Below, in pieces: positions 1 to 64,000 of a stretch of 64,000 bases of DNA; positions within the stretch are counted from its first letter, which is position 1, and the number at the start of each line of letters is the position of its first letter. The translations under genes and the position numbers were made by a program. This DNA is from a virus (lineage: Duplodnaviria > Caudoviricetes), in the IMG/VR virus record IMGVR_UViG_3300027606_000007, positions 1,709 through 65,708 of that record; one strand, 5' to 3'. The notes beneath the pieces are model-generated. The model was given only the letters and a program-made list of their open reading frames with translations. It ran no database searches and had not been told where the DNA came from.

Positions 1-654
1 AAGGGGCTGGCCGGCCTGCAGTACCTGATCGCGAACTCGGAGGTCATCACCGCGGGGGTCGACGGCGGCGGCCTCGACGACATGCTCGGCCTCGCGCTGC
101 TGGGCCGGCGCAAGGATGGGAAATGGCTCCTCTGGACGCGCGCCTGGATCCAGGAGGACGTACTCGACCTGCGGAAGTCGGAGTCAGCGCGCTTCCGGGA
201 CTTCGAGCGCGACGGCGACCTCGTGATCTGCAAGCTCCCCGGCGAGGACGTCGTCCAGGTCGCCGACATCATCGAGAAGGTCGAGAAGGCGCGGCTCCTC
301 GACAAGATCGGCGTCGACCAAGCCGGGATCGCGGCGATCGTGCAGGAGATCGTCGACCGGAAGATCGCGATCGAGCGGATCGTCGGCGTCCCCCAGGGCT
401 GGAAGCTGGTCGGCGCCATCAAAACCACGGAACGCAAGCTCAAAAGCGGCGATCTGTTTCACGGTGGGACCCGGTTGATGGCATACTCCGCCGGCAATGC
501 GAAAGCGGTCCCGCGCGGAAACGCGATGATGATCGACAAGCAGACCTGCGGGACCGCGAAGATCGATCCGCTGATGGCGACGTTCAACGCGGTCACGCTG
601 ATGACCATGGACCCGAAGCCGCTGCGCAAGGAATTCCAGGTCATGGTCTATTAA
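1..654 (+). CDS. terL: Terminase large subunit, C-terminal nuclease part (5'-truncated by window)
   Basis: Frame open from base 1: ...GVDGGGLDDMLGL... and ...KIDPLMATFNA, typical of the RNase H-like nuclease domain of lambda/HK97-type TerL. Confidence 0.92.
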   Translation, partial: KGLAGLQYLIANSEVITAGVDGGGLDDMLGLALLGRRKDGKWLLWTRAWIQEDVLDLRKSESARFRDFERDGDLVICKLPGEDVVQVADIIEKVEKARLLDKIGVDQAGIAAIVQEIVDRKIAIERIVGVPQGWKLVGAIKTTERKLKSGDLFHGGTRLMAYSAGNAKAVPRGNAMMIDKQTCGTAKIDPLMATFNAVTLMTMDPKPLRKEFQVMVY

Positions 655-657
655 AGG

Positions 658-2706
658 GTGAACCCTATGAAGCTGAAGCGCGCATTTGCAACCCTCCAGG
701 TCAAAGCGACGGATTCCGCCGACGGCAAACGGAAGTTCTCCGGCATCGCCTCGACGATCTCCACCGACCGGATGGATGACGTCGTCGTCCCAGGCGGCGC
801 GAAGTTCAAGCTCCCGATCCCCCTGCTGTGGCAGCACAACAGCCGCGAGCCGATCGGATGGGTCACCGCGGTCCGCATCAACGGGAAGCAGATCTCGGTC
901 GACTGCGAGATGCACGTCGAGACCGAACCCGGCAAGCTCAAGGATCGCCTCGATGAGGCGTGGCAGTGCATCAAGGCCGGCCTCGTCCAGGGCCTGTCGA
1001 TCGGCTTCAACCCCATCAAGTCGGCGCGCATCGACGGCACCTGGGGCACGGAGTTCCTCGAATGGGAGTGGCTCGAACTGTCGGCGGTGACCATCGCCGC
1101 GAACGTCGAGGCTTCCATCACCAGCATCAAGTCCGCTGACGATCTCTCGCTGGCCGCGTCCGGCCGTGAGCAAGAGTTCGACGACGGGCGTGACCCTTCC
1201 GCGGCGGCACGCGGGCAGAAACCGACGGTCTCGAAAGCCGTCACCCTCCTCAATCCTCGTAGCCAGAAAGGGCACGAAATGAACATCGCAGAACAGATCA
1301 AGGCTCTCGAAGCCACGCGCAGCGCCAAGGCCGCCGCCGCCATGACCATCATGAGCAAGGCCGCGACCGAAGGCCGCAGCACCGATGCCGAAGAGGCATC
1401 CCAGTACGACGAGATCGCCGCCGAGATCAAGAAGATCGACAGCGACCTCGAACGTCTCCGCAGCCTGGAGAAGATGCAGCTCGCCACGGCGACCACCGTC
1501 GACACCTCGCGCGTCAACGACCCGGCCGCGGCCGCCGTCGTCCGCAGCGGTGCCGATCGCGGCGTCGACATCGGCGAGCGCGGCATCATCTCCGTCCGCC
1601 GCAACCTGCCGAAGGGAACGTCCTTCACCCGCTTCGTCCAGGCCATGGCCCGCACGAAGGGCAACATCTTCGAGGCGAACCACGTCGTCTCGTCGCTGTG
1701 CGCCAAGGGCGGCGCGTGGCACGACACGCCCGAACTCGTGAACGTCATGAAGGCCGCGTCCGACTACGGCACGACGACCGACACCGACTTCGCGTCGAAA
1801 CTGGTGTACTACACCAACATGGTCGACGAGTTCGTCGAGCTGCTGCGCCCGGCGACGATCCTCGGCAAGTTCGGCCAGAACGGCGTCCCCGCGCTGCGCC
1901 GCGTGCCGATGAACATCCGCATGGTCACCCAGACCGGCGGCGGGACCTACGGCTGGGTCGGTGAAGGCGCCGCGAAGCCGGTCGGCGAGCTGACCCTCGG
2001 CGAGGTGACCCTCCGCTGGGCGAAGGCGGCCGGCATCATCGTTCTGTCCGACGAGCTGGTGAAGTTCTCGTCCCCCTCGGCCGAGGAAGTCGTCCGTCGC
2101 GACATGATCGAAGGCATGGCCCAGTTCCTGGACCGCCAGTTCATCGATCCGCAGATCGCCGCCGTCGCGAACGTGTCGCCGGCCTCGATCACGAACGGCG
2201 TCACCGACGTCCCGTCGACCGGCACGACCGCCGACGCGATGCGGACCGACGTGAACACGCTCTATGCGAAGTTCCCGGCGGCGACCCTGAACATGGCGTC
2301 CGGCGTCTGGATCATGTCGCAGCGCCGCGCGATCGCGATCTCGCTGATGCGCAACACGCTGGGCCAGAAGGAATACCCGGACATGACCCCGCTCGGCGGC
2401 ACGTTCGAGGGCTTCCCGGTGATCGTGTCCGAGAACGTTCCGGACGACAGCGCCGGCGGCATGATGGTGTTCGTCCTCGCGAACGAGATCTTCTACAGCG
2501 ATGACGGCCCCGTCACCATCGACGCGAGCCGCGAGGCCTCGCTGCAGATGAACACCACGCCGGACAACCCGACCACCGCGTCGACCGTCATGGTCAGCCT
2601 CTGGCAGCGCAACCTCGTCGGCCTGCGCGCCGAGCGTTACGCGAACTGGCAGAAGCGCCGCGCCCAGGCGGTGCAGTACATCTCCAGCGCCGCTTACGTC
2701 GACTGA
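658..2706 (+). CDS. Fused HK97-type prohead protease + major capsid protein
   Basis: N-terminal protease motifs (LLWQHN, GLSIGF, ELSAVTIAAN) in frame with coiled-coil delta domain and capsid motifs (WVGEGAAKP, LWQRNLVGLRAER); start may be ATG 667. Confidence 0.92.
   Translation: MNPMKLKRAFATLQVKATDSADGKRKFSGIASTISTDRMDDVVVPGGAKFKLPIPLLWQHNSREPIGWVTAVRINGKQISVDCEMHVETEPGKLKDRLDEAWQCIKAGLVQGLSIGFNPIKSARIDGTWGTEFLEWEWLELSAVTIAANVEASITSIKSADDLSLAASGREQEFDDGRDPSAAARGQKPTVSKAVTLLNPRSQKGHEMNIAEQIKALEATRSAKAAAAMTIMSKAATEGRSTDAEEASQYDEIAAEIKKIDSDLERLRSLEKMQLATATTVDTSRVNDPAAAAVVRSGADRGVDIGERGIISVRRNLPKGTSFTRFVQAMARTKGNIFEANHVVSSLCAKGGAWHDTPELVNVMKAASDYGTTTDTDFASKLVYYTNMVDEFVELLRPATILGKFGQNGVPALRRVPMNIRMVTQTGGGTYGWVGEGAAKPVGELTLGEVTLRWAKAAGIIVLSDELVKFSSPSAEEVVRRDMIEGMAQFLDRQFIDPQIAAVANVSPASITNGVTDVPSTGTTADAMRTDVNTLYAKFPAATLNMASGVWIMSQRRAIAISLMRNTLGQKEYPDMTPLGGTFEGFPVIVSENVPDDSAGGMMVFVLANEIFYSDDGPVTIDASREASLQMNTTPDNPTTASTVMVSLWQRNLVGLRAERYANWQKRRAQAVQYISSAAYVD
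1266..1281 (+). promoter_or_regulatory. Putative internal RBS and in-frame ATG (1279) for capsid-only product
   Basis: GAAAGGG 6 nt before in-frame ATG at codon 208, at the end of a low-complexity linker. Confidence 0.6.
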
Positions 2707-2732
2707 TCTGCATCCGCAGTTGCCCAACGACG

Positions 2733-2758
2733 ACCAGCCCTTCGGGGCTGGTTTTTTT
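2733..2758 (+). terminator. Rho-independent terminator after capsid gene
   Basis: ACCAGCCC-TTCG-GGGCTGGT perfect 8-bp stem followed by a T run. Confidence 0.9.
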
Positions 2759-2772
2759 AGGAGAGCCGAATC

Positions 2773-3279
2773 ATGGAAGACCTCAAGACCAAGCACCTTG
2801 TCGCGACGCGCCGCTTCCCCTACCAGACGCGACACCTCGCCGCCGACGAACACTTCGTCGCCGCGTCCGAACGCGACGCGCAGATCCTGACCGCCGTCGG
2901 CCGCGCCCGCTACGCGACGAAGGACGAGATCGCCGGCAACACCGGCGACGAGCAGGCCTCGACCTCGAAGACCGCCGCGAAGACCCCCGCCAAAGCCAAG
3001 GCCTCGCAGCCTGCCGCGAAGAAGCCGGCCACCGCGCCCGCCGCGCCGACCACGGCCCCCGCACCGGCGCCGGCCCAGGCCGAGCAGCACCAGCGCCGCG
3101 CCAGCGATGACGGCCAGCCCGCGGCCGGAACCCAGGTTCCCGTCCAGCCGCCGAGCCCCGGCGCCGTCGGTCCGATGACGACCGGCTCCTCGCCGCTGGT
3201 CCCGGATCACATCCGCGGCGGCAACGAACCGGCCGCCGGCGACAAGCCCGCCGACGAAGCTCCGAAGACGGAGCAGTGA
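2773..3279 (+). CDS. Hypothetical head-associated protein with Pro/Ala/Thr-rich tail
   Basis: GGAG RBS, position after capsid, compact N-terminal domain plus low-complexity C-terminus. Confidence 0.7.
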   Translation: MEDLKTKHLVATRRFPYQTRHLAADEHFVAASERDAQILTAVGRARYATKDEIAGNTGDEQASTSKTAAKTPAKAKASQPAAKKPATAPAAPTTAPAPAPAQAEQHQRRASDDGQPAAGTQVPVQPPSPGAVGPMTTGSSPLVPDHIRGGNEPAAGDKPADEAPKTEQ

Positions 3280-3512
3280 TGGCGGAGGTCGTCGTCGAGG
3301 TGAAGGTCCCGCGCCTGACCCGCGCGCTTCTGGCCGCCGCATCTGCAGCACTGAGCCCGGTGACGTGGCTCCTGCTGCTGGTGATCGGCGGATTCGCATT
3401 GACGACGATCGGCGTCGGCGTGACATTGGGGGCCGGGCCCGCGATGATCCTGCTCGGCGTCGAGTTCTTCATCGTCGCAGGCCTGATCGTGAAGGGAATG
3501 ACCCGTGAATGA
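3276..3512 (+). CDS. Small two-TM membrane protein
   Basis: Two hydrophobic segments; overlaps both neighbours. Confidence 0.65.
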   Translation: MMAEVVVEVKVPRLTRALLAAASAALSPVTWLLLLVIGGFALTTIGVGVTLGAGPAMILLGVEFFIVAGLIVKGMTRE

Positions 3513-4944
3513 GATGACCGTCTTCGGCGCGCTCCGCAACGCCTTCCGCGGCAAGGCCGCCGTCGGCGTCACCGACACGTCGCTCCTCAGCGGCGGCCGC
3601 GGCTGGTATCCGCTGGTGCGCGAGCCGTTTACCGGCGCGTGGCAACGGAACATGGAGATCCGGCAGGACCTCGCGACCGCGAATTACGCGGTCTATGCCT
3701 GCATCACCCTGATCGCGGCCGACGTCGGCAAGCTGGACCTCAACCTCGTCGAGCGCGACGCCGACGGCATCTGGGAAGCTGTCACGAGCCCGGCCTTCTC
3801 GCCTGTCCTCGCGAAGCCGAACGATTTCCAGACCCGGCAGCAGTTCCTCGAAAACTGGATGGTCTCGAAGCTGTCGCGCGGGAACACCTACGTCCTCAAG
3901 GGCCGCGACAATCGCGGCGTCGTGACCCGCCTCTGGATCCTGGATCCGTCGCGCGTGAAGCCTCTCATCACGACGCTCGGCGACGTCTACTACCAGCTCT
4001 CGACGGACAACCTCGCCGGCATCGAGGAGGCCGAGATCACGGTCCCGGCGTCGGAGATCATTCACGATCGCTGCACGCCGCTGTATCACCCCCTCTGCGG
4101 CGTCCCGCCGCTGATCGCGTGCGGGCTCGCGGCGATGCACTCGATGAAGCTGACCGAGAACATGGCGCAGCTCTTCGCGAACATGAGCCAGCCCGGCGGC
4201 ATCCTGTCGGCGCCGGACCACATCGAGGACGACACCGCGAAGCGGATCAAGGACCACTTCGACCAGAACTACAGCGGCGCCAATGCCGGCAAGGTGGCCG
4301 TCCTCGGCGACGGGCTGAAATACGAACAGCTCGCCTTCAAGCCGGTCGACGCGCAGGTCGTCGAGCAGTTCAAGCTGACGGGGACCATGGTCTGCGCCGC
4401 TTTCCACGTCCCGCCCTTCAAAGTTCACCTCGGCGAGCTTCCCGCGGGCCAGAAGGCCAGCGACCAGAACCAGATCTATTACAGCGACTGTCTGCAGGCG
4501 CACATGACGGGCATCGAGAACGGCCTCGACCACGGTCTGAAGCTGACCGAGATCGTCGGGAAGACCCTCGGCACGATGTTCGACACCGACGGCCTCCTCC
4601 GCATGGACCAGCTCACGCAGATGCAGGTCCAGAGCGAGGGCGTGAAGGGCGGCATCTTCAAGCCGAACGAAGCCCGCCGCACCTTCAACCGGAAGCCGGT
4701 CGTCGGCGGCGACACGCCCTACATGCAGCAGCAGAATTTCGCGCTGTCCGACCTCTTCAAGCGGAGCCAGCAGGAGGACCCCTTCAAGACCGCGGCCCCT
4801 CCGGCACCGGCGCCGGCCGCGGCCAACGACGACGCCGCGGATCCTGCGGCCGCCGAGGACGACGTCGACGCCGAGGACGAGGACCTGAAGAGCTTCGCCG
4901 CGGCCCTGGAGAAGGGACTCGCGGAGGCTCTCCATGTCGCGTGA
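3505..4944 (+). CDS. Portal protein, HK97 family
   Basis: [43 protein letters not shown] motifs. Confidence 0.93.
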
Positions 4945-5446
4945 TGGTCGCGACGGTCGTGACGGGCGCGACGGCGTCGACGGCCTCCCGGGCGAGCAAG
5001 GACCGCGGGGCGAGCGCGGCCTCCGCGGCGAGCCGGGCCCGCGCGGTGAGACCGGCGCCGAAGGACCGGAAGGCCCGGCCGGCGAAAAGGGTGATCGCGG
5101 CGATCGCGGTGAGAAAGGCGAGCGCGGCCCCGCGGGACTGAACGGTCTTCCGGGCCGCAACGGCGCCGACGGCAAGGACGGCGCTCCAGGCGAGCGCGGG
5201 CCGCGTGGCCCCGCCGGTCCCCTGGGTCCGATGCCCGATCACGAGTGGGACGACGGAAAGCTCCGCTTCCAGCGTCAGAACGAAGACGGCGACACCGTCT
5301 GGGGCGACTGGGAAAATCTCCGCGGGCCGAAGGGTCCGAAAGGCCCCGCCGGACCGCCGGGCGCGAGCGGCGGCGGATCTGGCGGCGGCAACAGCGGCGG
5401 CGGTGCCGTCACGAGCTACGGCTATTTCCCCCAGGGCTGGACCTGA
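4934..5446 (+). CDS. Collagen-like protein (32 uninterrupted Gly-X-Y triplets)
   Basis: Counted from translation; short C-terminal domain ending YGYFPQGWT. Confidence 0.85.
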
Positions 5447-5449
5447 ATC

Positions 5450-6697
5450 ATGAGCATCGTCATCCTCGACAACTTCAACGGCGCCGCCGGCGACCTCACC
5501 GGCCACGCCCCGGACGTCGCCGTCGGCATGACGGACGAATGGCAGCTCGACTCCGGCTCCGGGGACATGGTCCTCACCGGATCCGGTGGCATCACCTTCG
5601 ACGGGAACAGCGCATCGACGACCTATGTCCTGACGGGCGACTTCAACATCCCGCTCCCCTTCGCGATGGAATTCGTGATGAACGGTTCCGTCACGAACTG
5701 TCAGGCATCGATGCGACTGCAGGACGACGCGACGGGATCCGACGTTTTCATGGACCTCCGCACCGACGACAGCGACGGCCCGGTGACTGGGGAGTTCCGC
5801 ACTTTCACCAACTTCAGCGGATCCGGCGCCGGCAACAACCCGATTTCAGGCACCTCGAAATGCCGCGCCGAGTGGTATCCCGACGGCCTCGTGAAGGTCT
5901 ACTTCGACGATGTCGAGGTCTATCACGGCGACGTCAACGGCGGAAACCCGCCGCAGACCTCGCACTATGACCGGCTCCTGGTCCGGATCCAGAACCCGGC
6001 GAGCCCGGACATCAACGTCGTCGACTACGTCCTCGTCGAGGCACTCGATCCGAACGTCAAGATCTACGAGGACACCTTCACGGGATCCGCTGGGACCGTG
6101 GTCGGTCACACGCCGGACACCTCGCCGCCTTCCTTCAGCGGCTACAGCTCCGGCCTGTCGCTCGACGGTTCCGGCGCGCTGGTGAATGCGACAGGCACGG
6201 CCGGCGCCACGGAGTCGGAGTTCGATGCCGACATCGAACTCGAATATCCGTTCATGGTGTCATTCGATGTCGAGCCGCTCGTCGACGGCGCGCAGCTACG
6301 TCTCAACATCGAGAACACCGTCACATCCGACCTCATCTTCATCGACTGCCGATGGAGCAACGGCGAGCTTCGGATCGCCATCAACGGAGGCGGATCGCAG
6401 AGCTGGTATCCGGGCGCCGATTTCGGGACCACGCGATTCCGCATGCGCTGGGAGTTCTACGAGGACGGAACGGTCTACCTCTACTCCAGCGGGATATTCC
6501 TGGAGATCAAGACCGTCGCGAACGCGCCGCCGGCACTGTCTTACGACCGTGTGACCTTCGGCATCGACAACGGCGGCGGCGGAAACTCGCTGATCTACCG
6601 CGCCAGCATCGAACAGATGCCCACGGGTGAGGCCCCTCCTGAAGGCGCTCCGATCCCTGTCATCATCCAGCACCTGAGAAACCAGGGGATCCTATGA
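5450..6697 (+). CDS. Putative virion protein with two tandem beta-rich (lectin-like?) domains
   Basis: Internal repeat LDNFNGAAGDLTGHAPDV / EDTFTGSAGTVVGHTPDT; acidic, Gly/Ser/Thr rich. Confidence 0.7.
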   Translation: MSIVILDNFNGAAGDLTGHAPDVAVGMTDEWQLDSGSGDMVLTGSGGITFDGNSASTTYVLTGDFNIPLPFAMEFVMNGSVTNCQASMRLQDDATGSDVFMDLRTDDSDGPVTGEFRTFTNFSGSGAGNNPISGTSKCRAEWYPDGLVKVYFDDVEVYHGDVNGGNPPQTSHYDRLLVRIQNPASPDINVVDYVLVEALDPNVKIYEDTFTGSAGTVVGHTPDTSPPSFSGYSSGLSLDGSGALVNATGTAGATESEFDADIELEYPFMVSFDVEPLVDGAQLRLNIENTVTSDLIFIDCRWSNGELRIAINGGGSQSWYPGADFGTTRFRMRWEFYEDGTVYLYSSGIFLEIKTVANAPPALSYDRVTFGIDNGGGGNSLIYRASIEQMPTGEAPPEGAPIPVIIQHLRNQGIL

Positions 6698-8124
6698 CCA
6701 TCAAGCTCCGCCAATCGACCGCGAGTCAGGAACTCCCGCTCGGCTACTTCCTCGACAGCACCGACGGCGACACGCCGGAGACGGCGCTCACGATCGCGAA
6801 CACCGACATCAAGATCTGGAAGACGGGCGCGACGACGCTCGCCGACAAGAACAGCGGCGGCGCGACGCACATCGCCGGCGGCATCTACTACACGACGCTC
6901 GACGCGACGGACACGAACACCCTCGGCCCGATGGTGATCTTCGTCAAGGTCGCCGGCGCGCTGGCCGTGCGCCTGGAGTGCGAGGTCCTCGCGGCCAATG
7001 TCTACGATTCGCTCATCGCCGGATCCGATCAGCTCCAGGTCGACGTCACCCAGTTCGGCGGCACGAATGCGACGGCCACCGGCGGCCGGCCGGAGGTCAA
7101 CACCACGCACGCCGCCGGCACGGCCTGGGGATCTGGCGCGATCACCGCGGGGGTGATCGCGACGGATGCGATCGGCGCCGCCGAGCTGGCCGCAGACGCA
7201 GTGACCGAGATCGTGACCGGCGTCTGGGCCGCCGCGGCGCGCACGCTGACCGCGCTCGACGAAGACAGCACGACCCTCGACCTCGACAACACGATCCGGG
7301 CCGCGGTCGGCCTGTCCTCGGCGAACCTGGACACGCAGCTTTCCACGATCGACACCGTCGTCGACTCCATCCTTGCCGACACCGCGGCCATGGATTCGCG
7401 CCTGCCGTCGGATCCGGCAGACGCCTCGGACATCGCCTCGGCCTTCGGCACCGTCAACAGCACGCTCGGCACGATCGCCGGCTACATCGACACCGAGGTC
7501 GGCGCGATCAAGTCCGTCACCGACAAGCTCGACGACACGCTGGAGGACAGCGGCGGCGGCGTCTGGATCTTCACCGAGGCCGCGCTCGCGAACGCGCCGG
7601 CCGGCGGTGGCGGCGGCGGCGACGCGACGGAGGCGAAGCAGGACATCATCATCGCGGCGCTCGCCGTGGTCGACGGCAATGTCGACGGGCTCGTGACCGC
7701 CGTTGCCGACCTGCCGACGAATTCGGAGCTGTCGACCGCCCTCGCTTCTTCCGACGATGCCGTCATGGCCCGCCTCGGCGCGCCGGTGGGCGCCAGCCTG
7801 TCGGCCGACCTCGCGGCCGTGAAGTCGGACACCGCGGCGATCCTGCTCGACACCGGAACCGACGGCGTCGTCGTCGCGGCCGGGTCGAAAGAGGGATACC
7901 GCCTCAGCTCGACGGGCGTCGACGACATCCTGGACGAGTCGGTCGAGACCGGCGCCACGGTGCGGCAGTCGCTGCGCCTGTCGAATGCGGCGCTCGGCGG
8001 CAAGGCCTCCGGCCTGGAGACGACGGAAGCCACGTTCCGAGATCTCGCCGACACGAAGGATCGCCTCGTCGCGACGGTCGACGATAACGGAAACCGGACC
8101 GCGGTGACGCGCGACCTCACGTAA
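6694..8124 (+). CDS. Putative virion structural/fibre protein
   Basis: ATGA-coupled; Thr/Ala/Asp/Gly-rich 476 aa in the head module. Confidence 0.7.
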   Translation: MTIKLRQSTASQELPLGYFLDSTDGDTPETALTIANTDIKIWKTGATTLADKNSGGATHIAGGIYYTTLDATDTNTLGPMVIFVKVAGALAVRLECEVLAANVYDSLIAGSDQLQVDVTQFGGTNATATGGRPEVNTTHAAGTAWGSGAITAGVIATDAIGAAELAADAVTEIVTGVWAAAARTLTALDEDSTTLDLDNTIRAAVGLSSANLDTQLSTIDTVVDSILADTAAMDSRLPSDPADASDIASAFGTVNSTLGTIAGYIDTEVGAIKSVTDKLDDTLEDSGGGVWIFTEAALANAPAGGGGGGDATEAKQDIIIAALAVVDGNVDGLVTAVADLPTNSELSTALASSDDAVMARLGAPVGASLSADLAAVKSDTAAILLDTGTDGVVVAAGSKEGYRLSSTGVDDILDESVETGATVRQSLRLSNAALGGKASGLETTEATFRDLADTKDRLVATVDDNGNRTAVTRDLT

Positions 8125-8134
8125 GGGGCCGCCG

Positions 8135-8503
8135 GTGTTCGGGCGTCACTTCTTCGCCGGCCGCTACTTCGGCGGCCGCTTCTTCGGGGATGGAGGCGAT
8201 CAGGCCCCGCCGGGCGCGAGCGCGGCCGAGATCTGGGCTTACGTCCTCCCGAACGGGAAGACCGCGGGGCAGAACCTCGCCGAGGTCAACGACGCGCTTT
8301 CAGCGATCGAGACCCTGACCGGCTTCTCGCTGGCCGAGTCGCTCTCGATCCTGTTGGCCGTGGCCGCCGGCAAGACGACAATCACCGCGCACGGCGGCGG
8401 CGCGGCGCGCGTGGAATTCGAGTCCGTTGACGGCAGCGGCGACGTCGTCGTCGGCGCCGATATGACGGGCAGCGCGCGGACCGACGTCGACCTCAACCCA
8501 TAG
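8135..8503 (+). CDS. Putative virion protein, C-terminal domain similar to that of 6694-8124
   Basis: GTG start with RBS; N-terminal [13 protein letters not shown]; C-terminal similarity seen by eye. Confidence 0.6.
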
Positions 8504-8511
8504 GGCAGACC

Positions 8512-9669
8512 ATGAACAAAATCGAAGCACTGGCCGCCTCGGTCATCAAGTCCGTCACGGGCTTCGTCGACAAGAAGCTCGAAGAGGCGCTGCGGCCGAT
8601 GCAGCTCCGCCTGTCCGAGATCAAGGACGGCAAGGACGGCGTCGACGGCAAGGAAGGGCCGCAGGGCCCGGCCGGCATCAAGGGCGACACCGGCGAGCGC
8701 GGCGAGATCGGTCCTCAAGGGGTGGCCGGCGAAATCGGTCCCCAGGGAGAGAAAGGCGTCGACGGCGCCGCCGGCCCGCAGGGTTTGAAGGGCGACCCCG
8801 GCGACCGTGGCCCGCAGGGTGATCGCGGCGAACCCGGACCGCAGGGGGAGAAGGGCGTCGACGGCGCCGCGGGTCCCCAGGGCCCGGCCGGCGAAACTGG
8901 CCCCCAGGGTCCGCAGGGCCCCCAGGGCGAGAAGGGGGTCGACGGCGAGCCGGGCCCCCAGGGCGAGAAAGGCGAGAAGGGCGACCGCGGTGATCCGGGC
9001 CCGGCCGGCGACATCGGCCCCGCCGGTCCTCAAGGCGAGAAGGGCCTCCCCGGCGACGCCGGTCCTGCTGGCCCCGCTGGCGATCGCGGCATGCCGGGCG
9101 AGAAGGGGATCGACGGGCGCGACGGGCGCGACGGCAAGGACGGTCCGCCGGGGCGCGACGCCATGCAGATCGACATCCTCCGCAGCATCGACCCGGAGCG
9201 CAGCTACCCGCGCGGCACCTTCGCGCATCACGACGGCGGCGTCTGGCGCTCGTTCAAGACGACGGAGGGGATGGACGGCTGGGACTGCATCTGGTCAGGC
9301 ATCAAGGAAGTCCGGGTCGAGATGGCCGCCGACGATGACCGGCTCTCGGTCGAGACCGTCGTCCTCAGCGACGGCCGCGAGTTCAAGCATCAGCGCGTCG
9401 CCGTCGACATGCGCTACCGTGGCGTCTGGAAGGAAGGCAGCTATCGACGAGGCGACTCCGTCACGCGCGACGGGTCGATCTGGGTCTGCCGCAACGCCGA
9501 GACGACGGAGCAGCCGCGCGAGGGCGCCGCGGACTGGCAACTCGCGGTGAAGCGCGGCTCGCCCGGCAAGGACGGCGCCGCCGGCGCGCCTGGACTGAAC
9601 GGAAAGGCCGGAGCGCCCGGCATCAACTACGGCAACATTCCGCCGGAGTTCGGAGGAGCCCCGCGATGA
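8512..9669 (+). CDS. Collagen-like protein (about 59 Gly-X-Y triplets) with C-terminal YRGVW domain
   Basis: Long GXY run; C-terminal [29 protein letters not shown]. Confidence 0.85.
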
Positions 9670-10283
9670 AGACCCCGAAGATCATCCAGACCGTCGACGA
9701 CGAGGTCATCCCCTTGGAGGAGCTGCGCCAGCAGTGCGAGATCGTCACGACCGAGATCGACTCCGACGGTGAGGAGTCCCATCCCGACGACGCGCTGATC
9801 CGCGGCTACCTGCTGGCGGCCGTGGCCTTCGCCGAGAAGTTCACGGGGAAGGCGATCGCACGCCGGATCTACGAGTTCGGCCTCGACAACTTCCCATGCC
9901 GCGGCGGAGCCATCGAGATCCCCCGGCCGCCGCTGATCGAGATCATCTCGTTCACCTCGGAGCCGGGGTCCGACGGGCAAGTCGAGCCGAGCCTCTACAG
10001 CGTCGACGACCTCGGCGACGTCGCGCGGATCTGCTGCGTCGGCGTCGCATGGCCCTACCAGCCGAACGCGACGAACGCGATCCGCGTCCGCTTCGAGGCT
10101 GGCTACGGTGACGACAGCGACGGCGCCGAGCCTCTGCCGGCGAACATCAAGCAGGCCCTCCTCTTGACCGTTGCGGACTGGTACAAAAACCGCGAAGCCA
10201 CCGTCGACGGCTCGCTGCAGGAGCTTCCGATCGGCGCCCTCGTGCTGCTGCGTCAGGATCGCGTCCGCCTGGGGATGGCATGA
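9666..10283 (+). CDS. Head-tail connector (gp6/phiE125 gp8-like)
   Basis: [46 protein letters not shown]. Confidence 0.88.
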
Positions 10284-10654
10284 GCGGGCTCCCGGCCGGC
10301 CGTCTCCGCGCGCAGGTCCTCTTCGAGGTCTTCCGCGACGACATCGAACTCGACAGCGACGGCGCCCACGTCGCCGACTGGTATCCCGCGTTTCCGGTTT
10401 CCAACGTGATGCCGGCCGAGATCTCTCCCCTCAGCGCGCGGGAACTGCTGACCGCGGCATCGATCGCCTCGAAGGCCACGCATCGAGTCCGGGTCCGGTT
10501 CCGCGAGGGGTTCACCGCCCAGATGCGCGGCACCGTGCAGAAGACCCGCGGGACGCCTCTGGTCTTCAACGTCGAGGGCGTCATCCCAGACGCCGAGACC
10601 GGCGGCCGCTGGATCACGCTGCTGGCCTCGTCCGGCGTCTCCGACGGACGATGA
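10280..10654 (+). CDS. Head closure / head-tail adaptor (SPP1 gp16-like)
   Basis: PAEISPLSARE, THRVRVRFR, FNVEGVIPD; position. Confidence 0.85.
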   Translation: MSGLPAGRLRAQVLFEVFRDDIELDSDGAHVADWYPAFPVSNVMPAEISPLSARELLTAASIASKATHRVRVRFREGFTAQMRGTVQKTRGTPLVFNVEGVIPDAETGGRWITLLASSGVSDGR

Positions 10655-11277
10655 AGAAGGGATTTCGCCCGCCGGCCTGGACGGGCCGCACCGTGGCCGT
10701 GGTCGGCGCCGGGCCCAGCTTGACCGCCGAGGACTGCGCCGCCGTCGCCGCCGCCGGCCTCCCGACGATCGCCGTTAACCTCGCCTTCCGGCTCGCGCCC
10801 GGCGCCGAGATCCTGCTCGGCTACGATTCCGCGTTCTGGCGCCTCTACTGGCGCGAGGCCGCCGAGATGTGCCCCGAAGCGAAGCGCCTGCAGGTCTCGC
10901 AGTCCATCCAGGGCGTCGACGTCGAGTCCGTCTGGGGCGCCGAATGGGTGACGAACGGTTATAACAGCGGCGCGCAGGCGCTCTCGCTGGCGCTGGCTTC
11001 CGGGGCCTCGCGCGTGCTGCTGCTCGGCATCGACTGCAAGGGCACGCCGGGGAAGATGCACTTCCACGGCGACCACGTCACCGGGCTGAAGAACGCGAAG
11101 AGCATGCACCTCTGGCCCCAGGCCTTCCAGACCGTAGGCCGCAGCGCTGGGAAGACTGGCGCCTCGATCGTGAACTGCAGCCGGGACACCGCGTTGACCT
11201 GCTTCCAACGCGCGACGCTGGAGGAAGAACTTTCCAAATTGCGCGTTTTGGAAAGTTCACCGATTGAAACAGCCTAA
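10651..11277 (+). CDS. Glycosyltransferase-like protein of the Maf/MptE-like (GT42/GT29-related) fold
   Basis: VAVVGAGPSL...IAVN...NSGAQALSLALASGASRVLLLGID...HFHG; ATG 10651 overlaps upstream TGA. Confidence 0.7.
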   Translation: MKKGFRPPAWTGRTVAVVGAGPSLTAEDCAAVAAAGLPTIAVNLAFRLAPGAEILLGYDSAFWRLYWREAAEMCPEAKRLQVSQSIQGVDVESVWGAEWVTNGYNSGAQALSLALASGASRVLLLGIDCKGTPGKMHFHGDHVTGLKNAKSMHLWPQAFQTVGRSAGKTGASIVNCSRDTALTCFQRATLEEELSKLRVLESSPIETA

Positions 11278-11371
11278 CGCGCGTCCCTGACGCGATTAGA
11301 AAAAATGCCGTGACACCTCCGGAGCGGCGCTGCGATGATCGTCTCCATCACGCAGCACGGGGCAACCTCAC
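11273..11371 (+). promoter_or_regulatory. Variant (7th) copy of the repeated promoter/leader cassette
   Basis: CCTAA-N17-ATTAGAAAAAATGCC-GTGACA-N18-GATGAT-cgTCTCCATCAC...ACGGGGCAACCT; leader matches copy at 44087 (CTCTCCATCAC...ACGGAGAACCT). Confidence 0.6.
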
Positions 11372-12163
11372 TTGAAAACCATTCGCGCCGGTCGCGGCCT
11401 CGGCGACAGTATCTACCTCGCGAGCATCGTCACGCACTTCGGATTGCACGGCGGCCGGCTCTGCGTCCTCAGCGATCACCCCGACGTCTTCCGGCACACG
11501 CCCGGCGCCCGCGCGGTAGAGCCCTTCGACCGGAACGGTGTCGACATCGTCAGCCACTACGTCATGGGAAAGCGCAACACGAAGACGACCCAGTTCCAGG
11601 ACATGGTCGCCGCCGCCGGCATCACCGAAGAGGTCCCGCTCCGGCTGATGTGGCGCAAGGGAACGCCCTCGCTGATCGATGGGCTCCGGGCCGACGGCCG
11701 GCCCGTGGTCTGCGTCCAGATGCCGCGGGCACCGATGGGCAGGACCGACGGATTCGGCGCCGAGCTGATGCCGGACTTCGAGGTCATGCAGTCCGTCGTC
11801 GATGCCGTCGGCAAGCACGCCAGCATCGTGCAGATCGGCGGCGGCGCGCCGCTGTTCTACTTCCGAGGCCTGACCATGAACCTCGCGAACGGGACCACCG
11901 TCGAGCAGCTCATCGACATCGCCCAGGCCGCCGACGGCTTCATCGGCTACCCGTCGTTCGTGATCCCGCTCGCGGAGTCCTTCAGGAAGCCGCTCTTCGC
12001 GATCTGGGCGAAGGCCGGGCTCCGATCGAACACCGACTTCATCCGCCTCATCACCCCCGAGAAGGTCGTCCACCACAAAGAGGACGCCTTCGTCATCACC
12101 GACAAGAACAACCAGCAGGAGATCTCCGAACGTGTCGACGCCTTCCTTCATCGCCTTCAGTGA
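11372..12163 (+). CDS. GT9-like (heptosyltransferase-like, GT-B) glycosyltransferase
   Basis: N-terminal GLGDSIYLASIV; C-terminal NLANGTTVEQLIDIAQAADGFIGYPSFVIPLAESFRKP resembles GT9 C-domain; TTG start. Confidence 0.65.
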   Translation: MKTIRAGRGLGDSIYLASIVTHFGLHGGRLCVLSDHPDVFRHTPGARAVEPFDRNGVDIVSHYVMGKRNTKTTQFQDMVAAAGITEEVPLRLMWRKGTPSLIDGLRADGRPVVCVQMPRAPMGRTDGFGAELMPDFEVMQSVVDAVGKHASIVQIGGGAPLFYFRGLTMNLANGTTVEQLIDIAQAADGFIGYPSFVIPLAESFRKPLFAIWAKAGLRSNTDFIRLITPEKVVHHKEDAFVITDKNNQQEISERVDAFLHRLQ

Positions 12164-12827
12164 GTGCCGCCCCTTCATCACGGGGAAGCGCGTCGTCATC
12201 GTAGGATCCGGTCCCGGCGCCGTTCTCAACGCGATCGGGTTCATCGACTCGCATGACGTCGTCGTCCGGGTCAACAACTACGGGCATCACTCGAACCTCG
12301 GCAACCGGACCGACGTCTTCTATTCTTTCTTCGGCGGCAGCATCAAGAAGACGCGCGAGGAGCTGATCGGCGACGGCGTCCGGCTCTGCATGTGCAAATG
12401 CCCGGACGCGAAGCCGATCGAGTCGCGCTGGCATGAGCAGAACGGCCGCGAGCGCGGCGTCGACTTCCACTACATCTACGAGGACCGGAAGGACTTCTGG
12501 TTCTGCCCGACGTTCGTCCCCGACTCGCTGCACTTCCTGCAGGGCTTCAAGCTGCTCGGCAACCACGTCCCGACGACGGGCTTCTCCGCGATCCTGGACA
12601 TCGCAGCGCTCCAGCCGAAGTCGCTCCACCTCACCGGCTTCGACTTCTTCAGCAGCGGAATTCACAACCTCAATCAGGCGTGGCGACCCGGGGATCCCCG
12701 TGATCCAATCGGCCACGTCCCGGAGCGCGAGGCCGAATACCTGCGTCTCGCTCTCCAGGCGAAGACGTGGCCCTTCCCGGTCACGATGGATGCAGCGATG
12801 CGAAAGGCAATGGAGGCCATACGGTGA
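12132..12827 (+). CDS. GT29-like (sialyltransferase-like) glycosyltransferase
   Basis: RVVIVGSGPG...IDSHDVVVRVNN (sialylmotif L-like); PTTGFSAILD...LHLTGFDFF (motif S-like) and downstream His. Confidence 0.75.
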   Translation: MSTPSFIAFSECRPFITGKRVVIVGSGPGAVLNAIGFIDSHDVVVRVNNYGHHSNLGNRTDVFYSFFGGSIKKTREELIGDGVRLCMCKCPDAKPIESRWHEQNGRERGVDFHYIYEDRKDFWFCPTFVPDSLHFLQGFKLLGNHVPTTGFSAILDIAALQPKSLHLTGFDFFSSGIHNLNQAWRPGDPRDPIGHVPEREAEYLRLALQAKTWPFPVTMDAAMRKAMEAIR

Positions 12828-13411
12828 GCGATCTTCAATACTGGAGCGAGGCGATCGAGAAGCAGTGCGGCGAAAGGGTGATGATCGCCCTCCGCGACCC
12901 CATGCTGCGACAGGCGCTGGACAAGATCGGTCCCGGCCTCTTCCGTCGCAGCTCGGTTTTTCACGGGCTCGGCGACTTCCTGCATGAGCAGCAGATCCGC
13001 GGCGGCCGCTGCTTCGAGATCGGCACCTGGAACGGCCTCACCGCAGCCGTCCTGTCGCGCCACTTCGACGAGGTCGTGACGGTCGACATATTCGATCAGC
13101 CGGAGAAGCAGGCCGTCTTCGAGGTCCTCGGCATCAAGAACGTCCGCTTCGTCCACATCAAGGACAACGTCGCGAAGGCGAAATTCGCGCGGACGCTGGA
13201 CTTCGACTTCGCCTATGTCGACGGCGATCACGCCAACGACACCGAGGCCGACTTCGCGCTGACGCGCCGCGGCGGCCGCGTCCTCTTCCATGAGGCATGG
13301 CCGCATCAGCCGCCGGTGTGGGACCTGCTGCATACCCTGCCGCAGAACGAGATCTCGTGGAACGGGAAAGGCCTCGCGCTGTGGCGCGACAGCTCGAAGG
13401 GGGTCCGCTGA
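12824..13411 (+). CDS. Class I SAM-dependent methyltransferase (Methyltransf_24-like)
   Basis: FEIGTWNGLT, VVTVD, FAYVDGDH, VLFHE; GTG 12824 overlaps upstream TGA. Confidence 0.8.
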   Translation: MSDLQYWSEAIEKQCGERVMIALRDPMLRQALDKIGPGLFRRSSVFHGLGDFLHEQQIRGGRCFEIGTWNGLTAAVLSRHFDEVVTVDIFDQPEKQAVFEVLGIKNVRFVHIKDNVAKAKFARTLDFDFAYVDGDHANDTEADFALTRRGGRVLFHEAWPHQPPVWDLLHTLPQNEISWNGKGLALWRDSSKGVR

Positions 13412-13911
13412 TGGATCCGATCCTCTACACCTACAAGGGCGGCACGTTCCCGGACTACCTCAAGCGCGGCAACGCCTGTCAGCACATCGCGGCCACGGCC
13501 GCCCACTTCTGCAAGGGCCGCGGCGTCGACGTCGGCGCGAACGAGTGGCCCCTGCCGGGCGCGATGCCGGTCGATGCGAAACACGGCGGCGACGCGATGC
13601 ACCTCCCGCCAGAGATGACGGGACTCGACTTCGTCTTCAGCTCGCATTGCCTCGAACACCTGGAGCAGCCGCGCGCCGCGCTGAAGCACTGGGCCTCGCG
13701 CCTGCGCCCCGGCGGCGTGCTGTTCCTCTACCTGCCGCATCCGGACATGACCTACTGGAGGCCGGAGAACTGCCCGAAGCATCGGCACATCTGGTATCCG
13801 CATGCGATGGTGAAGATGGTCCGCGGCGCCGGCTTCGTCGACGTCATCAACTCGGAGCGCGACCTCGCCTGGAGCTTCTCCGTCGTCGGGTTCAAGCCCT
13901 GGAGCGAATGA
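13411..13911 (+). CDS. Class I SAM-dependent methyltransferase (Methyltransf_11-like)
   Basis: GVDVGAN, DFVFSSHCLEHL, LRPGGVLFLYLP. Confidence 0.85.
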   Translation: MDPILYTYKGGTFPDYLKRGNACQHIAATAAHFCKGRGVDVGANEWPLPGAMPVDAKHGGDAMHLPPEMTGLDFVFSSHCLEHLEQPRAALKHWASRLRPGGVLFLYLPHPDMTYWRPENCPKHRHIWYPHAMVKMVRGAGFVDVINSERDLAWSFSVVGFKPWSE

Positions 13912-14573
13912 CCATGGACCGTTTCATTGCCACGATGCCGGCGCGCGACGACGGCGACCTTCGGATCTGCGACCAGCTCGGCGTCGCCTATCAGGCCGAC
14001 ATGACGGTGACGGCCTCCTACGATGAAGCCTACATGGACCGCTGCGCATCTCACCCGCCGCAGATGGTCCGCGACATCAATGCGCTAAGAAACGCATTCG
14101 TCGACCGATTCATTCCGAAGCGCGCCGCGGTCGTCGACATCGGCGTCGGCGATGGCGCCTTCATCCGCTCCCGCGCCCACACCAAGGGCCTCGACGTGAA
14201 CCCGGCGGCCGTTCGCTGGCTCCGGGCCTGCGGCCTCAACGCGGCCACGATCCGACAGCATTCGGTGACGATGTGGGACACCCTCGAACACGTCCCCGAC
14301 CCCGGCCTCTACCTGGACGAGATCTCGGTCAGCTACTTCCTATTCGTCTCGATCCCGGTCTTCTCGGACCTCAAGCGGATCCGCGAGAGCCGGCACTACC
14401 GGCCCGGCGAACACCTCTACTACTTCACCGACGTCGGCTTCGTCGAATGGATGAACTGCCACGGCTTCCAGCTCAAGGCGCGCGACGACTTCGAGAGCCG
14501 GCTCGGACGCGATACCATCGCGACATTCGCGTTTAAGAGGGTCGGGCCAGCATGGGAGACGCCGTCGTCATGA
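13908..14573 (+). CDS. Class I SAM-dependent methyltransferase (Methyltransf_23-like)
   Basis: VVDIGVGDGAF, GLDVNP, VTMWDTLEHVPDP, EHLYYFT. Confidence 0.85.
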   Translation: MTMDRFIATMPARDDGDLRICDQLGVAYQADMTVTASYDEAYMDRCASHPPQMVRDINALRNAFVDRFIPKRAAVVDIGVGDGAFIRSRAHTKGLDVNPAAVRWLRACGLNAATIRQHSVTMWDTLEHVPDPGLYLDEISVSYFLFVSIPVFSDLKRIRESRHYRPGEHLYYFTDVGFVEWMNCHGFQLKARDDFESRLGRDTIATFAFKRVGPAWETPSS

Positions 14574-15058
14574 AAGTCGAGGGGCTCCAGGGCGTCTACG
14601 AGATGCTCCGGAGCCTCCCCGCCGAGGTCGTCTCGAAGAAGGGCGGCCCCGTCAAGCGGATCCTCCGCCGTGCCGCGCTGCTGATCCACGCCGCCGAGAA
14701 GGCGAACCTCCAGAAGGTCACGGCGAAGGCCGCGGACGCCGACACCCGCTATAGCACGGGCCTCCTCATCGAGAACCTGATCGTCAGCCGCGGCAAGGCC
14801 CCTGCCGACGGCAAGGGTGAGCGACAGCTCGTCCGCGTCCGCCGCAAGACCTACCCGGACCGCACCGGGAAGCCGGTGACCACGCTCAAGACCGCCCAGA
14901 TCCTGGAATACGGCTCCGAGAAGCAGGACGCCGAGCCCTGGATCCGGCCGGCCTTCCTGGAGCAGGCGCCGAAGGCGATCGAGCTGATCGAGCGCGAGCT
15001 TCCCCGCGAGATCGAGCGCATCGCGAAGCGGCTCGCCAAAGAGAAAGGACGGCGCTGA
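14570..15058 (+). CDS. HK97 gp10-like tail component
   Basis: VEGLQGVYEMLRSL...LEYGSEKQDAEPWIRPAF; ATGA overlap suggests start 14570. Confidence 0.85.
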   Translation: MKVEGLQGVYEMLRSLPAEVVSKKGGPVKRILRRAALLIHAAEKANLQKVTAKAADADTRYSTGLLIENLIVSRGKAPADGKGERQLVRVRRKTYPDRTGKPVTTLKTAQILEYGSEKQDAEPWIRPAFLEQAPKAIELIERELPREIERIAKRLAKEKGRR

Positions 15059-15423
15059 TGCTTCCCGAGGTCACTGCATGGCTCGCGGCCGCCGCGGACG
15101 TCACCGCGATCGTCGGGACCCGGATCTACCGCCGAGGCTTCGCGCCTCAGGGGACCGTCGAGTCGGGAAACCCCTATGTCACATGGTTCGTCGTCGACGC
15201 TCCGCCGGAGAACACCCTATCGGAGCGGCCCGGCATCGCCCGCGCGACCGTGCAGGTCGACTGCTGGAGCAAGGACGACCGCGAGTCCGTTCGGCTGGCC
15301 GAGGCCGTCCGCAACGCCCTGGAAACGCACGGCCACCAGACCGGCCAGCCCGTCGACGGCCGCGACCCGGAGACGAAAAAATGGAGGTTCGCCCTCCAGT
15401 TCGACTTCTGGGTGAAACGCTGA
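15058..15423 (+). CDS. Tail terminator / completion protein (DUF3168-like)
   Basis: IVGTRIY, PYVTWFVV, VQVDCWS; position. Confidence 0.8.
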   Translation: MLPEVTAWLAAAADVTAIVGTRIYRRGFAPQGTVESGNPYVTWFVVDAPPENTLSERPGIARATVQVDCWSKDDRESVRLAEAVRNALETHGHQTGQPVDGRDPETKKWRFALQFDFWVKR

Positions 15424-15530
15424 CGACGCTATGAAGTCCGCCCGGCGGATAGCCGGGATCGATTGCGGGGGGTACAGTTGCGCCTGCTTCCTCCCAGCAA
15501 CGCCCACAGGGCACCGCAAAGGACTTCATC

Positions 15531-16052
15531 ATGACCAAAGGCCTCGTTCAGACCCAAGGCTCCGAGATCTTCTTCATCGAGACGATCTCGCAGAGCGACC
15601 CCACCATCCGCAAGATGCAGTGCCCGACGGGCGTCACCGGCGTCGGTGGCGGCACGAAGGACCAGATCGAGACGACCTGTCTCGACACCATCGGCGACAA
15701 GGAATACCGCGCCGGTCTCGGCAACACGGCCCCGGTCTCCGTCCCTTTCAACCTGATCCCGGGCACCTGGAGCCACCGGATCCTGCTGGAGCTGAAGCGA
15801 AGCGGCGAGGTCGTGAACTGGCTCGTCTGCCTCTCCGAATCGGAGACGGACCCGACGATGGACTCCGACTTCGAGTTCGTTCCCCCGCTGGACCGGACCT
15901 CGTTCGCCTTCGAGGGCTACGTCGCCGAGTGCAACATCGACGTCTCCACGAACGAGATCGTTCGCGGCACGCTGACGATTCAGCGCAGCGGCACCGAGGT
16001 TGCCTCCTGGAACGCGCCGATCGAAGCTGGCACCCCTGACCCGGCCGCCTGA
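15531..16052 (+). CDS. Major tail tube protein
   Basis: QIETTCLD, FEGYVAE, GTLTIQRSG; position before chaperones. Confidence 0.85.
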   Translation: MTKGLVQTQGSEIFFIETISQSDPTIRKMQCPTGVTGVGGGTKDQIETTCLDTIGDKEYRAGLGNTAPVSVPFNLIPGTWSHRILLELKRSGEVVNWLVCLSESETDPTMDSDFEFVPPLDRTSFAFEGYVAECNIDVSTNEIVRGTLTIQRSGTEVASWNAPIEAGTPDPAA

Positions 16053-16054
16053 CC

Positions 16055-16411
16055 ATGGACGACGCACTCTTCGTCGACGGTTCCACCGTCGAGGCGCGCG
16101 ATGTCGCCCTCCCAACCGGCAAGAAGGTCCCGCTCTACTTCAAGGCGGTCCGCTCCTCCGTCATCACGAAATGGCGACGCCTGCGAAGCGAGGCCGAGTC
16201 GAAGAAGGGCGACGACCGCGACATCGCGATCGAGAGCGCGCAAGCGTTCCTGATCTCGCAGTCCTTGTGCGACCCCGACGGGACGCTGATCTCGATCGAG
16301 AAGGCGGCCACGCTGCGGCCGGCGTTCGCTGAAGCGATCACGCGGGCCGTCCTCGCGGTGAACGGCTACATCCAGGACGACGACGCGAAGGAAGACCCGG
16401 GAAACGGCTGA
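16055..16411 (+). CDS. Tail assembly chaperone (gpG-like)
   Basis: Position; FLISQSLCDPDG; slippery site at 3' end. Confidence 0.8.
   Translation: MDDALFVDGSTVEARDVALPTGKKVPLYFKAVRSSVITKWRRLRSEAESKKGDDRDIAIESAQAFLISQSLCDPDGTLISIEKAATLRPAFAEAITRAVLAVNGYIQDDDAKEDPGNG
16399..16405 (+). other. Programmed -1 frameshift heptamer G GGA AAC
   Basis: XXXYYYZ in the correct phase two codons before the stop; -1 frame stays open to 16782. Confidence 0.85.
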
Positions 16412-16782
16412 CGCCCGGGTCCGAGGGCTGGTTCTGGCACGTCCTCGCCCTCGCCCTGGGCGGCCGCACGATCGAGGAATGGCAAACCGTGATGTCCGCG
16501 CCGGAGCGGGCATCCTGGGTGCAGTTCTATCGCCGCTATCCGTTCGACGATCACGCCCGATTCAACATCCCGGCGGCGATTTCCGCATGGGCCGCCGGTG
16601 TCCCCTGGGAAAAGGCGATGGAAATCATCGTCCCGAAGGTCGACGATGTCTGGGCCGGCTACTCTGAAGCCGAGGTGACGACGATGAAGACCTTCGGTCT
16701 CAAGGCGCCGCCGGTGAATAGGAAGGCAGCAGCGAAGAAGGCCGCACCAGCGGCGAAGAAGTCACGCACGAAAAAGGAGTAG
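16399..16782 (+). CDS. gpT-like segment of the G-T frameshift fusion
   Basis: -1 frame reads GKRLTPGSEGWFWHVLALALGGRTIEEW...YRRYPF. Confidence 0.75.
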   Translation, partial: GKRLTPGSEGWFWHVLALALGGRTIEEWQTVMSAPERASWVQFYRRYPFDDHARFNIPAAISAWAAGVPWEKAMEIIVPKVDDVWAGYSEAEVTTMKTFGLKAPPVNRKAAAKKAAPAAKKSRTKKE

Positions 16783-16784
16783 CC

Positions 16785-18734
16785 ATGGCCGCCGGTTCGA
16801 TCATCGTCGACCTCCTGATGAAGACGGGCGCCTTCGAGACCGACACCGATCGGGCCTCGAAGAAGCTGAAGCAGCTCGAAAAGGACATCAACAAGGCAGC
16901 ATCCGCCATGGGCGCGACGCTGGGCGTTGCCGTCATCGGCGCTGCTGTTGCGTTCGATCAGCTCATCAAGTCGGTCGCGGACTTCAAGGACTTCGAGGAG
17001 ATCGCCGGCGCGCCTGCGGAAGAGTTCGCGAGCCTCTCGCTCGCCGCGGCCGCCGCCGGCGTCTCCATGGACAGCATCGTCGCGTCGACGGTGAAGCTGA
17101 CGAAGGGCCTCTCCGGTGTCGAGGACGAGTCCGACGGCGTCGGCGCCGCGCTGAAGTCCATCGGGATCGAGATCGAGGCCTTCAAGAAACTCAACCCGGT
17201 CGAGCAGTACGAAGCGATCGGGAAGGCGCTCGGCGAATACGAGGACAGCGCGAAGAAGACGGCCGTCGCGGTGACCCTGCTCGGCAAGTCCGGCGCGGAG
17301 CAGCTCAAGGTCTTCAAGGCGCTCGAAGAGGCCGGAGGTCGGCAAGTCACCCTGACCCAGAAGCAGATCGAAGCGGCGGACGCCTACGCCGACGCCCAGG
17401 CCGTCGCCGTGGCCGAGCTGAAGATCTTCGGGCAGGTCGCGGCATCCGAGTTCCTGCCTGTCGTCACCGACATCCTCAACGCCTTCAGCGAACTCGTGAA
17501 GGGGATCGAGTTCTCGCAAACTGCGATGGACGTCCTCCGTTTCGCGTTCGATGCCGCGCTGACCGTGTTCCAAACCGTCGCCGTCATCGGATCCGACGTC
17601 GCCTTCGTGCTGACCACCATCGGCAAGGAAGCCGGCGCGGCCGCGGCTCAGATCGCGGCGCTGGCGCGCGGCGACATGGAGGGTTTCAAGGCGATCAGCA
17701 AGGCCGTCGAGGAGGACATCAAGCGTGCCCGCGCCGAGCTGGACAAGTTCCAGGCCTCGATCATGGGCGCCGGCCAGCCGCGCGCCGGCGCGAACGATTA
17801 CGGCGATGAGGAATACGGCGCCTCCCGCACGAAGAAGCAGAACACCTTCGAGGGTCCCGACAAGCGCGCGGAGAAGGCGAAGGCCGCCCGCGAGAAGGCC
17901 GCCAAAGAGGCCGCCGACATCGCGCAGCGTCAGGCCGAAGCCGAGGAGCAATGGGCGCAGGACACCGCCGAGGCCTGGGGCTACTGGCAGCAATACCGCG
18001 TCAAGGAAAGCGAGGTCGCGACCGAGGCCATGGCCGAGCAATGGAAGCAGATCTTCGCGGAGATCGACGCCGAGCAGGAGCGTGCGATCGAGGAGGGAAA
18101 GGCCTACCTCGAAGCGAAGGTCGACGAGATCTCGGAGTTCCAGAAACAGGCGATGCACAACCTGCAGGACTTCCTCGGATCTTCGCTGGAGGACGTCCTC
18201 AGCGGCAACTTCGACAACATCGAGGAGGCCTTCGCGAAGATGGTCCGCAAGATGGCCGCCGAAGCACTGGCCGCGCAGCTCAACGAAAAGCTCTTCGGCA
18301 AAGACGGAACGAGCGGTCTCTTCGGATCGCTCATCAGCTCGATCGCCGGCGGCTTCACAGGGGGCAGCACCGGAGGCGGATCGAGCTTCGCCTACACCGA
18401 TTCAAGCGGCGGCTTCAGCATGGTCCCCGGCTATGCGACTGGCACGAACTACGTCCCCGAGGACGGTCTCGCGATGCTGCACAAGGGCGAAGCCGTGGTC
18501 CCGAAGCAGTACAACCCGAGCGCCGGCGCGCCGAGCGCGGGGAACAACACCGTCCAGATCATCAACAACGGCGCGCCGGTGAACGCGACCTCGACGACGG
18601 AGCGACAGCCAGACGGCAAGCAGTTGACGAAGATCATCCTCGACACCATCGAGCAGGACATCCGAGCCGGCGGCAAGGTGTCGAAGATGCAGCAGAACAC
18701 CTTCGGCCTCAAGCGCCAGCTCCCGCGGCGTTGA
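16785..18734 (+). CDS. Tape measure protein (649 aa)
   Basis: Ala-rich helical; N-terminal GSIIVDLLMKTGAF; C-terminal YATGTNYVP...LHKGEAVVP. Confidence 0.9.
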   Translation: MAAGSIIVDLLMKTGAFETDTDRASKKLKQLEKDINKAASAMGATLGVAVIGAAVAFDQLIKSVADFKDFEEIAGAPAEEFASLSLAAAAAGVSMDSIVASTVKLTKGLSGVEDESDGVGAALKSIGIEIEAFKKLNPVEQYEAIGKALGEYEDSAKKTAVAVTLLGKSGAEQLKVFKALEEAGGRQVTLTQKQIEAADAYADAQAVAVAELKIFGQVAASEFLPVVTDILNAFSELVKGIEFSQTAMDVLRFAFDAALTVFQTVAVIGSDVAFVLTTIGKEAGAAAAQIAALARGDMEGFKAISKAVEEDIKRARAELDKFQASIMGAGQPRAGANDYGDEEYGASRTKKQNTFEGPDKRAEKAKAAREKAAKEAADIAQRQAEAEEQWAQDTAEAWGYWQQYRVKESEVATEAMAEQWKQIFAEIDAEQERAIEEGKAYLEAKVDEISEFQKQAMHNLQDFLGSSLEDVLSGNFDNIEEAFAKMVRKMAAEALAAQLNEKLFGKDGTSGLFGSLISSIAGGFTGGSTGGGSSFAYTDSSGGFSMVPGYATGTNYVPEDGLAMLHKGEAVVPKQYNPSAGAPSAGNNTVQIINNGAPVNATSTTERQPDGKQLTKIILDTIEQDIRAGGKVSKMQQNTFGLKRQLPRR

Positions 18735-18738
18735 CACC

Positions 18739-19296
18739 ATGGCGATCAGCGAACTCCTCACGCCCGGCGGGACCCCCGCGTTCCTCCTCCAGGGCCACCA
18801 GCAGACGCCGCAGGACGTCTTCGCCAATCTCGCGATGGGGTCCGGCGCGGTGCGGAAGCGGCGCCTCTTCACGACGGCCCCGCGGATCGTGCGCGTCTCC
18901 TGGATCCTGGAGGCCGATCAGATGCGCCGCGTCAATGAGTGGTTTGAGCGGACGCTTCAGGTCGGGACGCTTCGATTCGCTGCTCGCGTCGCCGGCTTCG
19001 GCGGCATCGGGCCGGATTCGATGTGGTTCGATGCGCAATGGGTTGCACCGTTCGAGAAAGAGCCGATGCATCTCGGTCGCTGGCGCGTGACTGGTGACCT
19101 CCTTCTATTCGGCGACGGCCAGCTCGACGCGCCGGTACTGACCAGCTTCGAGTCCGAGATCATTGTCGACTTCGTCGTCCGGATCGCGCTGCAGACGCAG
19201 GTCCTCTTCGAGTCCGAGATTCTCGTCGCGCTCGATCCGTCGACGCGCTTCCGCTCCGAGATCTCGGTCGATCTTCTTCCGCAGTGGGAGAGCTGA
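18739..19296 (+). CDS. Distal tail (Dit-like) protein
   Basis: Follows TMP; MGSGAVRKRRLFT, WFERTLQVG. Confidence 0.6.
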   Translation: MAISELLTPGGTPAFLLQGHQQTPQDVFANLAMGSGAVRKRRLFTTAPRIVRVSWILEADQMRRVNEWFERTLQVGTLRFAARVAGFGGIGPDSMWFDAQWVAPFEKEPMHLGRWRVTGDLLLFGDGQLDAPVLTSFESEIIVDFVVRIALQTQVLFESEILVALDPSTRFRSEISVDLLPQWES

Positions 19297-19298
19297 CG

Positions 19299-20885
19299 AT
19301 GCCGTTCCCGACCTACCCCGCAGATCTGCCCGCTCCGGTGTCGGCTCCGATGCGAGCGCAGGAGCGCCGCGACCTGACCACTCTCCCCGGCCCTCGCGCG
19401 GCGGTTCCGTTTCAGTTCGCCGGCCAGGACTCGCAGAATCTCCGCTTCCGCTTGAGCTTCGCCCAGTCCGTGATCTGGGATAACTGGTGGCGCGTCACCC
19501 TGACCCTCGGCGGTGCGTGGTTCATGGCGCCGTGGTCTCACCCTACGGGCGAGACGGTGCCCCGCCGCTTCATCACGACGCCGACCTGGACACTCGTGCC
19601 GGGCTACGGGTGGGACGTCAGCATCGACGCGGAGGTTCAGAGCATCGACCAACTACCGATCGCACCAGAGATCCCGCTCTGGCTCGACAACTTCACGGGC
19701 CCCCTTGATGAGGTCCTCGCTGACCACGCGCAAGACGTCCAGCTCTATAACAGCTATTGGGACGTCCAGGAAGGCGTCTCTGCGAACCTCGACGGCATCG
19801 GCAACGTCTATTCCGGTCCTAACGGATCCTATGCGGCGAGCATCTTCTACGATTTCGAGCTGAATGAAACGCCGCAGCTCAATCCTGGATGGCGCTTTGA
19901 GATGGACGTGTTCCCGGTCCGCGGCGCGGTGACCGGCATCTATTTCGACGACGCCAACAACAACGAATTCCGCGTCTACGTCTACGGCTACGAATACGGA
20001 GAAGAAGGCGAAGGCGAAACGCCTGACGTCGTCACCGTCTCGGTCGGCTTCCTGCAGGACGGATTCACCTACTACGTTCTACCCTTCGGGGCGAAGAAGA
20101 TCGTCGTCAGGACGACGGAGTTCGGCTACACCGTTCGGATCAATGGTGACGTCTTCGATCCCGTCGAGCTGACGGAGCCGACGACGATCAATTTTTCGGA
20201 GGCGAATCTCATTCTCGGCACCGGCAACAGCAACAGCACCGCGGAGGATCCCGAAGGAAAGATCTCGCGCGTCGCGCTCTTCGGGTCGCTGTACGTCGCG
20301 CCGCCGCCAACTCCAGGCGGACCGCTGATCCTCTTCGACCCCACTCTTCCCGGTATCGAGTCCGGATTCGACGCTGTTCCGCCCGATGTCTGGCTGTACC
20401 TGCCCGACGGATTCAACACCGATTTCAATGAAGACGGCGAACTGATCTGTTCCACGGGGACCGCCGGACGCATGGGCCCGAACCTGGATGGAGCCCGGTT
20501 CCTTATTACGATGGATGCTCGCGTCACCGGGAGGTCTCCGACGAATGACTTCGCCGGAGGCGTCTCGATCGGTGCATCGGGCCCAGGGATGGGAATCATG
20601 GTCGAGCGTGACGGCGACGCCTACATCGCAGTAGCGAAAGGCTACTACAGTTCCACGATCGCGCAGTTCACGCTCCCGCCGGAGGTTGACTTCACAGAAA
20701 ACGTCGAGGTCAGGATCACATTCGACGGATCTACTGCGCGGCTCTACGTCGACGAGGTCGAAATCGATTCCGTCACCGACATCGTTCTCGACGAGATCAT
20801 CAACATCGATGCATCTCAGATGCTGGTCGAGGTCCAAGGCGACACCATCATCCACAAGGCCTCGATCACCTACCTCCCGGTCTGA
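19299..20885 (+). CDS. Second Dit-like N-terminal domain fused to beta-rich putative carbohydrate-binding domains
   Basis: FPTYPADLPAP...WWRVTLTLGGAWF, then LDNFTG...H.QD repeat and an aromatic-rich C-terminal region. Confidence 0.6.
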   Translation: MPFPTYPADLPAPVSAPMRAQERRDLTTLPGPRAAVPFQFAGQDSQNLRFRLSFAQSVIWDNWWRVTLTLGGAWFMAPWSHPTGETVPRRFITTPTWTLVPGYGWDVSIDAEVQSIDQLPIAPEIPLWLDNFTGPLDEVLADHAQDVQLYNSYWDVQEGVSANLDGIGNVYSGPNGSYAASIFYDFELNETPQLNPGWRFEMDVFPVRGAVTGIYFDDANNNEFRVYVYGYEYGEEGEGETPDVVTVSVGFLQDGFTYYVLPFGAKKIVVRTTEFGYTVRINGDVFDPVELTEPTTINFSEANLILGTGNSNSTAEDPEGKISRVALFGSLYVAPPPTPGGPLILFDPTLPGIESGFDAVPPDVWLYLPDGFNTDFNEDGELICSTGTAGRMGPNLDGARFLITMDARVTGRSPTNDFAGGVSIGASGPGMGIMVERDGDAYIAVAKGYYSSTIAQFTLPPEVDFTENVEVRITFDGSTARLYVDEVEIDSVTDIVLDEIINIDASQMLVEVQGDTIIHKASITYLPV

Positions 20886-20889
20886 CGCT

Positions 20890-21453
20890 ATGGCAACTTT
20901 TCAAGAACCGATCCACGGACTCAGCCTGTCCGATGCCCTGAAGGAAGCGGCCGCGATCTCGCCGATCAATCGCGCCGTCCTCTATGCATACGAGCTTTAT
21001 CACCCATCCATGACGGCTCCGGTTCGAGTCGTGCGAAACCATGAACCGATCGACGCCGGTATCGAATACACCGCGCCGAGAAACCCGGGCGAGATGGTTC
21101 ACTTCATGGCGTCAGCGATCCGCGTCTCTCGACCTTCTGAGGGTGACCAGTCCGACGCGCCGCAGATCAATATCAGTATCGACAACGTTTCTTCCGTGCT
21201 GACTGAGGCGCTCCGCGTCGCGCGGTCGACTACAGAGTTCGCGCTGCAGCAGTGGGAGCTGATCGAGCGGGTCTACGTCTCCGACGATCTCAGCGAGCCG
21301 GACATTCAACCACCGATGAAGATCACGCTCACGTCGGTCGCATACAACGCGACGACGGCGACGCTGACGGCCAGCTTCGGCGACCCCGTGAACGTGTCGA
21401 TCCCAGTCATCACATTCAAGCCCGAGGAGTATCCCGGGCTCGCCGCGATATGA
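20890..21453 (+). CDS. Minor tail protein (DUF1833-like)
   Basis: YELYHPSMTAPVRVVRN, INISIDNVS, YPGL. Confidence 0.75.
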   Translation: MATFQEPIHGLSLSDALKEAAAISPINRAVLYAYELYHPSMTAPVRVVRNHEPIDAGIEYTAPRNPGEMVHFMASAIRVSRPSEGDQSDAPQINISIDNVSSVLTEALRVARSTTEFALQQWELIERVYVSDDLSEPDIQPPMKITLTSVAYNATTATLTASFGDPVNVSIPVITFKPEEYPGLAAI

Positions 21454-21821
21454 CCAAGCACTGGGCGCATGACCTCATCGGCCTCACCGACGTCGGGCAA
21501 TGCTGGGGCCTCGTTTGCACCGGCCTTCGGATGCAGTACGGATGCGATCTGCCGGATCTCCTCGCTACTCAGGACACGGCGGCCGCGGTGCGCGAGGCGG
21601 CTCGCGTCCACGGCTGGAGGCCCGCAGAGATGCCGGCGCGAGACGGCGACATCATCGTCATGAGAGGACATCGACGGGGCCGGCATGTTGCCCTCGCAGT
21701 CGAGGCCGATGGTGTCGTCGGCGTGCTGCATTGGACCCTCGGCGCCGTCGTGTTCGAGAGCTGGTCCTCGCTGAAGTCGCGCGGCTTCGGTGAATTCGAG
21801 ATCTGGAGGCATCAGAAGTGA
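21450..21821 (+). CDS. NlpC/P60-like tail tip assembly protein (gpK-like)
   Basis: QCWGLV catalytic Cys, RHVALAV His, VLHW. Confidence 0.75.
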   Translation: MTKHWAHDLIGLTDVGQCWGLVCTGLRMQYGCDLPDLLATQDTAAAVREAARVHGWRPAEMPARDGDIIVMRGHRRGRHVALAVEADGVVGVLHWTLGAVVFESWSSLKSRGFGEFEIWRHQK

Positions 21822-24625
21822 AGAACGAACTCATCGTCTCGACGGTCAGCCGGCCGCCGTTCGGCGGCAAGTCGGACCCCGTCCTCGTCACGCCGGGGAC
21901 CACGATTGCGGACACGATGCCGAAGGGGATCGACGACATGCTCGTCGTCCGAATCAATGGCGGCCCCGGCTACGTGCCGCGTGCGTTCTGGGATCACCAG
22001 CTCAAGGAAGGCGACGTCGTCGAGTGGTTCGCTTACCCTCGCGGCGACGGCAAGGGCGGCCTCCTGCAGCTCCTCCTCGTCGTCGTCTCCATCGTCGCGA
22101 ATGTCTACGCGCCGGGATCCGGCGCCTACGTCCTCGCGCTCGGCAGCTTCGCCCTGCAGGTCTTCACGCGACCAGATGCTGCGCGCAAGACCGAGACGGA
22201 GAGCGACAGCAACACCTACAGCGTCAGCATTCAAGGCAACGTCCCCCGCCTCTATCAGGTCATCCCGAAGATCTGCGGTCGACACCAGACCTATCCGCCG
22301 TTCGCTGGTGAGCCTTACACCGAGTTCAAGCCGGTCCTCCGAAACGACGGCTTCGGCGGTGAGTTCGAGGATCACGATCAGTTCTTCTACGCGGTGTACT
22401 GCATCGGCATCGGGAACCACGACATCGAGCGCGTCCTCATCGACGACACGCAGATCGAGAGCTTCAAGGACATCCTCGTCGCGAACTACCTTCCTCCTGG
22501 GACGCTTCCTTCGACCGCGAAGCCGAACATCGTCACCTCTCCAGAGGTGGCCGGGCAAGAACTGCTGACGGCCTACTACGTCGGCGGATTTGCGGCGTGC
22601 GGCCCCCGCAGCATCGCGACTCACATCAGCGTCGACATCGTGGCGCCTCGTGGCGCCTACATCTCGGACAACAGCGGGAACCCTCAGCCCGTCAGTTTTG
22701 CGTGGTCGGTCGAGTATCGACGGATCAATCAGTTCGGAGTCCCGACCAGCACCTGGGACACGCTCGCGGAAGAGTCGCGGACGAACGTCAACTCCCTGGA
22801 GCCTCGCCGCTGGACCAATACCTACGAGTTGACCACGCCGGGACGTGTCGAGATCCGCGTCGTCCGCAACGACATCAAGTCAAACAGCGGCCGCGCGTCT
22901 CACGACCTCACCTGGGCGAACCTGCGAGCAGAGCTTCAGACGTCGGTCACCCTGAACGCGAATGCCGCGCACTTCGAGCTGGTGATGCGCGCATCGAAGC
23001 AGCTCAACAACATCAGCCAGAGCCGCCTCAGCATCATCGCGACCGGCAAATGCCGGAAGTGGGAGCCTTACAACGGATGGAGCGAGGAGGTCGCGACGAG
23101 AAACCCTGCATGGTGGCTCGCTGATCTCTGGACCTCCTCGGTTTGGGGAGAGGGTCTCGATGACGATCGCGTCGACCTGAATCAGATCTATCAATACGCG
23201 CAACTCTGGGAGAAGCGGCAGGATCGCTTCGACTACGTCTTCGACACCAGCATCGACGCGGATTCCGCCTGCCAGATCATCGCCGGTGCCGGCCGTGCCC
23301 GCTGCTTCCGACGTGGCGGCGTCCGCACGCTGGCACGCGACGACAAGCAGACCCTCCCTCGAACCGCGTTCCATCGTCGCAACACGGTTCCAGGCACGAT
23401 GCAGACGACGGAGTCCCTGCCGGGACCGGAGCGACCCGACGGCGTCATCGTCGAGTATTTCGACAATCGCTCCTGGAGCTGGGGCCTGCCGATCGAGTGC
23501 CCGGCCCCGGGTGTCGAGTCGATGCAGAACCCGGTCCGCCTCCGCTTCTACGGCATCACCGGCCGCACGCACGCGACGCGAGAGGGCCTCTACACCGCCG
23601 CGAAGCTCGCGCTCCGCCGCGAGACGGTGCAATGCACGACCGAGATGCAGGGCATCCTCCCGGCGTTCTACGAGGCCGTCCGATGGCTTCCCGACACGGG
23701 GGTCCTCGGACAGTCCGGAGACGTCATCGGCTATGCGGATCTGACCTTGACCCTCAGCGAGCCGCCGCAATGGGGAGACGAGCCTCTCGCGATCTCGCTG
23801 CAGCGTGACGACGGAAGCTACACCCCCGCCGTCGAGGTCTCGCCGGGCCCGACCGACCATGACGTCGTTCTTCCGACGGAGCCTGACTTCCTCATCATCA
23901 CCGATGACGGCAATCGGGAGCGTCCGAAGTTCATGCTCTTCAAGCTGACGCAGGAGCGCGAGAACATCGTCAAGATCTCGCTCATCGAAGACGGCGGCGA
24001 GGACGAGGGAGGCGCGCAGCTCCTCAAGCTGACGGCCTTCGTCGATGACGATCGCATCCATAACGTCGACGTTCACCTCTTGCCGGGCCCCGGTGACGAC
24101 CAGGATCCGATCGACACGACACCCGGCGTCCCCGACATCGGAACGAAGGCAATCGTCCGCCTGCCGGACCCTTACAACTTCATGGGGCCGCCTGTCGGTC
24201 CGTGGTATCAACGCTATGACGAGTGGACCTTCCGACCCGACGGAACACTGAACCAGAAGCTCGGCAACGTGCTTTATCCGCAGTACGACGTCGACGCCGA
24301 CTACGCGAATTGCTGGCTCGTCTCGTCTCCGCTGGAGACCATTCACAGCACCCGCTACGAGCTGCGCGCGACGCTTCAATCTCTCTACATCGCCCCCAAT
24401 CAACCGAACGTGACGTATTGGGGAGAATTCAACGTCTGGCTTTCGATGGACGTCGAGCGTGATTTCGGCATGTCGTGTCCCGGCCAAGGGGAAGAAGGCA
24501 TCGGGGCCGGCGGGATGCAGGTCTTCTTCGAGATCCGAGAGAAGGCGACAGGCATCATTGCAGCAAGCGTGATTTACTACTTCACCGTCAGCAACAACAT
24601 GGAAGGCGACGGCGGAGGTCAATAA
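21818..24625 (+). CDS. Tail tip / host specificity protein (gpJ-like, with gpI-like N-terminus)
   Basis: IPKICGRH, RNPAWWLADLWTS, FDYVFD, IVEYFD; 935 aa. Confidence 0.85.
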   Translation: MKNELIVSTVSRPPFGGKSDPVLVTPGTTIADTMPKGIDDMLVVRINGGPGYVPRAFWDHQLKEGDVVEWFAYPRGDGKGGLLQLLLVVVSIVANVYAPGSGAYVLALGSFALQVFTRPDAARKTETESDSNTYSVSIQGNVPRLYQVIPKICGRHQTYPPFAGEPYTEFKPVLRNDGFGGEFEDHDQFFYAVYCIGIGNHDIERVLIDDTQIESFKDILVANYLPPGTLPSTAKPNIVTSPEVAGQELLTAYYVGGFAACGPRSIATHISVDIVAPRGAYISDNSGNPQPVSFAWSVEYRRINQFGVPTSTWDTLAEESRTNVNSLEPRRWTNTYELTTPGRVEIRVVRNDIKSNSGRASHDLTWANLRAELQTSVTLNANAAHFELVMRASKQLNNISQSRLSIIATGKCRKWEPYNGWSEEVATRNPAWWLADLWTSSVWGEGLDDDRVDLNQIYQYAQLWEKRQDRFDYVFDTSIDADSACQIIAGAGRARCFRRGGVRTLARDDKQTLPRTAFHRRNTVPGTMQTTESLPGPERPDGVIVEYFDNRSWSWGLPIECPAPGVESMQNPVRLRFYGITGRTHATREGLYTAAKLALRRETVQCTTEMQGILPAFYEAVRWLPDTGVLGQSGDVIGYADLTLTLSEPPQWGDEPLAISLQRDDGSYTPAVEVSPGPTDHDVVLPTEPDFLIITDDGNRERPKFMLFKLTQERENIVKISLIEDGGEDEGGAQLLKLTAFVDDDRIHNVDVHLLPGPGDDQDPIDTTPGVPDIGTKAIVRLPDPYNFMGPPVGPWYQRYDEWTFRPDGTLNQKLGNVLYPQYDVDADYANCWLVSSPLETIHSTRYELRATLQSLYIAPNQPNVTYWGEFNVWLSMDVERDFGMSCPGQGEEGIGAGGMQVFFEIREKATGIIAASVIYYFTVSNNMEGDGGGQ

Positions 24626-24637
24626 CAGGAGAACACC

Positions 24638-25534
24638 ATGTCACAGCTCACCGACTACGGCGAGAACCGTCTCATCGATTTCATCCGAAGCAACGAGCCC
24701 TCTCTCCCTTCGAGCTGGTATATCTCGCTCGGCTCTCTGGAGCTGGACTCCGATGGGGTCGTGATACCTGACTCGACATTCACCGAGTTCACCGGCACCG
24801 GCTACGCGCGGCAAGCCGTCGCACGATCGCTGACGAACTGGGCCGGCACTCAGGGCGCCGGCTCCGTCCAGGCCAGCACCGGCGCGAGTCACGCGACGAG
24901 CAATAACGTCGTCATCAACTTCGGGACCTCCGGCTCCGCATGGGGCACGGCGACTCACGTCGCATTCAACGATGCCAGCAGCGGCGGGAACAAGTGGATC
25001 TTCGCGGAGCTGGAAGACCCGATGGTCATCGGCAACGGCGAGCCCGTCACGATCCCGATCGAAGCGATCAGCATGTCGCTCGGCCTGTCCGGCGGGATGA
25101 CGAACTACCTCGCGAACAAGATGATCGACTGGCTCTTCCGCGGGCAGAGCGCTTCCTTCATCAGCGACCTCGACAATTACTACTTCGGCTATTCCACGAC
25201 GACCCCATCCAACGCTGGGGCCGCCACGGAGCCGAATGTCGGCGGCTACGCTCGCGCCGTGATGCCGCGCGGCTTCACCTATTGGTCGGCGACGAGCATC
25301 CCAGGAGACACCGGGTCAAGCGAGGGAACCGACGGTCGGACCTCGAACAACATCGCGATTCAGTGGCCGGCTCCTACAGCAGATCAGGGCGACGTCTCTC
25401 ACGTCGTCGTCTTCGATGCGGCCACACTGGGGAACATGCTCTTCTGGACCCCGATCCAAGCGGTGAAGACGATCGCGGCCGGGAGCGACGCGCCGGCGTA
25501 CAACCCCGACAAGTTCGGGATCACGCTTCGCTGA
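24638..25534 (+). CDS. Putative tail fibre/tip protein with two tandem homologous domains
   Basis: LTDYGENRLIDF...GYARQAV...DASSGGN and MTNYLANKMIDW...GYARAVM...DAATLGN. Confidence 0.7.
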   Translation: MSQLTDYGENRLIDFIRSNEPSLPSSWYISLGSLELDSDGVVIPDSTFTEFTGTGYARQAVARSLTNWAGTQGAGSVQASTGASHATSNNVVINFGTSGSAWGTATHVAFNDASSGGNKWIFAELEDPMVIGNGEPVTIPIEAISMSLGLSGGMTNYLANKMIDWLFRGQSASFISDLDNYYFGYSTTTPSNAGAATEPNVGGYARAVMPRGFTYWSATSIPGDTGSSEGTDGRTSNNIAIQWPAPTADQGDVSHVVVFDAATLGNMLFWTPIQAVKTIAAGSDAPAYNPDKFGITLR

Positions 25535-25645
25535 TGTTGCGGCGCGGACTGTAACCTCTGCCAGTACCTGGGGAGGTTGCCCCCCCTACAATGCGCCGCA
25601 TCCCTAACCCTGTTGATCGCAGGAACCAGAGAAGGCGGCGACACT

Positions 25646-25981
25646 GTGAATTCCCATCGAGAAGCAAGGGATTCGACCATGGAAGGCCACCGCCGGGAGG
25701 ATGAGGGCTCCGCGCCGATCGTGCGCGGAATTCCGATGCCATGGCTCATCGGGGCCATCGCGACAATCGCCTTCACCTCCGGCGGGTTGATGCTCCAGAT
25801 GTCGAAGATGTCGACCGACATCGAGAAGCTCGACGTCAAGCTGGACCAGCGTCTGAACCAGATGGAAGAGAACCAGCGCCGCGCGAACGTCGAGATGCAG
25901 ACCCAGAAGGTCGAGTTCGCCGAGTTCAAGGGCGAGGTCAGGGCCTTCATCACGCGCCGAGAACCGCCGCGGCAGCAGTAG
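25646..25981 (+). CDS. Single-TM coiled-coil protein (holin/antiholin-like); start uncertain
   Basis: One TM then coiled coil; first gene of lysis region. Confidence 0.55.
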   Translation: MNSHREARDSTMEGHRREDEGSAPIVRGIPMPWLIGAIATIAFTSGGLMLQMSKMSTDIEKLDVKLDQRLNQMEENQRRANVEMQTQKVEFAEFKGEVRAFITRREPPRQQ

Positions 25982-26009
25982 ACTCCCGGGCATCCACCAG
26001 GAGCCCGCC

Positions 26010-26363
26010 ATGCCGAATCGCGTCGAATCCAAAAAGCTCGGTCTCGCGCAGGCCATCCTCGCGATCGTCATCGTCGTCGGCTTCTTCGCCGTTCTGATCT
26101 TCCTCTTCTACGCGCGGGACCCCAGCAACACCGAGGGCTTCCGCGACGCGCGGCTCATCATGATCGGCGCGCTGACGTCCGGCCTGTCGCTCGTCCTCGG
26201 CTTCTACTTCGGCACGACGGCCAGCTCGGAGCGCAAGACCGAACTCCTCGCGAACTCGACGCCGACCCCAACGGATCCCGTCACCGTCACGACGACGAGC
26301 GTCGTCGCAGAAGATGGCGCCCCTCCAGGCGCACCCAACCTCCCTCAGGAGCAGCCACGATGA
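26010..26363 (+). CDS. Putative holin (two TM)
   Basis: Two TM helices, FYFGTT motif, upstream of endolysin. Confidence 0.65.
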   Translation: MPNRVESKKLGLAQAILAIVIVVGFFAVLIFLFYARDPSNTEGFRDARLIMIGALTSGLSLVLGFYFGTTASSERKTELLANSTPTPTDPVTVTTTSVVAEDGAPPGAPNLPQEQPR

Positions 26364-27139
26364 AGAAGACCTTCCACCTCCTCGCCGCCTCGCTTCTCGC
26401 GGCCTGCATGATGCCGGCCATGGCGCAGACGAAGCCGACCTGCGAACTGAAGAGCGACGCGAAGCTGACGTCGGCCGCCGTGTCGACCGGGACCTCGGTC
26501 TGGTGGCCGAAGACCACGGAGCAGCCGACCGGCGGCTACGTCGAGGTCGCCCGCGCCGGCGCCGCGCTGCGGCAGGTCCCGCTCGTCTTCGTCGCGCCGA
26601 CGGCATCCCAGATCAAGGCGGGCACCGCACCGGACGCGGTCAAGATCTGCTTCCCGATGTTCTCGCTGCGCGACGGCGACATCCTGACGGTCGTCACCAC
26701 GAAGCAGAACGCCTCGACTCGGTCGACGCCGTGCCAGTTCTTCACCGGCGACGCCTTCACCTTCCGCGACTACACCCCGGTCGGCGGCACCGCCGAGCGA
26801 CAGGCCACCATCAAGGCGCGGATCGTTCCGGTCGGCAAGGTCTCCGGGATCTGCACGACGACGAAGGCATCGTCGACCACGCCGCCGCCGGTTGTCGTCG
26901 TTCCGGATCCGCCGGTCACGCCGCCCCCTGTCACGCCGCCGGCGACGAAGACCTGGGCCGCGCTGGTGAGCGAGTGGCAGAGCTTCGACCGCGGGACCGC
27001 TCTGGTCCGCTACGGCGTCCCTGGAAGCTGGCGCGAGGTCCAGGTCGACGGCTATCGCATGTGCAGCGCCTCCGGCCTCGGCCTGGACGGATTCGACCCC
27101 GCCCCCGGCAGCTCGAAAGCATGCGAGATCCTGCAGTAA
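26360..27139 (+). CDS. Exported Cys-containing protein with Pro-rich linker and small C-terminal domain
   Basis: Signal peptide (LAAC lipobox or AMA-Q site); VRYG...DPAPGSSKAC C-terminus. Confidence 0.7.
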   Translation: MKKTFHLLAASLLAACMMPAMAQTKPTCELKSDAKLTSAAVSTGTSVWWPKTTEQPTGGYVEVARAGAALRQVPLVFVAPTASQIKAGTAPDAVKICFPMFSLRDGDILTVVTTKQNASTRSTPCQFFTGDAFTFRDYTPVGGTAERQATIKARIVPVGKVSGICTTTKASSTTPPPVVVVPDPPVTPPPVTPPATKTWAALVSEWQSFDRGTALVRYGVPGSWREVQVDGYRMCSASGLGLDGFDPAPGSSKACEILQ

Positions 27140-27342
27140 AACGCCGCTACAAGAAGAGGGGGACCGGGTTCCTCCTCGGATTGAAGCTGGCGCAGAAAGA
27201 GCATCCTCCCGACCTGACGACCGACCTCGGCATCCTGCGTGACGCCATCGAGAACCAGAGCCGCCGCGCGATGGCGCTGCAGCGAGAGGTGATGTCCCAG
27301 GCCCCGACCGTGGTCCCGCTCCGAAAGGGCAAAGCAGCATGA
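27121..27342 (+). CDS. Small basic hypothetical protein
   Basis: ATGA-coupled to endolysin. Confidence 0.45.
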   Translation: MRDPAVKRRYKKRGTGFLLGLKLAQKEHPPDLTTDLGILRDAIENQSRRAMALQREVMSQAPTVVPLRKGKAA

Positions 27343-27890
27343 AGACATCCGCCAACGGCCGCCGCGTCCTCGAACGCTTCGAGGGCCGAGAATACAAGGC
27401 CTATCCGGACCCGGCGTCACCGCTCGCGAAGGCGCGGCGCCTGGGCCTGCCGTTCCGCGGCCTCAGCGGGGCGCCCTGGACGATCGGGGTCGGCCACACC
27501 GGGCCGGAGGTGCATGAGGGTCTCGTCTGGACCGACGCGCAGATCGACGCCGCGCTGGACGCCGACCTGCTGCGGTTCGAGCGTGCCGTCGACAAGCTCA
27601 CCGCGAACCGGATCCCGACTCAAGGGCAGTTCGATGCGATGGTCCTCTTCGCCTTCAACGTCGGCGAGGACATCGACGAGGACAAGATCGCCGAAGGGCT
27701 CGGCGATTCGACGCTGCTGCGCCTCTACCTCGCCGGCGAGACCAGGGCGGCCGCCGACGAGTTCCCGAAATGGAACAAGGCCGGCGGGCAGGTGATGCTC
27801 GGCCTGCGCCGCCGGCGCGCCGCGGAGCGCGAGCTATTCCTCGGCAACACCGCCGAGACCGCGATCCGCGTCGCCGAGCTGATCCACTAG
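27339..27890 (+). CDS. Endolysin, GH24 (T4-like) lysozyme
   Basis: E-x8-D (FEGREYKAYPD), WTIGVGHT, QFDAMVLFAFNVG, GLRRRRAAERELF; no SAR segment. Confidence 0.92.
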   Translation: MKTSANGRRVLERFEGREYKAYPDPASPLAKARRLGLPFRGLSGAPWTIGVGHTGPEVHEGLVWTDAQIDAALDADLLRFERAVDKLTANRIPTQGQFDAMVLFAFNVGEDIDEDKIAEGLGDSTLLRLYLAGETRAAADEFPKWNKAGGQVMLGLRRRRAAERELFLGNTAETAIRVAELIH

Positions 27891-27967
27891 GGATCCGCCC
27901 TCCTCCGGCGCGACGATAGCCGCCTTCTGGGATACATTGCGGCCATCGAAACCACCTGGAGACGCCC

Positions 27968-28189
27968 ATGCTCACCGCATCCGTCCCTCTCTGGCTCACT
28001 GTCGTGATCGTCATCATCGCGATCGGCGTCACCTTCGCAGTCGCGCACCGCTGGCGCAAGGAAAACCCGGACAGCTACGGCCGCGCCGCCAGCGGTGCCA
28101 AGCGCGCCGGCGACCGCATCGAGGCCGGCGTCGACAGGATCGGCGACAAGGTCCGCGGGCGCGACGACGGCAACCACGGAGACGGCTGA
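27968..28189 (+). CDS. Small single-TM protein
   Basis: GGAG RBS; N-terminal TM. Confidence 0.6.
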   Translation: MLTASVPLWLTVVIVIIAIGVTFAVAHRWRKENPDSYGRAASGAKRAGDRIEAGVDRIGDKVRGRDDGNHGDG

Positions 28190-28548
28190 TGTCGGAGCAG
28201 CTCTCCCCGGTCCTGCGCCGCGACCCCGGCCCGATGGGTGAGGGCCACCGCCTCACCTTCCGTTGCCCGGCCTGCAGGAGCTTCCACGCCATCCACATCG
28301 GAGCCGGCCGGCCGCCGCGCTGGAGCTGGGACGGTGACGCTGAGAAGCCGACGTTCTCGCCCTCGGTGAAGGTCACATGGCCGGAGCCCAGCGACAAGCC
28401 GGAGGAGTTCGAGGACCGCACGAAGGATCGCGAGATGTGCTGTCACTTCATGGTCAAGGCCGGCCGGATCGAGTTCTGCGGCGACTGCACGCACGGACTC
28501 AAGGGCCAGACCGTCGACATGGTCGCCTTCGAGGCCCCGTCGGAATGA
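28189..28548 (+). CDS. DUF6527-like Zn-binding protein
   Basis: FRCPAC..FH, WSWDG..EKPTFSPS, CHFMVKAGRIEFCGDCTH. Confidence 0.7.
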   Translation: MSEQLSPVLRRDPGPMGEGHRLTFRCPACRSFHAIHIGAGRPPRWSWDGDAEKPTFSPSVKVTWPEPSDKPEEFEDRTKDREMCCHFMVKAGRIEFCGDCTHGLKGQTVDMVAFEAPSE

Positions 28549-28934
28549 GCCCGTTCGTCCTCCTCGGCGGCGCCCTCGCGCTGTCCCTGCTCGCGAATGC
28601 CGCGCTCGTGTCCGACGCGATCTCGAAGCGCGAGGAGATCGCCAGGATCGAGGCCCGCGACAAGCAGGCGATCGACCAGCTCACGACGGCATCGAAGGCC
28701 TGCAGCAGCAGCATCGACAACCTCGCCGCGGAGGAGAAGGTCACGCGCGATGCCGTCGCGGAGGCCAGGGCCGAGGCCGCGAAGCAGAACCGGGGATTCC
28801 TGACCGAGGCGAAGAAGATCCTCTCCGCGCCGCCGGCGAACCCGGCCGACCTCTGCGCCTCGGCGGACAAGGCGATCACGGACGAGATCCGGCGCCGCAG
28901 GGCCGCGTCCGCCGCTGCAGCTACCTCGCCATGA
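28545..28934 (+). CDS. Inner-membrane spanin (Rz-like)
   Basis: N-terminal TM plus periplasmic coiled coil with Cys. Confidence 0.75.
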   Translation: MSPFVLLGGALALSLLANAALVSDAISKREEIARIEARDKQAIDQLTTASKACSSSIDNLAAEEKVTRDAVAEARAEAAKQNRGFLTEAKKILSAPPANPADLCASADKAITDEIRRRRAASAAAATSP

Positions 28935-29224
28935 CCGCGCGCCTGATCGTCGCCTCTGCGGCCGTTCTGGTGGCGTCCTGCGCCTCCTGGAACCCGCCGG
29001 AGACCGTCCAGGTCGGGACCGTGGTCACCACGCGATGCGTCGACTCCGTCCCGGTCCGCCCGGTGTTCGCCGCCGATGCGCTGACCGGCGACGAGGACAT
29101 CCACACGAAAGCGAAGGCGCTCCTCGCCGACGGCCTGGAGACGCGAGCCCACATCGGGACCCTCGAAGCGGAGCTGCGCGCCTGCGTGGCCCGGCGTCCC
29201 GCCGGCGCGGCCTCGGCGCCCTAG
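28931..29224 (+). CDS. Outer-membrane lipoprotein spanin (Rz1-like)
   Basis: Lipobox VAS-C; last gene of the + strand late block. Confidence 0.75.
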   Translation: MTARLIVASAAVLVASCASWNPPETVQVGTVVTTRCVDSVPVRPVFAADALTGDEDIHTKAKALLADGLETRAHIGTLEAELRACVARRPAGAASAP

Positions 29225-29544
29225 GCGCGAGGATCCTGCTGCACGATCCAGACGCAGCACTGCTCGTAGGCTTCCTCGCCGCATACCGCGCGCACCGCGG
29301 CGCGCCAGTTGATCCGGGTCTGGATGTCGGAGATCCGAGCGATCTCCAGCCGTATCCTCGTCAAGGCGGCCTGCGTCGCCAGGGTCGCCGCGGTGTCGAC
29401 GCCCTGCAGGCGCGGGAGCTGCGCGGTGAGGTGGACGCGCCAGTCCCGCAGCTCCTCGATCGCCTCGACGTAGGGCATCTCCGCGAGGCGCTCCCAGAAC
29501 GCCGGGTCCGGGATGCCGTCGTCGAGGTCGATGTCGACGTGCAT
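29221..29544 (-). CDS. Hypothetical protein
   Basis: ATG at 29544 coupled to upstream stop. Confidence 0.55.
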   Translation of the reverse strand: MHVDIDLDDGIPDPAFWERLAEMPYVEAIEELRDWRVHLTAQLPRLQGVDTAATLATQAALTRIRLEIARISDIQTRINWRAAVRAVCGEEAYEQCCVWIVQQDPRA

Positions 29545-30698
29545 CAGGCCTCGCGCGGGATCGGGAAGTCCTGGACGCGGAGATCCTCCGGCCATTCCGC
29601 GGGGTCGCCGCCCTTGACGTGCTTGAGCCGGACCCAGAAGATCCCGCCGCCGCGGTCGTCGTGCGCCGTTCCTGCCGGCCACTTCTCGCCCGGCTGTTCG
29701 ATGCCGGTCGTCATGATCTCGTGGCCGAGCTGCTTCACATGGACGGCCACGCCGGCGCGCTTGCACTGGTCGACGATCTTGCGGATCCAGTCGACGTGCA
29801 GCGGCCGTGCCGCGTGGCCGGACTCGGCCCCGACGATGACCCAGTCGACGTGCGGGTCGACCTCCAGGTCGCCGCAGCAGAGCCGCTCCTGCTGTCCCAT
29901 GTATTCGGCGCCGACGACGTGGTTCCCGCAGCACCGGAACAGCCACGGCGCGAGGTTCACCTCGGCGAGGAGCGGCTCCATGCTCAAGAAGCGGACCACG
30001 GCCGGCACGTCGACGAGCTTCGGGATGTCGCGCTTCGCCTCGTCGGGCGTCACGATCGTCGCGCCGATCCAGACGTTCGCCGGCGGCTGGCCTGCGAGCC
30101 ATGCCCGCAACCACTCGGCAAGCTGTTCCTCTTCGGCCTGGACGCCCGGCGGGATCTCCGGGCTCCCTTCCGTCACGAGGGCGATCACCTCCTCGATCAG
30201 CCGTCGGAAGTTCCCGATCCGCTTCGTGAGCAGCATCCAGTCGAGCGCCGGCGTCTTCCAGATCGTCCACAGCATTTCGATCCGCCACGCCGCGGGGACC
30301 TCGTTATCGAGCCAGTCCGACAGCGACGAGCAGAAGACGCGCTGGCGCGTTTCCTTGAGCTGCGGCTCCTCGCAGTTCGGGCAGAGCCGGACCTTCCCTT
30401 CGGCGGGCGGATAGAAGCCGCCGACGCTGCGCCCGTCGACCTCGGCGCACTCGCGCAGCTCGCAGCGGTGGCCGCAGGCCATGCACTCGACGAAGTGGCG
30501 CTCGTTCCAGGTCAGGGGCTTCCGGCGGTTCGCCGGTGCCGTACGGCGCCGCGGCTGGCCGGCGCCCCAGATCACGGACTGCCAGCGGTTCGCGCGGTCC
30601 TCGGCGTAGCAGTGGTCGCATCCGGGCCCCACTTTCGTGCAGCCCTCCCAGAAGTTCTCGGTCCTGTCAGTCCAGGAAATCTTCGACTTGTCGGCCAT
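29544..30698 (-). CDS. DUF5131 (phage Gp37/Gp68) radical-SAM-like protein
   Basis: SKISWTD..NFWEGCTKVGPGCDHCYA, RVFCSSLSD, LLTKR, FLSMEPLL, WVIVGAESG. Confidence 0.9.
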   Translation of the reverse strand: MADKSKISWTDRTENFWEGCTKVGPGCDHCYAEDRANRWQSVIWGAGQPRRRTAPANRRKPLTWNERHFVECMACGHRCELRECAEVDGRSVGGFYPPAEGKVRLCPNCEEPQLKETRQRVFCSSLSDWLDNEVPAAWRIEMLWTIWKTPALDWMLLTKRIGNFRRLIEEVIALVTEGSPEIPPGVQAEEEQLAEWLRAWLAGQPPANVWIGATIVTPDEAKRDIPKLVDVPAVVRFLSMEPLLAEVNLAPWLFRCCGNHVVGAEYMGQQERLCCGDLEVDPHVDWVIVGAESGHAARPLHVDWIRKIVDQCKRAGVAVHVKQLGHEIMTTGIEQPGEKWPAGTAHDDRGGGIFWVRLKHVKGGDPAEWPEDLRVQDFPIPREA

Positions 30699-31480
30699 CA
30701 GAGCAGCCCTTTCTGTGGATCGTTGATGTCGGTCGTCGGCGCCTCTGCCATGGCCTCGCGGACGTCGGTGAGGACCTGCGCGTAGACCGTCGGATGCTGT
30801 GCCTCGAAGTTCAGGCCGTGGCCGCGGATGTACTGGCCGCGGACCTCGCCGGGGCGGAGCCAGCCTTCGACGCCGGTCCAGCGCCGGGGGTCGATCCGAT
30901 GCTTCCGGAAGTCGTCGCGCGTGACGAAGCCGCGGATCTCCAGGATCGCGCAGATCCGCAGCGCGGAGACCTTCCAGTCGGTGAGCTGGATCGGTCCCGA
31001 CGCACCGGCGACGACGTCGGGCACGTAGGCCGGCAGCGGGCAGCGATCCTTCGGACTCCACCAGTGCCAGCCGCCGTAGTGCTGCGCCGACGGATCCAGC
31101 GCGGGAGAGAACGATAACGCCTTGCCGTGCCGGTCCCATCCGTTCCCGTGGAAGAGAACGAGGCCGAGGCCCTCGACGATGCGCTCCAGGCCGGAATCGT
31201 AGTGCGGGACCAGGATGGCCCGGAAGTCGGGCCCCTTGTCGTGCCAGTGGTCCCAGCGCTCCGGCAAGGCCTGCGAGAGGACCTTCAGGTTCAGGCGCAG
31301 TTTCGCCTCGATGCCGATCTGCGTCCCGTCGGCGCCGACGAGCAGGATGTCCCAGCCCGCCGTCTCCGCGTAGGGGATCCACACCTGGGAATTCCGGGTG
31401 TAGGAATCGCTCGGCTCCCGGACCCAGCGAAGGAAGTCCGCGCAGAGTTCGGCCTCCGTCGCATAGGTGTGGTTCTTCAC
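30698..31480 (-). CDS. Hypothetical protein with PD-(D/E)xK-like motif
   Basis: E..LC...WDILLV....QIGIEAKL. Confidence 0.6.
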   Translation of the reverse strand: MKNHTYATEAELCADFLRWVREPSDSYTRNSQVWIPYAETAGWDILLVGADGTQIGIEAKLRLNLKVLSQALPERWDHWHDKGPDFRAILVPHYDSGLERIVEGLGLVLFHGNGWDRHGKALSFSPALDPSAQHYGGWHWWSPKDRCPLPAYVPDVVAGASGPIQLTDWKVSALRICAILEIRGFVTRDDFRKHRIDPRRWTGVEGWLRPGEVRGQYIRGHGLNFEAQHPTVYAQVLTDVREAMAEAPTTDINDPQKGLL

Positions 31481-31494
31481 GGCGCGCGGACCGA

Positions 31495-32217
31495 TCAGGG
31501 CTGGCCGATGGCGCCGGAGGTCGTCCGGTTCGTGCCCTCGACGACGCCGTCGCCGGTTTCGTTCTCGCCGGCGGCGGCCATCGCGTCGGCGATCTGCGCG
31601 GTCGCGTCCGGCTTGTCCGGATCCGCGGCGACGCCGCCGGCGGCCGGGTGGCCCTTGGTGCCGTCGATGACGGTCTGGTTCTTGTCACCGCGCCCGTTCT
31701 TGCGCTCGTTCTCGATCGCCTTCGCGGCCGCGTCGGGATCCTTCGGCGCCGTCAGCAGGAAGTCGAGCTGGTCGCCGTTCTTCATCACGAGATGACCGGA
31801 GCGGATGACGTCGATGTCCGCGGTCGACACCAGGAAGGACAGCTCGATCGAGCCGCCGTCGCCGACGGGCACGACCTCGAACTTGTGGACGGTGCAGTTC
31901 CGATAGATCAGCGGCTCGCTCGTGGCCTGGACGACATGCAGGGTCCAGCCGACGAACTTCGCCGTCACGATGTAGCGCTCGATCAGCTTCGAGCGGCGGT
32001 TCGGCGTCGTCGCGATGACGCCCGGGATGTCGATCTGGTTCTCGTCGCGCTCGTAGATCGCGGGACGGACGCAGACGCCGAGGGCGTCGAGCATCGTGTT
32101 CGGGCCCTTGATCGAGAGCCGGACGCTGATGCCGGGGACCTTGTCCTCGCCGGCGTTCTGCTGGCGACTCGTGACGGCGATGACGTCGGCCGTCTTCCGC
32201 TCGGTGATTTCAAACAT
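31495..32217 (-). CDS. Hypothetical protein
   Basis: GAGG RBS before ATG 32217. Confidence 0.6.
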   Translation of the reverse strand: MFEITERKTADVIAVTSRQQNAGEDKVPGISVRLSIKGPNTMLDALGVCVRPAIYERDENQIDIPGVIATTPNRRSKLIERYIVTAKFVGWTLHVVQATSEPLIYRNCTVHKFEVVPVGDGGSIELSFLVSTADIDVIRSGHLVMKNGDQLDFLLTAPKDPDAAAKAIENERKNGRGDKNQTVIDGTKGHPAAGGVAADPDKPDATAQIADAMAAAGENETGDGVVEGTNRTTSGAIGQP

Positions 32218-32404
32218 TGGCGTTCCTCGTGGGATGTTGGGATGGGGGTTCCCGCTTACCGCCGTGCGGGGACGCAAGCGCGCCGGGTGACCGAAGTAAC
32301 CGGCCTCGCCTCCTCCTCGGTCCTGGAGGCGAAGCCGCCCCGCGTCATCCTCGCCGGCTGATCTGTGGGACCGACGAGGTACAGCGGCGCGGGGCGCTCG
32401 CGTT

Positions 32405-32608
32405 TCAGTTCTCGCGCAGACGGGTCCAGAAGTTCTCGGCGGCCTCGGCGGCGACCTGCTCGATCGGCTTCGATGCCGTCACCTCAGCGGACTCGGTCAG
32501 GCCGGCGCGATGCTCGGCTTCCCAGACCAGGAAGGCGCGATAGAGCGCGTCCTGCGTGATCGTCTTCGTCGGAGCCTTCACGAGCTGCGCGGCGGGTTTG
32601 GTGGGCAT
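32405..32608 (-). CDS. Hypothetical protein
   Basis: AAAGGA RBS. Confidence 0.6.
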   Translation of the reverse strand: MPTKPAAQLVKAPTKTITQDALYRAFLVWEAEHRAGLTESAEVTASKPIEQVAAEAAENFWTRLREN

Positions 32609-32751
32609 GGGTCATCCTTTCGGAGTGGTGGGGGAAGATGGGCCGGCGGCCAGGAAACGCAGCCGCCGGGATGTGAGGAACCTGACGAGGCGAAAGCAAG
32701 GGAAAAGCCCCGCCCGGCGCGACGCGACCGCTGTCGCCGGCCCGGAACTGG

Positions 32752-32997
32752 TCAACCGTTCGGATCGGAACCGAGGAGGCTCTGCTGCTCCTGCCCGACC
32801 TGCTCGATCGCGACGCCCTTCTGGCCGAGATCAAAGGCTTCCTTCGGCGTCGCGACGCGCACCGTGTAGGCCGTCTGGGCGACGTGCGATCGCGCGATCG
32901 ACGGATGCGTCGTCTCAACGATGCGCGGGAGCGGGGCCTTCTGGCCCTCGGCCGGCGGCTCGGTCTGCTCGACGATGTAGAGGCGTTTTTCTGCCAT
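32752..32997 (-). CDS. Hypothetical protein
   Basis: MAEKRLYIVE..., RBS-like AAAGG upstream. Confidence 0.55.
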   Translation of the reverse strand: MAEKRLYIVEQTEPPAEGQKAPLPRIVETTHPSIARSHVAQTAYTVRVATPKEAFDLGQKGVAIEQVGQEQQSLLGSDPNG

Positions 32998-33148
32998 GGG
33001 GTGAAGGCCTTTCGGTTGCGGTGATGAAGAGAGAAGCGGCGCCCGGCAGAGCCAGGAGGGTCCCAATGCCCGCGCTTCTTGCGGGCAGACGGAGGGAGGA
33101 AAACCGAGGATCGGAGGGGACCTTTCGCCGCGAACTGGTGAGCCGTCG

Positions 33149-33433
33149 TCAGCGCGACGCCGGCTCGAAAACGTGGAACACAAGCGACCCGCCCTGGAGG
33201 TGCGCGGCGCCGAGGTAGACCGCATCGCCGAGGTCGCGGCGCTGGTGGCCGGTGCCGACGATCATGAACTGGCGTGACACCTTCTCCGCGCCGGGATCGA
33301 CGAGGGCCCAGATGCAGAGCTGTCCATGCTGCTCGCGCGCATCGAGAGCGCGGGCACCTTGCGGCATCTCGACGCTCACGACGTCGTCGAGCTGGTGCAG
33401 CGGGATCGGGAACTTCCAGATCGTTTTGCTCAT
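33149..33433 (-). CDS. Hypothetical protein
   Basis: TIWKFPIP...LCIWALVDP...GTGH...VFHVFE. Confidence 0.65.
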   Translation of the reverse strand: MSKTIWKFPIPLHQLDDVVSVEMPQGARALDAREQHGQLCIWALVDPGAEKVSRQFMIVGTGHQRRDLGDAVYLGAAHLQGGSLVFHVFEPASR

Positions 33434-33440
33434 GATGCTT

Positions 33441-33668
33441 TCAGGCCGAGGCCTGCTCCTCGTCGAGCATGCTGTCGAAGGATTCCTTCTCGCTGACCTT
33501 CGCGATCGAATAGATCTCGACGGTCTGGCCGTCCTTTCCGATCGTGCGACGCTGGCTCCAGAAGGCGACCAGCTCGGCGACCCAGCGCCAGCGATAGGGG
33601 CCCTTCCGGTCCGTCGTGTAGGTGGCCGGCCGCTTGAAAGTTTCGATGTGGACGAAGAACTGATTCAC
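33441..33668 (-). CDS. Hypothetical protein
   Basis: Coupled ORF in leftward operon. Confidence 0.55.
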   Translation of the reverse strand: MNQFFVHIETFKRPATYTTDRKGPYRWRWVAELVAFWSQRRTIGKDGQTVEIYSIAKVSEKESFDSMLDEEQASA

Positions 33669-34309
33669 GACTGGGCTCCCTTCGCGAGTTCGAGGCCGGC
33701 CTGCAGCGCCTGGGCAGACGTAGGCACGGCACCGGCGGCCTTGCCGAACACCGGATGAGCGCAGTCGAAGAGACGCTCGACGCGGGCCCGGGTGTCATTG
33801 CTGTAGTAGCCGGCGAAATAGCCGAGGTTCACCTTGCAGATCTGCTCCGCGGTCATGCCGTCGGCACGCGCCGGCTCCGCGTCGAGGTTCTTCTGCATGT
33901 GCGCGACGTAGGCGGCGAGGTACTGCTTCGCATCGTCTGGGTCGGTGATCTCCATCGCGGGGCGGAGGACGTCGCCATAGGTCAAGACGGCCTTCCCTTC
34001 CGGATTGAAGACGGTCATCGGCTTGTCCGCGATCGCGGCGACCTCAGCAGTCGACACCGGCTTCGGGATCCGGTCGCCGTGCAGGCGCTCCAGCTCCGGA
34101 ACGATCCAGCTCTCCAGCCACGTCGAGAACTCGCGCAGCATGACCTCGCGCACGCGGCGGGCCTGCTCCGTGGTCACACCGGCGTCTTCGCCGAGGAACT
34201 GCGGATCACCCTGGAAATGCGCCGGCCCCTCGCGGAGCATGCGGACCACCTTCGGGGCGATGAACTTCTTCGGGGTCGGGCGGATGCCCATCGGGCTACG
34301 GTGCATCAT
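33665..34309 (-). CDS. Hypothetical protein
   Basis: Coupled ORF; C-terminal NLGYFAGYY...FGK. Confidence 0.55.
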   Translation of the reverse strand: MMHRSPMGIRPTPKKFIAPKVVRMLREGPAHFQGDPQFLGEDAGVTTEQARRVREVMLREFSTWLESWIVPELERLHGDRIPKPVSTAEVAAIADKPMTVFNPEGKAVLTYGDVLRPAMEITDPDDAKQYLAAYVAHMQKNLDAEPARADGMTAEQICKVNLGYFAGYYSNDTRARVERLFDCAHPVFGKAAGAVPTSAQALQAGLELAKGAQS

Positions 34310-34320
34310 GGCCGCAGTCC

Positions 34321-34569
34321 TCAGCAGCCGTAGACCAGGGCGACGAGATCGGCTTCGGTGCCGAAGGCCTTGCAGCCCTTCGCCACGTCGGCGAGCGTCG
34401 CGTAGTGCTTGCCGCCGCCCATCTTGTGGGCGTTGCCCAGGGCGAGGCGGCGAGTGCCGACGAACCACGCATCGCCGAGACGCATGAGGCAATACTCGGT
34501 GCCGCGCGACTCGGTCGTGATGTAGAGCTGTCCGTCGTGAATCGTCTTTTCGATGACCAGGGTTTGCAT
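34321..34569 (-). CDS. Hypothetical protein, first gene after repeat cassette
   Basis: GGAG RBS, directly downstream of element 34600-34664. Confidence 0.65.
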   Translation of the reverse strand: MQTLVIEKTIHDGQLYITTESRGTEYCLMRLGDAWFVGTRRLALGNAHKMGGGKHYATLADVAKGCKAFGTEADLVALVYGC

Positions 34570-34599
34570 TTTTTCGCTCCGTCGTGTTTGTGTGAGTGG

Positions 34600-34664
34600 A
34601 TCTTCGGACGATCAGCGTCCGCGGTCCATTTGAAAGTTCTGATCGGAGAAGATCGGGCGATAGG
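34600..34664 (-). promoter_or_regulatory. 65-bp promoter-like repeat, copy 1
   Basis: CCTAT-N16-ATCAGAACTTTCAAA-TGGACC-N17-GAAGAT on minus strand. Confidence 0.8.
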
Positions 34665-34845
34665 AAAAACCTTCACTCTTCTTGACGAGACGGACGGAGA
34701 CAGCAGAAGCGCAAAGCGCGAGGAGGATGACCGCGATCATCCGCCGCGTCGCATCGGACCGAGTCGGAGGCGGCGGCGGGAGCATGACGGACAGGCCGAT
34801 CAAGACGACGACGAACGTCACGAGGCCCGCAATGATCGCGGTCAT
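34612..34845 (-). CDS. Small two-TM membrane protein
   Basis: Two hydrophobic segments. Confidence 0.5.
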   Translation of the reverse strand: MTAIIAGLVTFVVVLIGLSVMLPPPPPTRSDATRRMIAVILLALCASAVSVRLVKKSEGFSYRPIFSDQNFQMDRGR

Positions 34846-34851
34846 GACGGA

Positions 34852-35898
34852 TCAGCCCCAGGCCTCGCGGAAGGCTTCGAGGACCTTCGCGCGGTCGACA
34901 TCGGAGAGGTCACGGGACCCGTCGAGGACCAGCTCGGCGGCGTCGCGGTTCTTCGCGCCCTTGATGTCGGCGACCATCTTGTCGACGGCCGAGGTGTCCG
35001 GCTTCGGCGCGTTCGCGTTCGCCGCCGCGCCCTTCTTCGCCGCGTCCTTGAGCCCGGCGCTACCGCCGCGCGTCACGGTCTGGCCGGCCGGTTGCTCATC
35101 CATCTCGAACCAGTCCGAGGGGGCGCTCATCTGGTCGCGAAGCGACGCGAAGATCCGCTTCAGGCGGACGACGTTGCCGGCCTGGATGGAATCGAAGCGG
35201 CGCTGGATCATCTTCTCGATGTGTTCCTTCGTGACGCCGAAATCTGCGAAGGCCTTCAGCAGCTTGTCGAGGCCTTCGGGCGTGAGGTCGACCTTCGACT
35301 TCAGCGTCGCGGCCGCCTGCTCCATCGCGGTATCGATGACGTCGCCGGGCACCTGGGCCAGGATGCAGGCGCGGACGCGGCGCTGGGCCTGATTCGCGCA
35401 CAGCTCGTAGACCTCGCGGTCGTCGCGCGTCTTCCGACCACCGCCGGACTTGTCGATCCAGTGCCGCACCGGGAAGCGGATCGACTTGAATGTCCGGGCC
35501 TGCAGGTCGATGCAGCGCGCCTCGATCGTGCTGACCGGGATCCCGAACGGGTCGATCACGGTCTCGACGATGCTCCAGCCGACGTCGAGGTTCCCCCAGC
35601 CCTGGGCGATCGCTTCCGCGGCGCGGATGCTGGGCCCGCTGATGTCGGTCCCGCCCTTCGAGTAGGCGTATTCAGCCACCTCGGCGAGGCCGGCGCGGCT
35701 GAAGCTATTCAGGATCCGATCCATGCAGGCGCGCTCGTCGCGCGGGAACTTCTCCGCCATGAGGAACTTCGTCTGAATCTCGGCGACCTCGCGGCTCTGG
35801 GCCTGGACGGCGGCGACGCTGCGATTCGGGGGCTCGGCCGCACCGAAGGGGGACTCGACGCGGGCGACTGCGCCCTGGGTTTCACGATCATTGGACAT
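34852..35898 (-). CDS. Putative single-strand annealing recombinase
   Basis: FPRDE...YAYSKGGTDISGPSIRAAEAIAQGWGN; adjacent to YqaJ exonuclease. Confidence 0.65.
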   Translation of the reverse strand: MSNDRETQGAVARVESPFGAAEPPNRSVAAVQAQSREVAEIQTKFLMAEKFPRDERACMDRILNSFSRAGLAEVAEYAYSKGGTDISGPSIRAAEAIAQGWGNLDVGWSIVETVIDPFGIPVSTIEARCIDLQARTFKSIRFPVRHWIDKSGGGRKTRDDREVYELCANQAQRRVRACILAQVPGDVIDTAMEQAAATLKSKVDLTPEGLDKLLKAFADFGVTKEHIEKMIQRRFDSIQAGNVVRLKRIFASLRDQMSAPSDWFEMDEQPAGQTVTRGGSAGLKDAAKKGAAANANAPKPDTSAVDKMVADIKGAKNRDAAELVLDGSRDLSDVDRAKVLEAFREAWG

Positions 35899-35901
35899 GG
35901 A

Positions 35902-37008
35902 TCACTTTCCTTTCTTTGCCTGCTTCGGCTTTGGGAGACGGAGGACGCGGATCACGGCGGTCCGCTTGAATTGGTCGACGGCGTCAGGCATCGGGACCAG
36001 CTCGGTTTCGAGGACGTCGCCGGTGACGGGATCGACGCGCTTCGGGACCTGTTTGAAGAGCGTCATCTCCTCGATCAGCGGCTGACTGATGCGGCGGTCC
36101 TCCTGCGACTTCCAGGTCGCGATCACGGAGCCCTGATAGGTCAGGACCGCATGCGGGGAGATGAAGGCGCCGACGGCGAACGTGAGAGTTTCCTCCCGCT
36201 CCTCCAGGTCGCGCAAGTTCGATTTCACGCGCCGCAGCTCTTCGACCTGCGCGACGACTTCTGGCGTCGCCTCGATCTCGCCGCCGTTATCGAGCGGGAA
36301 CAATGCCTTGATGTCAGAGAACTTGATCGGGTCCGGCGGCACACCGGCGGCGACGTGGTCGCGCCAGAACTCGGCCATCTTCGGGCGCATCGCTTCGATC
36401 GTCTCGTCGTCGCGAACCGTCCAATGGATGTTGACGTCGTCGAAGCTCATCAGCGCGCCGACGAGGCAGTAACGCCGGCCGGTGACCATGAGGCCGAACA
36501 TGAATTGAGCCGCGTATTCGATGGGGACGTCCTCGGTGTTCTCCTCGCCCCACTTCCGGCGCGCGAAGCCCGTCACCGACTTCGCATCGGCGTTGATGTG
36601 TTCGCCGTCGAAGGTGACGTATTCGTCACCGATGAGGACCGTCCCCCAGACGCGCAGCTCGAAGTCGATCTCGCAGCGCATGAACTCGAACTCGCCGTCC
36701 TGATAGCGTTCGCCCGTGCTGATGACCTCGACGCGGAGGCCCATCTCCTGCAGCTTGTCGACGACCATCTGCACGATGAACGGCTCCAGCATGTGGCCGC
36801 GCCGGAAGATCTTCTGGCGGCGCTCGTCGGGCTCGTCGGGGACCGTGGTCTGGCCGGTCTTCTTCATCCACAGTTCGACCGGAGTCGTCCAGGGCGAGAG
36901 ACCCATCACGGCGGCCGCGTCGGATCCGCCGAGGAAGCGGCGACGCTCGCCGTCGGTGAACGGTTCGAGCTTGCGGCCGAGGGGAATCGGGGGCGGGATC
37001 TGCAGCAT
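35902..37008 (-). CDS. YqaJ-like viral recombinase exonuclease
   Basis: RRRFLGGSDAAAVMGLSPWTTPVELWMKKTG, RGHMLEP, DAKS, AQFMFGLMVTG. Confidence 0.9.
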   Translation of the reverse strand: MLQIPPPIPLGRKLEPFTDGERRRFLGGSDAAAVMGLSPWTTPVELWMKKTGQTTVPDEPDERRQKIFRRGHMLEPFIVQMVVDKLQEMGLRVEVISTGERYQDGEFEFMRCEIDFELRVWGTVLIGDEYVTFDGEHINADAKSVTGFARRKWGEENTEDVPIEYAAQFMFGLMVTGRRYCLVGALMSFDDVNIHWTVRDDETIEAMRPKMAEFWRDHVAAGVPPDPIKFSDIKALFPLDNGGEIEATPEVVAQVEELRRVKSNLRDLEEREETLTFAVGAFISPHAVLTYQGSVIATWKSQEDRRISQPLIEEMTLFKQVPKRVDPVTGDVLETELVPMPDAVDQFKRTAVIRVLRLPKPKQAKKGK

Positions 37009-38216
37009 CAGAGACGGACCCCCATCGCTTCCTCACCGATCGAGACCATGCGGTCGAAGAGGAAGTTCTGCATCCCCAGCGAGTAGTCCTCGTGACCGTA
37101 GCGGAGGTGGATGAATTCTTCCAGCAGGGTCGAGGCGAGCTGCTTCGCATTGCCCAGGTCGAAGACCTTCGACGCGACGAAGATCGTCTCATTCTTCGCG
37201 AGGCCGAGACCATGCTCGCCGAGCGAATCGACGAACTTGATCGGGTAGGCGCCGCGGATCTCGAAGCCGAGGTTCGAGCAGAAGTCGAGGGCGATCTCGA
37301 CGCTGTCGGCCTGCCGCTTCGTGAGCGTGATCTCGGTCGGCTGGAACTCGGCGCGGTTCTTGTCTTCGAGGAGCTTGATCGCGGTCGGGTTGGTCTTCAA
37401 GGACTTGTTCGCGCAGCACTCCGCGACGATCTCGTAGAACTCGTCCGAGCCGGTCTCGCCCCAGCCGTGCAGATCGAGGCGGCCCTCGATCGTGGTTTCC
37501 GAAGCGGTCAGCACCTCACGGAGGAAGGCTCGGTCCGTCGACTTCAGGATCGCGCGCCTGATCTCGTTCTGGATCATGTGCGGATACTTCAGCGTGCGGT
37601 CCTCGGTGAGGTCCATTCGATCGAGCGTCGAGTAGGTGAACAGACTCGGATAGATCGTGTTCGAGACACGGACGCCGCGGAAATAGAACGCCGTCCCCTG
37701 ACGCCGGCGGACCTCGACGTTATCGACGGTGAAGGCGGGATCGTCCTGGAGAATGTAGTTGTGCCGCGCATTGAACGCCGCGACCATCTGATCTCCGTAG
37801 ACGACGACCTTCGTCTTCCCATCTTCCGGGTCGGGACAGTAGTCCGGGGTCGACTCCGAACCGTTCTCGTCCTTGCAATTGCAGGACAGCTCGCGATAGG
37901 CCATCCAGACTTCCCAGTTCTTCCCGAGGTCGGTCGTGAAGGCCAGCTCCGACGGATGCTCGTTCTCGCGCTGCATCGTGACGAACTCGAACTCGACGCC
38001 GCGGACGATCTTCTTCGCCGTGCCGAAGTGAAGGACGTTCGAGCCAGCGAAGACGGTGACGGTGTGGCCGGTCCGCAAGAGGACCGCGATCGCGAACTTC
38101 AGCCCAGTCCCGAACATGCCGATCGGGTTCTCGGTTTCCTTCGCGGAGACGCCGAAGGATGTCAACGCGGTGACATCGATGACGCCGTCGTTTTCAAAGA
38201 CGACGATATTTGACAT
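37008..38216 (-). CDS. GHKL-type ATPase-like protein
   Basis: FENDG, FGVSAK, IGMFGTGLKFAIAVLLR; C-terminal LLEEFIH. Confidence 0.65.
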   Translation of the reverse strand: MSNIVVFENDGVIDVTALTSFGVSAKETENPIGMFGTGLKFAIAVLLRTGHTVTVFAGSNVLHFGTAKKIVRGVEFEFVTMQRENEHPSELAFTTDLGKNWEVWMAYRELSCNCKDENGSESTPDYCPDPEDGKTKVVVYGDQMVAAFNARHNYILQDDPAFTVDNVEVRRRQGTAFYFRGVRVSNTIYPSLFTYSTLDRMDLTEDRTLKYPHMIQNEIRRAILKSTDRAFLREVLTASETTIEGRLDLHGWGETGSDEFYEIVAECCANKSLKTNPTAIKLLEDKNRAEFQPTEITLTKRQADSVEIALDFCSNLGFEIRGAYPIKFVDSLGEHGLGLAKNETIFVASKVFDLGNAKQLASTLLEEFIHLRYGHEDYSLGMQNFLFDRMVSIGEEAMGVRL

Positions 38217-38246
38217 GAGGATTCCCTCCGTGGTGTGTGATGCAGG

Positions 38247-38462
38247 TCAGCCCTGCAGGGGTGAGAGCTTCGCCTCGTCGACGGCAACGGCGACGCGCAG
38301 CATCTGGATCCGCTTCTCGAAACGATCGATCTCCTCGGCGGACGCGATGCGCTCCCGCTTCAGCGTGCGGACGTAGGCCTCATCGCTCGCGAGGACGAAG
38401 CGGAGATAGATCAGGCGCAGCATCAGGGGCAGGCGCGCGGCCGCGGCAATGGCGCGCTTCAC
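38247..38462 (-). CDS. Hypothetical protein
   Basis: Coupled small ORF. Confidence 0.45.
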   Translation of the reverse strand: MKRAIAAAARLPLMLRLIYLRFVLASDEAYVRTLKRERIASAEEIDRFEKRIQMLRVAVAVDEAKLSPLQG

Positions 38463-38665
38463 TTCGAGGTCCCGAAGAAGACCCAGGCGGCCAGCGCGGC
38501 GCCGATGGCGACGGCCAGCAGCACACCGGCGACGCGCTCCCAGCGCGCGATCGGCTTCTTCTTCGCCTGGACGCGCGACGGTTGCATCCAGCGGGTGTCG
38601 CGGTCCGGAGGCTTTCTGCGGGAGAGGGCGTCGTGTCGATCGCTCCTGAATTCGGTCCGGCTCAT
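38459..38665 (-). CDS. Small C-terminal TM protein
   Basis: RBS GGAC/GGA; TM segment. Confidence 0.5.
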   Translation of the reverse strand: MSRTEFRSDRHDALSRRKPPDRDTRWMQPSRVQAKKKPIARWERVAGVLLAVAIGAALAAWVFFGTSK

Positions 38666-38778
38666 TTGAGGAGTCCTGTTTCGGTGATGAAGATCGCGGC
38701 GATCACGGCGAAGACGCCGACGCCGATGACGATGAGCGCGACGGCGACGCCGGCGCCCGTGTCGGGCTTGTGGTTCAT
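38662..38778 (-). CDS. Small TM protein (38 aa)
   Basis: ATG 38778 coupled; TM segment. Confidence 0.45.
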   Translation of the reverse strand: MNHKPDTGAGVAVALIVIGVGVFAVIAAIFITETGLLK

Positions 38779-39041
38779 GACTTCTTCGCTCCGTCGATGG
38801 CTTTGCGCGCGGCTTCCTTCGCGATGAGCCCGTCGATCACCTCGCAATCGAACATCTCATGAACGGATTGCCAGTCGATCCACTTCCCGCAGCGGTCGGG
38901 GACTCGGCGGACGTTGCCCTTGTCGTCGAGCAGGAACGAGAAGCGCGCTAGCGCGTTGATCGCGCGCCGCAGCGCCTCGGCGGCCTCATCGTAGGGGCGC
39001 ACCTCCGGCGCCGGATAGGGGTGTTCTGGTTCGGCGCTCAT
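38775..39041 (-). CDS. Hypothetical protein
   Basis: ATGA-coupled. Confidence 0.55.
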   Translation of the reverse strand: MSAEPEHPYPAPEVRPYDEAAEALRRAINALARFSFLLDDKGNVRRVPDRCGKWIDWQSVHEMFDCEVIDGLIAKEAARKAIDGAKKS

Positions 39042-39208
39042 GCTTGCACGAGGGGCAGGCCGGAGATACGAACGAAGCGGCCGTCAGCGGTCTGCACGTC
39101 GCAGGTCCCGAGACCGTGATAGGTGATGACGGTGACCACGGTTTCGCGGCCACGCACGAAGGTGCGGAAGCTGTAGCCGGGGCGGTAGTCGATGCGCTTG
39201 CAGGACAT
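39038..39208 (-). CDS. Hypothetical protein (56 aa), first gene of leftward operon
   Basis: GGAG RBS downstream of repeat cassette. Confidence 0.55.
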   Translation of the reverse strand: MSCKRIDYRPGYSFRTFVRGRETVVTVITYHGLGTCDVQTADGRFVRISGLPLVQA

Positions 39209-39238
39209 GAATTCTCTCCGTCGTTTTGGTGTGAGCGA

Positions 39239-39303
39239 ATCTTCGGCCCGCCGATTGCCGACGTCCATTTGATTTCGTTCATCGCGGTCCTCGGCGCGAT
39301 AGG
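39239..39303 (-). promoter_or_regulatory. 65-bp promoter-like repeat, copy 2
   Basis: CCTAT-N16-ATGAACGAAATCAAA-TGGACG-N17-GAAGAT on minus strand. Confidence 0.8.
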
Positions 39304-39339
39304 CAGAACTCATCCACAAGCGGGTGGAAATCGGAGACA

Positions 39340-39558
39340 TTGGCCGGCATGCAGCAGCCCCCTACCCGAATCGATACACCGGCGTTCGTGATCGTCGTCG
39401 ACGCTGAAGGCGTCCTCGTCGCTCCGCGCGCCCGCCCTGATGACTTCCGTCGCCTCAGTTTCAAAGAGGTCGACAAGCACTTCGAGAAACGATGGCGCGA
39501 AATGAGTTTCGAGCCGACCGCCACGCCCGGCGAACCCTACAAACCGATCGACCCCTGA
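39340..39558 (+). CDS. Hypothetical protein
   Basis: GGAG RBS, TTG or ATG 39349 start. Confidence 0.5.
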   Translation: MAGMQQPPTRIDTPAFVIVVDAEGVLVAPRARPDDFRRLSFKEVDKHFEKRWREMSFEPTATPGEPYKPIDP

Positions 39559-39566
39559 GAGACATC

Positions 39567-39830
39567 ATGAAGACCCGTTGCCAGTCCGGCGACCCCTGCC
39601 TCGTTCTCACCGGCTTCCCGCTGGTCAACCTCGGAACCGAAATCACGGTGACGCGGCTCGGCCTCTGGATGGGCGAACCCGCCTGGGAATACGATGGTCA
39701 CGTCGACGACATGAACGGCAACGGCGAACGCGCCTTCATGGTCCTCGATCGGTGCCTCCTCCCGCTCGGCCGCGTGGTCGACGAGACGGCGCCGGCCGGG
39801 CCCGTGCTGCTCGATCTCTGCATGGAGTGA
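39567..39830 (+). CDS. Hypothetical protein
   Basis: MKTRCQSGDPCLV...; N-terminus resembles next gene. Confidence 0.55.
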   Translation: MKTRCQSGDPCLVLTGFPLVNLGTEITVTRLGLWMGEPAWEYDGHVDDMNGNGERAFMVLDRCLLPLGRVVDETAPAGPVLLDLCME

Positions 39831-39832
39831 AC

Positions 39833-40342
39833 ATGGCTTTCAATTGCGAACCGCGCGACCTCGCGATGGTCGTCCGCACCGAGAACCGCGTCGTCTACGG
39901 GAAGCTCCTCGGCCTGCCGGTACAGCTCTCCGATCGCTTCGAGGACACACCTCGCGGCCGCTACTGGCTTCTCGACGAGATCATCCCCGTCGAGATCTCC
40001 TGCCAGTGCGGGAAATGCCTGCGGATCATCGTCGACGTTGACGCGCTACCGGACCGGATTCTGAAGCCGATCCGCAAAGGCGGCGGCATGGACGAGGCGC
40101 ACCGCCGCTGGCTGGAGCGCGTCAACGACGGCACCGCGACGGACGACCGCGCCCGTCGCGTCGTCGGCGCGCCGGCGCCTGCCGAACCGAATACCTCGGC
40201 GCAAGAGACCGGGCGGCGGCCCTATGGTCTGGATCGGGATCCCGCCGCCGCGGGCCCTGCGGGCGGATTCCTGGGCCTCTGGCTCGATGGATTCGTCAAT
40301 TCCCCATCCACGCGACGGCGCGTCAAACGGTTCGGGGCTTGA
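39833..40342 (+). CDS. Hypothetical protein
   Basis: MAFNCEPRDLAMVV...; CQCGKC. Confidence 0.55.
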   Translation: MAFNCEPRDLAMVVRTENRVVYGKLLGLPVQLSDRFEDTPRGRYWLLDEIIPVEISCQCGKCLRIIVDVDALPDRILKPIRKGGGMDEAHRRWLERVNDGTATDDRARRVVGAPAPAEPNTSAQETGRRPYGLDRDPAAAGPAGGFLGLWLDGFVNSPSTRRRVKRFGA

Positions 40343-40369
40343 CGAACAGGATCCCAGTCGTGATACATT
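40339..40369 (+). promoter_or_regulatory. Sigma70-like promoter
   Basis: TTGACG at 40339 and extended -10 TG-A-TACATT at 40361-40369 (spacer long, 19 nt). Confidence 0.5.
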
Positions 40370-40404
40370 CCGGCCGTCGCTGCTGCCACAGTGAATCGAG
40401 ATCG

Positions 40405-40485
40405 AGGCCCTGGGCCTTCGCTTTCTTCCCCGCGCGAGTGGGACCCGTGGCAGCGGGTAGAGAGCGAGGACCCAGGGCCTTTTTT
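40405..40485 (+). ncRNA. Candidate structured RNA / attenuator (three-way junction + U tract)
   Basis: 21 of 22 bp closing stem (40405-40426 with 40459-40480), two inner hairpins, six Ts. Confidence 0.5.
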
Positions 40486-40746
40486 CATGGCCTGGACCGG
40501 CAGCAGCGACTGGGAAGTCGATGGACGGGCCGCAGGGCATCGCCGGCGTCTGCTTCCGAGAAGCGCAACCGGGGGAAAGGGGATGCAACAGCGCACAGGC
40601 CGGCGGCGAAGGTAGCACCGGCACCCCGAAAGGCTCCCGAGCGCATAACCGTCCTCACGCGGTCGCGAAAGGCTTTCCCCGGCCCCGGCTGGGAATGGCT
40701 GAACGCTCCCCCGAACCTCTGCGGTAAACCCTGATAAGAAGGCTCG

Positions 40747-41283
40747 ATGGAATACAGCATGAAGACCGCGCTCTATCGTCACTTCGACGCCGACGGAGTT
40801 CTCCTCTACATCGGGATCAGTCTCGACGCGATCCACCGTCTGGGGCAGCACAAAAACAATGCCCACTGGTATTCGGCGATCGTGAAGGTCACCGTCGAGT
40901 GGCACCCATCGCGTGAAGTCGCCCTCGAAGCGGAGCGCGCCGCGATTGCAGCCGAGGGTCCTCTGCACAACATCCAACGCCCGGCGATCGTTGGGTCCGT
41001 TCAAGTCGCACTGCCAGCGCGATCGAAGCTGTCGCAGGCCGTCATGCACCAGGGTTCGTTCCGGCTAAACGGCTGGTATCCACGAGAGCATGATGCAGAG
41101 CACATGCTCGGCTGGTTTCGCGCAGTTTTTCCGAAGGATCGATTCGTCCTCGTCGAGCATCACCCTTTCGGGAGCGACCGGATCAGCGAAGTGAATGTTT
41201 TGAAGCCGGCGCAGCATGAGCTTTGGGCCGCGACGCCCCCGGACTATGAGGCAGGGGATCGATTCGACAGCGAGGCAGCATGA
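40747..41283 (+). CDS. GIY-YIG nuclease family protein
   Basis: ALYRHFDADGVLLYIGIS...RLGQH...EAERAAI..EGPLHN. Confidence 0.8.
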   Translation: MEYSMKTALYRHFDADGVLLYIGISLDAIHRLGQHKNNAHWYSAIVKVTVEWHPSREVALEAERAAIAAEGPLHNIQRPAIVGSVQVALPARSKLSQAVMHQGSFRLNGWYPREHDAEHMLGWFRAVFPKDRFVLVEHHPFGSDRISEVNVLKPAQHELWAATPPDYEAGDRFDSEAA

Positions 41284-41450
41284 ACACTCACGAAAAACAG
41301 GAACTTACCCCGCGCCAGCGCGAGATCCTCTTCGAGATCATGACGTCCGAGGACCGCGTCTACTGCATCGGTCGCCGCATCGGCTTGCAGACGCTTCGCG
41401 ACCTGATCCGGTTCGAGCAGCGGCAGCGCCAGGAGGCGAAGCCGTCATGA
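41280..41450 (+). CDS. Small protein (56 aa) absent from ORF track, possible HTH
   Basis: ATGA-coupled both sides; ELTPRQREILFEI. Confidence 0.55.
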   Translation: MNTHEKQELTPRQREILFEIMTSEDRVYCIGRRIGLQTLRDLIRFEQRQRQEAKPS

Positions 41451-41788
41451 TCAGCCCGATCGACACCTCCGGGACGAACATCATCGACCTCCCGGTGACG
41501 CCGCGGGCGCCGCTGGACGCCCCGCAGCAGCCCTTCCTCGTCGAGGCGCCCCAGCCCTGCATCCACTTCCAGGGCCCCTTCTCGATCGACATGGACGCGG
41601 GGAAATGCTTCTGCAAGCGCTGCGGCGGAGAGGTGACCCCGATGTTCGTCCTGAAACAGCTCATGCAGCAGGAGAGCCGCTGGCTCCGTCACCGTCGCGA
41701 ATACGTCGAGGACATGCAGCGCCTCGAACAGCGGTCGAGGACGAAATGCGACCACTGCGGCACGATGACGAAGATCCGCCTCCGCTGA
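41447..41788 (+). CDS. Zn-finger protein
   Basis: CKRC and CDHC. Confidence 0.65.
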   Translation: MISPIDTSGTNIIDLPVTPRAPLDAPQQPFLVEAPQPCIHFQGPFSIDMDAGKCFCKRCGGEVTPMFVLKQLMQQESRWLRHRREYVEDMQRLEQRSRTKCDHCGTMTKIRLR

Positions 41789-41801
41789 AGGAACCGACAC
41801 C

Positions 41802-42179
41802 ATGCGAATCGTCGACCGCAAGACCTTCCTCACGCTCCCGAAGGGGACCGTCTTCATGAAGTTCACGCCGCAGATCTTCGGGACGATCTGCATCAAGGGC
41901 GACACGATCGATGTCGCTGATGTCGGCGACTTCACCTACACCGATTTCGAGACGCCGGACACGGCCTCCGACACGGAGACGATGGACCTCCTCGACGCGG
42001 CCGCGACCACGGACACGACGTTCCGGATGTCGCTCGATCTCGGCAGTCGCGACGGTCTCTTCGACGAGGACCAACTCTTCGCCGTCTTCCAGATCTCGGA
42101 CCTCGATCGCATGATCCACCGCCTCGCGGAGGCGCGGCGCAGCGTCTACCGCATCAACACCCATCCCCTCCTCACCTGA
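41802..42179 (+). CDS. Hypothetical protein
   Basis: AAGGA RBS. Confidence 0.6.
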   Translation: MRIVDRKTFLTLPKGTVFMKFTPQIFGTICIKGDTIDVADVGDFTYTDFETPDTASDTETMDLLDAAATTDTTFRMSLDLGSRDGLFDEDQLFAVFQISDLDRMIHRLAEARRSVYRINTHPLLT

Positions 42180-42193
42180 CCAGGAACCAGACC

Positions 42194-42709
42194 ATGGAAG
42201 TCCCCCTCAGCATCAGCGGCCGGGCGGCCGCCGAAGCGCACCTCGCGGCGATCAGCGCCGAGCATCCCGAAGGCCTCACCGAAGACGTGCTGCGGCGCGA
42301 GCTGATGCAACGCCTGATGACGGATCCCGCGATCGCGGCGGATCTCGCAGGGCTCAAGCTGGCAGTCGACACCCGCGGGAAGTCGATGCAGACCTCGATC
42401 GCAGAGAAGCTGCGCGACGCCGGCGCGAACGTGGTCGTCATCGACGGCACCGAGCCGGACGAGATCCAGGGGCGCAAGCTCGCCGAGAGGATGATCGTCG
42501 ACGAGCTGGGCGCGCTGCGGGACGGCGCACACCGCGCGCTGGCCGTCGGCCTCCTGCACTCGTCGCGCTACCTCGGCAAGGGCGACTGCGAGGACATCCG
42601 CCCGATGCCGCCCCCGCTGCGCGCCAGCGGGAACCGTCAGGAGCGCCGCGCCCAGGAGCGCCGCCTCCGCCACGCCGCGAAGCAAGCCACGAAGGGAGCG
42701 CGTCGATGA
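42194..42709 (+). CDS. Hypothetical protein
   Basis: AGGA RBS. Confidence 0.55.
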   Translation: MEVPLSISGRAAAEAHLAAISAEHPEGLTEDVLRRELMQRLMTDPAIAADLAGLKLAVDTRGKSMQTSIAEKLRDAGANVVVIDGTEPDEIQGRKLAERMIVDELGALRDGAHRALAVGLLHSSRYLGKGDCEDIRPMPPPLRASGNRQERRAQERRLRHAAKQATKGARR

Positions 42710-43203
42710 CGAAGCCGAAGAAGGCCGGCGGGCCGCAACCGCCGATGATGGTCGCCGAGCTGGTCGCGCTGGGCGTCAGCGAGCAGAACGCCTCGGACTG
42801 GATCTACACGCGGAAGAAGAAGGGCGGCGTCGACGGCGTCACCGCATCGGCCTGGGAGCGGCACTGCCGCGAGGCGGAGAAGGCAGGGATCACGCCGATC
42901 GAGGCCGTCCAGTTCTGCGCCGAGGTCGGTCACTGGGGCTTCCATGCCTCGGCCTACTTCGATCAGCAGCGCCGCGCCGGTGTCCAGGTCCACAGCGCGA
43001 AGACGACACCGCGGACAACGACGTTCTCGCAGCAGACCACCGCGGACCGGGCCCGCAAGCTCGGATCCCTCACGAATGGCCGCCTCGGCGCGGCCCCGGC
43101 ATCGCCGCCGCGGCAGATGTCGATCGAGCAGCCGGAGGACCTCCGCAGCGCCGCCGAAATCATGGAGTCCGAGAATGCCCGCCGTCCCCGCCTTGCCCAC
43201 TGA
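42706..43203 (+). CDS. Stand-alone domain resembling C-terminus of lambdoid replication initiators
   Basis: GVSEQNASDWIYTRKKK...EAEKAGIT...HWGFHASAY; precedes P-like gene. Confidence 0.5.
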   Translation: MTKPKKAGGPQPPMMVAELVALGVSEQNASDWIYTRKKKGGVDGVTASAWERHCREAEKAGITPIEAVQFCAEVGHWGFHASAYFDQQRRAGVQVHSAKTTPRTTTFSQQTTADRARKLGSLTNGRLGAAPASPPRQMSIEQPEDLRSAAEIMESENARRPRLAH

Positions 43204-43834
43204 CCCGCCGCCCTTCGAGCTGATCGGCGACGTCTTCGCGAAGTTCGTCGTCATCTACGGCCAGGGGAAGGTCCTCTCGATGCTCGACGGCATCGGGTCC
43301 GACGAGGACGACTTCGACGCGAAGGTCCGAGTCGTGCAAGAGGAATGGAGACAGCGCCTCCGCGGCGTCTCCGTCTTCCAGATCGGAATCGCGATCGAGC
43401 GCCTCGGCGAGGCACACGCGAAATTTCCGCCGAACGTCCTGGAGTTCGTCGCGCTCTGCAAGTCGGTTCGACTGCCGGAGCAGCGCCCCGCCTTCGACCT
43501 CGACAGCGAGGACAAGAAGACGACGAAGCAGCCCTATCGAGATCCGGAGCGCTGGCGCGCCGCGATGATGAAGCTCGCCGAGGGCTACAAGGCGAACCAC
43601 GAGGACCGGCTCGGCTGGGCGAAAGAGATCCTCGCGCGGCACCGCCGCGGTGAGACCGTCACCGCCGAGCGACTCGCGATGGCGAAGCGCGCCCTCCGCA
43701 TGAGCGACGACGAACCGATCGCACCGCAGACCGCGGGCTCGTTTCCAGGCGTTCCCGTCGAGGCGTGGCCGGAAGCGATGCGTCCGAAGCGGGGCTCGTC
43801 GAGCATGCCCGGCGAGGATCGGTTCGGATCATGA
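43175..43834 (+). CDS. Lambda P-like helicase loader
   Basis: EWRQRLRG..QIGIAIERL...KFPPNVLEFVALCK. Confidence 0.5.
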   Translation: MPAVPALPTDPPPFELIGDVFAKFVVIYGQGKVLSMLDGIGSDEDDFDAKVRVVQEEWRQRLRGVSVFQIGIAIERLGEAHAKFPPNVLEFVALCKSVRLPEQRPAFDLDSEDKKTTKQPYRDPERWRAAMMKLAEGYKANHEDRLGWAKEILARHRRGETVTAERLAMAKRALRMSDDEPIAPQTAGSFPGVPVEAWPEAMRPKRGSSSMPGEDRFGS

Positions 43835-44016
43835 GGACCTTCATCATCGTCGAGCCCGGATACCGCTCCTGGGAGCTGAAGCGGACCCGTCGACAACCTC
43901 GAAACCCGCGGCTCTGGGTGAAGCTGTCGCGCCTGCGCGGCGCCGTCGAGCAGCACTGCGCCGACGTCGAGCTGAAGCGCCAGATCGCGCGGCTCATGCT
44001 GCGCGGGGAGGTTTGA
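43831..44016 (+). CDS. Hypothetical protein
   Basis: ATGA-coupled. Confidence 0.45.
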   Translation: MRTFIIVEPGYRSWELKRTRRQPRNPRLWVKLSRLRGAVEQHCADVELKRQIARLMLRGEV

Positions 44017-44021
44017 GAAAA

Positions 44022-44086
44022 CCTATCGCGGCCGCCGCCGGGATCGGAACAATCAAATGGACCGAGGCGATTAGAGGACCGAAGAT
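44022..44086 (+). promoter_or_regulatory. 65-bp promoter-like repeat, copy 3
   Basis: CCTAT-N16-ATCGGAACAATCAAA-TGGACC-N17-GAAGAT. Confidence 0.85.
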
Positions 44087-44122
44087 CTCTCCATCACAAC
44101 ACCTGATGACGGAGAACCTGAA

Positions 44123-44554
44123 ATGTCGATCTTCAAGAAGCAAGCCCTCGTCGCCACCTTCCCGGCCTATGACGTGTTCGAGCGCGAAGCCGCTCCGAAG
44201 TATCAGACCGGCGTCGAAGGCGCTGTCGAGATCTCGTCCACCGACATCCTCGGCCTCGACAGCGGCCGCGGCTTCCACCGCACCTACAGCCCCGGAAGCG
44301 TCGCCTCCTACGCGCTGGAATACAACGAGTGCCCGATTGAGGCCTACGAGCGCGCCGTCGCCCGGGGTCATAAGACGCACTGGATCAACCACCGCGCGAC
44401 CGCGCTGACCGCCCACAAGCAAGCGAAGGAAACGCTCGTGCAGGTCCGCGTCGGCATGCTGGTCCGCTTCGAGGGCCGCCTCTTCACCATCGAGGCCGCC
44501 CCGAATGACAACCTCTCGCTGAAGCCATTCGTCGCCGTCCAGGCCGCCGCCTGA
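44123..44554 (+). CDS. Hypothetical early protein
   Basis: GGAG RBS after cassette. Confidence 0.7.
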   Translation: MSIFKKQALVATFPAYDVFEREAAPKYQTGVEGAVEISSTDILGLDSGRGFHRTYSPGSVASYALEYNECPIEAYERAVARGHKTHWINHRATALTAHKQAKETLVQVRVGMLVRFEGRLFTIEAAPNDNLSLKPFVAVQAAA

Positions 44555-44555
44555 C

Positions 44556-45137
44556 ATGAGCGCCGTCGAAACCGCGGCGCCGGCGCGCCGCACCCCCTAC
44601 GCGGAGATCGACCTCCGCAAGGGAACCGTCTGGCCCGCCACCGTGCCGGCCATGACGGACGCCGATGCGATCAACGCCTTCCGCCGCCTCTTCCGCTGGG
44701 CAGAGGGGAAGCTCTGGGACGGCGAGATCCGGATCACCTCCGGCAACCGGAACAATTGGGCCCGCCGCGGCGTGATGTTCGTCAACCCGTCTCAGGGCTG
44801 GAAGGCCTTCGCGCACGACCTCTCCCACTTCTTCTACTTCCGGGCGAATCCGTTCGATCGCCCGCACTCGAAGAACCATGCGCGTTTCGAGACCCGCCTC
44901 ATCCGCGAGATCCTGAAGCGGGGCTGGCTCGATCAGAAGCCCGCCCAGGCGCCGGCACCGATGCCGGACGAGCGGCAGGCCCGGCTCGATGCCGTTGACG
45001 CGCTGGAAGCCCGCCTGGACGCCCGCGAGGCCGACTGGCAGAAGAAGCTCCGCCGCGCGGAGACCTTCCTCAAGAAGATCGCCAGGGAGCGCAAGAAGCT
45101 GCAGCGCGCCCGCGACCGCATCACCTCCGGAGCCTGA
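44556..45137 (+). CDS. Hypothetical protein with HDLSH motif and coiled-coil tail
   Basis: AHDLSHF...H; C-terminal heptads. Confidence 0.6.
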   Translation: MSAVETAAPARRTPYAEIDLRKGTVWPATVPAMTDADAINAFRRLFRWAEGKLWDGEIRITSGNRNNWARRGVMFVNPSQGWKAFAHDLSHFFYFRANPFDRPHSKNHARFETRLIREILKRGWLDQKPAQAPAPMPDERQARLDAVDALEARLDAREADWQKKLRRAETFLKKIARERKKLQRARDRITSGA

Positions 45138-45139
45138 CC

Positions 45140-45886
45140 ATGTCGACCACCGAGAAGCCCTACGCCTACGCGATGGAACACGTCGGCCACTCGCCGAGCC
45201 TGACCACGGACCCGACGGACTACCTGCCGGAGGAGCGGAAGTCGCTGATCCCGCTCTGGCGCCATCCCTTCGGCCTCGACGCCGCCTCCGGACTGCCCGG
45301 CCTGCGCGTGCAGCACGGATCCTCCGGGATCGAGATCGCCGTCAAGCTGTCCCAGAAGTTCGACTGCGTCGAGTTCACCCTCAACGACAACCCGCAGCCG
45401 GTCTTCGTATCGCCGTGGATGCAGTTCGAGCCGTCGGCGATGTCCGACGAGCGGCATCGCATCGCGTCCGAGATCGCGCGCCGCGCCGTCGTGCATGACA
45501 ACCTCCTCGCCGAGATCGAGAAGCAGAAGGGCCAGATCCGCGGGCTCTGGGATCAGATCGACGCGCTGCGCGACTCGAAGGCCGCCCTCATCGACGTCTG
45601 GAAGGCGGATCGCGCGAAGCATGGCCTCCCCGCCGACTTCTCCGACGTCACCGGCTGGACCCGCGAGACGATGTCGGACTTCCGCTTCACCGACGCGGCC
45701 ATCATGCGCAAGGCGCTGGAAGAGCTGGCCGGCGTCACCGATACCCTCTGCAACGGGATCGAGTGGAACATCGAGAACCATCCGACGGTGATGAACCAGT
45801 CCGACGAGGAAGCCCTCGCCGCTGGCCGCGCCGCCGTGCAGCGCACCGAGGCCGTCATCGCCGGCGACTTCAAGGGGAGAGAGTGA
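45140..45886 (+). CDS. Hypothetical protein
   Basis: ORF in operon. Confidence 0.6.
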   Translation: MSTTEKPYAYAMEHVGHSPSLTTDPTDYLPEERKSLIPLWRHPFGLDAASGLPGLRVQHGSSGIEIAVKLSQKFDCVEFTLNDNPQPVFVSPWMQFEPSAMSDERHRIASEIARRAVVHDNLLAEIEKQKGQIRGLWDQIDALRDSKAALIDVWKADRAKHGLPADFSDVTGWTRETMSDFRFTDAAIMRKALEELAGVTDTLCNGIEWNIENHPTVMNQSDEEALAAGRAAVQRTEAVIAGDFKGRE

Positions 45887-46098
45887 TCGTGGAATTCACC
45901 TTCCTCATCAAACCGCTCCCTCTGAACCGTCACCAGATGTGCGACGTCCTCAACGCATTGCCGCCGGCGCTGCAGGCCGACCTCGTCCAGGTAGTGCGCG
46001 AGTCGACGGGCCACACCTACGGCCTCTTCCGCGTGAAGACCGAATTCGTGAACGAGGCCCGCTTCGGCCTCGGCATCAGCAACCAGACCGGAGCCTGA
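45883..46098 (+). CDS. Hypothetical protein
   Basis: GTGA overlap. Confidence 0.5.
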   Translation: MIVEFTFLIKPLPLNRHQMCDVLNALPPALQADLVQVVRESTGHTYGLFRVKTEFVNEARFGLGISNQTGA

Positions 46099-46100
46099 CC

Positions 46101-46943
46101 ATGCCGAAGCTCAAGGACCACACCGTCAACGTCCACACCAAAGCCGGCGAGACGGTCGCCGTCAAGTTCGAGATCACGGTCTCCGTCGGCGGCGAGTTCC
46201 GCGCCCGCGTGCCCGTCAACCACGTCGAGGACCTCGACTTCATGGCGTGCCTACGCAACGCCAAAGGCGGCGCCAAGGTCGAGAAGCTGCGCGATCACGT
46301 CTACCTAGTCGCGCATGCATTGCCGCCCCTGGAGGCCGCTCTGCAGTCCGCGGTCGAGGCCTACGCGAGCCCGGAGGAGACGACGGAGCGCGTCATCCTG
46401 TACCGCATCAGGACCCGCGCGAAGTTCGCGATCAAGTCCGACGGCACCGTGAGCCAGAACGGCCACACCGCCGGCGGTAAGTTCCCTGACGACTACACCT
46501 GGAACGAGGACCACGGCGGCCCCTTCCAGCAGGATCTCGGCGTCTACATGGTCGGCATCTGGGCGCAGGTTTACGACAAGCACATCGCCCGGCGCGGCGA
46601 CAAAGAGGTGATCCGCTATTCCTGGGTCGGCAGCAGAGACGGACGCGCGCCGGCGGCGGAGCGCCTGAACGCATTCATCGAGTGCGCCTACCGGATCGCA
46701 CCGAAGGGGAGCGGTGTCCAGCAGCGACACGTCTCGAACGAGCTGACGTCCTCGGACTACGAGGAGATGCCCTACACCGACGAGGCCGCCGACTACTTCT
46801 CCGGGGTGATGCTCAGTCTCTGCGACCTCGTCCGCCGCGTCGACCACCTCTTCCGAAACCCCGAACGGCTGGCCGTCGCGATCCAGAACCGCGCCGGCTT
46901 CCTGCCGGCCCCGCCGGTGAGGAAAGAGGAGGCCGAGTCGTGA
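46101..46943 (+). CDS. Hypothetical protein
   Basis: GGAG RBS before ATG 46101. Confidence 0.6.
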   Translation: MPKLKDHTVNVHTKAGETVAVKFEITVSVGGEFRARVPVNHVEDLDFMACLRNAKGGAKVEKLRDHVYLVAHALPPLEAALQSAVEAYASPEETTERVILYRIRTRAKFAIKSDGTVSQNGHTAGGKFPDDYTWNEDHGGPFQQDLGVYMVGIWAQVYDKHIARRGDKEVIRYSWVGSRDGRAPAAERLNAFIECAYRIAPKGSGVQQRHVSNELTSSDYEEMPYTDEAADYFSGVMLSLCDLVRRVDHLFRNPERLAVAIQNRAGFLPAPPVRKEEAES

Positions 46944-47197
46944 AGTCCCTCAACGGCGGCGAGACGCGCCCGCTGACCGAGGCCTCGCGTCTCGCACTGG
47001 CCGACATCGCGAACGCGGCGCGCGTGCGGCAGTCGGTGAATCCCGGCGTCGCTGACCGTCTCCTCCGCGGCGGACTCGTCGAGTCGAAGCAGCTCCTAAG
47101 CCCCTTCAAGACGCACCGCGGCGGACTCGTGGAACACCTCGTCATCACCACTGCAGGCCTCGACGAGCTGCGCGCCTGGAAGGGATCGAAGCGATGA
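46940..47197 (+). CDS. Possible winged-helix protein
   Basis: LTEASRLAL...RLLRGGLVE...ITTAGLDEL. Confidence 0.45.
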   Translation: MKSLNGGETRPLTEASRLALADIANAARVRQSVNPGVADRLLRGGLVESKQLLSPFKTHRGGLVEHLVITTAGLDELRAWKGSKR

Positions 47198-47424
47198 ACA
47201 CGGAGACCGCCTGCTACGGCTTCGGATGCCCGCGGCATCACGACTGCGCCCGCTACGATCTGATCGAGACCGGCCGCGAGGACATCGCGAAGATGTCGAC
47301 CTGCATGGACGCGAACGGGAACTTCCCCGACCACGTCCCCAGCGGGACCTACATGCCTGCCGTCAGGCTCTATCCCGGGCTCGAAGAGTCCGAGGCCGAA
47401 GCGATGCGGGGGCCGCAGCGATGA
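47194..47424 (+). CDS. Cys-rich hypothetical protein
   Basis: CYGFGCPRHHDCARY. Confidence 0.55.
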   Translation: MNTETACYGFGCPRHHDCARYDLIETGREDIAKMSTCMDANGNFPDHVPSGTYMPAVRLYPGLEESEAEAMRGPQR

Positions 47425-47834
47425 CGTCGCCGAAGCCGATCCACATCCCAGGGTTCAGGACCGCGGGCTCGAACGCTCGCGAGGTCTGGCAGGCCCGCAC
47501 GAACCGTGTCAAGAAAGAGCGGAAGACGACCGCCGGCTACCTGAAGTTCTCGAAGAAGCCGGAGACGCCCTGCAGCGTCGTCCTCGTCCGCATGGCGCCA
47601 TCGAACGGTCTCGACGACGACAACCTCCGCGCCGCGCTGAAGGGCGTCCGCGACGAGATCGCGAACTGGCTCGGCGTCGACGACCGCGACCGCTACCGCG
47701 TGCGATACCGCTACCGGCAGGAGCGCGCCCCCTGGGGCGTGCGGATCGAGTTCGGCCCTCCCGTGTCGGGCGCGCAGATGGAAATCGGCATGTCGTCGGC
47801 CATCGATGACGACGACGAAGAAACCCCCTTCTGA
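47421..47834 (+). CDS. RusA-like Holliday junction resolvase
   Basis: LDDDNLRAALKGVRDEIANWLGVDD. Confidence 0.7.
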   Translation: MTSPKPIHIPGFRTAGSNAREVWQARTNRVKKERKTTAGYLKFSKKPETPCSVVLVRMAPSNGLDDDNLRAALKGVRDEIANWLGVDDRDRYRVRYRYRQERAPWGVRIEFGPPVSGAQMEIGMSSAIDDDDEETPF

Positions 47835-47843
47835 AAGGACCCC

Positions 47844-48326
47844 ATGAGTTACCCGACCGAAACGATCGAACGCCTCCAGGCCGAGGTCAACCGCCTGACC
47901 GAGCAGGACCGCGCGCACGCCGCCCAGGTCGTCGAGCTGATGCGCGAGCGCGATGGTCTCTCGATGCTGCTGCTCGAAGCAGCGGCCGAGCGTGATCGCC
48001 TCTCGACGCTGGTCAATACGCCGGAGATGGAGGACTTCCTCAAGGGCGTCCGCCTGGAGGCCGCGCACCAGATCGAACGCTGGGGCCCCGCGCATGACCG
48101 CAGCAAGTCGGCCGAGGCGTGGTTCTGGCTCGTCGGCTACCTCGCCGGCAAGGCTTTGCGCTCCGCGATCGAGGGCAACCGCGAGAAGGCGCTGCATCAC
48201 TGCATCAGCTCGGCGGCCGCGCTCTTCAATTGGCACCGCGCCATCCAGACCGACACGACCGGCCACGGCATCGGCGCCGACGCCGACCTCAACCCCGAAC
48301 CGAACGTCGACGTCCTGAAACGCTGA
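47844..48326 (+). CDS. Hypothetical protein
   Basis: AAAGGA RBS; N-terminal coiled coil. Confidence 0.6.
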   Translation: MSYPTETIERLQAEVNRLTEQDRAHAAQVVELMRERDGLSMLLLEAAAERDRLSTLVNTPEMEDFLKGVRLEAAHQIERWGPAHDRSKSAEAWFWLVGYLAGKALRSAIEGNREKALHHCISSAAALFNWHRAIQTDTTGHGIGADADLNPEPNVDVLKR

Positions 48327-48370
48327 CGCATCACGACACCATGACCATCCACACCCTGAAAGGAAAAGCG

Positions 48371-49174
48371 ATGGAACTCACCGTCGAGAACATCACGCCG
48401 GACAAGGCGACCCGCTGGCTCAACGCGAACCGGTCGAATCGGAAGATGCGCGAGGGCGTCGCTGAAAAATACGCCGACGACATGAAGCACGGCCGGTGGA
48501 CGAACTGCCCGGAGCCGATCTCGTTCTACACCGACGGGGACCTCGCTGACGGTCAGCACCGCTTGTGGGCGATCATCGATTCCGGCAAAACGGTCCGCAT
48601 GCCGGTCGCGCGCGGCCTCTCCCGCGAGGACGGTCTCAACCTGAACACCGGCTTGACGCGCTCCCTCGTCGATAACGCCCGCATCAGCGGCGCCGACAAG
48701 GATCTGAGCAATGCGCTGCTCGGCGCGGCCCGCTCGATCGCTTCCGGCGCCGCGGCGGCCGGCTCCGTCTCCGGTGCCGCTCGACTGCAGATGGTCGAGG
48801 ACCACCGCGAGGCCGCGAGCTGGGCGGTCTCCAACGTCAAGAAGACCAAGCTCCTCTGCAATGCTGTTGTCCTCGGCGCCGTCGGGCGGGCCTTCTACTA
48901 CGAGGCCGACAAGGACAAGCTCAAGCGATTCTGCGACGTCTTCGGGACCGGCTTCTCCGACGGTGACCAGGAATCGGCCGCGATCGCGATCCGAAACTAC
49001 ATGCTTGCGAAGGGCTCGTCGGCCTCCTCGGCGGCGATGTGGCGCGACACCTTCCTCAAGCTGCAGAACGCGATCCGCTACTTCATGCAGGGGAAGAAGC
49101 TGACGATCATCAAGGGCGTCGCCGAAGAGGCGTATCCGCTCAAGGTGGCACGCGCGAAGAAGAAGGCGGCCTGA
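48371..49174 (+). CDS. ParB/Srx-like (DGQHR) domain protein
   Basis: NRSNR...YADDMKHGRW...LADGQHRLWAI...LNTGLTRS. Confidence 0.75.
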   Translation: MELTVENITPDKATRWLNANRSNRKMREGVAEKYADDMKHGRWTNCPEPISFYTDGDLADGQHRLWAIIDSGKTVRMPVARGLSREDGLNLNTGLTRSLVDNARISGADKDLSNALLGAARSIASGAAAAGSVSGAARLQMVEDHREAASWAVSNVKKTKLLCNAVVLGAVGRAFYYEADKDKLKRFCDVFGTGFSDGDQESAAIAIRNYMLAKGSSASSAAMWRDTFLKLQNAIRYFMQGKKLTIIKGVAEEAYPLKVARAKKKAA

Positions 49175-49176
49175 CC

Positions 49177-49503
49177 ATGGACATCGATCAGAACGGACGC
49201 TTCAACCTGCCGGCCGACCGCTTCATCATCCTCCCGGCGATCGGCGGCCTGATGGTCGTCAATGCGAAGCCCTCCATGTCGCTGATCTCGGACCTGATCG
49301 GTGCCGGTGGCCTCGACACCGTCAACCTCCGTAGCCGCGGCCGGCCGCTGCGCGTGATGGTCGTCGACGACCTCGGTCACCCGAAGGGCCTCCCGATCAA
49401 CGATGCCGCGACAGCGCTCTATCACGAGCAGTGCGTCCCCGGCGCGAATCCTCCCCCGATCCGCGGCGACGTCGCGATCGTTTTCGACGACGACTTCGCC
49501 TGA
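49177..49503 (+). CDS. DUF3846-like protein
   Basis: MVVDDLG..KGLPIN..AT...IRGDVAIV. Confidence 0.55.
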   Translation: MDIDQNGRFNLPADRFIILPAIGGLMVVNAKPSMSLISDLIGAGGLDTVNLRSRGRPLRVMVVDDLGHPKGLPINDAATALYHEQCVPGANPPPIRGDVAIVFDDDFA

Positions 49504-49514
49504 AGGAAGAGATC

Positions 49515-50246
49515 ATGACCCCCATCGAAACAGCGTGCGAATGCGTGGATGCCGCCGTCTTCTCCGGCGCGCACATGGACGACCCCGCGGAGCGCCAGAT
49601 GCTGCGCGAATACATCGAGCGCTGGGAGAACTACCTCAAGCCATACGATGCGATCGAGACCGCCGGCCTGTCGACCGAGAAGGCCTCCGAGCTGATCGTC
49701 GCGCCCATGGTCGAGGCCCTGCAGCACGCGATCGAGGGCGAGTGCGACGGTCTCGCGATCTCCGAGGCCCAGGCCGTGTCGATCCTCGGCTACGTGGCCG
49801 CGCATGCATCGCCGGCGGATGCCGCGCGCATCGGCGCCGCCGCTCCGGTCCTCGCGATCGATGTCACCGACGTCGACGGCGTGAAGTCGATCGAGATTGA
49901 CCCGGCGAAACACCCGATTCAGTTCCGCATGATGGCGGCCGCCGCGCTGCGCACGCTGTCGACAGCCGATCATCCCCGGGAGGATCTCGATCTCGACGCT
50001 GTCCGCTCGATGTCCCGCTACATCGCCGGCGACACCACGGTCCCAGATCCAGTCGCGGCGCCGCCTTACGTCCACAGCCCGGACCCCGCGCTCTTCGCGA
50101 TCACGGTCGCGCGTGGCGACGTCGGCGGCTTCGGCTTCCTCGTGTCGCCGGACGTGATCGGGCATCAGGCTTTCGCGGCCGAGGCCGGCGCGCTGGTCAC
50201 GAAGCTGGCGTCGTCGATCCTGAACATCGAGATCACGAAGGGATGA
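49515..50246 (+). CDS. Hypothetical protein
   Basis: AAGGA RBS. Confidence 0.55.
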   Translation: MTPIETACECVDAAVFSGAHMDDPAERQMLREYIERWENYLKPYDAIETAGLSTEKASELIVAPMVEALQHAIEGECDGLAISEAQAVSILGYVAAHASPADAARIGAAAPVLAIDVTDVDGVKSIEIDPAKHPIQFRMMAAAALRTLSTADHPREDLDLDAVRSMSRYIAGDTTVPDPVAAPPYVHSPDPALFAITVARGDVGGFGFLVSPDVIGHQAFAAEAGALVTKLASSILNIEITKG

Positions 50247-50890
50247 CCATGACGACGACGCACGCCTATCCCCTCTGCTGGCCCGCCGACTGGCGCCGAA
50301 CGCCTTCGGCGAATCGCAAGCTCGCGAACTTCAGCGTCAAGGTCCGCGGCAACGGCTGGCCGACGGCTCGAAACATCACGATCGCCGAGGGCGTGCAGCG
50401 CGTCCTCGACGAGCTGCGCCGCTGGGGCTACACACAGCGCGACATCATCATCAGCACGAACGTCCCCGTCAAAAGCGACGGGCTCCCGCGCAGCGACTCG
50501 AAGCGGCCGCAGGACCCCGGCGTCGCCGTCTACTGGGACGAGCCGACCGGCCCGCGGCGCTGCATCGCCGTCGACGTCTACACCACGGTCGAGGACAACC
50601 TCGCGGCCGTGGCCGCCACGATCGAGGCGATGCGCGCCATCGAGCGACACGGCGGCGCCGTGGTCCTGGAGCGGGCCTTCACGGGCTTCACCGCGCTCCC
50701 GCCGCCGTCGACCTCGTCGACCCCGAAGCGGAGCTGGTGGGAAGTCCTGGGCGTGGCCTCCGACGCATCGCGCGACGAAGTCCGCCTCGCCTACCGTCGT
50801 CTCCGCAGTGAACACCATCCCGACCGGGGCGGTGTCCGCGCACGGTATGACGAGATCGAGGCGGCCTGGGAACAGGCGCAGAGGGCGTGA
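50243..50890 (+). CDS. J-domain (DnaJ-like) protein
   Basis: C-terminal WWEVLGV...AYRRLRSEHHPDRGG. Confidence 0.85.
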   Translation: MTMTTTHAYPLCWPADWRRTPSANRKLANFSVKVRGNGWPTARNITIAEGVQRVLDELRRWGYTQRDIIISTNVPVKSDGLPRSDSKRPQDPGVAVYWDEPTGPRRCIAVDVYTTVEDNLAAVAATIEAMRAIERHGGAVVLERAFTGFTALPPPSTSSTPKRSWWEVLGVASDASRDEVRLAYRRLRSEHHPDRGGVRARYDEIEAAWEQAQRA

Positions 50891-51006
50891 TGCGGAACTG
50901 GAAGAAGATCAAGGCGATGGCGTCGCTCGCGCTGGCGGCCGTCATCGCTCTGTCGTGGCTCGAACTGCCGCTCATCATGAAGGTGATCTCGGAATGGAAC
51001 AGGTAA
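50890..51006 (+). CDS. Small TM peptide (38 aa)
   Basis: Coupled; hydrophobic. Confidence 0.4.
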   Translation: MRNWKKIKAMASLALAAVIALSWLELPLIMKVISEWNR

Positions 51007-51644
51007 AGGAGCGGGGCGTCGCCTTCATCGGCTCGATGGTCAATGCCATCCTCGACGGCATCAAGACGAACACGCGGCGGCCGCTGTCGAAGCTACACGC
51101 CGAACTGATCGACGCTCACAACGTCGTCAGGGACGACCCCGTCCTGCTCGCGATGTGTCCTCACGGCAAGGTCGGCGATCGCCTCTGGGTCCGCGAGGCG
51201 TGGCGCGTCAGCAAGCGATGGGACGACGCGCCGCCGCGAGATCTGCCGGTCCACGGCCTGTCCGTCTTCTACGAGGCCGGCGGAAGCTGCGCGAACTACC
51301 AGGACGGCGCCGGCCTGAAATGGACACACGACCGCTCCTATCCGCCGTCGAAGCTGGACTTCGCAGGTCGATACCGGCCGCCGATGTTCCTTCCCCGCTG
51401 GGCCTCTCGGATCCTGCTGGAGATCACCGAGGTCCGCATCGAGCGCGTCGCCGACATCAGCGAGGAAGACGCCGCGGCCGAGGGTGTCGCGCGCTGGGCA
51501 GAAGGCGCGCTCTCTCCGGACAGTTGCCGCGAGTTCACGGCCGCGCAGAAGTTCGTCTATCTCTGGGACCAGATCCACGGCGTCGGCGCGTTCGATCGCG
51601 ACGCCTGGGTCTGGGTCATCGTCTTCAAACGCATCACACCCTGA
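50994..51644 (+). CDS. ASCH/PUA-like phage protein
   Basis: MVNAILDGIKTNTRR, CPHGKVGDRLWVREAW, RWASRILLEITEVRIER, WVWVIVF. Confidence 0.7.
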   Translation: MEQVKERGVAFIGSMVNAILDGIKTNTRRPLSKLHAELIDAHNVVRDDPVLLAMCPHGKVGDRLWVREAWRVSKRWDDAPPRDLPVHGLSVFYEAGGSCANYQDGAGLKWTHDRSYPPSKLDFAGRYRPPMFLPRWASRILLEITEVRIERVADISEEDAAAEGVARWAEGALSPDSCREFTAAQKFVYLWDQIHGVGAFDRDAWVWVIVFKRITP

Positions 51645-51654
51645 AAGGAAATCA

Positions 51655-51861
51655 ATGAACGCCTCCGCCTGGGCGCAGTGGACGCTCCTCGTCCTCCTCG
51701 TCCTGAACCTCATCGTCATGATCGCTGGCGACGTCAGCAAATTCCACAAGCACCGCGACACGAAGCGGCGCGCGATCGACATCGCGCTCTCTTTCATCCT
51801 GCAGGGCTTGATCCTATGGGTGACGTGGCAGGCCGGCGCCTTCTCTCTGGTGTTCCGATGA
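51655..51861 (+). CDS. Two-TM membrane protein
   Basis: AAAGGA RBS; TM segments. Confidence 0.55.
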   Translation: MNASAWAQWTLLVLLVLNLIVMIAGDVSKFHKHRDTKRRAIDIALSFILQGLILWVTWQAGAFSLVFR

Positions 51862-52010
51862 AACCGACCCACCTCCGCAACGAAGAAGACGTCCAGCTCC
51901 GCCGCAGGATGGGGCTCGGCATCAAGGAACTCGACGGCCGCAAGAAGCGGATCAAGAAGCTGGAGAAGCAGCGCCGCGACGAGCAGCGCCTCGAAGGGCG
52001 GGCACGATGA
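51858..52010 (+). CDS. Small basic protein
   Basis: ATGA-coupled. Confidence 0.4.
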   Translation: MKPTHLRNEEDVQLRRRMGLGIKELDGRKKRIKKLEKQRRDEQRLEGRAR

Positions 52011-52339
52011 ACGGCGGGCAGAACCTGACCCCGAGCTTCGAGATGACGTCCGACTTCGAGACGTGGTTCCTGAAGCGACACGGGAAGACGCTGGCCCAGG
52101 CCTGGACCGATCGCGAGCCGCCGCGCAAGCACATCGAGTCCCTCTGCGAGGCCTGGGCCGTGTCGAAGAAGCAGACCGACCGCGAGCTGACCGAGGCCGT
52201 GCGTCGACTCTCCGAGATCTCGCTCGTCTGCGCCGGCGCCGGTGCGACGCTGGACCCGATGCCCGACGACGGGCCCGCGCTGACGGCCGTCAAGCAGATG
52301 GCGACAGCCCTGCGAAACCATGGGATAGGAAAAACCTAA
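52007..52339 (+). CDS. Hypothetical protein
   Basis: ATGA-coupled. Confidence 0.55.
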   Translation: MNGGQNLTPSFEMTSDFETWFLKRHGKTLAQAWTDREPPRKHIESLCEAWAVSKKQTDRELTEAVRRLSEISLVCAGAGATLDPMPDDGPALTAVKQMATALRNHGIGKT

Positions 52340-52399
52340 GAGCCCAGGATTTCGCATCGGAACAATCAAATGGACCCGGCGAGGGTTCGGCCCGAAGAT
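52335..52399 (+). promoter_or_regulatory. 65-bp promoter-like repeat, copy 4
   Basis: CCTAA-N16-ATCGGAACAATCAAA-TGGACC-N17-GAAGAT. Confidence 0.85.
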
Positions 52400-52454
52400 T
52401 CATTCACCGCGCAATACCGCGCGGCTTCTAAGAAACGAACCGAGGACCGAAACC

Positions 52455-53528
52455 ATGAAGCAACAACTTTCTTCCCTGGAAGCTCTGGCCGCCAAGCTGA
52501 CCGCCCAGCGCGCCGTCTCCGCCGACTACGTCGCCCCGTCGACCGACATCAAGATGAACACGGCCGGCAAGATCGATTCCAGCTCGGCCGGCATCGTCGA
52601 CCGCATCCTGCGCAAGACCGCGCATCGCCAGCTCGCCGAGATCACCGACATCCCCGGCGCCTACTACGAGCGCATGCGCGCCACCGACCCCGCCCTGCTG
52701 TCGCAGAACGTGAACCGCTGGATGGGCGCCCGCACGAACTCGCGCCAGATGCTGCGCACGATCGACGGTGAAGTCCGCGCCATCCTGTCGGACCGCTACG
52801 CCCGGATCGACAACTATCAAGTCGCCGAGGTCGTCCTCGACATCCTGTCGAAGCAGGAAGGCCTCGAAATCGTCTCCTCCGCCGTGACCGACGATCACAT
52901 GCACATCAAGGCCATCGTCACGAATGACCCGCTGATCGTGCCGGGCTCGAAGCGCGTCGGCGACCTCGTTGACCGCGGCGTCGCGATCCGCAACAGTGAA
53001 ACCGGCATGGGCGCCCTGTCGATCTCCCCCTTCGCCCATTACCGCGTCTGCACGAACGGCATGGTCCGCAACGATGCCCGCCTCCGCGCTTCGCACGTCG
53101 GCCGCAAAATCGACGCCTCCCTGGAAGGCCTGCTGTCCGAAGGGACCCGCCGCCTGGAAGACGCGACGGTCATCAGCAAGGTCAAGGACATCCTCGCCCA
53201 CTGCTTCGACAAGGCCGCCTTCGAGACCTACATCGCGAAGATGGCCGAGCTGACCCAGCAGCAGATCGAAGGCGACGTCGCCGCCGCTGTCGGCTCCCTG
53301 CGCCCCGCCCTGGGCCTGTCGATCGGCGAATGCTCCGGCGTGCTGCGCCACCTCGCCGCCGGCGGTGATCTGAGCCGCTACGGCCTCGTCAACGCGGTGA
53401 CCCGCACCGCCGAGGACGTCGAGGATTACGACCGCGCGACCGAGATCGAAGGCCTCGGCTTCAAGCTGGCGACCCTGCCGGCCCGCGACTGGAAGCAGAT
53501 CGCGAACGCCGAAGCCGTCGCGGCCTAA
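52455..53528 (+). CDS. DUF932/DUF945 family protein
   Basis: RAILSDRYARIDN, IRNSETGMGAL, VCTNGMV, YGLVNAVT. Confidence 0.85.
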   Translation: MKQQLSSLEALAAKLTAQRAVSADYVAPSTDIKMNTAGKIDSSSAGIVDRILRKTAHRQLAEITDIPGAYYERMRATDPALLSQNVNRWMGARTNSRQMLRTIDGEVRAILSDRYARIDNYQVAEVVLDILSKQEGLEIVSSAVTDDHMHIKAIVTNDPLIVPGSKRVGDLVDRGVAIRNSETGMGALSISPFAHYRVCTNGMVRNDARLRASHVGRKIDASLEGLLSEGTRRLEDATVISKVKDILAHCFDKAAFETYIAKMAELTQQQIEGDVAAAVGSLRPALGLSIGECSGVLRHLAAGGDLSRYGLVNAVTRTAEDVEDYDRATEIEGLGFKLATLPARDWKQIANAEAVAA

Positions 53529-53638
53529 GAGTTCCGAGCCCTCTCCGCCCAGGCCAATGGGCCGCCGGGGTCGCACCCGACGGACTGGCAAGCGGGGAGG
53601 GCGAGGAGGCTCTACAACCACCACACCAGGAGCGCGCG

Positions 53639-54058
53639 ATGCCTCTGAAGTCCATCCAGCTCGCCACGATCAGCCCCTCGAATCGAGCCGAGGGCAAGTT
53701 CGACGTCGACGCCCACAGCGACACCGGCCACCTCTCGGCGACCTTCGCCTGCAGTTCGGAGTCGAGCGCGCTGAAGCTGCGCGACGCGATCCGCGATCAC
53801 GCCGACTGCCTGAAGAACGTCTTCGACAGCCGCGACCGGCCGACGCGCGAGGGACCGATCGCTCTGCTCGTCGAAAACGTCTGCAACCTCAATAACGGCG
53901 CGATGGTGCAGCTCGGCGAGTTCCTCCGCGCCCATCCCATCGAGCGCGCCCAGTTCGCCTCGCGCTGCGCCGCGATGATCGAGTCCGCGCTCGAAGTCGA
54001 CGCCTCGCGCTACACCGGCGACGACGGCCGCCCATTCCTCGGACATCGCTCACCATGA
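53639..54058 (+). CDS. Hypothetical protein
   Basis: AGGAG RBS. Confidence 0.6.
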   Translation: MPLKSIQLATISPSNRAEGKFDVDAHSDTGHLSATFACSSESSALKLRDAIRDHADCLKNVFDSRDRPTREGPIALLVENVCNLNNGAMVQLGEFLRAHPIERAQFASRCAAMIESALEVDASRYTGDDGRPFLGHRSP

Positions 54059-54318
54059 CGCAGGCCGCCTTCGATGTCCTCTGGGCCTTGATGATCGAGC
54101 AGGGCTACAAGGCCGCCTGCGTCTCCGGCAACCCCTACGCGAAGCACGCGAAGAAGGCCGGCGAGAACGAGGCCATCTGCGGGAAGAAACCGGGCAAGGG
54201 GTCGACGAGCTACAAGATGCGCAACCGCACCGGCTGGCGGGTCTACATCGACGACACGGCGCCGGACTGCGACGCCTGCCGCAGGCTGATCGAGGCCAAC
54301 ATCTCGAAGCCGGGCTGA
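54055..54318 (+). CDS. Cys/His-containing hypothetical protein
   Basis: H...ICG...CDAC. Confidence 0.55.
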   Translation: MTQAAFDVLWALMIEQGYKAACVSGNPYAKHAKKAGENEAICGKKPGKGSTSYKMRNRTGWRVYIDDTAPDCDACRRLIEANISKPG

Positions 54319-54327
54319 TTGGTCCAG

Positions 54328-54392
54328 CCTATCGCCGCGCGCCGCTGCATCAGAACAATCAAATGGACCGCGACGTCCGCAAGACCGAAGAT
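54328..54392 (+). promoter_or_regulatory. 65-bp promoter-like repeat, copy 5
   Basis: CCTAT-N16-ATCAGAACAATCAAA-TGGACC-N17-GAAGAT. Confidence 0.85.
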
Positions 54393-54424
54393 CTCTCCAT
54401 CAACAAGACGGAAGGGGAATCGAC

Positions 54425-54676
54425 ATGCGGACCATCGAACAGGATCTCAACACTCGCGAACTCCGCCGCCTGCGCGGTGACGCGAAGCGCGAAGCGAAGC
54501 TCGAACGCCTGGAGTCCGAGGCCGAGAAGCTGATCGGCCAGCTCTGCCGCGAGGGGAAGACGGTCTTCTACATCAATCTCACCGACCGCAATGGTCGCTT
54601 CACCGGCAAGACCAAGGAAAGCGCGACGGAGTATCCGCTGATCGCCTACATGATCCGTAACAGCTACGTCCACTGA
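54425..54676 (+). CDS. Hypothetical early protein
   Basis: Directly after cassette, RBS. Confidence 0.7.
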   Translation: MRTIEQDLNTRELRRLRGDAKREAKLERLESEAEKLIGQLCREGKTVFYINLTDRNGRFTGKTKESATEYPLIAYMIRNSYVH

Positions 54677-54692
54677 TCGGCGATCGACGGGG

Positions 54693-54757
54693 CCTATCGA
54701 TGGCCCCTGTCGGATCAGAACAATCAAATAGACGGTCCAACTACAGAGGCCGATCAT
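54693..54757 (+). promoter_or_regulatory. 65-bp promoter-like repeat, copy 6
   Basis: CCTAT-N16-ATCAGAACAATCAAA-TAGACG-N17-GATCAT. Confidence 0.8.
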
Positions 54758-54789
54758 CTCTACATCAACAACGACGACGGAGAACCGAG

Positions 54790-55191
54790 ATGAACACCAC
54801 GAAACGCCCGATGCGCCTGACGCGCGACGTCAAGAATCCGAAGTTCGATCGCCGCTGCAAGCATGGCGTCGAGGCGGTCGAGACGTTCACGGCCGGGACC
54901 TTCCTCGTGTCGTACACCCATGACGAATCGAAGGACGCCGAGAAGTTCGGCGAGGGCCACGTCGAGATGGGCGGCCGGACTCACAGCTTCGCGATGCGCG
55001 ACCTCCTGCTGGACAACGCGGAACCCAGCGACCCGCGCACCGCCGCCGAGGCGATGCTGCTCGCCGACATCGCCGGCATCCAGAACGCCGACGAGCTGGT
55101 CCAGCAGATGATCGACATGAAGCTCATCTCGCTCGCCGACATCGCCGCCGCCGGCGCCGCCCTCAATGCCAAATGGGACACCGCAGAATGA
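54790..55191 (+). CDS. Hypothetical early protein
   Basis: GGAG RBS after cassette. Confidence 0.65.
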   Translation: MNTTKRPMRLTRDVKNPKFDRRCKHGVEAVETFTAGTFLVSYTHDESKDAEKFGEGHVEMGGRTHSFAMRDLLLDNAEPSDPRTAAEAMLLADIAGIQNADELVQQMIDMKLISLADIAAAGAALNAKWDTAE

Positions 55192-55553
55192 GCGCCGCGA
55201 TCCACACCCCGGAAACGATCATGACGCTCGCCGTCGGCGAGGCCATCATCGAGAACCGCGACGTGAGCTGGATCCGCCTCAGCGATGGGACGGAACGCCG
55301 GATCAACGGCTACCCGGCCGCCACCATCGACGACGCCCGCGAGGTCTACGCCGATTGCATGCCGTGGTTCAAGCACTCCGACGCCGCCCTGCAGACCCGC
55401 GTCGACGAGGCGAACTCGGCCGCGCGGAACTGCGGCGACAGCGTCCGCCAGCGCCGCGACCCGATCTACTGGCTCGCCTTCTACGCGAACCAGGAGGCCG
55501 ACGAAGCCGAGGCCGACAGCAACGCGGCCGCCCACGAGGAGACCTTTCGATGA
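55188..55553 (+). CDS. Hypothetical protein
   Basis: ATGA-coupled. Confidence 0.55.
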   Translation: MSAAIHTPETIMTLAVGEAIIENRDVSWIRLSDGTERRINGYPAATIDDAREVYADCMPWFKHSDAALQTRVDEANSAARNCGDSVRQRRDPIYWLAFYANQEADEAEADSNAAAHEETFR

Positions 55554-56257
55554 TCCGGCCGACCATCGCGCCGGAGCTGGTCGGCGAGGACCGCTACGGC
55601 AAAACCGTTTCTCATCCCGCGTTCGGTGTCGCCGTCCTCGTCCGATCGCAGGGCGGGAAAGAGGTGATGTTCGGGTCCGAGCTGCGCCACTCCGAGCGGA
55701 TGACGCTGAAGATCCACAAGGCCAACCACACCCGGAGCGACCTCAGCTATGACCGCACGATCCCGCGCGAGCTGATCGTCGAGGTCAACTTCACGCTCTC
55801 GCAGTGGGCGCAGTTCGTCTCGTCTCAGGGCATCGGCGCCGGCACGCCTTGCACCCTCGACAGCTACCAGCTCGGCGAGATGGTGCGCGCCCCCTACATC
55901 GAAGCACCGCAGAACCACCTCCGCAAGTTCGGCGACGAGATGAAAGCCGCGATCACGAAGCGCACCGCCGGCGTCCTGCAGGCCGCCTCCGAGCTGGAGC
56001 AGGCCATCGAAGGCAACGGCGGCAAGAAGGCCCTCCGCGAGGCCCTGAAGAAGATCCGGCTCAATGCCGAATCCCTGCCGGGCTCCGTCGACTTCGTGAA
56101 TGGTCAGTTCGCGGAATCGATGGAGGAGATCACGCAAGCCGCGATGACCGAGATCGAGGGCTTCGTCGTCGGCATGGCCCAGCGGACCGGGATCGAGGCG
56201 CTGAAGCAAGGCGCCCCCGGCTTCCCCCTTCTCACCGGCGACAGGAAACCCGAATGA
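55550..56257 (+). CDS. Hypothetical protein
   Basis: ATGA-coupled; HPAFG...MFGSELRH...TPCTL. Confidence 0.65.
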   Translation: MIRPTIAPELVGEDRYGKTVSHPAFGVAVLVRSQGGKEVMFGSELRHSERMTLKIHKANHTRSDLSYDRTIPRELIVEVNFTLSQWAQFVSSQGIGAGTPCTLDSYQLGEMVRAPYIEAPQNHLRKFGDEMKAAITKRTAGVLQAASELEQAIEGNGGKKALREALKKIRLNAESLPGSVDFVNGQFAESMEEITQAAMTEIEGFVVGMAQRTGIEALKQGAPGFPLLTGDRKPE

Positions 56258-56739
56258 GCTATCACCTCAAGAACTGGAAGGCGCGCGACGCCTGCGTCTA
56301 CTTCAACGACGGCGGGATCTCTCTGCAGGCCTGCGGCGACGACTTCCAGCAGCAGCGCGAGCGCGCCGCGCTGATGGCGGCCGCGCCGCTGCTCCTGGAG
56401 GCCCTGCAGCCCTTCATCGTGAAGAACAGCTCGGAGCCGACGATCACCGTCACGCTCAACACCGTAGACATCGATCGAGCCCGGCGCGCAGTGAGGATCG
56501 CGACGACCGTGATCCCCGAGGTCTGGATGATGGTCATCGGCGCGCCTGGGGCACCTATCCACGCCGTTCCCGCCGCAGAGTTCGCGATGGGGAAGGCGAA
56601 GGCCCTCTGCGGCCGCGAGAGGGGTCGAAACGACGAGATCTTCGGCCACGAGTGGCGCTCCGTCGGCGTCTCGGAACCGTCCTGCAGCTCCTGCCGAAAC
56701 GCGCTGGCCCTGCCGCGCTCCTGGAGCCGCGAGCGATGA
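56254..56739 (+). CDS. Hypothetical protein
   Basis: ATGA-coupled; C-terminal H..LCG..CSSC. Confidence 0.55.
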   Translation: MSYHLKNWKARDACVYFNDGGISLQACGDDFQQQRERAALMAAAPLLLEALQPFIVKNSSEPTITVTLNTVDIDRARRAVRIATTVIPEVWMMVIGAPGAPIHAVPAAEFAMGKAKALCGRERGRNDEIFGHEWRSVGVSEPSCSSCRNALALPRSWSRER

Positions 56740-57020
56740 TCGAGATGGAGGTCCGCTGCTGCTGCAAGCCGAAGATCCTGCTCGGCTGGCTCGAAGTCAA
56801 CGACGAAGCGCAGCGCCTCGGCGTGGTGATCGTGCGCCCGATGAAGACCTACTCGATCTGGGAGCCGATCACCCCCGTGATGGCGCGGGAGCCCGACGTC
56901 GCCCTGGACGTGCGCCTTTTCTACGCGGAGGACGGATCGACCTACCCGGCGATCCACTCCGGCGAGATCCCGATCGAGACCCTCCGCCGGATCCCCGGCT
57001 TTCGTGAAAACCGGCCCTGA
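56736..57020 (+). CDS. Hypothetical protein
   Basis: ATGA-coupled. Confidence 0.55.
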   Translation: MIEMEVRCCCKPKILLGWLEVNDEAQRLGVVIVRPMKTYSIWEPITPVMAREPDVALDVRLFYAEDGSTYPAIHSGEIPIETLRRIPGFRENRP

Positions 57021-57030
57021 AAGGACCGCC

Positions 57031-57573
57031 ATGAAGACGAGACTCTTCCTCATCGCCGCCATCCTCGCGATCGCCGCCTGCGGCAAGACCGAGGAGCCTG
57101 TCGCGCCATCGGCTTCGTGGGCGGAGCCCGCCGCCTCGCAGGCCGGCCAGCAGCACCAGCAGCAGGCACCGCGCGCCGAAAACGACAGCTCGAACGCGCT
57201 GCTCTATGGCGCGATCGGCTACATGCTGGGCAACAGCAACAGCACGCGGCCGAGCCCCCAGGTCATCGAGCGCCACGTCGAGACCCGGACCTACGTCCCG
57301 GCCCCCGCTGCAGCGCCAGCGCCCCGCGCAGGCCTCACCGCGACCCCGTCGACGACGCCCCGCACGATCCCGACGCCGGCCCCGGCGCCGAAGCCGAGCT
57401 TCGCGCAGACCACGCCCTACCAGATGAAGCAGTCGACGCCGACGACCACGGCCCCGCCGAAGCCGTCGCCGACGCAGAGCTACAGCTCGCCGAGCCGCAG
57501 CTACAGCTCGCCGGCGCCGACATACCGGCCGTTACCGAGCTACCGCCCCAGCTATTCGGGAGGCCGCCGGTGA
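57031..57573 (+). CDS. Lipoprotein with Pro/Ser/Thr-rich tail
   Basis: Lipobox IAA-C; SYSSPSRSYSSP repeats. Confidence 0.75.
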   Translation: MKTRLFLIAAILAIAACGKTEEPVAPSASWAEPAASQAGQQHQQQAPRAENDSSNALLYGAIGYMLGNSNSTRPSPQVIERHVETRTYVPAPAAAPAPRAGLTATPSTTPRTIPTPAPAPKPSFAQTTPYQMKQSTPTTTAPPKPSPTQSYSSPSRSYSSPAPTYRPLPSYRPSYSGGRR

Positions 57574-58061
57574 TCCGCGACGCCGTCATCGATCCGACCG
57601 GGATCTACCGCTACTCGCTGACCCGCACCTGGAGCGGCGTCAAGTCGGCCTGCGTCTTCGTGATGCTCAACCCCAGCAAGGCCGACGCCACGATCGACGA
57701 TCCCACGATCCGGCGCTGCTGCAGCTTCGCCGAGGCGCACGGCTACGGCGGGATCGAGGTCGTCAACCTCTACGCCTACCGAGCCACGAGCCCGAAGGAG
57801 CTGCGCGCCGAGGGCTGGCCCATCGGACCGGAAAACGACGACTTCCTCCTCGACGCCTTCCGGCGCGCGATGCTGCGCGGCTCCTCGATCGTCTGCGCAT
57901 GGGGCGCCGAGGCCGCGCGCACCCCTCGCGCTGGTCAGGTCCTGCACATGATTCGCGGCGTCGGCCCGCAACCGTATTGCCTCGGCACGACCGCCGAAGG
58001 CTATCCCCGTCACCCCCTCTACGTGCGCGGCGACGCCAAGTTCCGCCCGTTTGCATCATGA
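57570..58061 (+). CDS. DUF1643 family protein
   Basis: YRYSLTRTW, FVMLNPSKAD..DDPTIRRC, VVNLYAYRATSP, VCAWG, PRHPLY. Confidence 0.9.
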   Translation: MIRDAVIDPTGIYRYSLTRTWSGVKSACVFVMLNPSKADATIDDPTIRRCCSFAEAHGYGGIEVVNLYAYRATSPKELRAEGWPIGPENDDFLLDAFRRAMLRGSSIVCAWGAEAARTPRAGQVLHMIRGVGPQPYCLGTTAEGYPRHPLYVRGDAKFRPFAS

Positions 58062-58735
58062 CGACCACAACGGTGACATTGACCCCGCGTCAGCGCTCGA
58101 TCGTCTCGTTCGCGCTGTTCAATTTCATCAACTCTGCGCACGAGCGAGCAAACGCTGCGGCGCAGGACAAGGAAGGCCGGTTCTCGAAACCCGGCGATGC
58201 TGAGTCCTTCCTGCGTGACGCGAAGGACGCTGAGGAAATCCGCGCCCTCCTCTCCGAAGCATCCCCCACAGGGCAGGCGGTGGCGGACGTTCTGTCTGAA
58301 CTGCGCGCGGCCGGGCTTTCTGTGGCCGTGCACAACGACTACCGCATCAACGGAGAGGCGCACACGTTCTGGCTGTTCACGCGCGCCGATGGCATGAGCT
58401 TCAAGGGTGAAGGAAAAACCGACGCTGATGCGCTCGCCCAGGTGCGCGCATCGCTCGCCACCCCCACACCCCAGGCGCAGCAACAGGCCGAGGCCGTGCG
58501 TGACGCCGAGCGCGTCCTCGCGCTGCTGGATACCGGGGACTGGCTACTCACCAAGCACAAGCCGTGGGATGCCCTCACCGACGAGGCGAACGTCGCCCAG
58601 GCGTGGTCGGTGAAGCGCCTCTTAGCCCCGTTCTGCGACCGCGATCGCCGCAACACCTGGACAGGACCGACCGCGATCGCCGCCTTCGATGCCGCGATCT
58701 CTGCTCTTGGGCTTCCTCCGGAGATGACCCGATGA
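58058..58735 (+). CDS. Hypothetical protein
   Basis: ATGA-coupled. Confidence 0.55.
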   Translation: MTTTTVTLTPRQRSIVSFALFNFINSAHERANAAAQDKEGRFSKPGDAESFLRDAKDAEEIRALLSEASPTGQAVADVLSELRAAGLSVAVHNDYRINGEAHTFWLFTRADGMSFKGEGKTDADALAQVRASLATPTPQAQQQAEAVRDAERVLALLDTGDWLLTKHKPWDALTDEANVAQAWSVKRLLAPFCDRDRRNTWTGPTAIAAFDAAISALGLPPEMTR

Positions 58736-59136
58736 AACGCCTCTTCGTCTCACTGCTAGCCGCCGCGCATGCAGTCGGCTCCGTAGCCGCCCCGGTCACC
58801 GCGCGCACGCCGCCGCCGATCGTTACCGTGATGCCAGCCATCGTGGCGGCGAACACGGCCAACGCCGCAGCACGCGCAGACGCGCCGCACCGGACGCCGC
58901 CGATGGCGGTCTGCATCTGGCAGGTCCCGCAGAAATCGCACTGGGTCAACCTCTACAGCGTCACCGAGGTCATCGTCTCGAACCGCATGAACGGCGGCTT
59001 CACGACGAATGTCCGGCTCGGTTCCTTCCGGCACGCCGAGATCATCGAGATCGACATCCCGAGAGGAACCGACGTCAAGGTCCACCTCATCGAGATCGAG
59101 AAGCGGCTCGACGAGTGCCGCGCGCCGAAGAGCTGA
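58732..59136 (+). CDS. Putative exported protein
   Basis: MKRLFVSLLAAAHA signal-like N-terminus. Confidence 0.55.
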   Translation: MKRLFVSLLAAAHAVGSVAAPVTARTPPPIVTVMPAIVAANTANAAARADAPHRTPPMAVCIWQVPQKSHWVNLYSVTEVIVSNRMNGGFTTNVRLGSFRHAEIIEIDIPRGTDVKVHLIEIEKRLDECRAPKS

Positions 59137-59162
59137 CCATCACCAACGAAAGGAATCACCCC

Positions 59163-59450
59163 ATGGCATCCGCATTTTTCCCCGCCGGCGCGAAGTTCGT
59201 CGTCTACCGCGAAAACGAAGACTGTGAAGGCGCCGACAGCCCCGGCGATTGGCGCTGGCGCATCGTGGCGAAGAACGGCCAGATCATCGCCCAGGCCTCC
59301 GAGGGCTACCAGAACCCGCAGGACATGGCGAAGGCCGTCTGGCGCTACGTCGCCGTCCACTACTCGCAGGCCCACGCCTTCGCCGAGGCGCTGCAGCGGG
59401 CCGGCCTGACCATGCAGGGCAAGATTCGCAAAGTCCGGACGGTGCGCTGA
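59163..59450 (+). CDS. DUF1508 (YegP-like) protein
   Basis: WRWRIVAKNGQIIAQASEGY. Confidence 0.8.
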   Translation: MASAFFPAGAKFVVYRENEDCEGADSPGDWRWRIVAKNGQIIAQASEGYQNPQDMAKAVWRYVAVHYSQAHAFAEALQRAGLTMQGKIRKVRTVR

Positions 59451-59451
59451 C

Positions 59452-59976
59452 ATGGGCCGCGAAGTTCGCATGGTCCCCCCGGATTGGCAGCACCCGAAGA
59501 ACCCGCTCACCGGCGACTTCGCTCCGCTCCTGCCCGATCGCTTCGCCTCGGCGCTCGAAGAGTGGGAGAACGGCGCCGAGCAATGGGCGAAGGGCTTCCG
59601 CAAGGACTGGAGCAGGGACGACAAGTTCATCCCGATCGAGGCCGAACATCGGCACTTGACCTATGAGGAATGGGACGGCGAAAAGCCTCTGGCCGAGCAT
59701 TACATGCCGGCCTGGACGCCGGAGGTCGCGACTCACCTCATGATGTACGAGGACACCTCCGAAGGGACGCCGATCAGCCCGGCTTTCGAGACTCCCGAAG
59801 AGCTGGCGCGCTGGCTCGTCGACAACGAAGCTACCGCGAACGGAGACCGCGGCGCCAGCTACGAGGGATGGCTCCGTGTCGCCCGCGGCGGCTATGCCCC
59901 GAGCATGGTCAGTGATGGCCGCACCTGGACGACAGGGGTCGATTCGGCCGACGTCATCCCCGTCAAGGACGCCTGA
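59452..59976 (+). CDS. Hypothetical protein
   Basis: MGREVRMVPPDWQHP...YEDTSEGTPISP. Confidence 0.7.
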   Translation: MGREVRMVPPDWQHPKNPLTGDFAPLLPDRFASALEEWENGAEQWAKGFRKDWSRDDKFIPIEAEHRHLTYEEWDGEKPLAEHYMPAWTPEVATHLMMYEDTSEGTPISPAFETPEELARWLVDNEATANGDRGASYEGWLRVARGGYAPSMVSDGRTWTTGVDSADVIPVKDA

Positions 59977-60046
59977 CCATGCGCCTCGTCTTCGCCCTCA
60001 GCACCTGGGCCGCGTTCTGCGCCCTCGTCATCATCCAGGCCACCTC

Positions 60047-60289
60047 ATGACCATCGAACTGACGTCCGTCGCCCTGCTGCTGGTCCTAGTGGTCGCCCTG
60101 GGCCTCTACCGGATCGCCACGCTGTCGGCACGCCTCCGCAGGGCCGAGCGCGCCCTGCTGTCGCTGTCCCGCGCGATGGAGACCTCGGTCCGCCTGCTCG
60201 AAGGTGCCAGCGGCGTCCACAGCAGGAAGATCGACCACATCGTCGCCTCCCTCGTCGCGGCCGGCATCAAGCCGGTCCGCATGGAGTGA
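60047..60289 (+). CDS. Single-TM protein
   Basis: N-terminal TM. Confidence 0.5.
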   Translation: MTIELTSVALLLVLVVALGLYRIATLSARLRRAERALLSLSRAMETSVRLLEGASGVHSRKIDHIVASLVAAGIKPVRME

Positions 60290-60537
60290 CCATGGACGCC
60301 GAGACCGAGGCCCTCGTCGACGAGCTGCGGCCGCACTACCGCGAGATCCGCGTCCTCGCCGACGGCAGCATCGCGGCGACGGTGGACCTGCTGTTCACCC
60401 GCGCGATCTGCCTCAGCCTGGACCGGCACGGCTACGGCGGCCGATTCTGCTTCGATGACCGCGCGCTGGCCGATCGTCGATTCCACGAACTCACCTCCGA
60501 GGACGACGTCCCCGAAGGCCACATCGCGAGGCGCTGA
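60286..60537 (+). CDS. Hypothetical protein
   Basis: GTGA overlap. Confidence 0.55.
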   Translation: MTMDAETEALVDELRPHYREIRVLADGSIAATVDLLFTRAICLSLDRHGYGGRFCFDDRALADRRFHELTSEDDVPEGHIARR

Positions 60538-60968
60538 TGCTGACCGCCAATCTCTCCGCCTTCATGGCCGATTTCCACGCCAGCAACCCGGACGGCTTCG
60601 CCTTCGCCGCCATCCTCGCGGCCGTCCTCGTCGTCTGCCTGCTGGTGTTCGTCGCCCGCGCGCTGCAGTGGCTCGGCCCGCCGGCGCTGGCTCCATCCCA
60701 CAGCAAGCCACCGCGCGAGATCCCGCCGGATCCGAAGCAGACGCCACCGATGCCGCCGCTCCCGACGCACCCCAGCAGGAACGCCCTCGGCGATCGCTGG
60801 GACACCGTCTACAAGCTGATCCTCCGGGACGAGCTTCATCGCCCCTACGAGTGCAGGATCGGCGAGGCCCGCCATGGGCTCATCCAGATCGCGATCGGCG
60901 ACAGGCGCCTCGCCTGGATGTCGTCGACGCATGTCGTCCTGCTCGCCCCCAAGGACATCCAGCCATGA
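60537..60968 (+). CDS. Single-TM protein
   Basis: TM plus Pro-rich linker. Confidence 0.55.
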   Translation: MLTANLSAFMADFHASNPDGFAFAAILAAVLVVCLLVFVARALQWLGPPALAPSHSKPPREIPPDPKQTPPMPPLPTHPSRNALGDRWDTVYKLILRDELHRPYECRIGEARHGLIQIAIGDRRLAWMSSTHVVLLAPKDIQP

Positions 60969-61444
60969 CCACGCACCAGCAAGGCGCCCTGATCGGATTC
61001 CTGCTCTTCATTGCCCTGATCGGCCTCGGCCTCTTCCTCCTCGCGAAATCGAAGCGCTGGAACCAGCAGCAGGGCGCGGAGCGTGACGAGCTGCTCCAGC
61101 AGCACGCCGGCGACGTCACCGCGGCCGCTAAGGCGAGGCCGCTGTCCTACCGGCAGGAGCGGAAGCAGCGCGAGGACTACGCGGCCCAGGCGATCCGCGA
61201 CCTGAAGGCGTGGCGCCCCGCAGGGTCAGAGCTGATCTACCTCGGCGTCAGGATGACCGTCATCGGGCATTCCTTCCTCGTCCCCTGGGATATGTACTCA
61301 ATGCGCCCGATGCCGCTCATAACCGCGCGCTACGTCGACCGCTGCGGCACCGTCCGGACGATCGAGATCAAATGGCTCGAAGCGCGCCGCCTCATGGAGG
61401 CCGAGGCCGCGATCGAGCGCGCCGCCGCGGAGCTGCGGACATGA
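60965..61444 (+). CDS. Single-TM protein
   Basis: ALIGFLLFIALIGLGLFLL. Confidence 0.55.
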   Translation: MTTHQQGALIGFLLFIALIGLGLFLLAKSKRWNQQQGAERDELLQQHAGDVTAAAKARPLSYRQERKQREDYAAQAIRDLKAWRPAGSELIYLGVRMTVIGHSFLVPWDMYSMRPMPLITARYVDRCGTVRTIEIKWLEARRLMEAEAAIERAAAELRT

Positions 61445-61710
61445 ACATCGGTGAGCGGATCACCGTCATCGTCGAGGGCCATCAGCTCTATCACCGGATC
61501 ACCGGCGAGATCCTCGCCTGGACGATGACGGTCGAGCCCTTCGGCACCGATCACCGCGGCCACACCGTCTACCTCCAGGTCCCCGCCGTCATCCTGCGGA
61601 TGCCCGAATCGAGCCGCGAGCTGATCCGCGTCGTTCCCCTTGCCGGCCACCTGAAGCACATGCGCGTCGAGCGCCCCAACCCCGAGCGGGACGATCCCGC
61701 CGCACCCTGA
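61441..61710 (+). CDS. Hypothetical protein
   Basis: ATGA-coupled. Confidence 0.5.
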   Translation: MNIGERITVIVEGHQLYHRITGEILAWTMTVEPFGTDHRGHTVYLQVPAVILRMPESSRELIRVVPLAGHLKHMRVERPNPERDDPAAP

Positions 61711-61720
61711 AAGGCCCCCC

Positions 61721-62758
61721 GTGGATCCCAGAACCGCAACCCTCGCCGGCTCGTTCCTGCTGCTCGGCCTCCTATTCCTGATCGCCGGCGTCGCCATGGC
61801 CTGGATCATGGCCGGCCGGGTCCGAGGCCCCAAGGGCGAAGCCGGTCCGCCTGGACCACCTGGACCGAGCGGACCAGTTCCAGGCGTCGATGCTGTCCGC
61901 GTCGTCGTGCAGAACGTGCTGTCCGACCTCGCCCCGGTTCGATCGATGTCCATGAACGGCCCCCGGCACTTCTCCATGCCGCTGTCCGAAGAAGGCCGCC
62001 GCGCGATGGAGCGCGAGCAGGCCGCCCAGAGCCTGAGGATCGAGACCCCGTCCTGCGCCGAGATCCTGATGTCGCGGTCGCTGCTGCGCGCGATCCGGCA
62101 CCGCCTCAAGGGCATCGGCGAGAACCAGCCCGGCCAGACCTATGACGAGGTCCTCGTCGAGCTGGCCTCCATGGTGGCCGACATCACCGGGTTCCTGGAC
62201 GCCGACCTCCGGATCCAGCTCCCGCCGCTCTGGGTCGCCGGCGTCGATGCCGACACGAACGAGGTGATCGGGATCTTCAGCGACCCCGAGAAGGCCCGGC
62301 AGAACTGCGAGCCATTCCAGGGTGGCTTCTACGGTCCGCTCTTCCTGGACGAGGCACGCGAGACCGAGTCCCACTGGCCCGGCCGGATCAACGTCACGCC
62401 GCTGCAGCAGCGCCCGCCCGAAGTCGACCTGCCGATCCACGCCGACTACATCCAGCGATGCTCCGAAGCGATGGAGGAGGCGAGGAAGAGAAGCCAGCGG
62501 AAAAGCGCCCATCTCCGCTACAGCACGGCCCTCCGCGTCGCCCTTCTGGACCGCGGCCTGACGCTGCACACCGGACCCATGGAGATGTTCGCCGGCTCCG
62601 TCTACCCGCACGGCGGCCCGATGCAGGCGCCCCCGGCCTGCCCGATGGGATCCTGGCCCGATCACCCCGACGACTGGTCCCTGGACACCTACATCGTCTG
62701 GATCGGCGACACCGGCATCGCGCCGAAGGCCGGCGAGGAAAACCCGACAAAACTGTGA
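61721..62758 (+). CDS. Membrane-anchored protein with short collagen-like segment
   Basis: TM then GPKGEAGPPGPPGPSGP. Confidence 0.6.
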   Translation: MDPRTATLAGSFLLLGLLFLIAGVAMAWIMAGRVRGPKGEAGPPGPPGPSGPVPGVDAVRVVVQNVLSDLAPVRSMSMNGPRHFSMPLSEEGRRAMEREQAAQSLRIETPSCAEILMSRSLLRAIRHRLKGIGENQPGQTYDEVLVELASMVADITGFLDADLRIQLPPLWVAGVDADTNEVIGIFSDPEKARQNCEPFQGGFYGPLFLDEARETESHWPGRINVTPLQQRPPEVDLPIHADYIQRCSEAMEEARKRSQRKSAHLRYSTALRVALLDRGLTLHTGPMEMFAGSVYPHGGPMQAPPACPMGSWPDHPDDWSLDTYIVWIGDTGIAPKAGEENPTKL

Positions 62759-62929
62759 GGGTTGTCCTACACAAGCCCTAGTGACTGGACAGATCTGTCT
62801 GCACTACCCCTAGGGTCTCCCCAGACCCCGGTCTCGACAGAAGCCAGCCGCCGAGACTGCCTCATTTTGTGGCGCCTGCTATTTTGGGTGGGACGGCTGG
62901 CCGAACCGAACCCCCGCATAGGAGAACGT

Positions 62930-63550
62930 ATGCACGCTGACAGCGAAACGAATAGCCCCGGATCTGAAACGACGAACGAGCTTCCCGAGACGAATCGCCC
63001 GGATTCCGAGACGGTCGCCGAGATCGAGGGAAGCCGCCTCTCGAAGCTGGCCCTCCAGCCCGGCGAGATCGTCGTCTACACCGCCCCGGAGGCGATGGAC
63101 TCCCGAATCGCCCAGTCCGTGGGAAAGGCGCTCCATTCGGCCTTTCCGACGCACCGCTGCATCATCCTGCAGCCCGGCGAGAAGATCGAGATCGTCTCCG
63201 ACGCAGTTCTGCGGCAGCTTCTCGCGGCGTCCCCCCTCAAGACCGCAGCTTCCAGCGAAGAGGAAACGACCGCGGGCACGCGAGCGGGCAGCACCGACAA
63301 CCCGGGTTCTGACCTCGGCGCCACGCATGCAGACCCTCTCGTCGAAGCCGTCCAGGCCCTGGCCCGCATGCTCGGTGCCCACATGGGCGAAGTCATCAGC
63401 ACCGTCAAGCTCACCGACCAGAAGATCGACCACCTCACCGACCTCATCGAGCAGGCCGCCCTCGCCGACGAGGAGGAGGAAGCCGCACCCCGCACCCTGG
63501 ACGGTGACCTCAGCGGCGCACCGCGCGAGTCCGGCCAGTCCCTGGGCTGA
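62930..63550 (+). CDS. Acidic hypothetical protein
   Basis: AGGAG RBS before ATG 62930. Confidence 0.6.
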   Translation: MHADSETNSPGSETTNELPETNRPDSETVAEIEGSRLSKLALQPGEIVVYTAPEAMDSRIAQSVGKALHSAFPTHRCIILQPGEKIEIVSDAVLRQLLAASPLKTAASSEEETTAGTRAGSTDNPGSDLGATHADPLVEAVQALARMLGAHMGEVISTVKLTDQKIDHLTDLIEQAALADEEEEAAPRTLDGDLSGAPRESGQSLG

Positions 63551-63559
63551 TCGATCACC

Positions 63560-63970
63560 ATGGGCACGAAGCCGAAGATCGCCACGCTGAAGCCGCTCGT
63601 CGCCATGGTCAAGCACCAGGGCCCACGGGTAGCCGGTGGCAGCTTCGGAGATGCGTCCCGTCTCAGTGCGTCCCAGCGTGGCTACGGCTACGAGTGGCGC
63701 AAGACCCGGGAACGCATCCTCAAGCGCGACGGCTACATCTGCCGATGCCAGCGCTGCGCCGAGGACAAGGTCATCCGCCCCGCTCACGCCGTAGACCACA
63801 GGATCCCCAAGTTCGAGGGAGGCAGCAGCGAGGACGACAACCTCCAGGCCATCAACGACGAATGCCACGCCATCAAGAGCGAGGCCGAGGCGAAACGCGC
63901 GAGAGGACTCGGAATCATCCTGCCTGACTGGACGCGCACCACTTCGGGGAATCGAGACAGGGGGGGGTGA
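63560..63970 (+). CDS. HNH endonuclease, terminase-associated
   Basis: RGYGYEWRKTRERILKRDGYICRC..C...VDHRIP...NLQAINDECHAIKS. Confidence 0.9.
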   Translation: MGTKPKIATLKPLVAMVKHQGPRVAGGSFGDASRLSASQRGYGYEWRKTRERILKRDGYICRCQRCAEDKVIRPAHAVDHRIPKFEGGSSEDDNLQAINDECHAIKSEAEAKRARGLGIILPDWTRTTSGNRDRGG

Positions 63971-64000
63971 ACCCTATGTTTTGGGGGCTTCACTGGAGAC

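Follow-up and report, generated by a model that had tools for sequence, protein, structure and literature searches.

In the window, by which we mean the whole stretch of 64,000 nt that was analysed, positions 10651-14573 are filled by six co-oriented open reading frames with a GC content of 0.63-0.68 and a GC3 of 0.86-0.92, matching the flanking virion genes. In agreement with the earlier note, this block of glycosyltransferase and methyltransferase genes lies between a head closure gene and an HK97 gp10-like gene, and the enzyme classes given there (Maf/GT42-, GT9- and GT29-like proteins and three SAM methyltransferases) hold. The features are:

10280-10654, + strand: head closure (head completion) gene, upstream boundary; Pfam PF05521 (Phage_HCP) 1.5e-11, PHROG 25 1.9e-13
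10651-11277, + strand: g1, Maf/DUF115/GT42-like glycosyltransferase domain, 208 aa; PHROG 4603 8.8e-42
11278-11371, + strand: non-coding gap between g1 and g2, 94 nt
11372-12163, + strand: g2, compact GT-B enzyme of the GT9 (heptosyltransferase) type, 263 aa, TTG start
12132-12827, + strand: g3, GT29/GT42-like transferase, distant paralogue of g1, 231 aa
12824-13411, + strand: g4, class I SAM methyltransferase (Methyltransf_24 type); Pfam PF13578 8.7e-7
13411-13911, + strand: g5, class I SAM methyltransferase (Methyltransf_23/11 type); PF13489 3.1e-11, PF08241 6.7e-8
13908-14573, + strand: g6, class I SAM methyltransferase (Methyltransf_23); PHROG 6564 1.5e-44
14552-15058, + strand: tail completion gene (HK97 gp10-like / Neck1), downstream boundary; PHROG 5 1.3e-9

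The stop codon of the head closure gene overlaps the start of g1 (ATGA), the GTG start of g4 overlaps the stop of g3, g5 starts at the ATG at 13411, and g6 shares 22 nt with the tail completion gene. The six genes had been described as tightly overlapping, which applies to the remaining junctions of the block, with overlaps of 1-32 nt, but not to g1 and g2. The gap between these two can form a short GC hairpin and includes a single sigma-70-like site (11310-11339), which is weak and not significant, as one promoter-like site was found and 0.5 are expected by chance; the gap shows no conservation in relatives. All six proteins lack membrane segments and signal peptides. The flanking genes had been described as normally adjacent, and in the island-free relative L124, head closure (8931-9266) and tail completion (9262-9714) adjoin. 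Orf14 of phage D3, in the position equivalent to the tail completion gene, is annotated as HK97 gp10 family.

g1 carries a GAGPSLT motif, and has the G-x-G-P-S-L at the first strand in common with Maf and GT42 enzymes. The best structural match of its AF2 model (pLDDT 93) is the central catalytic domain of Maf 5mu5, on which it superposes with a VIA-align Z of 16.3 and an rmsd of 3.4 over 185 aa; lower scores were obtained with the sialyltransferases Cst-I and CstII (Z 12-13.4, Cst-I at 13.4) and with the kinases MptE HPPK (Z 12.8) and thiamine pyrophosphokinase (Z 11.4). Unlike Maf, g1 lacks the flanking domains, aligning to residues 259-517 of 632, and no flagellar or CMP-nonulosonate genes were found near it. 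Its polar residues G21-P22-S23-L24-T25, N43, D59, D128, H137, H142 and R178 are invariant, which argues for an active enzyme. The family, which is basic (median pI 8.9), comprises 9205 clusters and includes natural fusions to GT9-like domains (P0373, P0395, P0439, P0443 and P0484) and to GT2, TOD1/MUCI70 and GT34-like domains. These fusions with further glycosyltransferases point to a role in glycan assembly. With g1 as tblastn query, 49 of 50,697 phage records were matched. Homologues are PAJU2 ORF010, D3 Orf7 and P1 PmgO; P1 pmgO is non-essential (PMC10695390).

The AF2 model of g2 (pLDDT 95.4) matched WaaF 1psw (3.3e-10) and TibC (1e-8) in Foldseek. GT9 structures rank at the top in VIA-align, with Z values of 15.7-17.9 (3tov 17.9, WaaF 17.8, TibC 16.1, WaaC 16.1), followed by GT9-like NDH subunits (14.2-14.6), while GT-B folds of the other glycosyltransferase and epimerase kinds reach at most 11.6. 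Both GT-B domains of WaaC, WaaF and TibC are covered by g2 (Z 16-18), which is however shorter by 55-120 residues and has no TibC-type N-terminal extension. At its N-terminus lies an invariant R-G-x-G-x-G-D motif, of which the conserved G-D would correspond to the catalytic Asp of GT9. No match to Pfam PF01075 was obtained, and hhalign against E. coli WaaC found nothing. There are 103 homologues, and the family is basic (median pI 8.6).

The N-terminus of g3 is sialyl-motif-L-like, and an H-x4-E is conserved. Its match to Pfam PF00777 (GT29; 5.7e-3, 16.5 bits) stays below the cut-off of 23, and PF01973 likewise remains under threshold for g1; none of the three glycosyltransferases reaches the threshold of its Pfam family. 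The g3 profile aligned to motif L of ST3Gal1 2wnb with an E of 0.1, and hhalign related it to the g1 family with a probability of 89.6% (E 1.9e-6). More than 1183 homologues have 55-68% identity; the Atlas clusters closest to g3 are viral, and PF00777 occurs in 57-73% of their members. Among the methyltransferases, g4 is carried once or twice by related loci, and conservation within the locus is highest for g5 (median identity 60% over 57 loci). g6, which falls into viral Methyltransf_23 clusters of the Atlas, matched D3, PAJU2, PMG1, Eowyn and KpGz_1 in tblastn. The comparisons made for g4-g6 gave no clue to a sugar or protein substrate.

The island is not confined to this phage. The synteny search proposed in the earlier note recovered the cassette in about 90 related phage sequences: the full six genes, in the same order, are present in 85 IMG/VR loci as well as in Betaproteobacteria and Pseudoduganella contigs, and a core of the Maf-like, GT9-like and methyltransferase genes is found in D3, PAJU2, PMG1 and jumbo Klebsiella/Serratia phages. 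Throughout the 85 loci, with amino-acid identities of 40-60%, the cassette lies within the head/neck block. It is located between head closure and tail completion, between adaptor and head closure, or between the capsid gene and fibre-like genes and the adaptor, or is split as in D3, so that its placement is kept through at least four distinct gene arrangements. Median identities of g3 (55%) and g5 exceed those of the portal (48%) and the capsid protein (43%). Among 37 relatives that match the portal equally well and have enough flank, 22 have no cassette gene, 12 carry g1 without detected g2, g3 or g6, and 3 carry the triad; g1 has the widest distribution of the six and is often unaccompanied by the rest. 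The cassette is accessory. The number of methyltransferases varies from one to four, and other enzymes are substituted: the equivalent site holds two methyltransferases in one relative (L129) and a P4H-like 2OG-Fe(II) oxygenase, a methyltransferase and a weak GT8-like protein in another (L130). The site is a hot spot for modifying enzymes, and the cassette is old, widespread and modular. We found no paper characterising it.

Close described relatives are the cultured Pseudomonas phages PAJU2 (gp10-gp12) and D3 (Orf7, Orf12 and Orf13) of the genus Detrevirus, which have the homologous core but not g3, g4 and g5. The g1-like proteins are 40-44% and the g6-like proteins (D3 Orf13, PAJU2 gp12) 34-45% identical, and PAJU2 gp11 is a distant homologue of g2 (hhalign E 5.5e-5, 197 columns). 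PAJU2 has the core at the identical site, from head closure to the HK97 gp10-like gene, and the same order of terminase, protease-capsid fusion and portal, whereas D3 has its g1 homologue behind the capsid gene and contains an inserted KilA-N gene. GenBank already lists the cassette genes, with names taken from PHROG; in PAJU2 and D3 these are 'alpha-2,3-sialyltransferase' and 'methyltransferase'.

The 65.7-kb contig, which is 81% complete, contains no CTP_transf_3, NeuB or NTP_transferase gene for nucleotide-sugar synthesis, no C5 DNA methylase or thymidylate-synthase-like gene and no DNA polymerase A or B. These searches bear out the reported lack of donor, hydroxymethylase and polymerase genes, except for the Tet_JBP part: the contig gave no match, but the control rang nowhere either, which makes that search uninformative. 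As the phage encodes no sugar-activation genes, we propose that all donors are host-derived; that phage glycosyltransferases can use the Kdo and heptose of E. coli itself is known (10.1101/2023.12.21.572611). The hosts of the 49 cultured phages with a g1 homologue, all proteobacterial, fit such donors.

What the analysis establishes directly is the folds of the enzymes, their conserved motifs, the order and distribution of the genes, and the absence of donor genes. As for acceptor, donors, order of action and methylation target, we infer a pathway in which g1 would start by transferring a CMP-activated ulosonic-acid-type sugar to a virion protein, g2 would extend the glycan with an ADP-heptose-type sugar, g3 would add a further CMP-sugar, and the three methyltransferases would cap hydroxyl or other groups. 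CMP-Kdo and ADP-heptose are the universally available Gram-negative candidates for the donors. We give such a late modification of virion proteins in the cytoplasm, by glycosylation and methylation with donors of the host (possibly these two), about an even chance of being correct. A virion-directed role fits the retention of the cassette in head/neck blocks through the different arrangements. In its favour we also count the start and stop codons overlapping those of neck genes at equal GC3, the proximity of g1 to Maf, a flagellin O-glycosyltransferase, and of g2 to the protein heptosyltransferase TibC, the functional coupling indicated by the g1 fusions, the conservation of g3 and g5 above portal and capsid in a cassette that is yet accessory, the other sets of modifying enzymes that relatives have at this site, and the label 'structural protein' under which PAJU2 ORF010 was deposited.

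Late remodelling of the host envelope, in which ulosonic acid, heptose and methyl groups would go onto the LPS inner core or a related lipid-linked glycan, for example to keep progeny from being trapped on debris or to block superinfection, is unlikely in our estimate. The nearest families (GT9 WaaC/WaaF, GT42 CstII) are mostly LPS/LOS enzymes, WaaC resembles the g1 and g2 families in being basic, the 49 cultured-phage records with g1 homologues come without exception from proteobacterial hosts, and the jumbo phage Eowyn has the triad as an operon of its own, away from any virion block that can be recognised; with the sub-threshold Pfam scores, these points weigh against a virion target, apart from the host range. 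Against the envelope stand the embedding of the genes among late neck genes, with translational coupling to them, and their staying there through several rearrangements, the lack of membrane segments and signal peptides, the top structural match of g1 to a protein glycosyltransferase and the little gain expected from a surface change minutes before lysis. Moreover, the O-antigen acetylase of PAJU2 is a separate, classical opposite-strand moron elsewhere in the genome.

We regard it as similarly improbable that the enzymes act on another target (a small molecule, a phage protein outside the virion, or a host protein such as flagellin, pilin or one involved in defence), or that g1 is a structural neck component with an enzyme fold. 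The PAJU2 label would suit the latter, g1 frequently occurs without g2, g3 or g6 and shares its fold with kinases, and the methyltransferases resemble small-molecule enzymes; however, the invariant polar residues, the fusions and a Maf score more than 3 Z units above those of the kinases point to an active enzyme of glycan assembly. DNA hypermodification, with Kdo/heptose-type glycans on a modified base for restriction evasion, is very improbable: phage enzymes glycosylating 5hmC with Kdo or heptose from the host pool are documented, in clusters sometimes near structural genes (10.1101/2023.12.21.572611), but the 81% complete contig lacks C5 DNA methylase and thymidylate-synthase-like genes, none of these is annotated in the complete PAJU2 genome, g2 matches GT9 and not T4 beta-glucosyltransferase, and the methyltransferases are of small-molecule or protein type, not of DNA methylase families.

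For glycosylation of the virion itself, mycobacteriophages offer a precedent. In Che8, glycans are attached to the capsid and the tail tube and protect the virion from antibodies (Freeman 2023, as relayed in PMC12619734 and PMC13445384). In Corndog, genes for three glycosyltransferases and one O-methyltransferase separate the portal gene from the protease gene, and in cluster O the glycosyltransferase and methyltransferase enzymes were not found in virions but are expressed in infected cells (PMC4351075). In both cases phage-encoded glycosyltransferases lie within or beside the virion structural operon. In contrast to the mycobacteriophage genes, the present cassette sits in the neck and not between portal and protease, belongs to phages of Gram-negative hosts and consists of Maf/GT42-, GT9- and GT29-like families; no Mycobacterium phage among the 50,697 records was matched by g1 or g6 in tblastn. 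The recurrence of the cassette in relatives, and its reduced form in D3 and PAJU2, make a sugar coat on phages of Gram-negative hosts a testable, unproven idea.

In the chlorovirus PBCV-1, the glycosyltransferase and methyltransferase activities of the viral A064R work in the cytoplasm, where they furnish the major capsid protein with O-methylated glycans. This is a eukaryotic virus, its activities are fused in one protein of unrelated families, and the glycans are N-linked.

The virion glycan made from host donors that the earlier note proposed agrees with the position of the genes, the enzyme classes and the lack of donor genes, but the capsid and tail-tube proteins lack the Ser/Thr-rich C-terminal tails that the Che8 analogy predicts, and their C-termini do not differ between island-positive and island-negative phages. 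Neck proteins share a conserved, recurrent D-S-D-G peptide, but it belongs to a loop that is conserved across the family, phylogeny is a confounder, and the peptide does not stand out from the other tetrapeptides of the window. A collagen-like gene is present in about 11 of 14 phages with g1 and 11 of 22 without, a weak link.

The 65.7-kb contig, classed by IMG/VR as linear and 81% complete (~66% GC), carries a siphovirus morphogenesis operon in the left arm of the window. Six co-oriented genes, g1 to g6 (the cassette), lie within it between head closure and tail completion.

Genes of the morphogenesis operon around the cassette (window coordinates)
82-654, terminase large subunit (end)
658-2706, protease-capsid fusion (682 aa)
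3505-4944, portal
5450-9669, genes of unknown function and collagen-like genes
9666-10283, head-tail adaptor
10280-10654, head closure
10651-11277, plus strand, g1, Maf/GT42-like
11372-12163, plus strand, g2, GT9-like
12132-12827, plus strand, g3, GT29/GT42-like
12824-13411, plus strand, g4, methyltransferase
13411-13911, plus strand, g5, methyltransferase
13908-14573, plus strand, g6, methyltransferase
14552-15058, tail completion
15058-15423, tail terminator
15531-16052, major tail protein
16785-18734, tape measure

The head genes (82-4944) follow the unusual order terminase, protease-capsid fusion, portal, which is common to Pseudomonas phage PAJU2 and hundreds of IMG/VR contigs (570 portal relatives were found). 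By composition g1-g6 are real genes, as their GC3 of 0.86-0.92 equals that of the capsid and portal genes. In the island-free relative L124, head closure and tail completion lie directly side by side, hence the cassette is an insertion between normally adjacent genes, as the earlier note had proposed. Its description of the genes as tightly overlapping holds for the other junctions (32 nt at g2/g3, 22 nt between g6 and the tail-completion gene, and 1-4 nt at the remaining overlapping junctions), but not for g1 and g2, which are 94 nt apart. This gap (11278-11371), the sole non-coding one in the cassette, contains a GC hairpin and one weak sigma-70-like site (GTGACA-18-GATGAT, 11310-11339). Its assignment as a copy of a repeated early-promoter cassette was rejected, with blastn-short giving only chance-level 10-12-mers.

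Searches of g1-g3 against PDB sequences, with single sequences and with profiles, gave nothing significant, so that a comparison of folds was needed. An AlphaFold model of g1 (208 aa; PHROG 4603 at 8.8e-42), built from 42 homologues with a pLDDT of 93, has as its nearest structure the central domain of Maf, a flagellin glycosyltransferase (5mu5; Z 16.3, rmsd 3.4 Å over 185 residues), followed by the GT42 enzymes Cst-I/CstII (Z 12-13.4), the kinase MptE (12.8) and GT29 enzymes (8.5-9.4). The predicted catalytic domain thus has a sialyltransferase-like modified GT-A fold. In sequence, g1 scores 21.6 bits against Pfam PF01973 (MptE-like/DUF115), below the cut-off of 34.6 and with 30 residues matched, while one g1 homologue (P0332) and several fusion proteins carry the domain. 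Unlike Maf, g1 has no flanking N- and C-terminal domains and covers only residues 259-517 of the 632-aa protein; it also lacks the linkage of Maf to flagellin and CMP-nonulosonate genes, the contig encoding neither NeuB nor a CMP-sugar synthetase.

The g1 family comprises 9205 sequence clusters at E <= 1e-3, with G-P-S-L-T, N43, D59, D128, H137, H142 and R178 invariant. Natural fusions join a g1 domain to a GT9-like domain in the order in which the separate genes lie, and other forms are tandem g1-g1, GT2 with g1, g1 with a TOD1/MUCI70-like domain, and three g1 domains with a GT34-like domain (fusion and tandem proteins P0373, P0395, P0439, P0443, P0484, P0345, P0383, P0403 and P0462). These architectures argue that g1 would be a working glycosyltransferase that cooperates with g2.

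For g2 (263 aa) no Pfam hit was obtained at E <= 0.1, PF01075 included. Its AlphaFold model (pLDDT 95) is a predicted GT-B fold with the solved GT9 members clearly on top (3tov, Z 17.9; WaaF, 17.8; TibC and WaaC, both 16.1), ahead of GT9-like NDH subunits (14.2-14.6) and the GT-B folds of other glycosyltransferases and epimerases (at most 11.6). The likeness to the GT9 heptosyltransferases is one of fold, without detectable sequence membership: the g2 profile found nothing among PDB sequences, and hhalign of the g2 family with E. coli WaaC gave no signal (probability 0.2%).

The g3 product (231 aa) belongs to a very abundant, strongly conserved and mostly viral family (more than 1183 hits at 55-68% identity), and by hhalign this family is distantly homologous to that of g1 (probability 89.6%, E 1.9e-6). 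Against Pfam PF00777 (GT29) g3 itself reaches 16.5 bits at a cut-off of 23, while the domain is carried by some g3 homologues and by 57-73% of the members of the nearest Atlas clusters. A motif-L-like stretch of the g3 profile aligns to sialyl motif L of ST3Gal1 (E 0.1), and H195-x4-E200, which may correspond to motif VS, is invariant in the family. GT29 enzymes are type II membrane, lumenal and disulfide-bonded proteins, whereas g3 is a phage protein of 231 aa with no hydrophobic segment (maximum 19-mer Kyte-Doolittle score 1.55). The products of g4, g5 and g6 belong to three distinct subfamilies of class I SAM methyltransferases; NCBIfam and PDB searches for clues to their substrates returned generic class I hits only, with no informative relationship to any characterised enzyme. 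A membrane segment was found in none of the six proteins.

The enzyme classes that had been read from the sequence (Maf/GT42-, GT9- and GT29-like enzymes with three SAM methyltransferases) are supported, for g1 and g2 by fold and for g4-g6 by sequence, with g3 as a probable GT29/GT42-like enzyme. The accompanying claim that nucleotide-sugar synthesis genes are missing agrees with our searches of the contig, in which no gene for a CMP-sugar synthetase, NeuB or a nucleotidyl-transferase was detected. The donors must consequently be the host's.

The cassette is not a peculiarity of a single phage. In a blastn search in distant mode, the region had no match among 50,697 phage records. By tblastn, g1 homologues occur in 49 cultured-phage records, all with proteobacterial hosts, among them the Pseudomonas phages D3, PMG1 and PAJU2 and coliphage P1 (PmgO), and g6 homologues are likewise present in D3, PMG1 and PAJU2. 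PAJU2, which shares the head-gene order of the window, has a g1-like gene, a gene for a 275-aa protein and a g6-like gene between head closure and the gp10-like gene. The 275-aa protein is a distant g2 homologue (hhalign E 5.5e-5; the 197 aligned columns take in the N-terminal R-G-x-x-G-L-G-D motif). D3 holds the same triad in split form, with the g1 homologue after the capsid gene and the other two after head closure. In the 265-kb Klebsiella jumbo phage Eowyn (L181, 790-2875, minus strand) the triad is a stand-alone three-gene operon outside any recognisable virion block, and its middle gene (296 aa) aligns weakly but over the full length to g2. Homologues of g6 were also found in the Serratia/Klebsiella phages KpGz_1 and KpHz_2, in the former with a g1 homologue ~1.5 kb away.

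In IMG/VR, a g3 profile scan gave 80 loci, and together with single-sequence scans 85 loci carry g3. These loci retain the order g1-g2-g3-(methyltransferases)-g6 at 40-60% amino-acid identity, while the number of genes varies: the 53 loci that span g1 to g6 have one, two, three or four methyltransferases in 6, 13, 21 and 13 cases, respectively, and g1 is present twice in five loci and g2 twice in one. Median identity is higher for g5 (60%) and g3 (55%) than for portal (48%) and capsid (43%). Head closure and tail completion are the commonest flanks; in some lineages the cassette lies between adaptor and head closure, and elsewhere it immediately follows the capsid gene and precedes fibre-like genes and the adaptor (L040). 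It was also found in Betaproteobacteria MAGs and in one Pseudoduganella chromosome, there probably as a prophage. Two contigs with this phage module (L094 and L096) had been binned into 'Candidatus Saccharibacteria' and 'Anaerolineales' MAGs; as the remaining hits are Betaproteobacteria, both are probably phage contigs that were mis-binned.

The cassette is an accessory and modular element. Among 80 loci fetched with a portal profile, whose portals are ~50% identical to that of the window and thus as close as those of cassette-bearing loci, we counted the 37 with at least 7 kb downstream of the portal. No cassette gene is present in 22 of these, 12 have g1 without detectable g2, g3 or g6, and three have a triad of the PAJU2 type, its divergent GT9-like gene being recovered by the g2 profile (E 1e-8 to 5e-7). 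Two of the g1-only loci hold other enzymes at the site between head closure and tail completion, namely two methyltransferases and an Mtd_N-domain protein (L129:7115-10647), and a P4H-like 2OG-Fe(II) oxygenase (6.5e-15), a Methyltransf_11 protein, a weak GT8-like protein and three unknown ORFs (L130:8844-12962). In P1, pmgO is non-essential for plaque formation (PMC10695390), which fits any accessory role.

Virion glycosylation is a function for which we see about even chances. It would agree with the persistence of the cassette in head and neck blocks through several rearrangements, its translational coupling to neck genes, and the use of its site as a hot spot for diverse modifying enzymes; in addition, PAJU2 ORF010 was deposited as a 'structural protein'. 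Among tailed phages, to our knowledge, mycobacteriophages are to date the only ones with demonstrated virion glycosylation. In Corndog, glycosyltransferase and methyltransferase genes lie within or beside the virion structural operon, as they do here (PMC4351075). Che8 and Corndog are precedents. The mycobacteriophage enzymes are not detectably homologous to g1 or g6, for which tblastn of 50,697 phage records returned no Mycobacterium phage.

A possible alternative is late remodelling of the host LPS core, to which both the enzyme families involved and the basic pI of g1 and g2 would be suited. An O-antigen or LPS module for lysogenic conversion would be expected to be membrane-associated, moron-like, expressed from the prophage and usually located near the attachment site, integrase or tail-fibre end; the g1-g6 proteins are instead soluble, and their genes, with codons that overlap and a native GC3, form part of the late neck operon. 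PAJU2 carries an O-antigen acetylase as a separate moron, encoded on the opposite strand. Glycan hypermodification of the phage DNA is highly improbable, because DNA glycosylation requires a hydroxymethyl base, and C5 methylase (PF00145) and thymidylate synthase (PF00303) domains are absent from the 81%-complete contig, Tet_JBP (PF12851) gave no match there in a search run without a working positive control, and no hydroxymethyl-base enzyme is annotated in the complete PAJU2 genome.

Returning to virion glycosylation, the hosts of all cultured g1-bearing phages are Gram-negative. As far as we know, neither E. coli K-12, a host of P1, nor PAO1, the host of D3 and PAJU2, makes nonulosonic acids, which leaves CMP-Kdo and ADP-heptose as the obvious candidate donors. 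The distribution of the genes is nested, from g1 alone through g1 with a GT9-like gene and a methyltransferase to sets that add g3 and more methyltransferases, and suggests that g1 may initiate a glycan which the remaining enzymes would extend and cap. A Kdo-type sugar followed by heptose would mirror the order of the LPS inner core. In its full form, with an O-methylated, LPS-inner-core-like glycan (Kdo-type, then heptose) built on virion proteins from host CMP-Kdo and ADP-heptose, and with the minimal Maf-like enzyme acting as a protein-directed ulosonic-acid transferase, this scheme is speculative and rather unlikely to be right in every part. Phage glycosyltransferases do draw on host Kdo and heptose pools for DNA modification (10.1101/2023.12.21.572611).

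The cassette genes are already in GenBank phages under automatic names, and a full-text literature search found no study on the function of those of D3, PAJU2 or P1. Virus-encoded glycosylation of virions combined with methylation is known from mycobacteriophages and from chlorovirus PBCV-1; the enzyme families and hosts are different here, and the donors probably differ as well. Should the full scheme be correct, the cassette would represent the first case of virion glycosylation among phages of Gram-negative hosts, unrecognised until now in D3, PAJU2 and P1 (g1 only), and the variable number of methyltransferases and the swapped-in enzymes would diversify the particle surface as O-antigen loci do that of cells. 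If the cassette glycosylates virions at all, a large clade of proteobacterial siphoviruses, including the classical P. aeruginosa phages D3 and PAJU2, would wear methylated host-derived sugars. This could affect how particles are recognised by the immune system, how stable they are, how they adsorb, and whether they escape defences that sense virion proteins. Virion glycosylation of mycobacteriophages alters antibody recognition and is relevant to phage therapy. Such a role would also provide a function for a family of ~9,000 clusters (P1 PmgO, PHROG 4603) and establish Maf-like, GT9-like and GT29-like enzymes in a compact, soluble form. The hypothesis can be tested directly, as homologous triads are carried by cultured phages that are amenable to genetics.

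A search of the virion proteins for an acceptor signature found none, and capsid and tail tube have no Ser/Thr-rich C-terminal tails of the Che8 type. Between portal and adaptor (4934-9669) lie several unknown genes and a gene for a 385-aa collagen-like protein (8512-9669; Pfam Collagen, 8.3e-34). The globular domain at the C-terminus of this protein matches the C-terminal parts of PHROG 'portal' families, and most related loci encode a homologue upstream of the cassette. The protein, probably a fibre of the head or collar, is a candidate acceptor. A role as obligatory acceptor was discarded, as its association with the cassette is weak and D3 has no such gene. The oxygenase of L130, which is located beside collagen-like genes, recalls the hydroxylation and subsequent glycosylation of collagen.

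The tetrapeptide D-S-D-G, considered as a sequon, occurs five times in the window (5768, 9759, 10113, 10352 and 24746) against 0.38 expected, always in virion proteins, but other tetrapeptides are equally extreme and it is no statistical outlier. Of 35 head-closure homologues 29 conserve it, as do many adaptors, within a family-conserved loop, and the form D[ST]DG was seen in 9 of 23 homologues of the tail tube. D-S-D-G is missing from reduced-island and island-free relatives and from PAJU2 and L077, and its link to the cassette is confounded by phylogeny. One of the five sites is in a 298-aa protein (24638-25534), encoded downstream of the central tail fibre gene, in which the Pfam Gp80 podophage fibre domain occurs twice (2.4e-50).
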